Shown: piece after piece, positions 1 to 53,697 of the stretch
How positions within the stretch are numbered: position 1 is the first letter of the stretch
Layout of the letters: each line of letters begins with the position of its first letter
NCBI GenBank assembly: GCA_963575745.1
Contig: CAUYUJ010000298.1
Span: forward strand, 62,001-115,697
Direction: 5' to 3'
Length of the DNA: 53,697 nucleotides
Origin: Prorocentrum cordatum
Taxonomy: Eukaryota
The notes under the pieces: model-generated
What the model was told of the DNA's origin: nothing
The model's input: the letters and a program-made list of their open reading frames with translations, nothing else
The model's database searches: none
Made by a program: the position numbers and the translations under genes

Positions 1-1719
1 TTACTACTGAAACACTTGGACCAACCTACTTCATTTCGACATGAAAAAAATGTTCAATTTTTCAAGAAATGCCTCCAGAAGCTCTCTTTTTGGACTCTGA
101 GCTCTCGGGGAGCTCTACAGGGTTCCCGGCAGTGACCAGGTTGACGGTTCACCGCCGGCGCCAGTTGGTTGACCCGATCAGAAGGGACAAACTGATAACT
201 TTTGGGTGGTTTTGCGAAAATTTGAAAGATATTTGACCATTTATTTCAAGAAAGCAGAATTTTACGCGTAGCATTAGTATCTAAACTTTATTCTGAAAGC
301 AGATCAGCTCTCTGCAGAAAGTTTTACAATTCGAAAATGAGCGGGAACCGACGTCGGAGTTACATCGAAAAATAGAAAGTTGACGTTTTTCGAGAAAGGC
401 CTGGAGAAACTGTCTGCTTCGATTCTGAGCACGGTCCACGAAACGAAGATGCAAAATTTGAAAAACAGATTTTTCGATATTTTTCTTTCACGCTTGAGAA
501 AGCTTCTTTCGTGTGCTTCGAGCAGCGCCGCGCGAGAACAGAGCTCTACGAGGCTCCCGGCGGTTACCTGGTTGACGGTTTACCGCCGGATCCAGTTGGC
601 CGACCCGACCAGAAGAGACAATGTGGCATTTTTGGGTCGGTTTTGCTAATATTTGAAAGATATTTGACCATTCATTTTGAAAAAGCAGATTTTTACGCCG
701 ATTATTTTTCTGCTTTCAATCTAAGCACTCTTACGCGTGGAAAGAGCTCTACGAGGTTCCCGGCGGTGACCAGGTTGACGGTTCACCGCCGGCGCCAGCG
801 CCTCGTAGAGCTCTTCGGCATCGATGAGCTGGAGGAATTCCGGCGCGGGGTGGAGCTGGTACCTCGTAGAGCTTTTCGACATCGATGAGCTAGAGGAATT
901 CCGGCGCGGGGAGCTAGTTGATCGACCCGGCCAGAAAGGACAATGTGGCAACTTTGGGTCGTGAGAGCTCTGTAGGCGCACTTTTACTTTCGAAACACTT
1001 GGCGGAACCAACTTTATTTTGAGATGGAAAAAACTCAATGTTCAATTTTTTTCGAAAAATGCTTCCAGAAGCTCTCTCTTTCGGCCCTGAGCACTCTCAC
1101 GCGTGAAAGGAGCTCTACGAGGCTCCCGGCGGTGACCAGGTTGACGGTTCACCGCCGGTGCCAGTTGGCGGACCCGGCCTTAAGAGACAAAGTGGTGACT
1201 TTGGGTCGGTTTTGCTTCGATTTAAAAGATATTTGACCATTCATTTTGAGAGACCAGATTTTTCGCACCTGTAGTTGGTTATGCCGCGTCTGCCAGTCAA
1301 ATTCTCAGGCCCGTCTGTGCAGTATTACTATCAAAACACTTGGAACCGACTTGGATAAAAACAGAAAGACGTTTTTTTTTTGTTTCTCGATTTTTTCGTT
1401 TCTCGCTCTGGAAGCCTTCTTCATGTGTTTCGAGAAGCGCAGTGTGAGAAAAGAGCTCGACGAGGGTCCCGGCGGCAACCTGGTTGACGGTATACCGCTG
1501 GTTCCCAGTTTCGGCGTGCTGGAGAGCTAGTTCGCGAAAAGCTTCCAGAAGCTCTCTCTGTCGATTCTAAGCACTCTCACGCGTGGAAGGAGTTCTACGA
1601 GGTTCCCAGCGGTGACCAGGTTGACGGTTCACCGCCGGCGCCACTTCCGGCGGGCTGGAGAGCTAGTTGGCAAGAAAAATCTCGACGGACCTTCTGGTGA
1701 CTTTTGGTCGGTTGAAAAT

Positions 1720-2516
1720 ACCTCGTAGAGCTCTTCGTTATCGATGAGCTAAGAGGAATTCCGGCGCGGGGTGGAGCTAGTACCTCGTAGAGCTCTTCGT
1801 TATCGATGAGCAAGAGGAATTTCGGCGCGGGGTGGAGCTAGTTGGTCGACCCGACCAGAAAGGACAAAGTGGCAACTTTTGGGTGGTTTTGCGAATCTTT
1901 GAAAGATATTCGACCATTTATTTTGAGAAAACAGATTTTTTGCACCCGTGAATGACTATGAGGGCCTCTGCGTCTTTTCATGAGATCTTTAGGCGCACTT
2001 TCACTATCAAAACTTGGCGGAACCAACTTCATCTCGACTTGAAAAAAATGAATGTTCAATTTCTCGAGAAATGCCTCCAGAAGCTCTCTCTTCCGACTCT
2101 GAGCACTCTCACGCGTGGAAGGAGCTCTACGAGGTTCCCGGCGGTGACCAGGTTGACGGTTCACCGCCGGCGCCAGTTGGTCGACCCGACCAGAAGAGAC
2201 AAAGTGGTAACTTTTGGGTGGTTTTGCGAATATTTGAAAGATATTTGACCATTTATGTTGAGAAAGCAGATTTTTTACGCTTAGCATTTGTATCTAAACG
2301 TTATTCTCAAAGCAGCTCAGCTCTCTGGAGAGAGTTTTACTATCCGAAAATGAGCGGGAACCGACATCGGAGGGACATCGAAAAATGGAAAGTTGATGTT
2401 TTTCGAGAAAGGCCGCGAGAAGCTGTCTGCTTCGATTCTGAGCACTTTCGTGCCTGCAAGGAGCTCTACGAGGTTCTCGGCGGTGACCAGGTTGACGGTT
2501 TACCGCCCGCGCCAGT
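1720..2516 (+). mobile_element. Family B element with a second complete B copy (1782-2177) nested inside
   Basis: Starts ACCTCGTAGAGCTC, ends hairpin+GCCAGT. Outer flanks rejoin as GTTGAAAAT|TTTGTT, inner flanks as GCTAGT|TGGTCGAC; both T|T with no TSD. Confidence 0.85.
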
Positions 2517-5500
2517 TTTGTTTTCAAATTTCAACCATTCGTTAGAGCTCTAGCGTGATATTCGATCTTATTCCCGCTTGCCGTCTTGCCTTTTCATGCC
2601 CAAGAGCTGAGAGCTGAGCTGCTCACAGAAGGGAGTTTCGCTGCCAGGCCTCTCGATGCAACAGACGCAAGCGCCTGGTGATACTGAATCAGTTTATGTG
2701 CGTACCAGCTCTGTAGCTGCTCTGAGTCTTGAGATGAATACAGAAAACCGGTATCACTGGTGAAGATCACTGGAATAACACAAATAATTTTACGGACCTA
2801 GCTCGAGTAGCAGACCAAGTTCGGGCCTCTGGATGCAACAGGCGAACGCGCCTGATCATTCTGAATCGGTTTCTGTAATTATCAGCTCTGTAGCTCTCGA
2901 AATCTCGAGTTAAGCACAGAAAACCGCGCACGCGTGTGAAGATGACTCGGAACGCAGTTGGTTCCAGCAAGTCTTTTGATAGTAATATTGCAGCTACGGA
3001 CCTGAGAATTTAACTGGCAGACGCGGCATAACCCACTACACGTGAGAAAAATGCCGGCTCTCAAAATGAATTGTCAACTATCTTTCAAATCAAAGCAAAA
3101 CCGACCCAAGGATATCACATTCTCTCTTTTGGTCGGGTCGGCCAACTAGCTCCATCCCGCGCCGGAATTCCTCTGGCTCATCGATGCCGAATAGCTCTAC
3201 GAAGCCTAGCTCCAGCCCGCGCCGGAATTCCTCTAGCTCATCGATGACGAAGAGCTCTACGAGATATTCCTCCAGCTCATCGATGCCGAAGAGCTCTACG
3301 AGGTACCTCGTAGGGCTCTTCGCAAGATGAGCTAAGAGGAATTCGGGCGCAGGGTGGAGCCAACTAGACCCGGCAGAGACAATGTGTTAACTTTGGGTCA
3401 GTTTTGCAATCTTTGCGAAAAAAATGTAAACTCGTTTTTTTTCTCACGTGTAATGGGTTATGCCGCGGATGCCAGTTAAATTCTGAGGTCCGTAGCTGCA
3501 ATATTACTATCAAAACACTTGCTGGAACCGACGGCCGCTTCGAGTCATCTTGACACGCATCGACGGTTTTCTATACTTATCTCGAGATTTAGGACAGCTA
3601 CAGAGCTGACAGGAACCGATTGGAAATTATGAGGCGCGTTTGTCTGTCCATCTAGAGCTCTGAGCTCGGTCTGGTGCTCGAGCTAGGTCCGCAAACCTAT
3701 TTGCATTCTTCCAGTGATTTTGACGAGTGCTACCGTCTTTTGATGCAAACATAAAACGTGATTTTTCGAGTTTTTGGGTCTTGCTCCAGAGTTTTCCTGC
3801 ATATGCACCGAGGAGCGCCGTGCGAGAAAAGAGCTCTACGAGGACCCCGGCGGTAACCTGGTTGACGGTTTACCGCCGGTTCCAGTACTGGCACCGCCGG
3901 TGAACCGTCAACCTAGTCACCGCCGGGAACCTCGTAGAGCTCCGTACACTAATAAGAGTGCTGAGAATCGAAGTAGAGGCATGAAATACAGATTTTTCGA
4001 AAATCTTGATTTTCGATTTTCGATGTTCATATTCGCTCAGTTCCCGGAAGTCAATTCATAAGAAAATACATCGGGAGAGCTGGGCTGCTGTCAGAGAAGA
4101 GTTTATATGTCAATGTGACGCGCAAAAATCTGCTTTCTCAAAATGAATTGTTAAATATCTTTCAAATTTTCGCAAAACCGACCAAAAGTCACCAATTTGT
4201 CCGCCCCGGCCGGGTGGGCCAACTGGGCGCCGGCGGTAAACCGTCAACCTTCCTTACCGCCGGGGGACTCGTAGAGCTTCCTGACAATATATAATGTGGA
4301 AAAAATGTAGAGAACGAATCGTTTTTTTGCCCAGGCGATTTCAGACCTCTCGATCCAACAGCCGAACACCCCCAATACTTTTGGATTGTCCTGTTTACGA
4401 GCTCTGTAGCTCTCCTCGAGTTACGTGCGTAAATCGACAGCACCACTCAAGATCACTCTACAAAACGAATAGGTTGGAAACCCAGCTCGAGTATCAAACC
4501 GAGTTCAGACCTCTGAATGCGACAGGCGGACGCATCTGATGTCGGTGAATCGATTCCTGTGACTACCAGCACTGTATCCCCCCTACAGCCCCAGTTAAGT
4601 ACAAAGAACCGACAGCACCTCTCAGGATGACATACAATAGTTTCGCGATTCTAGTTCGGGCAGCAGACCGAGTTCCGAGCTCTGGATTCGACAGACGGAC
4701 GCGCCTGATGTCTTCAAATCGATTCTTGTGACCACCAGCACTGTAGCCCCCCTCAGCCCGAGTTGGGTGCAGAAGACCGAGAGCACTTCTCAAGATGACT
4801 CGAACAATACGAATGGTTTCGCGATTCTAGATCGGGCAGCAGACAGAGTTCAGAGCTCCGGATTCAACAGACAACTACCCTGATGATTATGAATCGGTTT
4901 CTGTCCAATCAGCTCTGTAGCTGCCCTGTAGCTCGAGTGAAGTCGGAAAATCGAGAGCGTCTGTCAAGATAACTCGAATAATACGAACAGGTTTGCGGAC
5001 CTAGCTCGGCTAGCAGACCGAGTTCAGACCTCTGGATTCAACAGACGAACGCGCCTCATCATTCTGAATCGATTAGCTGTGCTCACCAGCTCTGTAGCTG
5101 TCCTAAACCTCGAGTTATCTACAGAAAACCGTTATCTCGTGTCGAGATGACTTGAAACGGCCGATCCCGCTCGTGTGCTTTTTGGCAGTAAAAGATACCC
5201 GATCGAGGTGAGATCAAGATGGCGAGCGGGAATAAGATCGAATATCATGGGAAAAAATACTAGAGCTCAAACGAATTGTTGAATTCCGAGAACAAAATTT
5301 TCAACCGACCAAAAGTCACCAAAAGGTCCGTCGAGATTTTTCTTGCCAACTAGCTCTCCAGCGCCCCGGAATTACTCTTAAGCTTCCAGCAACTGGCACC
5401 GGCGGTGAACCGTCAACCTGGTCACCGCCGGGAACCTCGTAGAGCTCCTTTCACGCGTGAGAATGCTCGGAGTTCAAAGAGAGAGCTTCTGGAGGTATTT

Positions 5501-6825
5501 TTCGAAAAAGGCAAAACTGATTTTTTTCATGTCGACATAAACATGATTCCTCCAAGTGTTTTGATAGTAAATGTGCGCCTACAGAGCTCATATTAAGACG
5601 GAGAGGCCCTCATAATCGTTTACAGGTGCGAAAAATCTGCTTCCTTAAAATGAATTGTCAAATATCTTTCAATTTTTTGCAAAACCACCCAAAAGTTACC
5701 ACTTTGTCCTTTCTGGCCGGGTCGACCGTCTGGACGCCAGCGGTAAACCGTCAACCTTTCTCACCGCCGGGGGACTCGTAGAGCTTCCTGACAATATATA
5801 ATGTCGAAAAAATTGCAGAGAACGAATAGTTTTTCAGCCCAAGCGATTTCAGACCTCTCGATGCAACAGCCGAACGCCCCCCGATGCTTCTGGAGTGTCT
5901 TCTGCACGAGCTCTGTAGCTCTCCTACAGCCCGAGTTACGTGCGTTAATCGACAGCACCTCTGAAAATGACTCGAACAAAACGAATAGTTAGGCAAACCC
6001 AGCTCGAGTATCAGACCGAGTTCAGAGCTCTAAATGCGACAGGCGGACGCGTCTCATGTCTCCGAATCGATTCCTGTGACTACCAGCCCTGCAGCCCCCC
6101 TACAGCCCGAGTTAAGTGCAGAAAGCCGACAGCATCTTTCAGGATGACACGAACAATACGAACAGTTTCGCGGACCGACCTCAGGCAGCAGACCGAGTTC
6201 CGAGCTCTGGATTCCACAGGCGGACGCGGCTGATGTCTTCAAATCGATTCTTGTGACCACCAGCACTGTAGCCCCCCTATAGCCCGAGTTAAGTGCAGAA
6301 AACCGACAGCACCTCTCGAGATGACTCGAACAATACAAACAGTTTCGCGATTCTGGATCGGGCAGCAGACCGAGTTCAGAGCTCTGGATTCAACAGACAA
6401 ACGCGACTGATGATTCTGAATTGATTTCTGTAAGTATCAGCTCTGTAGCTGCCCTATAGCTCGAGTTAAGTACAGAAAACAGAGAGCGCCTGTCAAGATG
6501 ACTCGAATAATACAAACAGGTTTGCGGACCTAGCTCGGCTAGCAGACCGAGTTCAGACCTCTGGATTCAACAGACGAACGCACCTGATCATTCTGAATCG
6601 ATGAGGTGTGCTTACCAGCTCTGTAGCTGTCCTATATCTCGAGTAAAGTTCAATATACCGACAGCGCGTATCAAGATGACTCGAAACGGCCGATCCCGCC
6701 GCAGTGCTTTTTGGCAGTAAAAGCTACCCGATCGAGCTGAGATCAAGATGGCGAGCGGGAATAAGATCGAATATCACGGGAAAAAATACTAGAGCTCTAA
6801 CGAATGGTTAAATTTCGAGAACAAA

Positions 6826-7200
6826 ACTGGCGCCGGCGGTGAACCGTCAACCTGGTCACCGCCCGGAACCTCGTAGAGCTCTTTCCACGTGTGAGAATAC
6901 CCAGAATCGAAGCAGAGAACTTCGCAGTGAATTTTCTTCAAATCTTCAACTTTCAATTTTGCACGTTAATCTGAGGTCTGGTTTTTGGCTTCGCTCAGAA
7001 GAATTTGTCGACGGAATGAGCTAAGAATTCGAGAGACATTTTCTGTGATGTAAAGCTTCGCTCTGCGCGAATTGTTAGAGCTGCAAAACCGGCTGAGCCA
7101 GGCGGATGGTATGATCGCGTCCCTCTTCGACATTTGGTCAACTAGCTCCACCCTGTCGCCGAATTCCTCTAGCTCTCTTACCATGAGAGCTCTACGAGGT
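6826..7200 (-). mobile_element. Complete family B non-autonomous Helentron-like element (375 bp)
   Basis: ACTGGCGCCGGCGGT...ACCTCGTAGAGCTC to GAGCTCTACGAGGT; flanks rejoin to GAGAACAAA|ATTTTCAACC as in uninterrupted family A copies. Confidence 0.85.
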
Positions 7201-7252
7201 ATTTTCAACCGACCAAAAGTCACCAAAAGGTCTGTCGAGATTTTTCTTGCCA

Positions 7253-8322
7253 ACTGGGCGCCGGCGGTAAACCGTCAACCTTTCTTACCGCCGGGGGACT
7301 CGTAGAGCTTCCTGACAAGATATAATGTGGAACAAAAACTGCAGAGAACGAATAGTTTTCCAGCCCAAGAAATTTCAGACCTCTCGATGCAACAGCCGAA
7401 CGCCCCCGATGCTTCTGGATTGTCTCCTTTACGAGCCCTGTAGTGCGAATCGACTCCTGTGATTACCACCCAGCCCGAGTTAAGTGCAGGAAACCGACAG
7501 CACCTCTCAGGATGACTGGATGACTCGAGCAATACAATAGTTTCGCGGACCTAGTTCGGGCAGCAGACCGAGTTCCGAGCTCTGGATTCGACAGGCGGAC
7601 GCGCCTGATGTCTTCAAATCGATTCCTGTGACCACCAGCACTGTAGCCCCCCTCAGCCCGAGTTGAGTGCAGAAAACCGAGAGCACTTCTTAAGATGACT
7701 CGAACAATACGAATAGTTTCGCGATTCTAGATCGGGCAGCAGACCGAGTTCAGAGCCCTGGAGTCAACAGGCAAATGCGACTGATGATTCTGAATCAGTT
7801 TCTGTAAGTATCAGCTCTGTAGCTGTCCTATAGCTCGAGTTAAGTACAGAAAACCGAGAGCGTCTGTCGAGATGACTTGAATAATACGAATAGGTTGCGG
7901 ACCTAGCTCGGCTAGCAGACCGAGTTCAGACCTCTCGATTCAACAGACGAACGCGCCTCATCATTCTGAATCGATTAGCTGTGCTCACCAGCTCTGTAGC
8001 TGTCCTAAAGATCGAGTTATGTTCAGAAAACCGTCATCGCGTGTCAAGATGACTTGAAACAGCCGATCCCGCCAGTGTGCTTTTTGGCAGTAAAAGGTAC
8101 CCGCTCGAGCTGAGATCAAGATGGCGAGCAGGAATAAGATCGAATATCACGGGAAAAAATACTAGAGTTCAAACGAATTGAGGAATTTTGAGAACAAAAT
8201 TTTCAACCGACCAAAAGTCACCAAAAGGTCCGTCGAGATTTCTCTTGCCAACTAGCTCTCCAGCGCGCCGGAATTACTCTTAAGCTTCCAGCAATAACTT
8301 GCTAAGGGAAGCTCTACGAGTT
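7253..8322 (-). mobile_element. Family A non-autonomous Helentron-like element with both termini and internal 178-bp repeats (1070 bp)
   Basis: SubTIR pair CTCGTAGAGCTTCC / GGAAGCTCTACGAG; flanks rejoin to CTTGCCA|ACTAGCTCTCC. Confidence 0.85.
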
Positions 8323-9021
8323 ACTAGCTCTCCAGCGCCCCGGAATTACTCTTAAGTTTCCAGCAACAACTGGGCGCCGGCAAACCGTCAACCTTTCTCA
8401 CCGCCAGGGGACTCGTAGAGCTTCCTGATAATATATAATGTCGAAAAAGATTGCAGAGAACGAACAGTTTTTCAGCCCAAGCGATTTCAGACCCCTCGAT
8501 GCAACAGCCGAACGCCCCCGAGCTCTGTAGCTCTCCTACAGCCCAGGTTACGTGCGTAAATCGACAGCATCTCTCAAGATGACTCGAACAATACGGATAG
8601 TTTGGCACACCTAGCTCGAGTATCAGACCGAGTTCAGATCTCTGAATGCGACAGGCAGACGCGTCTGATGTCTCCGCATCGATTCCTGTGATTACCAGCC
8701 CTGCAGCCCCCCTAAAGCCCGAGTTAAGTGCAGAAAACCGACAGCACCTCTCAGGATGACTCGAGCAATAGGAATAGTTTCGCGGACCTCGTTCGGGCAG
8801 CAGACCGAGTTCCGAGCTCTCGATTCGACAGACGAACGCGCCTGATGTCTCCGAATCGGTTCCTGTGATTACCAGCACTGTAGACCCCCTATAGCCTGAG
8901 TTAAGTGCAGAAAACCGACAGCATCTCGCAAGATGACTCGAACAATACGAATAGTTTCGCGATTCTAGATCGGGCAGCCGACAGAATTGAGAGCTCTGGA
9001 TTCAACAGACAAACGCGACTG

Positions 9022-9417
9022 ACTGGCGCCGGTGGTGAACCGTCAACCTGGTCAACGCCGGGAACCTCGTAGAGCTCCTTGCACCCGTAAGAAAGCTCAG
9101 GATCGAAGCGGAGAGCTTCTTGCAGCTTTTCTAGAAAAACGTCAAATTGAGATTTTCGGAGTAAAGATGTAGTCCGTTCCCGGAAGTCAACAAATACTAA
9201 AACTGGCTCCAGAGAGCTGAGCTGCTCAGGGAACCAAGCTCATATGCCAATGCTCGGCGTAAAAATCTGCTCTCAAAATGAAATGTGAACTATCCTTCAA
9301 ATCTGAGCAAAACCGACCCAAAGTCATAACTTTGTCCTTTCTGGTCGGGTCGATCAACTAGCTTCACCCCGCGCCGGAATTTCTCTAGCTCATCGATAAC
9401 GAAGAGCTCTACGAGGT
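9022..9417 (-). mobile_element. Complete family B element (396 bp) inserted in a 178-bp monomer
   Basis: Both termini present; flanks rejoin to CGCGACTG|ATAATTCTGAATC. Confidence 0.85.
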
Positions 9418-9935
9418 ATAATTCTGAATCGGTTTCTGTAAGTATCAGCTCTGTAGCATTTCTATAGCTCGAGGTAAGTGAAGAAAACCGAGAGCGCCTG
9501 TCAAGATGATTCGAATAATACGAATAGCTTTGCGGACCTAGCTGCTGGCAGACCAAGTTCAGACTTCTGGATGCAACAGACGAACGCGCCTGATCATTCT
9601 GGATCGATTCGGCGTGCTAATCAGCTCTGTAGCTCTCCTCTATCTCGAGTTAAGTACAAAATACCGAGAACGCGCATCAAGATGACTCGAAACAGCCGAT
9701 CCCGCCAGTGTGCTTTTTGGCAGTAAAAGGTACCCGATCGAGCTGAGATCAAGATGGCGAGCAGGAATAAGATCGAATATCACGGGAAAAAATACTAGAG
9801 TTCAAACGAATTGAGGAATTTTGAGAACAAAATTTTCAACCGACCAAAAGTCACCAAAAGGTCCGTCGAGATTTCTCTTGCCAACTAGCTCTCCAGCGCG
9901 CCGGAATTACTCTTAAGCTTCCAGCAATAACTTGC

Positions 9936-10294
9936 ACGACGCGATCTGTGGCCATCCCCTTGGTCATCTGCTTGGTCGCCTTGGGTGGCACACGGTCCCT
10001 GGTTGCCTTGGAGCCGAATCGATGAAGCCAGACTCCAACCATGGGTTTCCAGACTCTGCTCCTGGTTTTCTTGGGGATCGTTTTGAGGTACTGGGTGAAC
10101 GCCCTGCTCCGTTGTTCGTAGATTTTCTCGGCTAGCAGGAAGTCGCAACCGTCGTGAAATATATCCTCTTTCTGGCTGCCTCTAGGCCAACGCACGTAGA
10201 CCCCAGGTTGCCACGACATGTCCACAGGCTTGGGCTTGATCGGAGTCTTCATGAGATCATCCTCGAACAAGTCTTCTTTCGAGACACTCGCCAT
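9936..10294 (-). pseudogene. Hypothetical gene, 3'-truncated by the island/repeat junction
   Basis: GCCATGG start at 10294 (MASVSKEDLFEDD...); the frame runs into repeat DNA at 9935 without its own stop. Confidence 0.45.
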
Positions 10295-10789
10295 GGCAAG
10301 TCCACGGGGCCGCGTCTGCCGCCGCCTGGCCGAGTAAAGGCAAGCAACTGACCATTTGGGCCGAACATCCACGGATGCAACATCATGCAAGCGGTTCCCG
10401 AGATCAAGCTGACAGATCTGATGGGTTGCCTCTCCCGAGTCGGACGTGGGAGGACGCAGCAAGCGACATTGTCTTAATCGTAGCCGCAAGGCTTCACGAA
10501 AAAACTCGGAGTCCTGAAACATGCCTCTCCAGGCTGACCGATCAAGACTCGCCGAGTGAGGGTGGAAGAGGTGAGGGAGGCAGGTGGTGATCTGAACCAG
10601 GAGTGAGAGAAGAAGAGAAAAACAAACGTATCCACCCTCATCTCTCTGGAGGTTGCGTGCCCCTGGTCTGGCACGCGCTGTCTCGTTAACGGCTAGGAGG
10701 TGTTGGCATACAAAACGTATCACAAGTAACACCTCGCTAGCTTCCCCATGCGCGTAGTGACCAGGCTCTCGCAGGCTCAGGGCGCGTCC

Positions 10790-13315
10790 TCACGCTGCCC
10801 CGAGCGCCAGGCTGATCGCCTTCATGGTCGCGTCAGCCCCGAACTCCTCCATCGCCTGCTCCATGGTCGTCTTGATGAGGATGCGCTCCTGCTCGGCGGC
10901 GTCCGAGCGCACGAACGACCAGCGCATGCCCTCGCACGGCTCCTCGCTGACAAGGAAGCCGATCACCAGGAAGCCCGCCGGGATGATCTGGAGCGTCCCA
11001 GGCTCAGATTTGAAAGCGAAGCCATGCGACCTCACCAAGCCGAAGAAACACTCCACGCTCATCTGACCAACTGCTTTCACTTTCTCCACCAGGGAAACTG
11101 GCAGGACCGCAGAGAGCTTCACACCGAATAGCACTTCGCTCCCCTGTAACGTGAGGCGACCCTCTGGCAGGCAGTTCGGAGTCAGCGCCACCTGGGACCA
11201 CTCCTTCGTGTTGTGCCAGAACTGCATGTTGAAGGCGCTGTTGACCGCCTCGGTGCCCCCGACCTTGTTAAACGTCCTGGCGTCGATGGCAGCCCTGGCA
11301 AGCTTCGAGATCGCAGCGGCCGCCTGAGCGCTCACGATGTCGCTGTTGGCGCCGACGAGCCCGTTCTTCTGAATGTAGTTGCTCACCCAATTGCTGTGCG
11401 ACTTGTAGTAGGGGAGCTGGATCACCTTGTCGGCGATGGCCGCCTTCAAGAGCGCTGGCTCGGTCCCGACGGATGCGCCAACCTCTGTGGCGAAGTACCC
11501 TGCGATCAAGTTCGAGCCGACGTGGTGCTTGAACTCGTCGCCCGCGCTCTGCACGGAGTGACGCAGCCTGCTGGAGCTCGCAAAGAAGCCCCCATCCCCG
11601 GGAGGGGAGGGGGAGGAGCTCGGGCAAGGGAACAAGTTGGGGCGAAAGAACGCCAGGTAGCTAATGGGCTACAAAGGTGGAGGAGGAGGAGGAGAAGGAG
11701 GAGGAGGAGGAAGATATCGGGCAGGGGGAGGACGAGTAGGAGCAGGAGGAGCAGGAAGGAGAAGGGGAGGACGCGCAGGAGGAGGGGCAGGAAGAAGTGG
11801 AGTGAGAGGGAGGTGAGGAGGAGTTGGAGGATGAGGAGGAGATCAGATGAGACGGAGAATAGTAGGAGGCTCTAGCTTCATATGGTGGAGGAGGAGTTGA
11901 AGGAGGGGAAGGAGGAGGAAACGAGAAGAGGATGAACCTATTGGATGCAAGCCACTTGGCCTGGGGATGATCTGATGCTCGCGGCTCATCTTGTCCGCCA
12001 GGTGCTCTGAGCGAAGAGCGGCCGCGCTCTGGCTAGCCTTGCTCTTCCTGGCCATGTCAGCAGCCTTGGTGTAGTCCCTGACCTTGTCGGTGAGATCCTT
12101 CAACCTCTCCACGAACGATTTGGTTGTCTTGTTGAATAGCTTCGGCGTTGTCCACTTCTGCTTCTCCTCGGCCATCGCCTTCACCATCTGCTTGAACTCA
12201 TCCTCAGTAGACGGCTTCTTCAAGGCTGACCATTCAGCAGTGGCGGCATCGCTCTCCGTCTTGAGAGTAGTGAAGGCGAGGCGGCACGCCTCTGCAGTCT
12301 CGGTCATCTCCTTGGTGTTATCCGTGGTCATGTCCTCCAAGCCGAGCGACTCGGCAATGGCAGTGTCCATCTTCTCGCGCTTCGTAGTAACAGACGCGAT
12401 CACCACAGCACTCTGTTTAGAAACCTCTGCATCCCACGCCAGCTGCAAGACCATCTTCGAGCGCTCCTTCTTCTCGCTGGGCTTCGTCGGGGTCCTGGAC
12501 TGCTGCTCCTCAACGCCATCCCCCTGTTCCCTCTGCGCCTGCATCGCGAGGTCGTGCTGGCACGCTGCGAGGAACTTGGCGTCGTGTACCTGGGCCGTGA
12601 CCTCGCCCTCCACGGGAGCGTAGGGCATCTGCTCATCTCCCGGCGTAGCAATGGTCGGAATGATCGAAGAGCTCGTCCTCGCCCATTTTTTGCTTGTGTC
12701 GGTAGCCTCCGAAGCGAGCTTGCCCAGCTGGTCGGCGTTCTCCGCCACGCTCTTGCGCTTGATGGAGGTCGTGATCTTCTTCGACTGGCCCGACTTCACC
12801 TCGACGCCCTCGAACTCCCCGATGCACCACTGACCCCTCACGTACATCTTCATCGTGTCAGGGTCATCCAGGACACGCTTCCACTCCGTATCCCACTGCT
12901 GCTGCGTCCAATCCTTCTTTGACGGGTCCTCGACGATGCGCCTGCCCTGCCACGTGGCCCTCGGGACGTACTTATCAATCTCAGTGGTCCCTTTCTTCTT
13001 GATATCGGACTCGGAGACAGACACCTCCAGGTCACCCGAATCGAACGCACTGTTCTTCTTTCCCTTGCGGTCCCTGTAAAACCTCACCTTCTCCTCTTTG
13101 GACTTCTTCTTGAAACTATCCATCATCTTCCTGCGCTGGAGGTTGCGATCCGTGTTGCAGCAATCAGTGCACTTCCTTTTGTCAAAGGGCTTGTCCTTGT
13201 TAACTGGGTACGACATGCTGATGGTCGTGGGGTCCTCGCACTTCTCGCACACGTACTCCACCACGGAAGAGGTGGCGCCCTGAACAGAGCCACAGTCGGA
13301 GGCCGCCGAGGCCAT
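10790..13315 (-). CDS. Two-exon hypothetical protein with N-terminal CxxC...CxxC zinc-finger-like motif and central coiled coil
   Basis: GCCATGG start at 13315; CEKC...CTDC; exon 1 to about 11961 (CCCAG|GC donor), low-complexity intron, exon 2 from about 11598 to stop at 10790. The expected acceptor reads GG rather than AG, so splicing or integrity is uncertain. Confidence 0.6.
11676..11932 (+). repeat. (GAG/GGA)n purine-rich low-complexity tract in predicted intron
   Basis: Directly visible. Confidence 0.9.
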
Positions 13316-13846
13316 GGCGATCACGGTGTCGCTCGGATCGCTGAGGTAGGGGCCAAGGTTCAGATGCGCCAGGGCATGAACGGCTATGTGCTTGATTCTG
13401 AAACCTACGTAGAAGACAGCACTGGAAAGTAACGGGAGCGCTCGGCAGACCGAGTCAAGACACCTACTAAGGAATGCGCTGCCCACAACCCAGGCACAGA
13501 ACGCTGCAGCGGGAGCACTGGCCTCATACCACTGGATACAGACTGGGATGGACGAGTGCGCGAAGCGCTTGAATATTTATGGTGCTGTTGTGTACATAAT
13601 TAAACTATGACCGAAGAGCGTTGGCGTACGTATGCGCTGTAGTATGCATTGCTGTGTGTACGTGTGTTGCTGCCTTGTTACCTGCATTGACGAATGGTTG
13701 TGTACGCATGATGCTGGTTTTGTCCTGGCCACCTCGAACAGAACGTGATATCAAGCTGGCCGCCATGATGATGCCTAATCGGCAAGGTCTCTTTTGTGCA
13801 GGCAACGCAGGCACATGGGCAATGGGCCTGAACTGGCCAATAAAAT

Positions 13847-14416
13847 TCACCATAGCATCATTTCACGATGCAGGCGAAAACACTCACGCACGAAATCGAT
13901 TGAAATGTCTCTCCCATGACGCGAGACTGCGTTGCAAAATGATATCGTATACGCTGCACTCTCGTGGAGGTGTTTGCCCCCACTCACTCTCCCACTGGCC
14001 TCCTCCCAGAACTTCGCCTTGTTTGGATGATCTCTTTTCCACTGGCGCAAGTTCATGGTGCGAATCAACAAACAGGCGGTTGGCATGTTGGTCAGCAAAT
14101 GCGTGCACTTCGCCATGTCATGGCCAAAACAACCCATCCAAGTTGTGATCACCTTCAGTGTACCACTGCTCGCTGCAATCAAGTCCACCATGCTCGGGTG
14201 AGAGAACATCCAAGAGTTAGCTGGCTGCTCGACAATGACTGATGAGGCAACGTAAGAGTTAGGCGCACACAGGTTGCCAGAAGATCGTTTGTGCACAGAC
14301 GAAGGTGAATAATGAACAAGGTGGTCCTGCCGAGACAGAGTAGCAATATAAGGGACGTGGATCGAGCTGAGGACCTCTCTGGCTGGATTGTTCTGGTCCA
14401 AACGTGCGCCTGCCAA
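13847..14416 (-). pseudogene. Degenerate C5 cytosine DNA methyltransferase-like remnant
   Basis: IVEQPANSWMF resembles motif VI (ENP/EQP); TWMGCFGHDMAKCTHLLTN resembles the motif VIII region; GKHLHESAAYTISFC resembles the C-terminal motif. No PC catalytic dipeptide where expected (LVHYSP|SSVHKRS). Confidence 0.5.
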
Positions 14417-14901
14417 CTGGTGGTGGCCACATCATCGTCGGCGTGCCGGGCTTCTGCTCCGACTCCGACAGTTGAGCTCATCGACGGCGCTCTGAGGCTG
14501 GGCAGCGCTCGGAAGCTGTTCGTGCAACTGGGGGCTGTTTCAACCTCAGGGGCCCAAGAACCAGGACCCAAGGGCCCTAGGCCCAATGGAAGCAGGAGGA
14601 CCCAAGGAACCAGCTAGCAAGACAGACAGGAGAAGAGGGAGGAAGGGAAATCATATGGAGTTGAAACAAACAAGGCTTAGAACAACCGAAAGACAAGAGA
14701 AGGAATGAAAACTAAGAGGAGGAAGCCTTTCACGAAGCGAGTCTATGGAGTGAGGAGGCAGTGGTTCAACACCGTGGTAATCCCCCACGGCACACACACG
14801 CCCGGCATGACCCCCAGCACGACCCCCGACACCCCCCCTCCCCAATACACACACGCGAACCCCTAGGCGCCAGAAATATTGATGGCCATGCGGCCGTGCT
14901 C

Positions 14902-16410
14902 TATCTTTCTTTCTCGGTGTTTCCTCTCTCTCTCACTCTCTTTCTCTCCCTCTCTGAGGCAGTCGATTCACATGCGCTTCGCCACCACACTCTCGGACGC
15001 CAAAGGCCTCCACGGTAGCATCTGAGACCCCCCCAAAGCCCCAAGAGGATTCCATATGATAAGCGAGATGCGCGTTGTGGGGTCCTGGCAACGATTTGCA
15101 ACATCCGCTTCGGGGTGTAACAAACGGCATGTGATTGCCAAACTGCGCTCGCAACCGGCCCCAAGAGAACCCTTCAACAATTTTTCCAGCACATTGGCGA
15201 CGATGTCGTGTCAAATCTGCCCCGAACCTCCTTTCTGGGCCCTCCCGGGCCCCCCCTGCCCGCCGCTCAAATCCCTCTCTCACCAACCCCCGAAAACTGT
15301 CGTTTCAGATCTCAATAATGCCGCTACGGAAGGAGCGTCAATGTCTAGTCCCGATTTGGGAGCTGAAACTCAAGATCAGGCGGCACTGGCGCGTGCTGGT
15401 GAACATCTTTGGGCCCACCTCGGTCCACCTACTTCATGCCATGCAAAAAGGCCCACGCAACGCTTTGGTGTAGGGAACATGTGGAAAAACCTATCCAGTC
15501 GCACAACACTTGCATGTCGGCTACATTGCGGCCCCAGTCGTATCTTTCTTTCTCGGTGTCACTCTCTTTCTCTCCCTCTCTGAGGCAGTCGATTCACATG
15601 CGCTTCGCTCAATTCCTCTACTCTAAGTCGTTCGATTGTTCTCATCGGCATTTTTCTACTAAGGCCTCCACGGTAGCATCTGAGACCCCCCCAAAGCCCC
15701 AAGAGGATTCCATATGATAAGCGAGATGCGCGTTGTGGGGTCCTGGCAACGATTTGCAACATTATGGCGACATTTTGCTTCGGGGTGTAACAAACGGCAT
15801 GTGATTGCCAAACTGCGCTCCAAAATAGCCTCGCAACGCCAACACCAATCCTCACGATCCCCAAGACGGCCCCCCTCTGCCCCCAACCACCCCCCAAGAC
15901 CCCAAACCCCCCAAGAAGCCCCGCGACCGCCCCACGACATTTCCGCGACATTTCCGCGACATTTCCGCGACATTTACGCGACAATTCCGCGACAATTCCG
16001 CGACAATTCCGCGACAATTGGTGACGATGTCGTGTCAAATCTGCCCCGAACCTCCTTTCTGGGCCCTCCCGGGCCCCCCCTGCCCGCCCTTGCTCAAATC
16101 CCTCTCTCACCAACCCCCGACCGCCCGAAACTGTCGTTTCAGATCTCAATAATGCCGCTACGGGCGCAAGGCAGCGTCAATCCAGTCAATAGTCCCGATT
16201 TGGGAGCTGCTCCTCCCACTTAGCTACCAGATCAGGCGGCACTGGCGCGTGCTGGTGAACATCTTTGGGCCCACCTGGTGGGATGGCAGAGCCTACTTCA
16301 TGCCATGCAAAAAGGAAAGCCACGCAACGCTTTGGTGTAGGGAACATGTGGAAAAACCTATCCAGTCGACATCTTGCATGTCGGCTACATTGCGTGAGTG
16401 CTCGGGGTCG
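14902..16410. repeat. Imperfect tandem duplication (about 14902-15540 and 15541-16410) covering the 3' end of the transposase-like gene
   Basis: Both copies begin TATCTTTCTTTCTCGGTGT and share long blocks (e.g. AAGGCCTCCACGGTAGCATCTGAGACCCC; CACGCAACGCTTTGGTGTAGGGAACATGTGG). The first copy has many small deletions. Confidence 0.9.
15935..16020 (+). repeat. 11-bp minisatellite (CGACAWTTCCG), about 8 copies
   Basis: Directly visible. Confidence 0.9.
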
Positions 16411-19400
16411 CTGTGTTGTGTGAGAGAACCTATCGAAATGTACTGTGACCGACCTGCCATCAGGGAGAACTTGCGTAACAGGAATGCCTGCGAAATCTGG
16501 CTGGAGCGCAACTACTGACGGCATTGGTCCAAGCAACATGGGCATGCCTGGTGCGCCTGGGAGCGCGCCTGGCCCGACGGCATCGGCATCCATGATGGCT
16601 GCAGGGTCAGCTAATACATCAGGTGCCGTGCCCTTCAAGAGAGAAACAAAAAACTCATTTTTCTTTGAAGTGACATCGGGGCCTAATTCCTCGACCACTG
16701 TCAAATCTTCTAGCTCCAAGAGGCATACGAAATAATGATGCGGGCACTTGCTGTACATCGCAGAGAGCCCCTTCAAAAACACCCCTGCATAGAAACATAG
16801 CGCAGCGAGCCGTGCTTTAGACCCCATGACCCATCGTGCATCAATCTGTCGGATGGTATCGAGCGTGATGGTCTCTTCCGCCCAAACACCCAACCCGAAC
16901 GAAGCAAGTTGACTAGCAAATCAATTCGGGAAGCCTTGCCCCATGGTTCACATCGCGTCGGCCCAGCAGCGATTGTGCCAACGCAAGAATACGAATGCCT
17001 CAACACGACACCCAATCCAGCGGCATTCAACCTGTGAGTTGGGGGTCTTTCGACAATCGGGCCGTTTGGCTGGTTTTGCTGGGGCCCCCGGGGCCAGATG
17101 GCTCTAGGGACTCCAGCAACACCAGCTAGAGGAAGATGAGGAGGGGGAGGAGGAGAAGGATGAGGAGCAGGAGTGGAGGGTTGAGGAGGAGGAGGAGGAG
17201 GAGGAGGAAGGAGGAGGAGGAGAGGAGGAGGAGAGGAGGAGGAGGAGGAGGAGGAAGGAGAAAGAACCATATGATCTTGTTCAGTCGAGTTTGAAACATA
17301 CCAACGAGAAGGAAGATGAGTAGAAGGATGAGGAGGACGAGGAGGAGGAGGATGGTGTCTCTGGCCACGCCATCGGAAAGGGGGGGCGGATGATAAAGTC
17401 TTGGGTGGGTTGTCTACTCCTCCCTGATCTCCACCTCCTGCGAATACTGCTGTCCCTCCTCATCCTCCCCATCATGTTTCTGTCGTTATTTTGGATCAAG
17501 CCATGTTGGATCAAGCTCCCCCCTGACATTATCTAACCCCCTGGGCACTTGTACAATGTCTCGCCGAACTCATCCAGCTCGGTTGATATAGCATTTGACT
17601 CCACCAAATCTTGTAACTCTCTGATGTTGACATGGGGAATATCCATGAAACTGGCAACGCCGCCTCTGTCCACGATTGCGTCCACTATGCTCTGCTTGCG
17701 GTTTGCTAGCGCGAGCACTCCAGCGTCTGCGAGCATGTCTTCTGGGGGCGGAGCGATTGCAGGTGGCGGCAAAGGGTGTGAGAGCTGGGGCTGGGCACGT
17801 TTCTTCAAGACAACTTCTTTCATGGACGCACAGCTGTGGCATGTAACCCAAGACATAATATCTGCAACTACGCGCTGAAAAACTACAGGGTCGCTCCACA
17901 CCTTGAGTGACACCTTGGTTGACCCATCCTGCTTAAAACTTTAAGCGCACATCACGACCGTCTTGGACAACATTCATACCGATAACCTCGACGACCCCTG
18001 ACTGAGGAGCAATGTGGCACTGCTGCACCACTGTGTGGTCCTCTGGGTTTGGATTGACCACGTACAAGAATCGATGACCGTGTATTTCGGGTGCGTGAGG
18101 TGGCGGCGGCACTACAGCCACAGTCTCCACAACGGTCCTCACATCTGGATCTCCTGCCTCTGGGTCTGGAAGAACAGCCAAATCGTACAAAACATTGGGC
18201 ACACTGAAAACAGAACCTGCTGGGAAACGACTCTTCAACCAACCTACTACGATAGACTGGTTTGACGTCAATGGAAGGGCCCGCTTGATACGCTTGTCGT
18301 TTCGCATGTGTTCCCATTTGTCGTGGGCATCGGCCTCAGGACCCGCGTCAGGATGCAACGTGTCTACTCCGAAGCCATACGTCATCGCATATCGTTCTGA
18401 GTAAGTTCGAGGCAGCTTGGCATCGGGGCACAGAGGTTTTAGAAGAATGTCCCAAATGTATTTAGACCACATCAAACGGAAAAACTTATCCCCCTCCTCG
18501 TCGTCGAGCATGCTGATTGCATGCTGATGTCGCAAGTATGCGCAGATAGTAGCTGGCTTGAATCCAGATGCTGGGCCAGAGATCGCACTATGGACCTGAG
18601 AATGCAATTGCTCCACAGGTGTCTCGTCTTGCGCCGAGGCTGCAATTTCTTGAAACTCCACAAAGAGCATCGGAAAATCTTGGAGACTGGTGGCACCATC
18701 TGGAGCATTGGAATACACCTCGCACATGTGGCGCAAGCTGCTCCCCTGTTGCAAAATCCTGAGGCTCCGGGAGTGCTGGCGGTTGGGGTCCTAAGGGAAG
18801 AGGAAGTGTAGTGGTAGGCGTGCACCCAACCCCCCAATACGATAACCTCCCAGCCCCTGGGCTATCATGCTATCTACTTTGCTGTAGAGGTATACTAGGC
18901 AATCAAATGGCGTTGTACCTACGGCCCCCGCACGCACGCGTCGCTCAAACCTTGAACGCCAGAGATACGTATCACAACAAGGGCTCGCATGCATATACTA
19001 CGACAAGGGCCCTGGGGGGATCTCCGAGGTCAGAACACAACTACATGCAAACGCACTTGGGGCTACAAAGCAATGTGGATACAAAGCAACACAAAGCACC
19101 TTATCTTCACGCTTCGCGCTGTATGCGTTATCTTCGCGCCCTCGCGCTGACCGCAGGAAGAAGCGACCTCCTGGGCCAGACCGTGGCGCGCGAGGCTAGC
19201 AAGTCAAACAGACGTGGGGTTACAGCTATCGGGAGCAGCCCGGGTAGAATGCGCATTCGAGATGTGAACGCTCTCACTACTACACCCCAATCCCTGCATC
19301 CAACCAGGGTCCCACCATATTTTTTTCTTTATTGCTCCCTCCCTCCTCGATGGCATCAAATTCCCTCACGCAGTCTCTTAGGCACCCCTTGCTCTGCGCT

Positions 19401-21899
19401 TCGGACGCCCCCATGAATTGACCAAACACGCCAGCCAGACGCTGAGGAAGATGCTCATGGTAAGACATCTTGCCAGTTACAGTAGCTATGAGCCTGACCT
19501 CCACTCTCTCCTCGAAACTTTTCACTGCCTGGAAAGGCCCAATGGGAGTACGGACTAAGAAGTCTTGCAATGCCTCGCTCTGGACGCTGGATAACCGTTC
19601 GCAGATCTTGCGGCATTCCCCGAGCGCAAGCAATCCAGACCACCTGGGAGCGTGCAGTTTGAGTGCTAGGGCAAATCGCAGGGGGGGAGGGGCGGGCGCA
19701 TCAAACCACCATTGAACTACGCCCACCTTGAAACTCGCGCGACTCTGTAGCATCATTCGCCAATGCGCGCAAGATCCGAGGTGGCCGCAGTTACGTGATG
19801 GTTCCGACTGTGCCCCCCCCCCCAACACGTGCTATGTACGAAAGTGTTGCGCCGAGGACCTCCCCATCCAAAAACAACGCGCTGGCTTTTTTTCATCGGC
19901 AGCTGCGATGCCTCTCTTGCGCTACCGATGTTTCCCAGCTCTGGTCGCCGCAGGCCTCTTATCTAAATCGACGTCTGCGTGGCAAGGGCACGACGACAAC
20001 CTCCTCGTTTCCTTGCCTACGGCAGACGAGACGAGCAAGATCACGAGGGTCAATCCGAACCACGTGGAATCGGAACACACCTTCCTGAGATCTCGAGCCT
20101 CTTGCTCTGCGAAGACCCCCTCGTAAACCTGATGCAGAACAAAAAAAAACAAAAACATCGTTCCTCCTCGCCCTCCTGCTTCTTACCACCTGCTTCCTTT
20201 GCTCCCTCTCGCCCCCCCGTGCACCTCCTTTCCCGCACGCCAGTCCTCCACTCCTTGCGTCGTTGTTTCGCCCAGGCGAGGTCTAACAACACGAATGTTT
20301 GTTGGGGCTCGAAGTGCAATCGAAGATGTGCATGCTAATGGACCCCTCTCCCCCTCGCGCCAATGACCCCACATGCAACTTTGGATAGGGTGTGCCTACC
20401 CCTCGTGCAGTGCCTGTTGGAAGTCAGTGCTGTCCCTTGGCTGGTAGGACTGAGAGTGAGAGAGAGGAGGAATGAGCACGACGGAGAGGGGGGAGAATTG
20501 AGAGAGATTGAGAGGACAAAGGAGGAGGAGAAATGAGACAGGAAGGCTTGCGTGCGCATTATAAAAGGACGCATGCCTGAATATCCCAGTACCTCACAAA
20601 GATTGGGTGCGCCAGCACCACCCAGCACAGCAAGTCCTCAACGAATTCCCATTTCCAATCTAAGAAGGATTGCTTGATTTTGTTCACGGTGTCTATCTCT
20701 ATCTTCGGAGCGCCTCTCATGCATCGGCCAACGAAACGAGTTCGGTATTCTGATTTGCCAAGCAAGCCCAATAGAGTATTGAGCGCAGCCTTCCAGTCAT
20801 CGTACTCGGGCTGCTTCACCACAGACTCCTTCAACGCATTGAAAAATATGTGTTTGTGTCCGATGTGCTCAATTGCGTCTGGAAGGAACTGCACGTCCCG
20901 GGAGGCAGGATCATTAAACGATATCTCTCCTGATTCTAACTTGTTGATCGCATCGAGGAGGCTTCCGTTCTCAGAATACAGGAGCGGCGCTGTGCATATC
21001 TTTCGTTCGGTACCCTGATCGGAGAGAAAACCAGAAACTTGGCACCTCCACTCTGGGAAGAGATCGCCGCTCTCGAGTGCCGCTGCGAACATTAACTTGC
21101 AAGTTTTGTTGACGGTTGCTGAGTCCCTGCTGCCCAGACAACTGACTGGTAGCATCCGCCGCTCCCACCGAAAACCGCCAAGCGGGTCGTCGCGCTTGAG
21201 GGGCTCCATCAAGTCCCGCTCCATGACAACCTCGTGGGCCATGAAGTAGTCGTAGCCTCCTTGGGGGCTGCTGTCGATGGTAATGTATCGAGAGATGCGC
21301 ACGTCACGCCCTTTCTCAAGTAGCTTCCTCCTCCACAGCATCAAGATAACATCTGATCGAACGAAGTTTCTGGCAGTAGTAACCCTGTGTGGAACGCGCA
21401 TCGCTCCCTCATCGATCTCCTTGGCGATCGTATCGGCCGCGGGACGGCCGAGGAGTGCCCTGGCACAGATCTTAAAAGCATCCTTGGCACGATCAGGGTT
21501 TCGAAGCAGGCGATGAAGTTGCATGCAAGCGATCATCGTGTCCACTGTATACTTCCCCCTGTCAGTCATGTACGATGCTTCGTCATCCTCATCATCATCC
21601 TCAACGGCTGGGGCGGCCTCTCCCTGGAGGCTTGCCTCCTCCTGCTCTGGCAACTCAGCTGCAACATCACCAGCGGCGCTCCCTGGTCCGAGACCTTCGG
21701 CAAGCCTGTGCTCTAGGTGAGCACCCGCCTTCGCAGGGCACTGCCTGTTGCACCCCGCAGCGCATATCCCTTGCCCCATGTCAGGAGCTCGCTTGATGCA
21801 CTGGGGATCGTGCCCGAAAGGATTGCTCAGATTTTCGCTCGAAGATTCCAGGCTGCATCCACGTGCGTACGAGGCCGCACGGCTACGGGGGTGGAACAC
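16186..21899 (-). pseudogene. Multi-exon DDE transposase-like gene (hAT/P/MULE-type RNase H fold), disrupted
   Basis: Predicted in-phase exons: ?-20577, 20128-19860, 19643-19346, 18790-17549, 17031-16186, with GC, GT, GA and GT donors and AG|G acceptors. Motifs YITIDSSPQ (D1), FLSDQGTE (D2), GHKH, CPCH, ETPVEQLHS (E) and a C-terminal C-x2-H-x2-C...H. TAG at 19922-19924; single-base frameshifts near 17935 and 16883. 5' end uncertain. Confidence 0.65.
17128..17352 (+). repeat. (GAG)n purine-rich tract in predicted transposase intron
   Basis: Directly visible. Confidence 0.9.
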
Positions 21900-21966
21900 C
21901 GGGCCCCAGGGACTAGAAAACTATGGGGCTATGCGCGGTAGCGGGGTGCAAGAGGGGTGCCCATCC

Positions 21967-22656
21967 CTAGCAGTTCGCCAGTGGAATGCTGGCCTGCAGC
22001 CCCAAGAATCTCACGTGGAACTCTGGCGCGACGATGACGGCGCCAGCAACCAGTTCGCGGGGAAGAACAGTGTGAGGCAATATCCACAGACGTCCCAAGC
22101 CTGCCCTAGCGCTGACGCCCTCCCCCGGCGACGACAACAGCTCGTGGACAGTTTGGCCAAGCATGTGCCCAGCAGGGTCTGGTGTGGCCATTACGCCAGT
22201 AAGTGCATGCCAAACGTGCCCAGAGATCTTCTGCACTCCAAGAATGTTCTGGCCATCGCGGATGAACCCATTCAGCGCATCTCCTGAAAGAGTTAGTGGC
22301 GGATTCAACATAAAAACATCACGCAGTTCGATAGCAATGTATTTCCGAGCGTTGGCAGAAGCTTTGGCATGAGGCTTGGCCCCACAAACCGAAAACCACG
22401 ATTGCCAAGCTCCTTGCTGACGTTGTTCTTCCTCCGTGGTGCCAACTGGCCTCTCTGGGCACAACGCCACGACGGCCTGGACAATGCGATCGCACTTGCG
22501 AGAAAAAGTCGGGTCGAAACGGTTAACGCCATCGTCAGGCTTCAGCGATACAAGCAAAATGTGGCCGTGCTTACGGCGCCGATCGGGGCGGCGAGGGGGG
22601 CCTCCACTGGGAGCGGCCCCGCTGCCGATCTGCGGTCTGACCGCAGGAGGAAGCAT
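21967..22656 (-). CDS. Possible first exon of the transposase-like gene, or a separate 229-aa hypothetical ORF
   Basis: ATG-initiated ORF immediately upstream on the same strand, protein-like composition; splice join not established. Confidence 0.35.
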   Translation of the reverse strand: MLPPAVRPQIGSGAAPSGGPPRRPDRRRKHGHILLVSLKPDDGVNRFDPTFSRKCDRIVQAVVALCPERPVGTTEEEQRQQGAWQSWFSVCGAKPHAKASANARKYIAIELRDVFMLNPPLTLSGDALNGFIRDGQNILGVQKISGHVWHALTGVMATPDPAGHMLGQTVHELLSSPGEGVSARAGLGRLWILPHTVLPRELVAGAVIVAPEFHVRFLGLQASIPLANC

Positions 22657-25600
22657 GCTTGCGCCAAAATGGCTGAGGCCCCGAGGAACGGCCAGGTCAG
22701 GGTGGAGGGTGGAGGGATAGAAAAGTCCGCTGACCCCATTCGGGGTTTCAAGGCTCGCGGTCCAGCTCCTGAGCAGGTCGTTTTTTATCTTTATTGCAAG
22801 GTCATGGGCCCCTGCCCCCGATATGCTTACGGGTCGTCGTGGGCAACTTCAAAAAAACATTGTCGGCATCATCCCCTGGAACAAACGTTGGAAGATCACT
22901 GCGATGATCTGAAATGTTTGCACAGTGCCTTTTGCCCCTGCCCGATGCGCCTCAAACGCGACAGCGCAGTGGGGGGTGGTCATCGCAGCCCCCCCTTAAC
23001 GTCAGAATTGAAGCGAACGAAAGCGCGCCCATCGTGCGGTGCTAAAGCTCGGTTAACGTATACGTGTTCGGCCGTGTTCATATTTTACACCAGATGTTGC
23101 GACCGTGCGAACGACGGATGGGGGCGGATCAGGCGACCCTAGGTTTTGGATTAGTTAGCGGGTTTCAATGGGGGTCATCCAACGTGCACGCGTTTAACCT
23201 TTGGTTTGGTGGATGTGTCTTGGTGTTTAAATTGCGCCGCACTTGAAGCTGCAAGGATATGGACGGGGTGTGAAGTCCACGTGCCCTTTCGGACGGTGTG
23301 TGGCCACCATCGATCATGCATTTTTTGAAAATTCAACATATTGTAACGCTTGTTTGGGGGGGAGAAATTTCGAACCATTCCAAGTTTTGCCTACCGATGA
23401 TGTTTGTCGGATTGTGGTCAGAAGTGGCTAAGTACTTCGAACCAAGTTCTGTTTCGTTAGCCTGCATGCGAACTTGCGATTTCGTCTTGCTGCCACCCCC
23501 GCTCTGGTGCCGTTTTGGCACGCGCAAAAAATTCGAGTCGACCTTCCGATGCCGCCAATCTAACGGCGGCCCGTCTGTGCCGCGCCGTCGATCCTCGACT
23601 TCTCCTCGACTTTGAGCGGACGCAGGGTCTAGTCGTGCACTCCCTTACTCGAAACCGCCGATCCCGCCCGTGTGCTTTTTAGCAGTAAAAGATACCCGAT
23701 CGAGCTGAGATCAAGATGGTCAGCAGAAATAAGATCAAATATCACGGGAATAAATACAAGATCTCAAACGAATTGAGGAATTCCGAGAACAAAATTTTCA
23801 ACCGACCAAATGTGAGCAAAAGGTCCGTCGAGATTTTTCTTGCCAACTAGCTCTCCAGCGCGCCAGAATTATTGGGCGCCGGCGGTAAACCGTCAACCTT
23901 CGTTACCGCCGGGGGACTCGTAGAGCTTCCTGACAACATATAATGTCGAAAAAAAATTACACTGAAAAAATAGTTTTTCAGCCCAAGCAATTTCAGACCT
24001 CTCCGATGTAACAGCCGAACGCCCCCGATGCTTCTGGATTCTCTTCTGTACGAGCTCTGTAGCTCTCCTACAGCCCGAGTTACGTGCGTAAATCGACAGC
24101 ACCTCTCAAGATTACTCGAATAATACGAATAGTTTCGCAAACCTAGCTCGAGTATCAGACCGAGTTCAGACCTCTGCATGCGACAGGCAGACGCGTCTGA
24201 TGTCTCTGAATCGATTCCTGTGATTACCAGCCCTGCAGCCCCCCCTACAGCCCGAGTTAAGTTCAGGAAACCGACAGCACCTCTCAGGATGACTCGAACA
24301 ATACGAATAGTTTCGCGGAGCTAGTTCGGGCAGCAGACAGAGTTCGAAGCTCTGGATTCGAAAGGCGGACGCACCTGATGTCTCCGAATCGATGCCAGTG
24401 ATTACCAGCCATGCAGCCCCCCCACAGCCCGAGTTGAGTGCAGAGAACCGACAGTATCTCTCAAGATGACTCGAATAATACGAATAGTTTTGCGGACCTA
24501 GCTCGGGCAGCACACCGAGTTCAGAGCTCTGGATTCAACAGACAACGGCCACTGATGATTCTGAATCAGATTCTGTACGTATCAGCTCTGAAGCTGTCCT
24601 GTAGCTCGAGTTAAATACAGAAAGCCGAGAGCGCCTGTCAAGATGACCCGAATACTACGAATAGGTTTGCGGACCTAGCTCGGCTAGCAGACCAAGTTCA
24701 GACCTCTGGGTTCAACAGGCGAACGCGGCTGATCATTCTGACACCGATTAGCTGTGCTTACCAGCTCTGTAGCTGTCCTAAAGCTCGAGTTACCTTGAGA
24801 AAACCGGCAGCGCGTGACAAGATGACCCGAAACGGCCGATCCCGCCTGGACGCTTTTTGGCAGTAAAACGTACCCGATCGAGCTGAGATCAAGATGGCGA
24901 GCGGGAATAAGATCGAATATCACGGGGAAAAATAACAGAGGTCTAACGAATTGTTGAATTTCGAGAACGAAATTTTCAACCGAGCAAAAGTTGTCAAAAA
25001 TGGGCGCCGGCGGTAAACCGTCAACCTTCGTTACCGCCGGGGGAATCGTAGAGCTTCCTGACAACATATAATGTCGAAAAAAATGCTGAAAAAAATATTT
25101 CTTTCAGCCCAAGCAATTTCAGACCTCTCCGATGTAACAGCCCAACGCCCCCGATGCTTCTGGATTGTCTTCTGTACGAGCTCTGTAGCTCTCCTACCGC
25201 CCGATTTACGCGCGTAAATCGACAGCACCTCTCAAGATGACTCGAACAATACGAATAGTTTCGCAAACCTAGCTCGAGTATCAGACCGAGTTCAGACCTC
25301 TCCATGCGACAGGCGGACGCGTCTGATGTCTCTGAATCGATTCCTGTGATTAACAGCCCTGCAGCCCCCCTACAGCCCGAGTTAAGTGCAGGAAACCGAA
25401 GCACCTCTGAGGATGACTCGAACAATACGAAAAGCTTCCTGGCAAAAGTCGTCAAAACGTCCGTCGAGATTTTCCTTGCCAACTAGCTCTCCAGCGCCCC
25501 GGAACTGGGAGCCGGCGGTAAAGCTTATGACAGTTATAATGTTGAAACAAAATTGCAGAGACCCACTAGTTTTTCAGCCCAAGCGATTTCAGACCTCTCG

Positions 25601-26345
25601 ATGCAACAGCCTAACGCCCCCGATGCTTCTGGACTGTCTTCTGCACGAGCTCTGTAGCTCCCCTACAGCCCGAAATACGCGCGTAAAACGACAGCACCTC
25701 TCAAGATGACTCGAAGAATACGAATAGTTTCGCAAAACTAGCTATCAGAAAACTGCCAGCACCTCTCACGATCACTCGAACAATACGAATAGTTACGCAA
25801 ACATAGTTCGGACAGCAGACCGAATTCGGAGCTCTGGATTCGACAGGCGGACGCGTCTGATGTTTCAGAATCGATGCCTGTGACTACCAGCATTGTAGCC
25901 CCCCTACAGCCCGAATAAAGTAGAATCAAGATGACTCGAAAGGGCCGATCCCGCCGGAATGCTTTTTGGCAGTAAAAGGTACCCGATAGAGCTGAGATCA
26001 AGATGGCGAGCGGGAATAAGATCGAATATGACGGGAAAAAATACTAGAGCTCTAACGAATAGTGAAATTTCGAGAACAAAATGTTCAACCAACGAAAAGT
26101 CACCAAAAGCTCCGTCGAGATTTTTCTTGCCAATGGCGCCGGCGGTGAACCGTCAACCTAGTCACCGCCGGGAACCTCGTAGAGCTCCTTGCATCCGTAA
26201 GAGAGCTCAGCATCAAAGCGAGAGCTCCTGGGAGCTTTTCTGCGAAAACTTGAAGTTAAGAATTTTCGGAGTTAACATGAAGTCGGTTCCTCCAAGTGAA
26301 CTGGTACTAAAAATGATTCTAGAAGGCTGAGCTGCTCAGGGAACA

Positions 26346-26631
26346 ACTTGGTAGCGTCGAAAACCCGGAGAGCGAAGAGACCGTCAGAAGGGGGAAATCT
26401 TTCCTCGAGAGCGCTGGGGGCCTCCCCTGCAGCGCTGTCGAAGTGCTGCCAGGAACGCTTCGACACGTGCCTGCACGCGTGGAGGCACACGTGGCAGCGC
26501 CACCGAACCCGCTGCCGGCTCGCCGGAGCTTCTGCGAGGCCTGTGGACCGCCGTGAAGGAGCTCCTGGCGGGCACCACCACCGTCAGGCTTCTAATCTTA
26601 AACCCTTTAGCTCTCAGCGAGCTCTCCGGGA
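26346..26631 (-). mobile_element. 286-bp GC-rich non-autonomous element with asymmetric inverted repeats (family D, one copy here)
   Basis: CCCGGAGAGC (26364-26373) / GCTCTCCGGG (26621-26630); flanks rejoin GAACA|AAGTT of a B element, no TSD. Confidence 0.7.
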
Positions 26632-26708
26632 AAGTTAATATGTCAATGCTCGAGGTAAAAATCTGCTTTCTCAAAATGAATTGTCAAACTGGCGCCGGCG
26701 GTGAATCG

Positions 26709-29700
26709 TCAACCAGGTTTGTTTGTTTGGACTCGCGTTCCCAGCTGAGTGCAGCTGGGCGAGGACCGGTCCCGCAGAAGCACACGGGCAGCGCTGAGCA
26801 GCGCTCCGGCTGCCGACAATTCACATTCTGTGACTGTAGCTCCTTCGAGGAGCCACGCGGCCTCGGCCACATCCCTCCAAACGAGGGGCACGGCACTAGA
26901 AACAGCAAACTCATGCCCAGCAGGGAAGGGGCCCACGGTTCTCGCGGAAGCGATGCCTATCTCACTGGGATTGCACTGAGTATTGATTAAGCCGATCTGA
27001 AGCCAGAAACCACATCCTGATCCTTGCTGGTCAACCCCGCCATCAAAGCCTCCCCTGATAGCGAACGGTAAGAGATAAGTTTCGAATGGATATAGATAAC
27101 AATGAGTTCTGTAGAATGTGCGGCCACATCTGGCCTCATGCGTCAATTCATCCGCTCGTGTATTGTCCTCCCTGAATTCGTGTCTCCATATCTCACGTCC
27201 CAAGGCAGCAGGCCTCAGATTGAAACACGCAGCGAGCTCAAAGGTACAATCAATCATGGCAGCTGTCCTCTTGCAGTAGCCACGATTCTCACATCTCCAT
27301 TTCCCCTGTAGCCAGGAGCAGATAAGTAATGAGTCACCCTTGAACTCAGCAGCAAAACCCTCTGAGGATATATCCCACACAGTCGCACGTTCCTGGATCA
27401 TAGCATAACGTATTGCAAGCTTGGCGGACTCTTTGGGGTCGTACTTGGGGTGCAGAGGGTTGGTCGCGATGTCGACCGCCTCAGCGTCGGCCTTCTCTCG
27501 AGCCTCAGGGGAGCCTCGAGGTCCATTAGGAGAGCCCTTCCAAGACACCACAAAGTAATCATAGACCTTAGTTTTGTTGTATTGTGTAAGGAGTTGCTTC
27601 CATACCTCCAAGAACTGAACCCAATCGCCCCGTACCGACTCCCACCACTTTTCCCCAAAGAACTGAATGTAGGGGAACTGCCAAGACCGACCGCCCACAG
27701 ACACAGGGCCTCCACGAAGCCGCTTGCCCGAACTAGATAAGGCCCTGTTGCCGCGTTGTCGTAGAACCTCTGTTATTGTGTCGCGAGCCGTGACCCAGCC
27801 AACATTGTACATCATAAGCGCACGTCGGGAGTCTCGAAAGGCCCTCCTCCCCTTTGAGACGGCAAGTGGCTCGTCTCTGAGAGTGTGGGCAGCTCCCTCT
27901 CCAGAGGGCATCGGCTGTGAGCGGGCAATGGAACAGGCGACCTGCGAGCAAAGATCCTCCAGCCGCCTCTCCATATCCGTAATCCTCCCCTCCACCTCCA
28001 TCACAGTCGCTGCAGGTACATCCTCCCCCCGTCCATCCGCAAAGCGAACACGTTTAGCACGTTGAGTCGTTGATCCCTCCACCTCAACCTCCGTCCTTGC
28101 CGCCCTGTCCTCCTCCAAAGATAGTAAATATTGCCTCGTGGAGCGCATCATGCCCCAGCTCTTCCAACACAGCATCTGCACAGCCGACGGGAAACCCCCA
28201 TCGCAGAAGATTGTCCTGACTCGTGTCAGTGCAGCTGGCCGCCATACCTCCCACCCCACATCTCCTGGCTTCCTCCTCCCTGACATTCTCAGAAGACACA
28301 TACCCTCGAACGCATGGATAACCCTCACACACTCACTGTCAATCGTGATGGCCTCTGCTGCATATAAAAGACGGCTCTGCACAGTCGATTGATATCGACG
28401 AAACTTCTTCACCAGAGGCAGCGCCCTGCACGTAAAATACTGCACCTGCGCAAAGAATGCCCTTCGGGCCTGCTGGACGCGCTCCTGCACATCCGTGTGG
28501 ATAGAAGTGAAACTTCTGGGAATCTGATACCCCAGCACATTCAAACTCTCAACATGCTTGAAAGGAACAATCCGCGAGCCAATCTGAACCGTGACCGTAT
28601 CAGTGTACTGAGTACCACACACCATCATCTCTAGACTCTCCTCCTTCCACTCCATCCCCCAATCCCTGAGAGCAGTAGTGAAGGCAGTGGCCGCTACCTG
28701 CGCCTCCGATGCTGACTTGGCGGCCAGAAAAATATTGTCAGCCCAGAGAGCATGATTCCAACGTGCATACCGACAATGATCATCATGGCATGGCATCTCG
28801 ACTCCGACACCGCGCTGATCCAGGCGAGCAATCACATCACGCCACATAGCAATAGTGACAATAGTAAACGCGATAGGTGATTCGGTACCCCCAGTACGGA
28901 GCGACCTATCCCACTGCACATTGGGGATTGTCACTCCTTCAAACAGCACCGTGCATGAAGTAGATGAGAGAGGCTCCAATAACGCATACTGTAACCGTGC
29001 ACTGATCCCAAGGGCCGTCATCGCTCTCGAGACTGTCGGCAACGTCACAGCATCGAACGCCCGCTCGATGTCACAGCTGAGGAGCCACGCCGTTTGATCT
29101 CGCCCCCATGTGGAAGCATGTTGTGCAATACATTTCATGGCCGATGAAATCTCCCAGCAACGTCGTCCGCTGGTAAAACCGTAAACCGCCATATCACTCA
29201 TGAAGGGTTCCACACATCGTTCCAGTAAAATCGTCACACACGCGAGATACCACTTGGCCAAGGTATTTCCGACGAGCAGGTTCCTTGTTTGTCGCAATGT
29301 TTCCAGTTTGCTCGTTGTCGGCATAAGTGTTAGGTATACTTCCTGCCATTCCCTTGGCGTCGGGCGAAGCCCGTTGAATATATCAGAGAAAACCTTACCA
29401 ATAGAACGCACTGACCTCCACGAAAGAGACTTGAGAAGTTCAACCGAGATGCCGTCGGGCCCACAGGCCCGTCCTGTTCGGAGCCTGCTCCGCGCCTGCA
29501 GGATAGTAGAGTATGCAATCGTAAGTGTGTTGTCCGAAGAGGCTGTTGATTGAGATGCATGGCGACGCAGTGTGGACACAAGCTCCCGATTGCGGGCTCT
29601 GGAGTCATCACGAGTCATACTCTGCACAGCATATCGCTCCACCTCCTCCGCCCACAGTTCCCTGTCCTCCGTCATCATAGTCGTAGGTCCCATATCCCCT

Positions 29701-30986
29701 CCCCCAGTGTCCGTCACCCTCAACTCCGTCACACGTGTCCTCCTCCCCTTCCTAGATGGTAGCGCCTCCCACTCCACATTCCGTCGGCGATATTCCCGCG
29801 CAAGCGGTCTGATGCGACGTCGAAGGCCCCGAGCCAACGCTCTGTCCTTCCTAGCACGTGCCTCTCTGAGTTGTACCTCCAGCTCGGCATGCTGAGGAGT
29901 CCTACTCGGCGGGAGCCCTCGAGAGTACCTGGGGGCCCTCACCGTGAGGAGCGGTAACGCATGTCCAGCAATCGTTTCAGCAAGACGTTGTGGGGGCACC
30001 GTCGGGATCTGGACGTCCGCCAGGACCTGAAATTGGGCCTCCTCCCGATACGATTGGAACTCTTTGTGGCTTGTGTGGTGGCTAGGGGGGCCTTGATATT
30101 TCGTGACCTGAGGGTTCTGCATATGGAACTCGGCGTAGACACAGGCATGATCCGAGAAGTTGGTAGTCGGGGTCTCTGGGATCCAATCCGTTCGGCATTC
30201 AACCAAGTCACCCTCCCAGGATTGTGGGACCATGAGATAGTCAAGCACTTTTGGCGCAATAGTCTTCGCCCCAGACTTGCGTCGAGCATTATTCGCACGA
30301 TGCACGAAAGTCGGCTGCCGAGAGTACGGCGAGCCAAGAGAATTGACTGCCAGCAAGCGCATCCGACACAGCCACTCCTGCAGCTGAGATCGCCACATGT
30401 CCTCCTCCCACCGTCTATCCTCCGTATCATTCCCATATCCCCTCCCGTCGAGAATCTGCACAGCACCTCCAGTCACCGTGCCTCCTGAACAGGTGATGTC
30501 GGGCGCAAGCTCAACATTAAAATCCCCTGCAATCACAAGCTCACATGTGTATCTGCATTCCTCCTTCCACCTCCGATAAGTTGTTTCGATTGTTTTCAGC
30601 ATCTCAAAAGCCACCTCCAATGAACGATTCTCCGATCTGTTCGGAAAATACGCAGAGACAAGAAAGATACACGGATGACGCAAGCACACAATAGCAAGAC
30701 GAGCATGATTACTCCAAGAGCGAACTATGTTGTGACAAGACTTCCCCCTCAAAGCTATGGAAGCCTTCCTGTCACTTGAATAAACTAGGTGCCAGCCAAG
30801 CAGCTGAATTGAATTGGACGGTAAGTGTTCACACTCCTGTAAACAGAACACTTCACAGCCGCGAGAAAGAAGTGCCCTCATGCAAGCAAATCCCCGATCT
30901 GCTGTAGCCCCTTGTTTCATAAGATTCTGGGTGCCTAGCCTATGCTGGGCTGTGGGGCCACCAGCCCGACTGGCACCTCTGCACCG
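26709..30986 (-). CDS. ORF2: AP-type endonuclease, reverse transcriptase and RNase H-like domain
   Basis: APE motifs GTQN, CLQE, AGDFN, LDY, SDH; RT motifs GPDG, YGF, DIERAFD, TGGTESP, WADN, LG; RNase H motifs GDS, HxxRExNxxAD, FDGG, TxxExE. First ATG at 30920 but the frame is open from 30986. Confidence 0.93.
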   Translation of the reverse strand, partial: RCRGASRAGGPTAQHRLGTQNLMKQGATADRGFACMRALLSRGCEVFCLQECEHLPSNSIQLLGWHLVYSSDRKASIALRGKSCHNIVRSWSNHARLAIVCLRHPCIFLVSAYFPNRSENRSLEVAFEMLKTIETTYRRWKEECRYTCELVIAGDFNVELAPDITCSGGTVTGGAVQILDGRGYGNDTEDRRWEEDMWRSQLQEWLCRMRLLAVNSLGSPYSRQPTFVHRANNARRKSGAKTIAPKVLDYLMVPQSWEGDLVECRTDWIPETPTTNFSDHACVYAEFHMQNPQVTKYQGPPSHHTSHKEFQSYREEAQFQVLADVQIPTVPPQRLAETIAGHALPLLTVRAPRYSRGLPPSRTPQHAELEVQLREARARKDRALARGLRRRIRPLAREYRRRNVEWEALPSRKGRRTRVTELRVTDTGGGDMGPTTMMTEDRELWAEEVERYAVQSMTRDDSRARNRELVSTLRRHASQSTASSDNTLTIAYSTILQARSRLRTGRACGPDGISVELLKSLSWRSVRSIGKVFSDIFNGLRPTPREWQEVYLTLMPTTSKLETLRQTRNLLVGNTLAKWYLACVTILLERCVEPFMSDMAVYGFTSGRRCWEISSAMKCIAQHASTWGRDQTAWLLSCDIERAFDAVTLPTVSRAMTALGISARLQYALLEPLSSTSCTVLFEGVTIPNVQWDRSLRTGGTESPIAFTIVTIAMWRDVIARLDQRGVGVEMPCHDDHCRYARWNHALWADNIFLAAKSASEAQVAATAFTTALRDWGMEWKEESLEMMVCGTQYTDTVTVQIGSRIVPFKHVESLNVLGYQIPRSFTSIHTDVQERVQQARRAFFAQVQYFTCRALPLVKKFRRYQSTVQSRLLYAAEAITIDSECVRVIHAFEGMCLLRMSGRRKPGDVGWEVWRPAALTRVRTIFCDGGFPSAVQMLCWKSWGMMRSTRQYLLSLEEDRAARTEVEVEGSTTQRAKRVRFADGRGEDVPAATVMEVEGRITDMERRLEDLCSQVACSIARSQPMPSGEGAAHTLRDEPLAVSKGRRAFRDSRRALMMYNVGWVTARDTITEVLRQRGNRALSSSGKRLRGGPVSVGGRSWQFPYIQFFGEKWWESVRGDWVQFLEVWKQLLTQYNKTKVYDYFVVSWKGSPNGPRGSPEAREKADAEAVDIATNPLHPKYDPKESAKLAIRYAMIQERATVWDISSEGFAAEFKGDSLLICSWLQGKWRCENRGYCKRTAAMIDCTFELAACFNLRPAALGREIWRHEFREDNTRADELTHEARCGRTFYRTHCYLYPFETYLLPFAIRGGFDGGVDQQGSGCGFWLQIGLINTQCNPSEIGIASARTVGPFPAGHEFAVSSAVPLVWRDVAEAAWLLEGATVTECELSAAGALLSAARVLLRDRSSPSCTQLGTRVQTNKPG

Positions 30987-30989
30987 TCA
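30930..30989 (-). promoter_or_regulatory. Candidate stop-codon readthrough cassette (UGA-CGG, 9-nt spacer, stem-loop)
   Basis: Minus strand: TGA CGGTGCAGA GGTGCC-AGTC-GGGCTG-GTGGCCCCA-CAGCCC-AGCATA-GGCT-A-GGCACC; ORF1 and ORF2 are in the same frame. Confidence 0.6.
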
Positions 30990-32303
30990 CACCCTGCCGG
31001 CAAGACTCGTAACAAATGTGTCGTATGTAGTCGTCACACCGCTTCGCATAAGTACACCCTCCCAGATCTCGCGGTCCACTGTCCACCCCGTATTGATACG
31101 AAAGGATGCCAGTTCCACGGGTCGATGCTGAGGGTCCTGCGGCTTGGTCCACATTGTGCTCCGTCCGTTGGGTCCCGATCCTGTCTCCCCCCTGATCTCC
31201 ATAGCCTCACTGTTGGTACACTCGCGGTATGTCCCATAGAAGCGTCCCACAGCCCCGATATGATCACGTTTCCAAGGTGGGGCCTCTATGCGTACGCGGA
31301 CCCGACTGGGTCGTTGTAACATGCCCTGGAACATGCTGTCATAATCTGGAGGTGACCTCGAAACCTGAGCCGCATTCCTTTGGGGATTCGGAGTTAAAGC
31401 ATCATCAAAAGCACGCTTCACGTTGTATAATCTCGAAGAGTCGGTTCCTACAATGAATTTGATTTTGATCGTACTCAACATCATTCTACTTCCATTCATA
31501 CGTAATGTGCCCTCGTAGTCGATCCTAGCTTCATCCTCTGCTGCGATGGCCGTCTTCAAATTAGTGATGAATTGTGCAGCGTCCGTGTCTCTCATCATAC
31601 TGGCCGAACGTGTAACCGCTGTCCCATTCCAGTCTGTCCAGCCTGTGAGCTCCACATAGCTGGGACTGAAACTGGAGGGTCCTGAGAGTCCTGGTGGGCC
31701 CCCTCCGTAGGAAGGTGCCGTAGTCGAGGCTGCACCTGATATCACACTGGGGTTCTTCTTGAGATCCTGCATCTGTCGTTCCAAATTGTTCATCCTGATG
31801 TCGGAGGCCTCCTGACGCTTCGAGATACTCTGAATATCGGCCCTGGTTTCGACGTTTTCTTGTTGCCTAACTTTGCTCTCAAGCACGTTGAGCTCCGCGA
31901 AGGCCTTGAACCAGGATGGGGCCTCGTCCGAGACCACACTGAGTTTCTTTCGCTTCTCCTCGAGTTCTCCCAAGAGTGCCTCGTGAGGACCGTTGACACG
32001 ATGTTTGACATTTCGTTGGGCGTCGTCGCTAACACCCTGCATACCCTGACGCTCCCCAGCACCTTCAGGGACAACAGCCGCTTGGGCCGCCGCCTGTTGT
32101 GCCTCCGTGGGCATACCTGGGGGTCCCCCTAGAGCACCTTGTGGAGCTGGGCCTCTAGGAACAACAGGAGCGCCTCCAGATCCTTGACCTCCAGGACTGA
32201 CCTGACCTATTGGAACCCCTCCCGCACGCCCTCCGTTGGTTGTAGCTCCCGCCACAGCTGCGTTGGAATAAGTCTGCATCATATTCATGAGTCCTGTATT
32301 CAT
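30987..32303 (-). CDS. ORF1 (gag-like/RNA-binding) of the LINE
   Basis: G/P/Q-rich N-terminus, heptad-like coiled coil (IQSISKRQEASDIRMNNLERQMQDLKK), then a globular region. First ATG at 32303, but the frame is open to the element 5' end. Confidence 0.8.
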   Translation of the reverse strand: MNTGLMNMMQTYSNAAVAGATTNGGRAGGVPIGQVSPGGQGSGGAPVVPRGPAPQGALGGPPGMPTEAQQAAAQAAVVPEGAGERQGMQGVSDDAQRNVKHRVNGPHEALLGELEEKRKKLSVVSDEAPSWFKAFAELNVLESKVRQQENVETRADIQSISKRQEASDIRMNNLERQMQDLKKNPSVISGAASTTAPSYGGGPPGLSGPSSFSPSYVELTGWTDWNGTAVTRSASMMRDTDAAQFITNLKTAIAAEDEARIDYEGTLRMNGSRMMLSTIKIKFIVGTDSSRLYNVKRAFDDALTPNPQRNAAQVSRSPPDYDSMFQGMLQRPSRVRVRIEAPPWKRDHIGAVGRFYGTYRECTNSEAMEIRGETGSGPNGRSTMWTKPQDPQHRPVELASFRINTGWTVDREIWEGVLMRSGVTTTYDTFVTSLAGRV

Positions 32304-35300
32304 ATTCACAAATGAAGGTGGGACAACACAATGGCTATCACTATCTGGTGTGGAGTCGGCAGTATTCAATCTCCCGTCCAATGGAAGGTCACGTACAATC
32401 TGCTCGGTATCCTGAACTTGCCTCTTCCGAGATGCCCTCTCAACAGCAGAATCTGGTCTCTGTCCGTAATCCTGTGAGTACTGCAAATATGGTACAGTCG
32501 GGGAAATATCACTGAAAAGTCGTGCCCGTCCGTCTTTGCACACACGACAAACAAAACAACAATTACAGCACACAAAGCAGGCGGCCTGGCTTGCCTGGAA
32601 GATGCCGTACTCGTCGATGGCAGCGATGGCCGCCGCGCCGCTTCCCCGCGGCGCCGACACCCCCTGAGCTCCTGTGGGATCCAGGAGCCCTAGAGCCGAG
32701 ATGTCTTGAGCCGGGAACCTCGTAGAGCTCCTTGTATCCGTGAGAAAGCTCAGGATCAAAGCAAGAGCTTTTGGGAGCTTTTCTACAAAAACTTCAAGTT
32801 TAGATTTTTCAGAGTCAACATGAAGTCGGTTCCTCCAAGTGAACTGGCACTAAAAATGGCTCTAGAGGACTGAGCTGCTCAGGAAACAAAGTTTATTTAT
32901 ATGTCAATGCTCGGAGTAAAAATCTGCTTTCTCAAAATGAATTGTCAAATATCCTTCAATTTTTTGCAACATCACCCAAAAGTTACCACTTTGTCCTTTC
33001 TGGCCGGGTCGACCAACTAGCTCCACCCCGCGCCGGAATTCCTCTAGCTCATCGATGCCGAAGAGCTCTACGAGGTATATCTTTCAAAAAATCGCAAAAC
33101 CATCCAAAAGTTGTCCCATTCTCCGCCTCAGCCGGGTGCGCCAACTGGCGCCGGCGGTGAACGGTCAACCTGGTCACCGCCGGGAACCTCGTAGAGCTCC
33201 TAGCACGCGTAAGAGTGCTCAGCATCAAAAGAGAGGGCTTCTGGAAGCATTTCTCAAAAAAAGAGAAAACCTGATTTTTTTATGTCGACATGAAGTTGGT
33301 TGCGCCAAGTGTTTTGATAGTAAAAGTGAATCTAGAGAGCTCACATTAAGACGGAGAGGCCCTCATAGTCGTTCACAGGTGCGAAAAATCTGCTTTCTCA
33401 AAATAAATGGTCAAATATCTTTGAAATATTTGCAAAACCACCCAAAAGTTATCACACTGGGCGCCGGCGGTAAACCGTCAACCTTTCTTACCGCCGGGGG
33501 ACTCGTAGAGCTTCCTGAGAATATATAAGGTTTCCAGACCTCTCGGATGCAACAGCCGAACGCCCCCGATACTTCTGGATTGTCTTCTGTACGAGCTCTC
33601 TAGCTCTCCTACAGCCCGAGTTACGTGCGCAAATTGACAGCACCTCTCATGATGACTCGAACAATACGAAGAGTTTGGCAAACATAGCTCGAGTATCAGA
33701 CCGAGGTCAGACCTCTGCATGCGACAGGCGGACGTGTCTGATGTCTCTGAATCGATTCCTGTGATTAACAGCCCTGCAGCCCCCCCTATAGCCTCAGTTA
33801 AGTGCAGAAAACCGACAGCATCTCTCAGGATTCGAACAACACGAATAGTTTTACGGACCTAGTTCGGGCAGCAGACAGAGTTCGGAGCTCTGGATTCGAA
33901 AGGCGGACGCGCCTGATGTCTCCGGATCGATTCCAGTCTCGACCAGCCACGCAGCCCCCCCACAGTCCGAGTTAAGTGCAGAGAACCGACAGCATCTCTC
34001 CAGATGACTCGAACAATACAAATAGTTTCGGGATTCTAGATCGGGCAGCAGACCGAGTTCAGAGCTCTGGATTCAACAGACAACGGCCACTGATAAATCT
34101 GAACCAGATCCTGTACGTATGAGCTCTTTAGCTGTCCTGTAGCTCGAGTTAAGTACAGAAAACCGAGAGCGTCTGTCAAGATGACTCGAATAATACGAAT
34201 AGGTTTGCGCACCTAGCTCGGCTAGCAGACCGATTTCAGACTTCTGGATTCAACACGCGAACGCGCCTGATCATTCTGAGTGGATTAGCTGTGCTTACCA
34301 GCTCTGTAGCTGTCCTGAAGCTCGAGTTATCTTGAGAAAACCGACACCGCGTGACAAGATGACTCGAAATGGCCGATCCCGCCGAAGCGCTTTTTGGCAG
34401 TAAAAGGTACCCGATCGAGCTGAGATCAAGATGGCGAGCGGGAATAAGATCGAATATCACGGAAAGAAATATTAGAGCTCTAACGAATTGTTGAATTTCA
34501 AGCACAAAATTTTCAACCGACCAAAAGTCAGCAAAAGGTCGGTCGATACTTTTCTTGCCAACTGGGCGCCGGTAAATGTCAACCTTTGTTACCGCCGGGG
34601 ACTCGTAGAGCTTCCTGACAACATGTAATGTCGAAAAAAAAACACAGAAAAAATAGTTTTCAGCCCAAGCAGACCTCTCGGATGCAACAGCCGAACGCCC
34701 CCGATGCTTCTGGATTGTCTTCTGCACGAGCTCTGTAGCTCTCTTACAGCCCGAGTTACGTGCGTCAATCGAGAGCACCCATTGGCAAACCTCGCTCGAG
34801 TATCAGACCGAGTTCAGACCTCTGCATACGCGTCTGATATCAGCTAAGTGCAGGAAACCCACAGCACCTCTCAGATTATATTGAACAATACAATAGTTTT
34901 ACGGACTTAGTTCGGACAGCAGACAGAGTTCGAAGCTCTGGATTCGACAGACAGACGCGCCTGATGTCTCCGAATCGATTCCAGTGATTACCAGCCATGC
35001 AGCCCCCCTACAGCCCAAGTTTAGTGAAGAGAACCGACAGCATATCTCAGGATGACTCGAACAATACGAATAGTTTCGCGATAGATCGGGCAGCAGACCA
35101 AGTTCAGAGCTCTGGATTCGACAGACAAACGCAACTGATAATTCTGAATCAGATTCTGCACGTATTGGCTCTGGAGCTGTCCTCAGGCTCGAGTTGAGAA
35201 CAGAAACTGAGAGCGTCTGTTAAGATGAATCGAGTAATACGAATAGGTTTACGGACCTAGCTCGGCTAGCAGACCGAGTTCAGACGTCTTGCTTCAACAG

Positions 35301-37998
35301 GCAAACGCGCCTGATCATTCTGAGTGGATTCGCTGTGCTTACCAGCTCTGTAGCTGTCCTGAAGCTCGAGTTATCTTGAGAAAACCGACAGCGCGTGACA
35401 AGATGACTCGAAACGGCCGATCCCGCCGGAGTGCTTTTTGGCAGTGAAAGGTACCCGATCGAGCTGAGATCAAGATGGCGAGCGGGAATGAGATCGAATA
35501 TCACGGGAAAAAATACTAAGGAGCTACAAAGAATTGTTGAATTTTAAGAACAAATTTTTAACCGACCAAAAGTCAGCAAAAGGTCCGTCGAGCTTTTTCT
35601 TGCCAACTAGCTCTCCAGCGCCCCGGAACTGGCGCCGGCGGTGAACCGTCAACCTGGCCACCGCCGGGAACCTCGTAGAGCTCATTTCACGCGTAAGAGT
35701 GCTCGGAGTCGAAAGAAAGAGCTTCTGGAAGCATTTCTCGAAAAAGAAAAAAATTGAATTTTTTCGTGTCGACATAAAGATGGTTCCCCCAAGTGTTTTG
35801 ATAGTAAAACTGCGCCTACAGAGCTCATCCTAAGACAGAGAGGCCCTCATAGTCTTTCACAGGTGCGAAACATCAGGTTTCTCAAAATGAATTGTCAAAT
35901 ATCTTTCAAAAATTCGCAAAACCACCCAAAACTGGGCGCCGGCGGTAAACCGTCAACCTTGGTTACCGCCGGGAGACTCGTAGAGCTTCCTAGCTCGACT
36001 TAAGTTGAGGAAACCGATAGCAGCTACCAATATTCCGACTCATAGAATATGTTTTGATCTCGGAATGCGACAGGCGGACGCGTCTGATGTCTGCGAATTA
36101 ACTCCTGTCATTACCAGCCCTGCAGCCCGCTACAGGCCGAGTTAAGTGCAGAAAACTGACAGCACCTCTCAGGATGACTCGAAGAATACAATAGTTTCGC
36201 ATACCTAATTCGGGCAGCGGACCGAGTTCAGAGCTCTGAATTCGACAGGCGGACGCGTCTGATGTCTTCAAATCGATTCCTGTGACGACCAGCACTCTAG
36301 CCCTCTTAGCGCGAGTTCAGTGAAGAACACCACGAGCACTTCCCAAGATGACTCGACAAATACGAATAGTTTCGCGATCCTAGATCCGGCAGCAGACCGA
36401 GTTCAGGGCTCTGGATTCGACAGACAAACGCAACTGCTGATTCTGAATCGGTTCCTGTAAATATCAGTTCTGTAGCGTTCCTACAGCTCGAGTTAAGTAC
36501 AGAACACCGAGAGTTCCTGTCAAGATAACTCGAATAATACGAATAGGTTTGCGGACCTAGCTCGGCTAACAGACCGAGTTCAGACCTCTAGATTCGAGAG
36601 GCGAACGCGCCTAATCATTCTACATCGATTAGCTGTGCTTACCAGCTCTGTAGCTGTCCTAAAGCTCGAGTTATGTTCAGAAAACTGTCAGCGCGTATCA
36701 AGATGACGCAAAACGGCCGATCCCGCCACAGTGCTTTTCGATAGTAATATTCACCCGATCGAGCTGAGATCAAGATGGCGAGCGGGAATAAGATCATAGA
36801 TCACGGGACAAAATACTAGAGCTCTAACGAATGGTCAGATTTCGAGAACATAATTTTCAACCGAGCCAAAGTTGTGAAAAGTTCAGTCGAGATTTTTCGA
36901 GCCAACTAGCCTGCCAGCGTTTTCGAATTACTCTTAAGCTTCGCCGCTGCGCTCTCAGGGAAGCTCTACGAGTCAGTTGCCACATTGTCCGCCACGGCCG
37001 GGTCGACCAACTAGCTCCACCCCGCGCCGGAATTCCTCTAGCTCATCGACTGGGCGCCGGCGGTAAACCGTCAACCTTGGTTACCGCCGGGAGACTCGTA
37101 GAGCTTCCTAGCTCGACTTAAGTTGAGAAAACCGACAGCACCTACCAACATTCCGACTTATAGTGACTATTTTCTGACCTCTGAATGCGACAGGCGGACG
37201 CGTCTGATGTCTGCGAATCGACTCCTGTCATTACCAGCTGCAGCCCCCCTACAGCCCAAGTTAAGTGCAGAAAACCGACAGCACCTCTCAGGATGACTCG
37301 AGCAATAGAGTAGTTTCGCCGACCTAATTCGGCAGCAGACCGAGTTCCGAGCTCTGGATTCGACAGGCGAACGCGCCTGATATCTTCAAATCGATTCATG
37401 TGACCACCAGCACTGTAGCGCACTCTCAGCGCGAGTTGAGTGAAGAAAACCGAGAGCACTTCTCAAGATGACTCGATCAATACGAATAGTTTTGGCGATT
37501 CTAGATCGGGCAGCAGACCGAGTTCAGAGCTCTGGATTCGACAGACAAACGCAACTGATGATTGTAAATCGGTTTCTGTAAATATTAGCTCTATAGCTGT
37601 CCTACAGCTCGAGTTAAGTAGAGACAACCGAGAGTTTCTGTCAAGATGACTCGAATTATACGAATAGTTGTGCGACCTAGCTCGGCTAACAGACCGAGTT
37701 CAGACCTCTCGAGTCAACAGGCGAACGCGCCTAATCATTCTACATCGATTAGCTGTGCTTACCAGCTCTGTAGCTCTTCTAAAGCTCGAGTTATGTTGAA
37801 AAAACCGTCAGCGCGCATCAAGATGACTCGAAACGGCCGATCCCGCCACAGTGCTTTTCGATAGTAATATTCACCCGATCGAGCTGAGATCAAGATGGCG
37901 AGCGGGAATAAGATCGAATGTCACGGGAAAAAATACTAGAGCTCTAACGAATTGTTGAATTCCGAGAACAAAATTTTCAATCGACCAAAAGTCAGCAA

Positions 37999-39043
37999 AC
38001 TGGGCGCCGGCGGTAAACCGTCAACCTTGGTTACCGCCGGAGACTCGTAGAGCTTCCTAGCTCGACTTAAGTTGAGAACACCGACAGCACCTACCAACAT
38101 TCCGACTCAGAGTGAATATTTTTTTACCTCTGAATGCGACAGGCGGGCGCGTTTGATGTCTGTGAATCGACTCCTGTCATTACCAGCCCTGCAGCCCCCC
38201 TACAGCCCGAGTTAAGTGCAGAAAACAAACAGCACCTCCCAGGATGACTCGAACAATACAGTAGCTTCGCAGACCTAGCTCGGGCAGCAGACCGAGTTGC
38301 GAGCTCTGCATTCGACAGGCGGACGTGTCTGATGTTCAAATCGCTTCATGTGACCACCAGGACTGTAGCCCGCCTCAGCGCAGTTTAGTGAAGAAAACCG
38401 AGAGCACTTCTCAAGATAACTCGACCAATACGAATAGTTTCGCGATTCTAGATCGGGCAGCAGACCGAGTTCGGAGCTCTGGATTCGACAGACAGACGCA
38501 ACTGATGATTCTGAATCGGTTTCTGTAAATATCAGCTCTGTAGCTGTCCTACAGCTCGAGTGAAGTACAGAAAACCGAGAGTTCCTGTCAGGATGACTGG
38601 AATAATACGAATAGGTTTGCGGACCTAGCTCGGCTAACAGACCGAGTTCGGACCTCTGGATTCAACAGGCGTACGCGCCTAATCATTCTGCATCGATTAG
38701 CTGTGCTTACCAGCTCTCTAGCTGTCCTAAAGCTCGAGTTATGTTCAGATAACCGTCAGCGCGTATCAAGATGACTCAAAACGGCCGATCCCGCCACAGT
38801 GCTTTTCGATAGTACTATTCACTCGATCGAGCTGAGATCAAGATGGCGAGCGGGAATAAGATCGAATATCACGGGAAAAAATACTAGAGCTCTAACGAAT
38901 TGTTAAATTTCGAGAACATAATTTTCAACTGAGCAAAAGTCACCAAAAGTTCCGTCGAGATTTTTCGAGCCAACTAGCTCTCCAGCGCGCGGGAATTACT
39001 CTGAGCTTCCAGCAATAACTTGCTAAGGGAAGCTCTACGAGTT
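37999..39043 (-). mobile_element. Complete family A' element; part of a run of A' copies at about 35931-41162
   Basis: Head variant CCTTGGTTACCGCCGGGAGACTCGTAGAGCTTCCTAGC; flanks rejoin GTCAGCAA|AAGTTCCGTCG. Confidence 0.85.
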
Positions 39044-40113
39044 AAGTTCCGTCGAAATTTTTCTTGCCAACTAGCTCTCCAGCGCGCCGGAATTACTCTT
39101 AGCTTCCAGCAACTGGGCGCCGGCGGTAAACCGTCAACCTTGGTTACCGCCGGGAGACTCGTAGAGCTTCCTAGCTCGACTTAAGTTGAGGAAACCGACA
39201 GCACCTACCAACATTCCGACTCATAGTGAATATATTTTGACTTCTGAATGCGACAGGCGGACGCATCTGATGTCTGCGAATCAACTCCTGTCATTACCAG
39301 CCCTGCAGCCCCCCTACAGCCCGAGTTAAGAACAGAAAACCGACAGCACCTCCCAGGATGACTCGAACAATACAGTAGTTTCGCAGACCTAATTCGACAG
39401 CGGACCGATTTCCGAGCTCTGGATTCGACAGGCGGACGCGCCTGCTGTCTTGATATCGATTTCTGTGACCACCAGCACTGTAGCCCCCCTCAGCGCGAAT
39501 TGAATGAAGAAAACCGAGAGCACTTCTCAAGATGACTCGAACAATACGAATAGGTTCGCGATTCTAGATCGGGCAGCAGACCGAGTTCAGAGCTCTGGAT
39601 TCGACAGACAAGCGTAACTGATGATTCTGAATCAGTTTCTGTAAATATCAGCTCTGTATCTGTTCTACAGCTCGAGTTAAGTACAGAAAACCGAGAGTTT
39701 CTGTCAAGATGACTCGAATAATACGAATAGGTTTGCGGACCTAGCTCGGCTAACAGACCGAGTTCATACCTCTGGTTTCATCAGACGAACGCGCCTAATC
39801 ATTCTACATCGATTAGCTGTGCTTACCAGCTTTGTAGCTGTCCTAAAGCTCGAGTTATGTTCAGAAAACCGTCAGCGCGTATCAAGATGACTCAAAACGG
39901 CCGATCCCGCCACAGTGCTTTTCGATAGTAATATTCACTCGATCGAGCTGAGATCAAGATGGCGAGCGGGAATAAGATCGAATATCACGGGAAAAAATAC
40001 TAGAGCTCAAACGAATTCTTAAATTTCGAGAACATAATTTTCAACTGAGCAAAAGTCACCAAAAGTGCCGTCGAGATTTTTCTTGCCAACTAGCTCTCCA
40101 GCGCGCCGGAATT

Positions 40114-41162
40114 ACTGGGCGCCGGCGGTAAACCGTCAACCTTGGTGACCGCCGGGAGACTCGTAGAGCTTCCTAGCTCGACTTAAGTTGAGCAAATCGA
40201 CAGCACCTACCAATATTCCGACTCTTAGTGAATATTTTTTGACCTCTGAATGCGACAGGCGGACGCGTCTGATGTCTGCGAATCGACTCCTGTCATTACC
40301 AGCCCTGCAGCCCCCCTACAGCCCGAGTGAAGTGCAGAAAACCGACAGCATCTCTCAGGATGACTCGAACAATACGAATAGTTTCGCGGACCTAGTTCGA
40401 GCAGCAGACAGAGTTCAGAGCTCTGGATTCCAGAGGCGGACGCACCTGATGTCTTCGAATCGATTCCTGTGACCACAAGCACTGTAGTCCCTCTCAGCGC
40501 GAGTTTTCTGCAGGAAAACCGAGAGCACTTCTGAAGATGACTCGACCAGTACGAATATTTTCGCGATTCTAGATCGGGTAGCAGACCGAGTTCAGAGCTC
40601 TGGATTCGACAGACAAATGCAACTGATAATTCTGAATCGGTTTCTGTAAATATCAGCTCTGTAGCTGTTCTACAGCTGGAGTTAAGTACAGAAAACCGAG
40701 AGTTTCTGTCCAGATGACTCGAATAATACGAATAGGTTTCCAGACCTAGCTCGGCTAACAGACCGAGTTCAGACCTTTGAATTGAACAGGCGAACGCGCC
40801 TAATCATTCTACATCGATTAGCTGTGCTTACGAGCTCTGTAGCTGTCCTAAAGCTCGAGTTATATTCAGAAAACCGTTAGCGCGTATCAAGATGACTCAA
40901 AACGGCCGATCCCGCCACAGTGCTTTTCGATAGTAATATTCACCCGATCGAGCTGAGATCAAGATGGCAAGCGGGAATCAGATCGAATATCACGGGAAAA
41001 AATTAGAGCTCTAACGAATTGTTAAATTTCGAGGAAAAAAAATTCAACCAACCAAAAGTCACCCAAAGTTCCGTCGAGATTTTTCTTGCCAACTAGCTCT
41101 CCAGCGCGCCGGAATTACTCTTAGCTTCCAGCAATAACTTGCTCAGGGAAGCTCTACGAGTT
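40114..41162 (-). mobile_element. Complete family A' element abutting the next head
   Basis: ACTGGGCGCC...GGAAGCTCTACGAGTT followed directly by ACTGGGCGCC at 41163. Confidence 0.85.
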
Positions 41163-43077
41163 ACTGGGCGCCGGCGGTAAACCGTCAACCTTTCTTACCG
41201 CCGGGGGACTCGTAGAGCTTCCTGACAATATATGATGTCGAAAAAAATTGCAGAGAACGAATAGTTTTTCAGCCCAAGCGATGTCAGACCTCTCGATGCA
41301 ACAGCCGAACGCCTCCCGATGCTTCTGGATTGTCTTCTGCACGAGCTCTCTAGCTCTCCTACAGCCCCAGTTAAGTGCGTCAATCGACAGCATCTCTCAA
41401 GATGATTCGAACAAAACGAATAGTTTGGCAAACCCAGCTCGATTATCAGACCCAGTTCAGACCTCTCAATTCGACAGGCAGACGCGTCTGATGTGTCCGA
41501 ATGGATTCCTGTGATTACCAGCCCTGCAGCCCCCCTACAGCCCGATTTAAGTGTAGAAAGCCGACAGCATCTTTCAGGATGACTCGAACAATACGAACAG
41601 TTTCGCGGACCGAGTTCGGGCAGGAGACCGAGTTCCGAGCTCTGGATTCCACAGGCGGACGCGACTGATGTCTCCAAATCGATTGCTGTCACCACCAGCA
41701 CTCTAGCCTCCCTACAGCCCAAGTTAAGTGCACAAAACCGACAGCACTTCTCAAGGTGACTCGAACAATACGAACAGTTTCGCGATTATGGATCGGGCAG
41801 CAGACCGAGTTCAGAGCTCTGGATTCAACAGACAAACGCGACTGATGATTCTGAATAAGTTTCTGTAAGTACCAGCTCTGTAGCTGTCCTATAGCTCGAG
41901 TTAAGTACAGAAAACCGAAAGCGCCTGTCAAGATGACTCGAATAATACGAATAGGTTTGCGGACCTAGCTCGGCTAACAGACCGAGTTCAGACCTCTGGG
42001 TTCAACAGGCGAACGCGCCTGATCATTCTGCATCGATTAGCTGTGCTTACCAGCTCTGTAGCTGTCCTGAAGCTCGAGTTATCTTGATAAAACCGAGAGC
42101 GCGTATCAAGATGACTCGAAACGGCCGATCCCGCCTGCCTGCTTTCTGGCAGTAAAACTTACCCGATCGAGCTGAGATCAAGATGGTGAGCGGGAATAAT
42201 ATCAAATATCATGGGAAAAAATACTAGAGCTCTAACGAATGGTCAAATCTTAAGAACAAAATTTTCAACCGACCAAAAGTCACCAAAAGGTCCGTCGAGA
42301 TTTTCCTTGCCAACTAGCTCTCCAGCGCCCCGGAACTGGCGCCGGCGGTGAACCGTCGACCTGGTCACCGCCGGGAACCTCGTAGAGCTCCTAGCATGCG
42401 TGAGAGTGCTCAGCGTCGAAAGAGAGGGCTTCTGGAAGAATTTTTCGAAAAAGAGAAAACATGATTTTTTCGATGTCGACCTGAAGTTGGTTCCGCCAAG
42501 TGTTTTGGTAGTAAAAAGACATCTAGAGAGCTCATATTCAGACAGAGAGGCCATCATATTCGTTTACAGGTGCGGAAAATCTGCTTTCTCAAAATAAATG
42601 GTCAAATATCTTTCAAATATTCCCAAAACCACCCAAAAGATGCCACATTGTCCGCCTCGGCCGGGGCCAACTGGCGCCGGCGGTGAACCGTCAACCTGGT
42701 CACCGCCGGGAACCTCGTAGAGGTCCTCTTACTAGTAAGAGTGCAGAGAATCGACACAGAATGAAAAAATATAGATTTTTCGAAAATCTTGAAATTCGAT
42801 GTTTTCGATGTTCAGATTCGCTCAGTTCCTGGAAGTCAACTCATGCAAAAATGCATCGAGAGAGCTGAGCTGCGATCAGAGAGGAGTTCATATGCCAATG
42901 CTCGGCGTAAAAATCTGCTTTTTCGAAATAAATGGTGAAATATCTTTCAAATTTTCGGAAAACCACGCAAAAGTTGCCACATTGTCCGCCTCGGCCGGCT
43001 GGGCCAGCTAGCTCCACCCCGCGCCGGAATTCCTCTAGCTCATCGACTGGGCACCGGCGGTAAACCGTCAACCTTGG

Positions 43078-43236
43078 TTTTTCGTTTCGCGGACACACGG
43101 GCCCTAGGGCCCCGTCCAGTCCGAGGCGGGCGGGCACGCCAAACGCGGGCCACCGAGCGGCTAAGGCGAAAGCCTCACCACGCCAAGCACGTGGGGGGCG
43201 GCTTCGGCGGTAGCCTCTGGCAGCTCTTAGAGCTGC
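43078..43236 (-). mobile_element. About 160-bp structured retroposed insert (SINE-like, or 5'-truncated LINE) in the Helentron hairpin loop
   Basis: Follows CCGTCAACCTTGG; minus-strand 3' end CGAAACGAAAAA; target resumes at about GCCG/GGGAG-CTCGTAGAGC with a few target bases lost. Confidence 0.7.
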
Positions 43237-44209
43237 CGAGGGAGCTCGTAGAGCTTCCTAGCTCGACTTAAGTTGAGAAAACCGACAGCACCTACCAACG
43301 TTCCAACTTATAGAAGATATTTTTTGACCTCTGAATGCGACAGGCAGACGCGTCTCATGTCTGCGAATCGACTCCTGTCATTACCAGCGCTGGAGCCCCC
43401 CCCCCCCCCTACAGCCCGAGTGAAATGCAGAAAACCGACAGCATCTCTCAGAATGACTCGAACAATACAATAGATTCGCAGACCTAATTCGGGCAGCAGA
43501 CCGAGTTCCGAGCTCTGGATGCGACAGACGGACGCGCATGATCTTTCAAATCGATTCATGTGAGAACCAGCACTGTAGCATGCTCTCAGCGGAAGTTGAG
43601 TGAAGAAAACCGAGAGCATCTCTCAAGATGACTCGACCAATACGAATAATTTCGCGAGTCTGGATCGGGCAGCTGACCGAGTTCAGGGCTCTGGATTCGA
43701 CAGACAAACGCAACTGACGATTCTGAATCAGTTACTGTAAACATCAGCTTTCTAGCTGTGATACAGCTCGAGTTTAGTACAGAAAACCGAGAGTTTGAGT
43801 CAAAATGACTCGCATACTACGGATAGGTTTGCGAACCTAGCTCGGCTCACAGACCGAGTTCAGACCTCTGGATTGAACAGGCGAACGCGCCTAATCATTC
43901 TGCATCGATTAGCTGTGCTCACTAGCTCCGTAGCTGCTCTACAGCTCGAGATATGTTCAGAAAACCGTCAGCGCATACCAAGATGACTCGAAACGGCCGA
44001 TCCCGCCAGAGTGCTTTTCGATAGTAATATTCACCCGATCGAGCTGAGATCAAGATGGATAGCGGGAATAAGATCGAATAGCACGGGAAACAATACTAGA
44101 GCTCAAACGAATTGTCAAATTTCGAGAACCAAATTTTCAACTGACCAAAAGTCAGCAAAAGTTCCGTCGAGGTGTTTCTTGCCAACTAGCTATCCAGCGC
44201 GCCGGAATT

Positions 44210-45172
44210 ACTGGGAGCCGGCGGTAAACCGTCAACCAGGTTGCCACCGGGAGCCTCGTAGAGCTCTTTTCTCGTGCGGGGCTACCCGGTACACATTGAG
44301 GGAGTTTTCTGCAAGATTTCTTTGCGAAAGAGCTCTCAAGCTCGTCTGGAGCTCGAGTTAAGTAGAAAAAACACCTTGAGTTCCAACAAAAATCGGTCGC
44401 ATACGAATAGTGTTGCGAACCTAGCTTGGGTAGCAGACTGTGTTCAGAGATGTAGATGCTCCAGCCGAACGCCCTGGATGATTCTGGATCGGTTTCCGTG
44501 CGTCCTAGCTCTCCAACTCTGCTACAGCTTCAGTTAAGTACAGAAGACCGACAGCGCCTGCAAAGAGAACTTGAAGAATACGAATAGTTTGCGGACCTAG
44601 CTGGGGTAGCAGGCCGAGTTCAGACCGCTTGATGCAACAGACAGACGCGTCTAATGGTACAGAACCTTTCGTGTGCGTACCAGCTCTGTAGCTATTCTAG
44701 ATCGTGAGTTAAGTGCAAACTAACAGCACTTGTCTAAATGACACGAAGATTACGAATAGATTTCGAGACCTAGCTCGGGCAGCAGACCGAGTTCAGAGCT
44801 CTCGATGGGAGAAACGTACCTCAAGATTCTGAATCGGTTTCAATAGACATCAGCTCAGTAGCTGTCTAAATCTCGAGATACGTACAGAAAACTGTCAACG
44901 CGTGACAAGATGACTCGAAACGGCCGTCAGTTCCAGCAAGTCTTTTGATAGTAATATTGCAGCTACGGACCTAAGAATTTGAATGGCAGACGCGGCATAA
45001 CCCAGCACAGGTGAGAAAAATGCCAGCTCCCAAAACGAATTTTCAAATTTCGCACAAAGATTGAAAAACCGACCCAAAGTTACCACATTGTCTCTTAAGG
45101 CCGGGTCGGTGAACTAGCTCAGCCTGCGCCCGAATTCCTCTAGCTCATCGATGCCGAAGAGCTCTACGAGGT
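44210..45172 (-). mobile_element. Family C variant element (diverged 178-bp repeats, B-type tail)
   Basis: Head ACTGGGAGCCGGCGGTAAACCGTCAACCAGGTTGCCACCGGGAGCCTCGTAGAGCTC; tail GAGCTCTACGAGGT. Confidence 0.6.
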
Positions 45173-48100
45173 AATGGGCGCCGGCGGTAAACTGTCAACC
45201 TTTGTTACCGCCGGGGGACTCGTAGAGCTTCCTGACAACATATAATGTCGAAAAAAAATGCAGAGAACGAATAGTTTTTCAGCCCAACTCGAGTATGAGA
45301 CCGAGTTCAGACCTCTGAATGCGACAGACGGACGCGTCTGATGTCTCCGAATCGATTCCTGTGATTGCCCGCCATGCAGCCTCCCCAGCCCGAGTCAAGT
45401 GCAGAACGCCGACAGTAGCTCTCAAGATGAATGGAAGAATACGAACAGTTTTGTGATTCTGGATCGCGCAGCAGACCGAGTTCAGAGCTCTGCATTCGAC
45501 AGACAAACGCGACTGGTGATTATGAATCGGTTTCTGTAACTATCAGCCCTGTATCTGTCCTATAGCTTGAGTTAAGTACAGGAAACCGAGAGCGCCTATC
45601 AAGATGATTCGAATAATACGAATAGGTTTGCGGACCTAGCTCGGCTAGCAGACCGAGTTCAGACCTCTGGTTGGAACAGCCGAACGCGCCTGATGATTCT
45701 GAGTCGATGAGGCGTGCTTACCAGCTCTGTAGCTGTCCTATACCTCGAGTTAAGTTCAGAATACCGACAGTGCGAATCAAGATGACTTGAATTATACGAA
45801 TAGGCTAGCAAACCGAGTTCAGAGCTCTGGATTCAACAATCTTTTCTCGCACGGCGCTCCTCGGTACATATGCAGAGTCTCCCAAAAACTCGAAACATCA
45901 CGTTTTATGTTTTCATCGAAAGGTGGTTTCGCCAAGTGTTTTGATGGCAATACTGCCCCTACGGGCATTAGAACTGGGCGCCGGCGGTAAACCGTCAACC
46001 TTTCTTACCGCCGGGGGACTCGTAGAGCTTCCTGACAACATATAATGTCGAAAAAAAGTAAACAGAAAAAATGTTTTTCAGCCCAAGCAATTTCAGAGCT
46101 CTCGGATGCAACAGCCGAACGCCCCCGATGCTTCTGGATTGTCTTCTGTGCGAGCTCTGTGAACTCCTACAGCCCGAGTTACCGGCGTAAATCGACAGCA
46201 CCTCTCAACATGACTCGAAGAATACGAATAGTTGCAAACCTAGTTCGAGTATCAGACCGAGTTCAGACCTCTGCATGCGACAGGCGGACGCGTCTGATGT
46301 CTCTGAATCGATTCCTGTGATTACCAGCCCTGCAGCCCCCCCTACAGCCCGAGTTAAGTGCAGGAAACCGACAGCACCTCTCAGGATGACTCGAACAATA
46401 CGAATAGTTTCGCGGACCAAGTTCGGGCAGCAGACAGAGTTCGGGGCTCTGGATTCGAAAGGCGGACGCGCTGATGTCTCCGAATCGATTCCAGTGATTA
46501 CCAGCCATGCAGCCCCCTACAGCCCGAGTTAAGTGCAGAGAACCGACAGCATCTCTCAAGATGACTCGAACAATACGAATAGTTTCGCGATTCTAGATCG
46601 GGCAGGAGTCCGAGATCAGAGCTTTGGATTCAACAGACAACGCCCACTGATAATTCTGAATCAGATTATGTACGTATCAGCTCTGTAGCTGCCCTCTAGC
46701 TCGAGTTAAGTACAGAAAACCGAGAGCGTGCGTCAAGATGACTCGAATAATACGAATAGGTTTGCGAACCTAGCTCGGCTAGCAGATCGAGTTCAGACCT
46801 CTGAGTTCAACAGGCGAGCGCGCCTGAACATTCTGAATCGATTAGTTGTGCTTACCAGCTCTGTAGCTGTCCTAAAGCTCGAGTTATCTTGATAAAACCG
46901 TCACCGCGTGACAAGATGACCCGACACGGCCGATCCCGCCCGCGTGCTTTTTGGCAGTAAAAGGTACCCGATCGAGCTGAGATCAAGATGGCGAGCGGGA
47001 ATAAGATCGAATACCACGGGAAAAAATACTAGAGCTCTAACGAATCTTCAAATTTGGAGAACAAAAAAAAAGACCAAAAGTCACCAAGAGGTCCGTCGAG
47101 ATTTTTCTTGCCAACTAGCTCTCCAGCGCCCCGGAATTACTCTTGAGCTTCCAGCAAGAAGCTCAACTTATAACTCGTAGAGCTTTCAACAGCAAGTGTT
47201 TGCTGGAAGCTGCGGGTATCCCGTGGAGCTTCCCTCAGCAAGTTATTGCTGGAAACTGGGCGCCGGCGCTAAACCGTCAACCTTCCTCACCGCCGGGGGA
47301 CTCGCAGAGCTTCCTGAGAATATATGCGGGAAAGAATTTCAGACAACGACTAGTTTTTCAGCCCAGGCGATTATAGACCTCTCAAGATCCTTCGCGAACA
47401 TAGCTCGGGAAGCAGGCCGAGTTCAGAGCTCTTCATTTAACAGACGAACGCGCCTGATAATTCTCAATCGGTTTCTGTGATTATCAGCTATGTGGCTGCC
47501 TACAGATCGAGTTAAGTACAGAAAACCGAGAGCGTCTGCTACAATGAATCGAATAATACGAATAGGTTTGCGACTCTAGCTCGGCTAACAGACCGAGTTC
47601 AGACCTCTCGATTCAACAGGCGAACGCGCCTGATCATTCTGCATGCATTAGCTGTGCTGACCAGCTCTTTAGTTGTCCTGAAGCTCGAGTTATCTTCAGG
47701 AAACCGACAGCGCGTATCAAGATGACTCGAAACGGCCGTTCCCGCCCGTGCTTTTCGGCCTTCAAAGTTACCCGATCGAGCTGAGATCAAGATGGCGAGC
47801 GGGAACAAGATCGACTATCGTGGGAAAAAATACTAGAGCTCTAACGAATGTTCAAATTTTGAGAACAAAATTTTCAACCGACCAAAAGTCACCAAAAGGT
47901 CCGTCGAGATTTTTCTTGCCAACTAGCTCTCCAGCTCCCCGGAATTACTCTTAAGCTTCCAGCAATAACTTGCTAGAAAGGAAGCCCTACGATTTATGTT
48001 GACGAACGCAAAATGACCTACTACAGGTGCGAAAATTACCGGTTCTCAAAATAAATGTTCAAATCTCTCATAAAGTTTATCCAACCGACCCAAAGTTCGC

Positions 48101-48372
48101 ACATTGTCCGTCGGGGCCGGATCGACCAGCTAGCTGCACCGCGCGCCCGAATTCCTCTAGCTCATCGATGCCGAAGAGCTCTACGAGGTACTCTTAAGCT
48201 TCCAGCAATAACTTGCAAAAGGAGACTCTACTTGCAATAACTTGCTAAACTTGCTTAGGCTTCCAGCAACTAGCTGAGGGAAGCTCTACGGGCCACTCGT
48301 ACGCTTCCAGCAACTGGCTTAGGGAAGCTCTACGTGTCATGCCGAAAAGCTCTACGAGGTATTTCTCTTAGT

Positions 48373-50688
48373 AACTCGTAGAGCTCCTTTAGCAAGTTAT
48401 TGCTGGAAGCTTAAGAGTAATTCCGGGGAGCTGGAGAGCTAGTTGGCAAGAAAAATCTCGACGGACCTTTTGGTGACTTTTGGTCGGTTGAAATTTTGTT
48501 CTCAAAATTTGAACATTCGTTAGAGCTCTAGTATTTTTTCCATGATATTCGATCTCATTCCCGCTCGCCATCTTGATCTCAGCTCGATCGAGTAACTTTG
48601 AAGGCCAAAAAGCACACGGGCGGGAACGGCCGTTTCGAGTCATCTTGATACGCGCTGTCGGTTTTCTGAAGATAACTCGAACTTGAGGACAACTAAAGAG
48701 CTAATTAGCACAGCTAATGCATGCAGAATGATCAGGCGCGTTCGCCTGTTGAATCGAGAGGTCTGAACTCGATCTGCTAGCCGAGCTAGGGCTGCAAACC
48801 TATTCGTATTATTCGAGTCATTGTAGCAGACACTCTCGGTTTTTCGTACTCAACTCGATCGGTAGGGCAGCCACAGAGCTGATAATCACAGAAATCGATT
48901 AAGAATTATCAGGCACGTTCGTCTGTTGAATCAAGGGCTCTGAACTCGGCCTGCTCCCCGAGCTAGGTTTGCGAACCTATTGGTATTGTTCGAGTCATCT
49001 TGAGAAGTACTCTCGGTTTTCTGTACTTAAATCGTGCTGGGGGAGGGTTACAGTGCTGCTGGTCACAGGAATCGATTTCGAGACATCAGGCGCGTCCGTT
49101 CGTCGAACCGAAAGCTCGGAACTCGGTCTGCTGCTCGGACGAGATCCGCGAAACGGTTGTATTATTCGAGTCATTCTGAGAAGTACTCTCGATTTTCTGC
49201 ACTTAACTCAGGCTGTACGGGGGGCTGCAGAGCTGGTAATCACAGAAATCGATCCGCAGACATCAGACGAGTCCGCCTGTCGCATTCAGAGGTCTGAACT
49301 CGGTTTCATACTCAAGCTCGATTGGAAAACTGTTCGTTTGGTTTGTTAGAGTCATCTTGAGAGGTCTATAATCGCTTGGCCTGAAAAACTAGTCGTTCTC
49401 TGAAATTCTTTTCCACACTGGGCGCCGGCGGTAAACCGTCAACCTTTGTTACCGCTGGGGGACTCGTAGAGCTTCCTGACAACATATAATGTCGAAGAAA
49501 ATTGCAGAGAACGAATAGTTTTTCAGGCCAACTCGAGTATCAGACCGAGTTCAGACCTCTGAATGCAGCAGACAGAGGCGTCTGATCTCTCCGAATCGAT
49601 TCCTCTGCTTACCCGCCCTGCAGCCCCCCTACAGCCCGAGCTAAGTGCAGACCGCCGACAGTAGCTCTCAAGATGACTGGAAGAATACGAACAGTTCAGA
49701 GCAGCAGACCGAGTTCAGAGCTCTGGATTCAACAGGCGAACGCGCCTGATTATCAGAGTGCGATAGATGTGCTTACCAGCACTGTAGCTGCCCTACAGTT
49801 CGAGTTAAGTAGAAAATACCGACATCGAGTAATACAAATAGGTTTGCAGACCTAGCTCGGCTAGCAGACCGAGTTCAAAGCTATGAATGCAACAGGCGAA
49901 CGCGCATGATTATTCTGAGTGCGATAGGTGTGCTTACCAGCACTGTAGCCGCTCTACAGCTCGAGTTGAATAGAAAATACCGACAACGCGTATCAAGTTG
50001 ACTCGAATAATACGAATAGGTTTGCGGACCTAGCTCGGCTAACAGACCGAGTTCAGACCTATGAATTCAACAGACGACCGCGCCTGATCATTATCCGTGC
50101 GATAGGCGTGCTTACCAGCACTGTAGCTGCCCTACAGCTCGAGTTAAGTAGAAAATACCGACACCGCGTATCAAGTAGACTCGAATAATACGAATAGGTT
50201 TGCGGACCTAGCTTGGCTAGCAGACCGAGTTCAGTCCTATGGATTCAACAGGCGAACGCGCCTGATGATTCTGAAAGCGATAGCTGTGCTTACAAGCTCT
50301 GTAGCTGCCCTACAGCTCGAGTTAAATGCAAAATACCGACAGCGCATATCAACATGACTCGAAACGGCCGTTCCCGCCAGAGTGCTTTTTGGCCTTCAAA
50401 GTTACCCGATCGAGCTGAGATCAAGATTGCGAGCGGAAATAAGATCGAATATCACAGGAAAAAATATTAGAGCTCTAACGAATGTTCAAATTTTGAGAAC
50501 AAAATTTTCAACCGACCAAAATTCCGTCGAGATTTTTCTTGCCAACTAGCTCTCCAGCGCGCCGGAATTACTCTTAGCTTCCAGCTAAAACTCGCTAAGG
50601 GAAGCTCTACGAGTTGTTATATATTGTCAGGAGCTCTGCGAGTCCCCCGGCGGTAAGAAAGGTTGACGGTTTACCGCCGTCGCCCAGT
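48373..50688 (+). mobile_element. Inverted family A element with an opposite-orientation A copy (49417-50615) nested inside
   Basis: Starts AACTCGTAGAGC; after the nested copy, continues ..ATTGTCAGGAGCTCTGCGAG-hairpin-CCCAGT. Confidence 0.75.
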
Positions 50689-51564
50689 TTCTAGCAATAA
50701 CTTGCTGGGGGAAGCTCCACGGACTGGCGCCGGCGGTGAACCGTCAACCTGGTCGCCACCGGGAACCTCGTAGAGCTCCTTGAACCCGTAAGAAAGCCCA
50801 GGATCGAAGGGGAGAGCTCCTGGGAGCTTTCCTAGAAAAACGTAAAATTCAGATTTTTTGGAGTCAACATAATTTCGGTTCCCGGAAGTCAACTAATACT
50901 AACACTTGCTCTAGAGAGCTGAGCTGCTGAGAGAACAAAGTTCATATGCCAATGCTCGGCGTAAAAATCTGCTTCCTCAAAATAAATGGTCAAATATTTT
51001 CAAATATTCGCAAAACCACCCAAAAGTTGTCACTTTGTCCTTTCTGGTCGGGTCGACCAACTGGCGCCGGCGGTGAACCGTCAACCTGGTCTCCGCCGGG
51101 AACCTCGTAGAGCTCCTAGCACGCGTAAGAGTGCTCAGCATCAAAAGAGAGGGCTTCTGGAAGCATTTCTGGAAAAAGGGAAAACATGATTTTTTTCATG
51201 TCGACATGAAGTTGGTTGCGCCAAGTGTTTCCATTGTGAAAATGCATCTAGAGAGCTCATATTAAGGCGGTGAGGCCCTCATAGTCGTTTACAGGTGCGA
51301 AAAATTTGCTTTCTCAAAATAAATGGTCAGATATCTTTCAAATATTTGCAAAACCACCCAAAAGTTACCACATTGTCCGTTCTGGTCGGGTCGACCAACT
51401 AGCTCCACCCCGCGCCGGAATTCCTCTAGCTCATCGATGCCGAAGAGCTCTACGAGGTACTGGGCGCCGGCGGTAAACCGTCAACCTTTCTTACCGCCGG
51501 GGGACTCGTAGAGCTTCCTGACAGTATATAGAGTGGGAAATAATCCAGAGAACGACTAGTTTCC

Positions 51565-52640
51565 ATGACTCTAACAAAAAAACAAACAGTTTCGCAATCC
51601 AGTTCGAGTATCAGACCGAGTTCAGACCTCGCAATGCGACAGGCGGACGCGTCTGATGTCTGCGAATCGACTCATGTGATTACCAGCCCTGCAGCCCCCC
51701 GACAGCCCGAGTTAAGTGCAGAAAACCGAGAGCATCTCTCAGAATGACTCGAATAATACAATAGTTTCGCGAATCTGTTTCGAGCAGCAAATCAAGTTCT
51801 GAGCTTTCGAATCGTCCAACGAACGCGTCTGATGTGTGCAAATCGATTTCTATGACCCGCAGCACTGTAGCCCTCCCCCAGCACGAGTTGAGTGCAGAAA
51901 ATTGAGAGCACGTTGCACGATGATTCGGAGAATACGAATAGTTTCGCGAAGCTAGCTCGGGCAGCAGGCCGAGTTCAGAGCTCTCGATACAACAGACAAA
52001 CGCGCCCGATGATTCCCAATCGATTTATGTGACTATAGGCTCTGTAACTGCCCTAAAGCTCGAGTTAAGTACAGAAAACCGAGAGCGTTTGTCAAGATGA
52101 CTCGAATAATACGAATAGGTTTGCGGACCTAGCCCAGCTAGCAGACCGAGTTTAGACCTATGGATTTAACAGGCGAACGCGCCTGACGATTCTGAGTGCG
52201 ATAGGTGTGCTTACCAGCACTGTAGCTGCCCTAGACCTCGAGTTAAGCAGAAAATACCGACAACGCGTATCAAGTTGACTCGAATAATACGAATAGGTTT
52301 GCGGACCTAGCTCGGCTAGCAGACCGAGTTCAGACCTCTGGATTCAACAGGCGAACGCGCCTGATGATTCTGAGTGCGATAGGTGTGCTTACCAGCACTG
52401 TAGCTGCCCTACAGCTCGAGTTGAGTAGAAAATACCGACAACGCGTATCAAGTTGACTCGAATAATACGAATAGATTTGCGGGCCTAGCTCGGGTAGCAG
52501 ACCGAGTTCAGACCTCTGGATTGAACAGGCGAACGCGCCTGATGATTCTGAGTGCGATAGCTGTGCTTACAGGCACTGTAGCTGCCCTACAGCTCGAGTT
52601 AAGTTGAAAATACCGACAGCCCGTAGCAAGATGACTCGAA
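51565..52640. repeat. 178-bp tandem repeat array inside a family A element (about 6 monomers)
   Basis: GACTCGAA anchor at 52099, 52277, 52455 and 52633, an exact 178-bp period. The same monomer occurs several times in each A/A'/C copy. Confidence 0.92.
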
Positions 52641-53697
52641 ACGGCCGTTCCCGCCACCGTGCTTTTTGGCCTTCAAAGTTACCCGATCGAGCTGAGATCA
52701 AGATGGCGAGCGGGAATAAGATCGAATATCACGGGAAAAAATACTAGAGCTCTAACGAATTGTCAAATTTCGAGAACATAATTTTCAACCGAGCAAAAGT
52801 CACCAAAAGTTCCGTCGAGATTTTTCTTGCCAACTGGCGCCGGCGGTGAGCCGTCAACCTGGTCACCGCCGGGAACCTCGTAGAGCTCCTTTCACACGTA
52901 AGAGTGCTCAGAGTCGGAAGAGAGAGCTTCTGGAAGAATTTCTCGAAAAGGAAGAAAATTGTTTTTTTCGCGTCGACGTGAAGATGATTCCTCCAAGTGT
53001 TTTGATAGTAAAATTGCGCCTACGGAGCTCATACTAAGACAGAGAGGCCCTCATACTCGTTTACAGGTGCGACAAATCTGCTTTCTCAAAATGAATTGTC
53101 AAATATCTTTCAAAAAATTACAAAACAACCCAAAAGTTATCACTTTCTCCTTTCTGGCCGGGTCGGCCAACGGGCGCCGGCGGTAAACCGTCAACCTTTG
53201 TTACCGCCGGGGGACTCGTAGAGCTTCCTGACAACATATAATGTCGAAAAAAAAATGCCGAGAACGAATAGTTCTTCTGTCCAACTCGAGTCTTAGACCG
53301 AGTTCAGACCTCTGAATGCGACAGACGGACGCGTCTACAGAGTTGAGTACAAGATACCGAGAGCGTCTGTCAAGATGACTCGGATGATACGAATAGGTTT
53401 GCGGACATAGCTCGGCTAGCAGACCGAGTTCAGACCTCTGGATTCAACAGGCGAACGCGCCTGATAATTCTGGATGCGATAGGTGTGCTTGCCAACTTTG
53501 TAGCTGTCCTACAGCTCGAGTTAAGTACAAAATACCGAGAGCGCCTGTCAAGATGGCTTGAATAATACGAATAGGTTTGCGGACCTAGCTCGGCTAGCAG
53601 GCCGAGTTAAGACATCTGGATTCAACAGACGAACGCGCCTGATGATTCTGAATGCAATAGGTGTGCTTGCCAGCTCTGTAGCTGCCCTACAGCTCGA

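What the first reader, a model, noticed from the sequence alone, without database searches (positions are those of the whole stretch)
26688..32720. Non-LTR retrotransposon that appears to target the terminal hairpin loop of a rolling-circle (Helentron-like) element
Seen: the 6-kb LINE's 3' tail joins directly after CGTCAACCAGG in the hairpin loop of a B element, and the target resumes at GCCGGGAACC with 4-5 nt lost and no TSD. A different short retroposed element sits at the equivalent position, in the same orientation, in an A' hairpin at 43078. Known: APE-type LINEs can be sequence-specific (R1, SART/TRAS; Xenopus Tx1 targets a DNA transposon). Inference: a site-specific family parasitising the most conserved motif of a high-copy rolling-circle element. 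Because the host's termini and subTIRs survive, the LINE might also be carried along as cargo. I know of no described case, but two events is a small sample.
Basis: partly seen in the sequence, partly recalled or inferred. Interest (0 to 1): 0.9.

Follow-up and report, generated by a model that had tools for sequence, protein, structure and literature searches.

The report
Hairpin-targeting LINE in algal repeat arrays
An intact 6-kb LINE retrotransposon, and relatives of it found elsewhere, sit at exactly the same bond of a conserved DNA hairpin carried by a very abundant repeat, so this looks like a new target for a site-specific retrotransposon.

Summary
A 5,992-nt LINE lies on the minus strand at 26718-32709. 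It has ORF1 and a 1,425-aa ORF2 with endonuclease, reverse-transcriptase and RNase H-like parts. It splits one hairpin of a repeat that carries 44 such hairpins in the window: 42 are intact and 2 are interrupted. Both interruptions are at the same bond (after CCAGG/CCTTGG), in the same orientation, with about 5 nt of the 3' arm lost and no target duplication.

No genome is held for this window, so I used protein databases as a stand-in for flanks. ORF2 has no stop inside the element, so gene calls on other contigs read into the flank. Two further copies of the same family (P0171, P0181) and one sister family at about 65% identity (P0183) run from tails of differing length into the same hairpin. 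They continue into different repeat units, so these are independent insertions. One rearranged relative (P0178) does not.

The hairpin recurs in a second organism with an invariant loop and compensatory stem changes. The host repeat has Helentron/HINE-like anatomy (14-bp subterminal inverted repeats, 177-bp central repeats, terminal stem-loop). No Rep/helicase gene or verified element termini were found.

Verdict: probably a site-specific LINE with a new kind of target, on a small sample.

The parts
26691..26717 (+). Left part of the interrupted target hairpin: 5' arm CCGGCGGTGA plus the spacer up to CCAGG. Its last base supplies the 3'-OH that primed cDNA synthesis (inferred).
26718..32709 (-). 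Full-length non-LTR retrotransposon (LINE), 5,992 nt, with both ORFs open.
26718..26729 (-). 3' tail, (CAAA)3.
   Evidence: tail length differs in P0171 and P0181
26709..30986 (-). ORF2, 1,425 aa. The frame stays open through the tail. The last two codons (Pro-Gly) and the TGA stop (26709-26711) are encoded by the target hairpin.
30117..30986 (-). APE-type (exonuclease III-like) endonuclease region of ORF2, about residues 1-290.
   Evidence: clade profile A3 vs PDB: exonuclease III/AP-endonuclease chains E = 8e-7 to 7e-4, and human L1 ORF2p aligned from its residue 6; Pfam Exo_endo_phos only E = 0.0085, below cut-off; motifs located
28521..29222 (-). Reverse-transcriptase domain (Pfam RVT_1, ORF2 residues 589-822). 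Motif C reads WADN.
26997..27359 (-). RNase H-like region of ORF2, about residues 1210-1330.
   Evidence: profile A3 vs PDB RNase H chains 3u3g_D (E = 2.8e-4) and 4h8k_A (E = 5.7e-3); no Pfam hit for the window protein itself
30987..32303 (-). ORF1 from its first Met (438 aa, no known domain). Its TGA stop (30987-30989) is in the same frame as ORF2.
32710..32729 (+). Target resumes here: the rest of the 3' arm (GCCGG), GAAC, then the motif CTCGTAGAGCT that follows almost every hairpin.
43050..43078 (+). Left part of the second interrupted hairpin (A'-type, ...CAACCTTGGT).
43079..43234 (-). Second insert, 156 nt, 69% GC, A-rich 3' end on the minus strand. Unrelated to the LINE and unclassified.
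   Evidence: no Rfam match at E<=1; alignment score 39 vs shuffle mean 33, sd 5
43235..43255 (+). Target resumes after the second insert (GCCGAGGGAGCTCGTAGAGCT).
42673..42714 (+). Reference intact B-type hairpin (the empty-site form).
   Evidence: DNA fold -14.3 kcal/mol, z = -3.2
40160..41208 (+). Model A-type host unit: motif CTCGTAGAGCT (40160-40170), 177-bp central repeats (40280-40898), inverted copy AGCTCTACGAG (41150-41160), then the terminal hairpin (41167-41208).

Best explanation
The element at 26718-32709 (minus strand) is an intact, L1-like non-LTR retrotransposon. It has ORF1 and an ORF2 with APE endonuclease, reverse transcriptase and an RNase H-like domain, and it ends in a (CAAA)n tail. 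Its lineage inserts site-specifically into one bond of a conserved hairpin carried by a very abundant, tandemly arrayed, Helentron/HINE-like repeat.

Proposed mechanism:
1. The element's endonuclease nicks the strand that reads 5'-CGTCAACC(W/TT)GG^T-3', at the 3' edge of the spacer between the two 10-nt arms.
2. The freed 3'-OH primes reverse transcription on the RNA's (CAAA)n tail (target-primed reverse transcription).
3. The other strand is cut 5 nt further on, so TCACC/TTACC is lost and no target duplication forms.

The 156-nt insert at 43079-43234 would be another RNA copied in by the same machinery.

Shown directly: both junctions of both window events; the same 3' junction in three other contigs; the domain content of ORF2.

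Inferred: that the specificity resides in the endonuclease; the order of the nicks; the trans-mobilisation of the short insert; and the rolling-circle nature of the host repeat.
For: (1) In the window, 2 of 44 hairpins are interrupted. Both breaks are at the same bond and orientation, and the target resumes at GCCG in both. The chance estimate is 1.5e-6. BLAST of the LINE against the window finds no other copy, and no other RT appears among 68 other ORFs of 110 aa or more.

(2) ORF2 has no stop inside the element, so gene calls on other contigs read into the flank. I inspected 33 related proteins (10, 23).
- P0181 (same 90% cluster as P0171, 98% identical to the window in alignment A1) ends ...QTNKNQVDGLPPAPSLVG. 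Its last 14 residues match translations of the window's A-type hairpins plus flank at 10-11 of 14.
- P0183 (sister family, 65% identity in A1) ends ...KQTNKPRLTVYRQRPVTRRASP. This matches the hairpin and flank of the window unit at 41180 at 14 of 17.
- P0171 (97%) ends ...QTKQKPG, that is, a longer tail followed by the same Pro-Gly that the hairpin encodes in the window copy.
The tail reads QTNK, QTKQK and QTNKN in the three same-family copies. The flanks beyond the hairpin differ (APSLVG vs PVTRRAS). These are therefore separate insertions, not copies of one.

(3) The window flanks rejoin into a complete repeat unit with only 5 nt missing. The hairpin is therefore target, not part of the LINE.

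(4) The clade profile matches human L1 ORF2p over EN plus RT (E = 9e-29), exonuclease III/APE enzymes (E = 8e-7) and RNase H (E = 2.8e-4). RVT_1 scores E = 1e-12.

(5) The target is a conserved structure. The loop is unchanged in 4 contigs of a second organism, while the stem reads CGAGCGG/CCGCTCG instead of CCGGCGG/CCGCCGG, which is two compensatory pairs. DNA folds give z = -3.2, -3.0 and -4.1 for three of four tested hairpins, and z = +0.2 for the fourth, the degenerate hairpin at 44214.

(6) The family is present in many samples: 20 of 24 listed runs from 14 studies hold part of it. In run X20, 1,894 of 5,407 laid contigs are at least 99% alike.
Against: - The sample is small: 5 readable LINE junctions plus one unclassified insert.
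- P0178, a relative at 58% identity in A1 with a rearranged N-terminus, reads from its tail into ...AGRIIFFFIALRSF.... This matches no hairpin translation (7 of 28).
- P0171 gives only two flank residues, and I cannot see whether its gene ends at a stop or at the contig end.
- The best-covered X1 contig over the LINE 3' end stops aligning at 26717 with 5 unaligned letters. Its flank may be something else.
- No record bridges the 3' junction by the tool's 31-letter rule.
- Proteins found by similarity to this copy's C-terminus may be biased towards copies that keep the frame open.
- Endonuclease specificity is untested.
- A hotspot created by the DNA structure itself would predict the same junctions.
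- The Pfam endonuclease hit for the window protein alone is below its cut-off.
- No Rep/helicase was found for the host repeat.
Confidence: 0.74

Rival explanations
1. The hairpin is a structural hotspot. It is nicked or extruded as a cruciform by something other than the LINE, for example by the host repeat's own replication or transposition enzyme or by cellular structure-specific nucleases. Any reverse-transcribing element can then prime there. On this view the specificity belongs to the target, not to the LINE's endonuclease.
For: Two unrelated inserts (the LINE and the 156-nt element, with no similarity between them) use the same bond. The site lies at a helix discontinuity of a stable DNA hairpin. 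The hairpin is conserved as a structure across organisms, which suggests that an enzyme works on it.
Against: The LINE clade keeps an APE-type endonuclease region (motifs). Two subfamilies at about 65% identity both use the site, as expected for an inherited property of the element. Both strands break at fixed positions in both window events. Only 2 of 44 hairpins are occupied, and no other retroelement type was seen.
Confidence: 0.13
2. There was one ancestral insertion. The LINE-plus-hairpin composite was then multiplied together with the repeat, by array amplification or by transposition of the host element with the LINE as cargo. The repeated junction would then not reflect targeting.
For: The host repeat multiplies in head-to-tail arrays. 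Nearly all hairpins from 3.9 to 53 kb share one orientation. Copies of a composite would share the junction.
Against: The junctions differ in tail length (three versions in one family), in hairpin subtype (B-type in the window, A-type in P0181 and P0183) and in the flank beyond the hairpin. A sister LINE family has the same junction. The 156-nt insert is a second, different occupant. The window holds only one LINE copy among 44 hairpins.
Confidence: 0.07
3. The two window events coincide by chance, and the database matches reflect only how abundant the repeat is in these genomes.
For: The repeat is extremely abundant and fills most of the window, so random insertions would often fall inside it.
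Against: Landing in the repeat is likely. Landing on the same bond, in the same orientation, in 4 of 5 LINE junctions plus a second element is not (1.2e-3 per event).
Confidence: 0.03

Closest known systems
Tx1L in Tx1D of Xenopus
   Same: An APE-type, L1-superfamily LINE whose copies sit at one position inside another, DNA-type repeated element. This is a transposon living in a transposon.
   Different: The host organism here is different: the nearest named proteins come from the green alga Pyramimonas. The target here is a conserved stem-loop of a Helentron/HINE-like repeat. Insertion gives a 5-nt target deletion rather than a duplication. Relationship to the Tx1 group was not tested by a tree.
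R1, TRAS and SART: APE-type LINEs specific for 28S rDNA or telomeric repeats (for R1Bm I saw only the abstract of PMC1919474 in the listing; the rest is recalled)
   Same: A sequence-specific APE endonuclease cuts both strands at fixed positions of a multicopy target. Junctions are precise and orientation is fixed.
   Different: The target here is not a host gene or telomere but the hairpin of another repeat. ORF2 carries an RNase H-like domain, and its best PDB relative is L1 ORF2p. Specificity of the enzyme has not been shown here.
Plant L1 elements with an archaea-like RNase H domain (recalled; the phrase was found only in the texts of the papers listed, none of them opened)
   Same: Endonuclease-RT-RNase H order in an L1-like ORF2 within the green lineage. 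The RNase H hits in PDB are 3u3g and 4h8k.
   Different: Those elements are not known to me as site-specific. This clade's RT motif C reads ADN rather than ADD in 9 of 10 aligned members. Membership was not tested by phylogeny.
Helentrons and their non-autonomous HINE/DINE-1 derivatives; Helitron2 (passages read in PMC4067079, and PMC3627910)
   Same: This comparison concerns the host repeat. It has 11-14-bp subterminal inverted repeats, one next to the presumed 5' end and one 30-104 nt upstream of a terminal stem-loop. It has central tandem repeats. Compensatory changes keep the hairpin.
   Different: No Rep/helicase(-endonuclease) partner was found. There are no T-runs and no TT target at the presumed boundary. 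Every hairpin is directly followed by the next unit's inverted repeat, so ends and empty sites cannot be defined. The loop sequence is conserved across organisms, which is not a described Helentron feature in the passages I read.

Membership tests
Non-LTR retrotransposon (LINE), APE type | Reverse-transcriptase domain of the LINE type | tested here: met
   Pfam RVT_1 E = 1.1e-12. PDB best hits are L1 ORF2p and R2 RTs.
Non-LTR retrotransposon (LINE), APE type | N-terminal exonuclease III/APE-like endonuclease | tested here: met
   Clade profile A3 matches exonuclease III/AP endonucleases at E = 8e-7 to 7e-4 and L1 ORF2p from its residue 6. The window protein alone scores only E = 0.0085 against Pfam, below cut-off. 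Motifs CLQECE, GDFNV and FSDHAC are present; their catalytic role is recalled, not tested.
Non-LTR retrotransposon (LINE), APE type | No LTRs, a simple-repeat or A-rich 3' tail, and junctions typical of target-primed reverse transcription | tested here: met
   The (CAAA)3 tail abuts the target, and tail length varies among copies. There is a 5-nt target deletion and no terminal repeats.
Non-LTR retrotransposon (LINE), APE type | 5'-truncated copies in the genome | tested here: inconclusive
   Contig depths are higher at the 3' end, but the tool states that such depths cannot rank parts of a gene. No genome is held.
Site-specific LINEs (functional class: R1, TRAS/SART, Tx1 and the like) | Most copies lie at the same nucleotide position and orientation of one target sequence | tested here: met
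   4 of 5 readable LINE-clade 3' junctions, plus one unrelated insert, are at the same bond. This is a small sample, not a census.
Site-specific LINEs (functional class: R1, TRAS/SART, Tx1 and the like) | The endonuclease cleaves the target sequence specifically | not testable with these tools
   Needs a nicking assay with the purified domain.
L1 superfamily / Tx1 group | Phylogenetic placement of the RT within the group | not tested
There is only the best PDB similarity to L1 ORF2p. The nearest full-length relatives (P0002, P0003, 32% identity) are unnamed metagenome proteins.
Helentron / HINE (host repeat) | 12-15-bp subterminal inverted repeats, one near the 5' end and one tens of bp from the 3' end | tested here: met
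   CTCGTAGAGCT(TCC) follows 41 of 42 intact hairpins at 28-29 nt from the start of the loop core. Its reverse complement lies 30-104 nt upstream of at least 10 hairpins. Criteria come from passages of PMC4067079.
Helentron / HINE (host repeat) | Short palindrome or stem-loop close to the 3' end | tested here: inconclusive
   A 10-bp-stem hairpin is present. The 3' end itself cannot be located because every hairpin abuts the next unit.
Helentron / HINE (host repeat) | Insertion into TT with T-runs at the boundaries, confirmed by empty sites | tested here: not met
   The presumed boundary reads CCGGGAAC/CTCG, with no T-run. No empty site could be identified, since no genome is held.
Helentron / HINE (host repeat) | Autonomous partner that encodes Rep/helicase (with or without endonuclease) and has the same ends | tested here: not met
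   No Pfam domain of this kind in 68 window ORFs of 110 aa or more outside the LINE. The rest of the genome could not be searched.
Helentron / HINE (host repeat) | Central tandem repeats (frequent, not obligatory) | tested here: met
   Tandem arrays of 175-178-bp units with 2-4 copies each occur inside A-type units between 33 and 53.7 kb (15 rows, some overlapping).

The most novel reading that the evidence does not exclude
The LINE may not find its site by reading duplex sequence alone. It may exploit the hairpin as a structure or as a pre-made nick. The stem-loop would be the origin-like site at which the host repeat's own rolling-circle enzyme cuts or at which a cruciform extrudes, and the LINE (with its short dependant) would prime reverse transcription on that 3'-OH. 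That would couple retrotransposition to the replication or transposition of a rolling-circle element. A further possibility is that the element relies on its target even for gene expression: in the window copy and in P0171, the stop codon of ORF2 is supplied by the hairpin's TGA.
Probability: 0.1. Interest if true: 0.85.

Novelty: new variant of a known kind. Interest (0 to 1): 0.62.

Why it matters
Site-specific LINEs are the natural models for targeted, RNA-templated DNA insertion. Each new target shows another way an APE endonuclease can be made specific.

Here the target is neither a host gene nor a telomere. It is the most conserved, structured motif of another very abundant mobile or satellite-like element. 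This would be a clear case of one selfish element specialising on another, a safe haven that multiplies by itself, in a poorly studied and repeat-rich group of green algae.

The recognised site is at least about 11 nt long and sits in a stable hairpin. That makes the question of sequence versus structure recognition directly testable with one recombinant domain.

The hairpin repeat is also unclassified. It is conserved across organisms with an invariant loop and covarying stem.

My literature searches (listings only, apart from the two Helitron papers read in passages) showed no report of a LINE targeting a Helitron or Helentron hairpin. That does not prove there is none.

Tried and rejected
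- **Earlier findings:** four look-ups returned nothing.
- **JGI metagenome contigs:** the 30-nt pattern from the LINE 3' end gave 0 matches. A protein-profile scan gave 1 locus (L001), which ends inside ORF2 and has no 3' flank.
- **Viral contigs:** the hairpin pattern gave 0 matches. The LINE profile gave 0 confirmed matches out of 59 candidate stretches.
- **Prokaryote genome contigs:** the hairpin pattern gave 7 loci. Five are chance matches without a second arm. Two (L004, L007) are eukaryote-like contigs inside a bacterial MAG. That MAG holds no relative of ORF2.
- **Public runs:** all four laid runs are contigs. No record bridges the 3' junction by the 31-letter rule. X8 record 25 reaches only 24 nt into the hairpin and then runs into letters that look to me like a sequencing adapter. 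X1 record 1 stops at 26717 with 5 unaligned letters. The joints 2671x to 32710 are simply intact hairpins of other units. The 3'-to-5' depth gradient cannot be used as copy-number evidence, per the tool's own warning. Most loose-end rows were not shown (163 hidden), so the absence of a listed loose end at 26718 means nothing.
- **First word-indexed protein search with whole ORF2:** nothing.
- **Other proteins inspected:** P0175 and P0182 end before the tail. P0173, P0174 and P0036 and their cluster mates that keep the reference frame stop inside their own elements. P0198 and P0199 read into their own 3' UTR with an uninterpretable end. None of these informs on flanks.
- **Rfam:** no match on the 156-nt insert at E<=1, and none on the window plus L004/L007 at gathering thresholds. 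ARAGORN found no tRNA.
- **The 156-nt insert:** not similar to the LINE.
- **ESM Atlas:** nothing usable for ORF1 or for a 577-aa ORF of the 13.7-kb block.
- **Rejected idea, the hairpin half is part of the LINE's own 3' end:** the two window flanks rejoin into a complete unit, and flanks beyond the hairpin differ among copies.

Full report
**What is there**

The window is 51% GC and looks eukaryotic. No genome is held for it.

On the minus strand, 26718-32709 is a 5,992-nt non-LTR retrotransposon.
- ORF1 runs from its first Met at 32303. It is 438 aa with no Pfam family. It ends in TGA at 30987-30989.
- ORF2 (1,425 aa) follows in the same frame.
- ORF2 has Pfam RVT_1 at E = 1e-12.
- I built a profile of ORF2 with its database relatives (A3) and searched PDB with it. 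It matches human L1 ORF2p across endonuclease and RT (E = 9e-29), exonuclease III/AP endonucleases at the N-terminus (E = 8e-7 to 7e-4), and RNase H chains near the C-terminus (E = 2.8e-4).
- Alone, the window's N-terminal region reaches only E = 0.0085 against Pfam Exo_endo_phos, below the cut-off.
- The element ends in (CAAA)3.
- Both ORFs are open. In run X20, 1,894 of 5,407 laid contigs are at least 99% alike. The family therefore looks young.

**The target**

The window is largely made of head-to-tail arrays of repeat units of about 0.3 kb (B type) and 1 kb (A type). Each unit carries a hairpin with arms CCGGCGGT(G/A)A and T(C/T)ACCGCCGG around a 13-14-nt spacer that holds the core AACCGTCAACC.
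- The core occurs 46 times at up to 1 mismatch. Two hits are spurious, so there are 44 hairpins.
- The exact arm pattern gave 9 matches against 0 in 100 shuffles.
- As single-stranded DNA the B-type hairpin folds into 10 bp, a bulge, 2 bp and an 8-nt loop (-14.3 kcal/mol, z = -3.2).
- 42 hairpins are intact and 2 are interrupted.

**The two window events**

At 26717/26718 the + strand passes from ...CGTCAACCAGG into the reverse complement of the LINE tail. At 32709/32710 it passes from the LINE's 5' end into GCCGGGAACC... Compared with intact sites, TCACC is missing and nothing is duplicated.

At 43078/43079 an A'-type hairpin (...CAACCTTGG) is followed by a 156-nt, 69%-GC insert whose minus strand ends in an A-rich run. 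The target resumes at GCCGAGGGAGCTCG, again at GCCG. This insert has no similarity to the LINE (score 39 against shuffle mean 33, sd 5). It has no Rfam match.

The chance that two random insertions both hit this bond in this orientation is about 1.5e-6. One refinement: the bond lies at the 3' edge of the inter-arm spacer, between the inner 2 bp and the outer stem, not in the unpaired loop.

**Independent copies**

A feature of the element gave a substitute. ORF2 has no stop codon of its own. In the window copy the frame runs through the tail and ends ...QTNK-PG-stop, where Pro-Gly-TGA is encoded by the hairpin. Gene calls on other contigs therefore translate the flank.

I searched with the last 230 and 110 residues, listed cluster members, and inspected 33 proteins. 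Four extend past the tail.
- **P0171** (97% identical) ends ...QTKQKPG. This is a longer tail followed by the same Pro-Gly.
- **P0181** (same cluster) ends ...QTNKNQVDGLPPAPSLVG. This is the window's A-type hairpin and upstream flank read in another frame (10-11 of 14 residues identical to window translations).
- **P0183** (a sister family, 65% identical in alignment A1) ends ...KQTNKPRLTVYRQRPVTRRASP. This is the hairpin read in the third frame, plus the flank of the unit type at 41180 (14 of 17).
- **P0178** (58% identical, with a rearranged N-terminus) reads into ...AGRIIFFF..., which matches no hairpin (7 of 28).

So 4 of 5 readable LINE-clade junctions are at the same bond and orientation. 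They have three different tails within one family, two hairpin subtypes and different outer flanks. This argues for repeated, independent insertion. It argues against amplification of a single composite and against the hairpin being part of the LINE. The latter is also excluded because the window flanks rejoin into a complete unit.

The weak points:
- the sample size;
- P0178;
- the two-residue evidence for P0171;
- a possible bias towards copies with an open frame;
- a metagenome contig (X1) that diverges right after the tail.

**Who and where**

The only named relatives are transcriptome proteins of the green alga Pyramimonas sp. CCMP1952 in EukProt (P0172 at 83% and P0179 at 89% identity). 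The nearest full-length relatives (32% identity) are unnamed metagenome proteins. Parts of the LINE occur in 20 of 24 listed runs from 14 studies, labelled marine, freshwater, estuary and plankton metagenomes, plus three coded organisms.

**The host repeat**

- The motif CTCGTAGAGCT follows 41 of 42 intact hairpins, 28-29 nt from the start of the loop core.
- Its reverse complement lies 30-104 nt upstream of at least 10 hairpins. In A units it extends to 14 bp.
- A units carry 175-178-bp tandem repeats of 2-4 copies.
- A unit such as 40160-41208 therefore reads: inverted repeat, central repeats, inverted repeat, stem-loop. This is the layout given for Helentron-derived HINE/DINE-1 elements (passages of PMC4067079) and is close to Helitron2 (passages of PMC3627910).

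Against membership:
- No Rep/helicase or any other domain was found in 68 further ORFs.
- There is no T-run or TT site at the presumed boundary.
- Every hairpin abuts the next unit, so ends and empty sites are undefined.

The hairpin itself is clearly functional. Four eukaryote-like contigs (43% GC) mis-binned in a bacterial MAG carry 19 exact loop cores. Their stems read CGAGCGG/CCGCTCG where the window has CCGGCGG/CCGCCGG. That is two compensatory pairs around an unchanged loop. That MAG holds no relative of the LINE.

**Mechanism and rivals**

The best reading (0.74) is ordinary target-primed reverse transcription by a sequence-specific APE endonuclease.
1. The strand reading CAACC(W/TT)GG^T is nicked.
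2. cDNA synthesis is primed on the (CAAA)n tail.
3. A second nick falls 5 nt away, which gives the 5-nt deletion.

The short insert would be a passenger RNA. Only the junctions and the domain content are shown; the rest is inferred.

The main rival (0.13) is that the hairpin is a structural or enzymatic hotspot used by any reverse-transcribing element. Amplification of one composite (0.07) and pure chance (0.03) fit the data poorly.

**Comparison and novelty**

In function, this resembles R1/TRAS/SART (precise, two-strand, APE-mediated targeting) and above all Tx1L in Tx1D (a LINE specialised on another transposon). Those comparisons are recalled, not tested. Phylogenetic membership in any LINE clade was not tested.

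Two literature searches (listings only) showed no report of a LINE that targets a Helitron or Helentron hairpin.

I rate it a new variant of a known kind, with interest 0.62. It is a well-defined new target class with a testable question of sequence versus structure recognition. It rests on five junctions and an unclassified host repeat.

Noticed in passing
window 26709-26729 and 30987-30989: ORF2 has no stop codon inside the element. In the window copy, and apparently in P0171, the stop is the TGA of the target hairpin. In copies with other tail lengths the frame reads on through the hairpin (P0181, P0183). ORF1 and ORF2 are in one frame, separated only by a TGA.
   Followed up: partly
window 28734-28745 (ORF2 residues 748-751): RT motif C reads WADN where reverse transcriptases usually carry two aspartates (recalled). 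9 of 10 aligned clade members, down to 22% identity, have ADN, and one has ADD. This looks like a clade trait, not decay of this copy.
   Followed up: partly
L004 and L007, and G001 contigs C80, C84, C99, C118 (L009-L020): Contigs binned in a bacterial MAG are eukaryote-like (43% GC). They are full of the same hairpin module in head-to-tail arrays, with compensatory stem changes and an identical loop. This is likely mis-binned DNA of a second alga or protist.
   Followed up: partly
window about 9940-23646: A 13.7-kb block interrupts an A-type unit. It is flanked by a 225-nt direct duplication of the unit's end (9685-9909 vs 23647-23871, 91.6% identity). It holds many long minus-strand ORFs (up to 577 aa) with no Pfam or Atlas match. 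Its nature is unknown.
   Followed up: partly
window 26347-26634: The B unit just left of the LINE carries an extra 288-nt GC-rich segment that is absent from the neighbouring unit. Joints in public contigs skip it. This is an insertion or subfamily difference that is not in a hairpin.
   Followed up: no
window 32510: In three runs, a few contigs leave the window sequence at 32510 and share another continuation (loose ends). Some other copies therefore have a different 5' end from the 199 nt present here (32511-32709).
   Followed up: no
window 3860-3913 and 50661-50749: Hairpins are in minus orientation from 139 to 3870 and in plus orientation from 3903 to 53196, apart from one at 50661. The array thus has head-to-head inversion points where two hairpins face each other within 33-70 nt.
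   Followed up: no
window 43224-43255: The last 11 nt of the 156-nt insert (CTCTTAGAGCT) resemble the motif CTCGTAGAGCT that follows 21 nt later in the target. The exact 5' boundary of that insert is therefore uncertain by a few nucleotides.
   Followed up: no

Follow-up and report, generated by a model that had tools for sequence, protein, structure and literature searches.

A probable natural circular permutant of RNase H at the C terminus of a LINE ORF2 protein

Does the end of a retrotransposon protein form one RNase H whose two halves have exchanged places, or do the RNase H-like motifs found there have another explanation? The question arises in a 53,697-nucleotide stretch of DNA (the window, analyzed over its whole length), in which translation of 26709-27500 on the minus strand gives four RNase H-type motifs in one frame (Table 1). 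The first-pass annotation had read them as an intact, naturally permuted RNase H that keeps all four expected acidic residues and the histidine. The motifs do lie where it had placed them, all inside a single 1403-residue ORF, and the codons of the five putative catalytic residues could be located and fall in columns conserved across the family alignment, and of the two glutamates in TECEL the conserved one is the second (E227 of P0001). A regular expression search of all six frames of the window (107,394 residues) returned H..RE.N..AD and T.T.[AC]E[LYM] once each, FDG[GAS] twice, and GD[SN]..[LVIAM] three times; only at the C terminus of ORF2 do all four co-occur, within about 175 codons. That the motifs go beyond chance follows from profile statistics and from their conservation in 127 homologues.

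Table 1. Features of the element, its ORFs, and the candidate permuted RNase H domain, in coordinates of the window
Feature	Position	Strand	Description	Basis
Non-LTR (LINE) retrotransposon copy	26719..32710	(-)	about 5.99 kb	BLAST of both flanks
ORF1	30987..32759	(-)	listed 590 aa from TTG	ORF list
ORF2	26709..30920	(-)	1403 aa; endonuclease-like N terminus, reverse transcriptase, candidate C-terminal permuted RNase H	
Reverse transcriptase core	28521..29222	(-)	ORF2 residues 567-800	Pfam RVT_1
(CAAA)3	26718..26729	(-)	element 3' end	sequence and flank junction
Whole candidate permuted RNase H domain	26751..27383	(-)	P0001 residues 40-250 = ORF2 about 1180-1390	
Half A	27129..27356	(-)	canonical C-terminal half (β4, αB, αD, β5, αE)	profile, RVT_3, predicted secondary structure
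Linker	27075..27128	(-)	old C terminus (αE) to old N terminus (β1)	predicted secondary structure
Half B	26763..27074	(-)	canonical N-terminal half (β1, β2, β3, αA)	profile, RVT_3, hhalign, predicted secondary structure
Subfamily-specific insertion	26883..26981	(-)	about 33 residues, β2-β3 hairpin	predicted disordered
Motif GDSLLICSWLQGKW	27297-27338	(-)	first of four in chain order	translation
Motif HEFREDNTRADELT	27141-27182	(-)	second in chain order	translation
Motif FDGGVDQQGSGCG	27009-27047	(-)	third in chain order	translation
Motif TVTECELSAA	26808-26837	(-)	fourth in chain order	translation
Putative catalytic D of GDS	codon 27333-27335	(-)	half A	
Putative catalytic H	codon 27180-27182	(-)	half A	
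Putative catalytic D of N..AD	codon 27150-27152	(-)	half A	
Putative catalytic D of FDGG	codon 27042-27044	(-)	half B	
Putative catalytic E of T.T.CEL	codon 26820-26822	(-)	half B	

The element that carries this ORF sits inside a satellite-derived repeat unit, as shown by BLAST of its flanks against an uninterrupted copy of the repeat (26688-26718 matches 50723-50753 and 32711-33024 matches 50759-51068). No target-site duplication was seen at the junctions, where the flank matches leave about 5 nt of the reference repeat uncovered. Both ORFs are present as a single copy in the window by tblastn. The Pfam family RVT_1 matches ORF2 with an E value of 1.1e-12 (48.6 bits, the cut-off being 29.6), and the best solved relatives are human LINE-1 ORF2p, followed by R2 proteins, findings that together mark the reverse transcriptase as one of the non-LTR type. 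The human LINE-1 match has an E value of 3e-7 with ORF2 alone and of 4e-13 with a 7-sequence profile, positions 240-685 of which align to residues 222-687 of the human chain. No endonuclease domain was matched by Pfam in the window's ORF2; a homologue, P0146, has a weak Exo_endo_phos match (E 0.001), and the ORF2 translation contains GDFN- and SDH-like motifs that we take to be of the endonuclease type. ORF2 is probably an APE/RT-type LINE ORF2. Its reading frame runs on through the terminal (CAAA)3 as QTNK to a stop codon 8 nt beyond, in the flank, and the RNase H domain ends ~10 codons short of the 3' end of the element. ORF1 matches no Pfam family, and its true start should lie further in because the first ~16 codons of the listed frame are outside the element, whose 5' junction is at 32710. 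A word-index search with the C-terminal region of ORF2 found only P0002, and one with ORF2 residues 1-1000 found nothing. Elsewhere in the window, the ORF at 11843-13486 gave no usable Atlas match. No RNA is listed among the sequencing runs that carry the sequence.

Homology of the C-terminal region to RNase H emerges at the level of the family. Profile A1, built from 50 family sequences, matched 4e19_A (E 1.5e-7), 3u3g_D (6.4e-7), 3aly and 2ehg (about 1e-5), 4h8k (2.1e-5), and 3hst (6.7e-3) in the PDB. Of these, 4e19 is Halobacterium NRC-1 RNase H1, 2ehg and 3aly are Sulfolobus tokodaii RNase HI, 3u3g and 4h8k are LC11-RNase H1, and 3hst is the N-domain of M. tuberculosis Rv2228c. The register of the alignment is crossed: on 4e19, profile positions 128-198 fall on residues 67-129, positions 38-65 on 134-161, and positions 92-113 on 177-198. 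Half A, as defined in Table 1, aligns over A1 positions 36-113 to residues 70-137 of 3u3g and 134-198 of 4e19, and the half B stretch on 4e19 (profile 128-198) scores 10.4 bits with an independent E value of 2.4. The RVT_3 family (PF13456) matches 30 of the 50 A1 members at E<=1. When 20 members were looked at singly, 16 matched RVT_3, only two of them reaching the gathering score; the best stretch placed half A at profile positions of at least about 56 in 14 members (half A spans about 56-123) and half B at 2-57 in two members, P0091 and P0073. In P0117, the best stretch of half B is to positions 6-56 of PF00075. Feature-based neighbors of the domain in the Atlas belong to RNase_H and RVT_3 clusters, with scores of 0.90-0.91.

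The first-pass annotation had suggested searching with each half separately. Against a family alignment of E. coli RNase HI, hhalign placed each half on the expected part of the enzyme: residues 65-143 for half A (E 0.0035) and 4-60 for half B (E 0.0082). The probabilities for the two halves were only 9.3% and 4.9%, against a profile that is shallow, its 120 listed relatives all being >=79% identical. The single E. coli sequence aligned sensibly with A1, but not significantly (probability 0.46%, E 0.13). Single-sequence Pfam searches with the window protein matched no RNase H family, whether the query was ORF2, its C-terminal 263 residues, or either half, and phmmer with P0001 found no match in the PDB. 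None of 14 half-B-rich fragments matched RVT_3 or RNase_H, and a 13-sequence half-B profile found no RNase H in the PDB, its sole match (E 0.52) being spurious. Gordonia phage matches to half B (P0086 by tblastn, E 0.5-2) were also discarded as spurious, as neither Pfam nor hhalign identifies the phage protein as an RNase H. At the profile level, the homology of the family to archaeal-type RNase HI is significant, while that of half B taken alone is modest. The region fits the definition of a natural circular permutant, with both halves homologous to those of the parent domain, each present once, and in swapped order.

The empty single-sequence searches with the window protein are what would be expected if the motifs co-occurred by chance, or through an assembly artefact, in a region unrelated to RNase H. 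Against this stand profile E values down to 1.5e-7 with solved RNase HI structures, the RVT_3 matches in 30 of 50 members, the 127 homologues, and contigs from independent runs that bridge the junction between half A and half B (X3, 1717 nt, over 26779-27700, and X6 over 27004-27251), and we give this explanation almost no credence.

The hhalign alignment sets D10, E48, D70, H124, and D134 of E. coli RNase HI on conserved columns of the family. In E. coli numbering, D56 corresponds to D70, H107 is H124, D117 is D134, D153 is D10, and E227 is E48, assignments that are consistent with the alignments. Among non-gap residues, D56 is kept in 42/42 sequences, E227 in 47/48, D117, D153, and N113 in 50/50 each, and H107 in 46/50, with tryptophan in its place in 4/50; the alignment spans sequences down to about 20% identity. 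The same catalytic residues are invariant in seven full-length ORF2s, and the catalytic Asp-Glu-Asp-Asp set and the histidine stand at the family motif positions.

A true permuted homologue could nonetheless have ceased to be a hybrid-specific nuclease and could serve as a structural or nucleic acid-binding module or act on another substrate. Replacement of His107 by tryptophan would fit such a loss, as would the insertion, predicted to be disordered, in the β2-β3 hairpin of the window's subfamily. In the model this insertion has a pLDDT of about 50 at residues 180-200; it is missing from most of the 50-sequence alignment A1, and contigs from 3 of 4 sequencing runs skip 103-104 nt at 26888-26994. 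Human L1 ORF2p, the best solved relative of the reverse transcriptase, moreover works although it is not known to have an RNase H domain of its own. Conservation of the four carboxylates and N113 at the levels given above, over so wide a range of identity, is expected only if catalysis has been selected, however, and we consider a noncatalytic role or another substrate unlikely.

Chain order was examined with HMMs specific for each half, which were built from the same family and so test order, not homology. In ORF2, they match residues 1181-1264 (E 3.3e-30) and 1285-1384 (E 3.5e-24). The family set comprises 127 homologues at E<=1e-3, 50 of these at E<=1e-10, and includes one member from the dinoflagellate Prorocentrum cordatum. 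Across 128 sequences scanned, half A precedes half B in 90, 29 have half A only, 8 have half B only, and one has a split half A, the 38 sequences without both halves being fragments. The order B-A, B-A-B, A-B-A, normal, tandem, or any three-half order was found in 0/128. The A-then-B order recurs in full-length ORF2s that are 19-40% identical to that of the window, and the canonical order β1-β2-β3-αA-β4-αB/D-β5-αE is followed by neither the window's domain nor any of the 90 two-half sequences. In 89 homologues, the two matches lie 0-36 residues apart (median 21), and the AlphaFold secondary structure includes a short extra strand in the linker region. Across the homologues scanned, the permuted order is a fixed trait of a LINE family, probably of the APE/RT type.

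These counts bear on the possibility that a tandem pair of normal RNase H domains left behind one half each and that the halves do not make up one domain. Circular permutants are classically explained by a duplication that is then truncated, and an ancestor of this kind is plausible; the assembly of a single domain in three dimensions is, moreover, a predicted one. Yet the first-pass annotation's own alternative, that homologues would carry tandem normal domains, is excluded by their absence from all 128 sequences and by how little follows half B (<=71 residues in 87/89 two-half homologues). The region upstream of half A resembles neither half B nor αA in profile comparisons (probabilities <=0.8%), and although neither half by itself contains the whole active site, every catalytic column is conserved.

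The models weigh in the same direction. AlphaFold2 predicts the window's domain with a pLDDT of 85.3 (90-98 over the secondary structure elements) and a pTM of 0.80, and the homologue P0086, which is about 29% identical, with a pLDDT of 90.7 and a pTM of 0.86. Both models run β-α-α-β-α and then β-β-β-α and contain every RNase HI element a single time, and in both the domain is confidently predicted to be a single globule, which again speaks against leftovers of two domains, an explanation that we regard as very improbable. We infer the identity of this globule with the RNase H fold from the models. In structure searches with sequential aligners, RNase HI chains cover exactly half A (Z 3.6-4.1 over 75-82 residues) and are the only matches with 20-31% identity; VIA-align of half A with RNase HI chains gives Z 3.6-4.0 at 20-27% identity. 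None of these sequential searches matched RNase H over its full length. The best full-span matches were to unrelated α/β proteins of a single domain, of the PelC, RlmH, CinA, and HPF types (Z about 5, TM 0.2-0.4), and were rejected as topology look-alikes, including PelC at Foldseek rank 1, which has an E value of 9e-5, yet a TM of 0.32-0.42 and an rmsd of 11-12 Å.

Crossed-register homology, conserved active-site columns, and the family-wide order together support the original proposal of an RNase H that is intact and naturally permuted. In its last ~210 residues, ORF2 very probably carries a natural, circularly permuted version of a type-1 RNase H of the archaeal (RVT_3-like) type. The chain would begin at β4 (GDS, with the Asp70 equivalent); continue through αB/αD, β5 (His124 equivalent), and αE (N..AD, Asp134 equivalent); cross a ~20-residue linker that bridges the old C and N termini; and close with β1 (FDGG, Asp10 equivalent), β2, β3, and αA (AEL, Glu48 equivalent). 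Because the chain starts at β4 and ends with αA, the new termini would lie in the former αA-β4 loop. Like its counterparts in other LINEs that carry RNase H, the domain may degrade the RNA strand of the RNA:cDNA hybrid formed in target-primed reverse transcription, presumably by two-metal catalysis via the conserved D-E-D-D set. The arrangement probably arose by partial duplication followed by loss, and no relic of a duplicated αA was seen in the upstream comparison described above. A broader proposal seems to us evenly balanced: that this is the first described natural permutant of a type-1 RNase H, that it is active and fixed in a dinoflagellate LINE lineage, that its tether to the reverse transcriptase has moved from β1 to β4, and that a partial 3'-terminal duplication may be its origin. 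A duplication of that kind is suggested by the position of the domain, about 10 codons short of the element's 3' terminus.

Few folds have been studied as thoroughly as RNase H, whether in protein folding or in retroelement biology, and the history of retroelements has been reconstructed in part from the occasions on which retrotransposons acquired it. An apparently functional natural permutant would serve as a natural experiment in the effect of chain connectivity on RNase H folding and catalysis. If the tether has shifted from β1 to β4, presentation of the nuclease site to the RNA:cDNA hybrid leaving the polymerase would be altered, and if the domain is active, the point at which RNase H is tethered to the reverse transcriptase would appear unconstrained in target-primed reverse transcription. 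Dinoflagellate genomes are full of retroposed sequence, and the permutation, as a clean synapomorphy of one LINE lineage, can help to trace the history of their retroelements. Collinear sequence and structure searches and Pfam miss the window's domain, and such elements are therefore currently annotated as lacking RNase H, a warning that searches assuming collinearity overlook permuted domains.

Our literature search found no paper on a retrotransposon with a permuted RNase H; the word "permuted" in PMC13524379 and PMC10830420 refers to label shuffling and to the RT thumb, not to RNase H permutation. The CIRPIN screen of AFDB clusters reports a permuted pair of "ribonuclease H-like domains" in Fig. 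5D (PMC13552848, PNAS 2026; preprint 10.1101/2025.11.18.689110). Like the domain described here, that pair is a natural permutation within the RNase H-like fold that was found computationally; unlike the present case, the text on the pair gives no protein, organism, cut site, or retrotransposon context, and the pair may or may not belong to the same family.

The domain shares with archaeal-type RNase HI the motifs FDG(G/S), T..AE(L/Y), GDS, and H..RE.N..AD, the catalytic D-E-D-D set and histidine, and, according to the models, the same set of secondary structure elements. It differs in that β4 to αE come first and β1 to αA last, with the ~20-residue linker joining the old termini, and in that it is embedded at the very C terminus of a LINE ORF2. 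"RNase H-like" itself denotes a very broad superfamily. Within LINEs, work by Malik and Eickbush in 2001 and by Smyshlyaev and colleagues in 2013 is said to have placed RNase H in the I, Tad1, LOA, Ingi, and R1 clades and an archaeal-type RNase H (aRNH) in plant L1 elements, the nearest cellular relatives of the latter reportedly being archaeal-type enzymes. Those domains were reportedly described in canonical order. As in these elements, the domain here lies C-terminal to the reverse transcriptase of an ORF2 that is probably of the APE type and presumably serves, as theirs do, to remove the RNA template once the first strand has been synthesized, but its order is permuted in every two-half family member examined here (90). 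Human LINE-1 ORF2p (8c8j, 8uw3, and 9k6g) resembles the protein as the best solved relative of its reverse transcriptase and upstream part, whereas the element described here adds what is very probably a permuted RNase H at the C terminus.

The C-terminal ~210 residues of ORF2, a minus-strand reading frame of 1403 aa, are very probably a natural circular permutant of type-1 RNase H. The first-pass annotation, made from sequence alone, had proposed such an enzyme at 26780–27350 on the basis of four motifs in swapped order. Translation of 26709–27500 on the minus strand, which yields the C-terminal 263 aa (P0001), found all four motifs where they had been placed and in the order GDS, H..RE.N..AD, FDGG, and T.TECEL; the two most specific patterns occur nowhere else in the window in a six-frame scan. 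The GDS-to-AD part (half A) corresponds to the canonical C-terminal half of the enzyme and the FDGG-to-AEL part (half B) to the N-terminal half. Across a 50-sequence family alignment (A1), the catalytic columns are near-invariant (D56, 42/42; D117, 50/50; D153, 50/50; E227, 47/48; P0001 numbering), and further active-site columns are N113 (50/50) and H107 (46/50).

An exhaustive phmmer search with the C-terminal 263 aa returned 127 homologues at E ≤ 1e-3, and these, together with ORF2 (n = 128), were scanned with one HMM per half. Agreement in order among homologues had been called for as a check on the permutation, and A precedes B in 90 of the 128 sequences; 29 carry half A alone, 8 half B alone, and 1 a split A, the single-half sequences being short fragments. 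The gap between A and B has a median of 21 residues in the 89 two-half homologues, 87 of which have at most 71 residues after half B. Full-length ORF2s that are just 19–40% identical to that of the window keep the C-terminal A-B arrangement; one of these is P0109, a protein of the dinoflagellate Prorocentrum cordatum. Unlike those 87, P0109 (CAK0872238.1; 1660 aa) continues for 378 residues past half B, an extension that could reflect either fusion of gene models or an additional domain at the C-terminus. The alternative, in which a tandem pair of normal RNase H domains left these halves behind as remnants, is unsupported because A-B is the sole two-half order in the scan, with B-A, A-B-A, and B-A-B in 0/128; a profile comparison with half B also revealed no relic of a duplication upstream of half A. 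An assembly artefact is excluded by contigs of independent public sequencing runs that bridge the A-B junction (X3, 1717 nt, 26779–27700; X6, 27004–27251), and near-identical sequence is present in runs from 14 studies, mostly aquatic metagenomes.

The window's protein alone has no match in Pfam or the PDB. When the A1 profile was searched against all PDB sequences, only archaeal-type RNase HI enzymes were retrieved at E < 0.01 (4e19, 1.5e-7; 3u3g, 6.4e-7; 3aly/2ehg, ~1e-5; 4h8k, 2.1e-5; 3hst, 6.7e-3), and the stretches aligned to 4e19 are crossed: A1 128–198 falls on enzyme residues 67–129, 38–65 on 134–161, and 92–113 on 177–198. Pfam RVT_3 is matched at E ≤ 1 in 30 of the 50 A1 members. Among 20 members examined singly, 16 have an RVT_3 match and 2 reach the gathering score; the best stretch puts half A on profile positions ~56–123 in 14 members and half B on 2–57 in 2, and PF00075 positions 6–56 match half B of one further member. 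With hhalign, half A aligns to residues 65–143 (E 0.0035, probability 9.3%) and half B to residues 4–60 (E 0.0082, probability 4.9%) of the Escherichia coli RNase HI family alignment, the probabilities being low because that profile is shallow and that family more distant. The conserved columns fall on D70/H124/N130/D134 (half A) and D10/E48 (half B) of the E. coli enzyme. Taken alone, half B has poor support: there is no RVT_3 or RNase_H match in any of 14 half-B-rich fragments, and a half-B profile of 13 sequences finds no RNase H in the PDB. The half-B stretch scores just 10.4 bits against 4e19 (independent E 2.4 when the whole PDB is searched); this match is nevertheless probably informative, since half A had already singled out the chain, so that few chains need to be considered.

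AlphaFold2 with A1 models the window's domain at a mean pLDDT of 85.3 and a pTM of 0.80. Every canonical element is present once, in the order β4, αB, αD, β5, αE, β1, β2, β3, αA, and there is an extra N-terminal helix. An insertion of ~33 residues in the β2–β3 hairpin (window 26883–26981), found only in the window's subfamily, is disordered or of low confidence; over 26888–26994, contigs in three of four runs compared skip 103–104 nt. The model of P0086, a homologue that is ~29% identical and lacks the insertion, has the same element order (pLDDT 90.7, pTM 0.86). At these pTM values the position of each half relative to the other is confident, and the models imply one globule. Structure-search rows covering both halves align 103–121 residues to single-domain proteins. 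Sequential structure aligners gave no full-length RNase H match, as expected for a permutant; RNase HI chains match half A only (model 39–130; Z 3.6–4.1, 75–82 residues), with 20–31% identity, far above all other rows. PelC-type lipoproteins, which rank top in Foldseek (TM 0.2–0.4, rmsd 11–14 Å), are read as look-alikes in element order. From the models we strongly infer one RNase H fold.

Features of the element and of the modelled domain
Feature	Position	Strand	Basis
LINE element	~26719–32710	-	both flanks matched to a copy of the surrounding repeat that has no insertion
ORF1, 590 aa as listed	30987–32759	-	ORF list; precedes ORF2
ORF2, 1403 aa	26709–30920	-	ORF list; long ORF
RVT_1 domain	ORF2 residues 567–800	-	Pfam, E 1.1e-12
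Domain, first part	H22–37, E49–55, H58–65, H73–93, E105–107, H114–124		AlphaFold2, first model
Domain, second part	E143–157, E160–173, E207–217, H223–246		AlphaFold2, first model

The best solved relative of ORF2 is human LINE-1 ORF2p (E 3e-7 for ORF2 alone; E 4e-13 for a profile of seven full-length homologues), and this relationship and the RVT_1 domain identify the frame as ORF2 of a non-LTR (LINE) retrotransposon. The element is single-copy within the window. No Pfam family is matched by ORF1, whose first half is rich in Gly, Ala, Pro, and Gln. The TTG at which it is listed to begin falls beyond the boundary of the element, and the frame has no Met until ~150 codons in, which leaves the true start uncertain. 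No stop codon closes ORF2 within the element: the terminal (CAAA)3 is read through as QTNK, and the stop lies 8 nt past it in the flanking repeat (window 26709–26729; junction near 26718). Around (CAAA)3, the 3' end of the element, the protein sequences of close homologues part from that of the window.

The LINE is surrounded by blocks of a 177-bp satellite, which make up most of the window (1–9900, 23600–26700, and 32700–53697; copies match 73–90%) and, with other repeat pieces, form larger recurring units, some blocks being inverted (e.g. 48725–49253). A related repeat unit of ~270–340 bp is split by the LINE (26688–26718 plus 32711–33024, compared with 50723–51068); in this comparison no target-site duplication is visible at the flanks, and ~5 nt of the reference unit have no counterpart at the junction. 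Next to the 3' end of the element (26600–26747), summed contig depth is ~5–70 times that over the ORF2 body in all four runs compared, which marks a short sequence of very high copy number; many contigs have only 26657–26688 in common. The block at ~9850–23150 (GC 0.54–0.59 versus 0.48–0.50) holds ten ORFs of 201–547 aa, most of them on the minus strand. Pfam assigns a family to none of these, and the largest has no Atlas neighbour; the block could be a further inserted element of unknown type.

We propose that the chain was cut in the former αA–β4 loop, which in the RNase H fold is positioned away from the active site, and that a linker of ~20 residues joins the old termini. Because the D-E-D-D set, His, and Asn are retained and the cut would lie in that loop, ordinary two-metal RNase H chemistry is expected; catalytic activity is likely, though at lower confidence than the permutation. 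The predicted substrate is the RNA:cDNA hybrid from target-primed reverse transcription, cleavage of which would free first-strand cDNA for second-strand synthesis, a role proposed for other RNase H-bearing LINEs. In the permuted chain the domain would be joined to the remainder of ORF2 through β4 instead of β1; any effect on its coupling to the polymerase is speculative. The domain ends ~10 codons short of the element's 3' end, and given this location a partial 3' duplication would be an easy route to permutation; no intermediate was found.

Overall, the family-wide A-B order, the crossed RNase HI matches, and the conserved active-site columns support a naturally permuted RNase H, a reading for which clear tests exist. 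As judged from sequence, the permuted domain is conserved, active site included, in a LINE family of at least one dinoflagellate and many aquatic metagenome contigs. No description of a retroelement carrying a permuted RNase H came up in a literature search. Apart from T2/BECR, the CIRPIN authors report having come across no earlier ribonuclease example, and a permuted pair of RNase H-like domains described in their paper may overlap with the LINE family (PMC13552848). The permuted domain seems to be a so far undescribed variation on a classic fold but is no new kind of system. The closest enzymes are those of archaeal-type RNase HI (Pfam RVT_3), from which the LINE domain differs in chain order. 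Functionally, its nearest counterparts are the canonical RNase H domains in other LINE clades and the archaeal-like one in plant L1, and from these, too, the permuted domain is set apart by the order of its chain.
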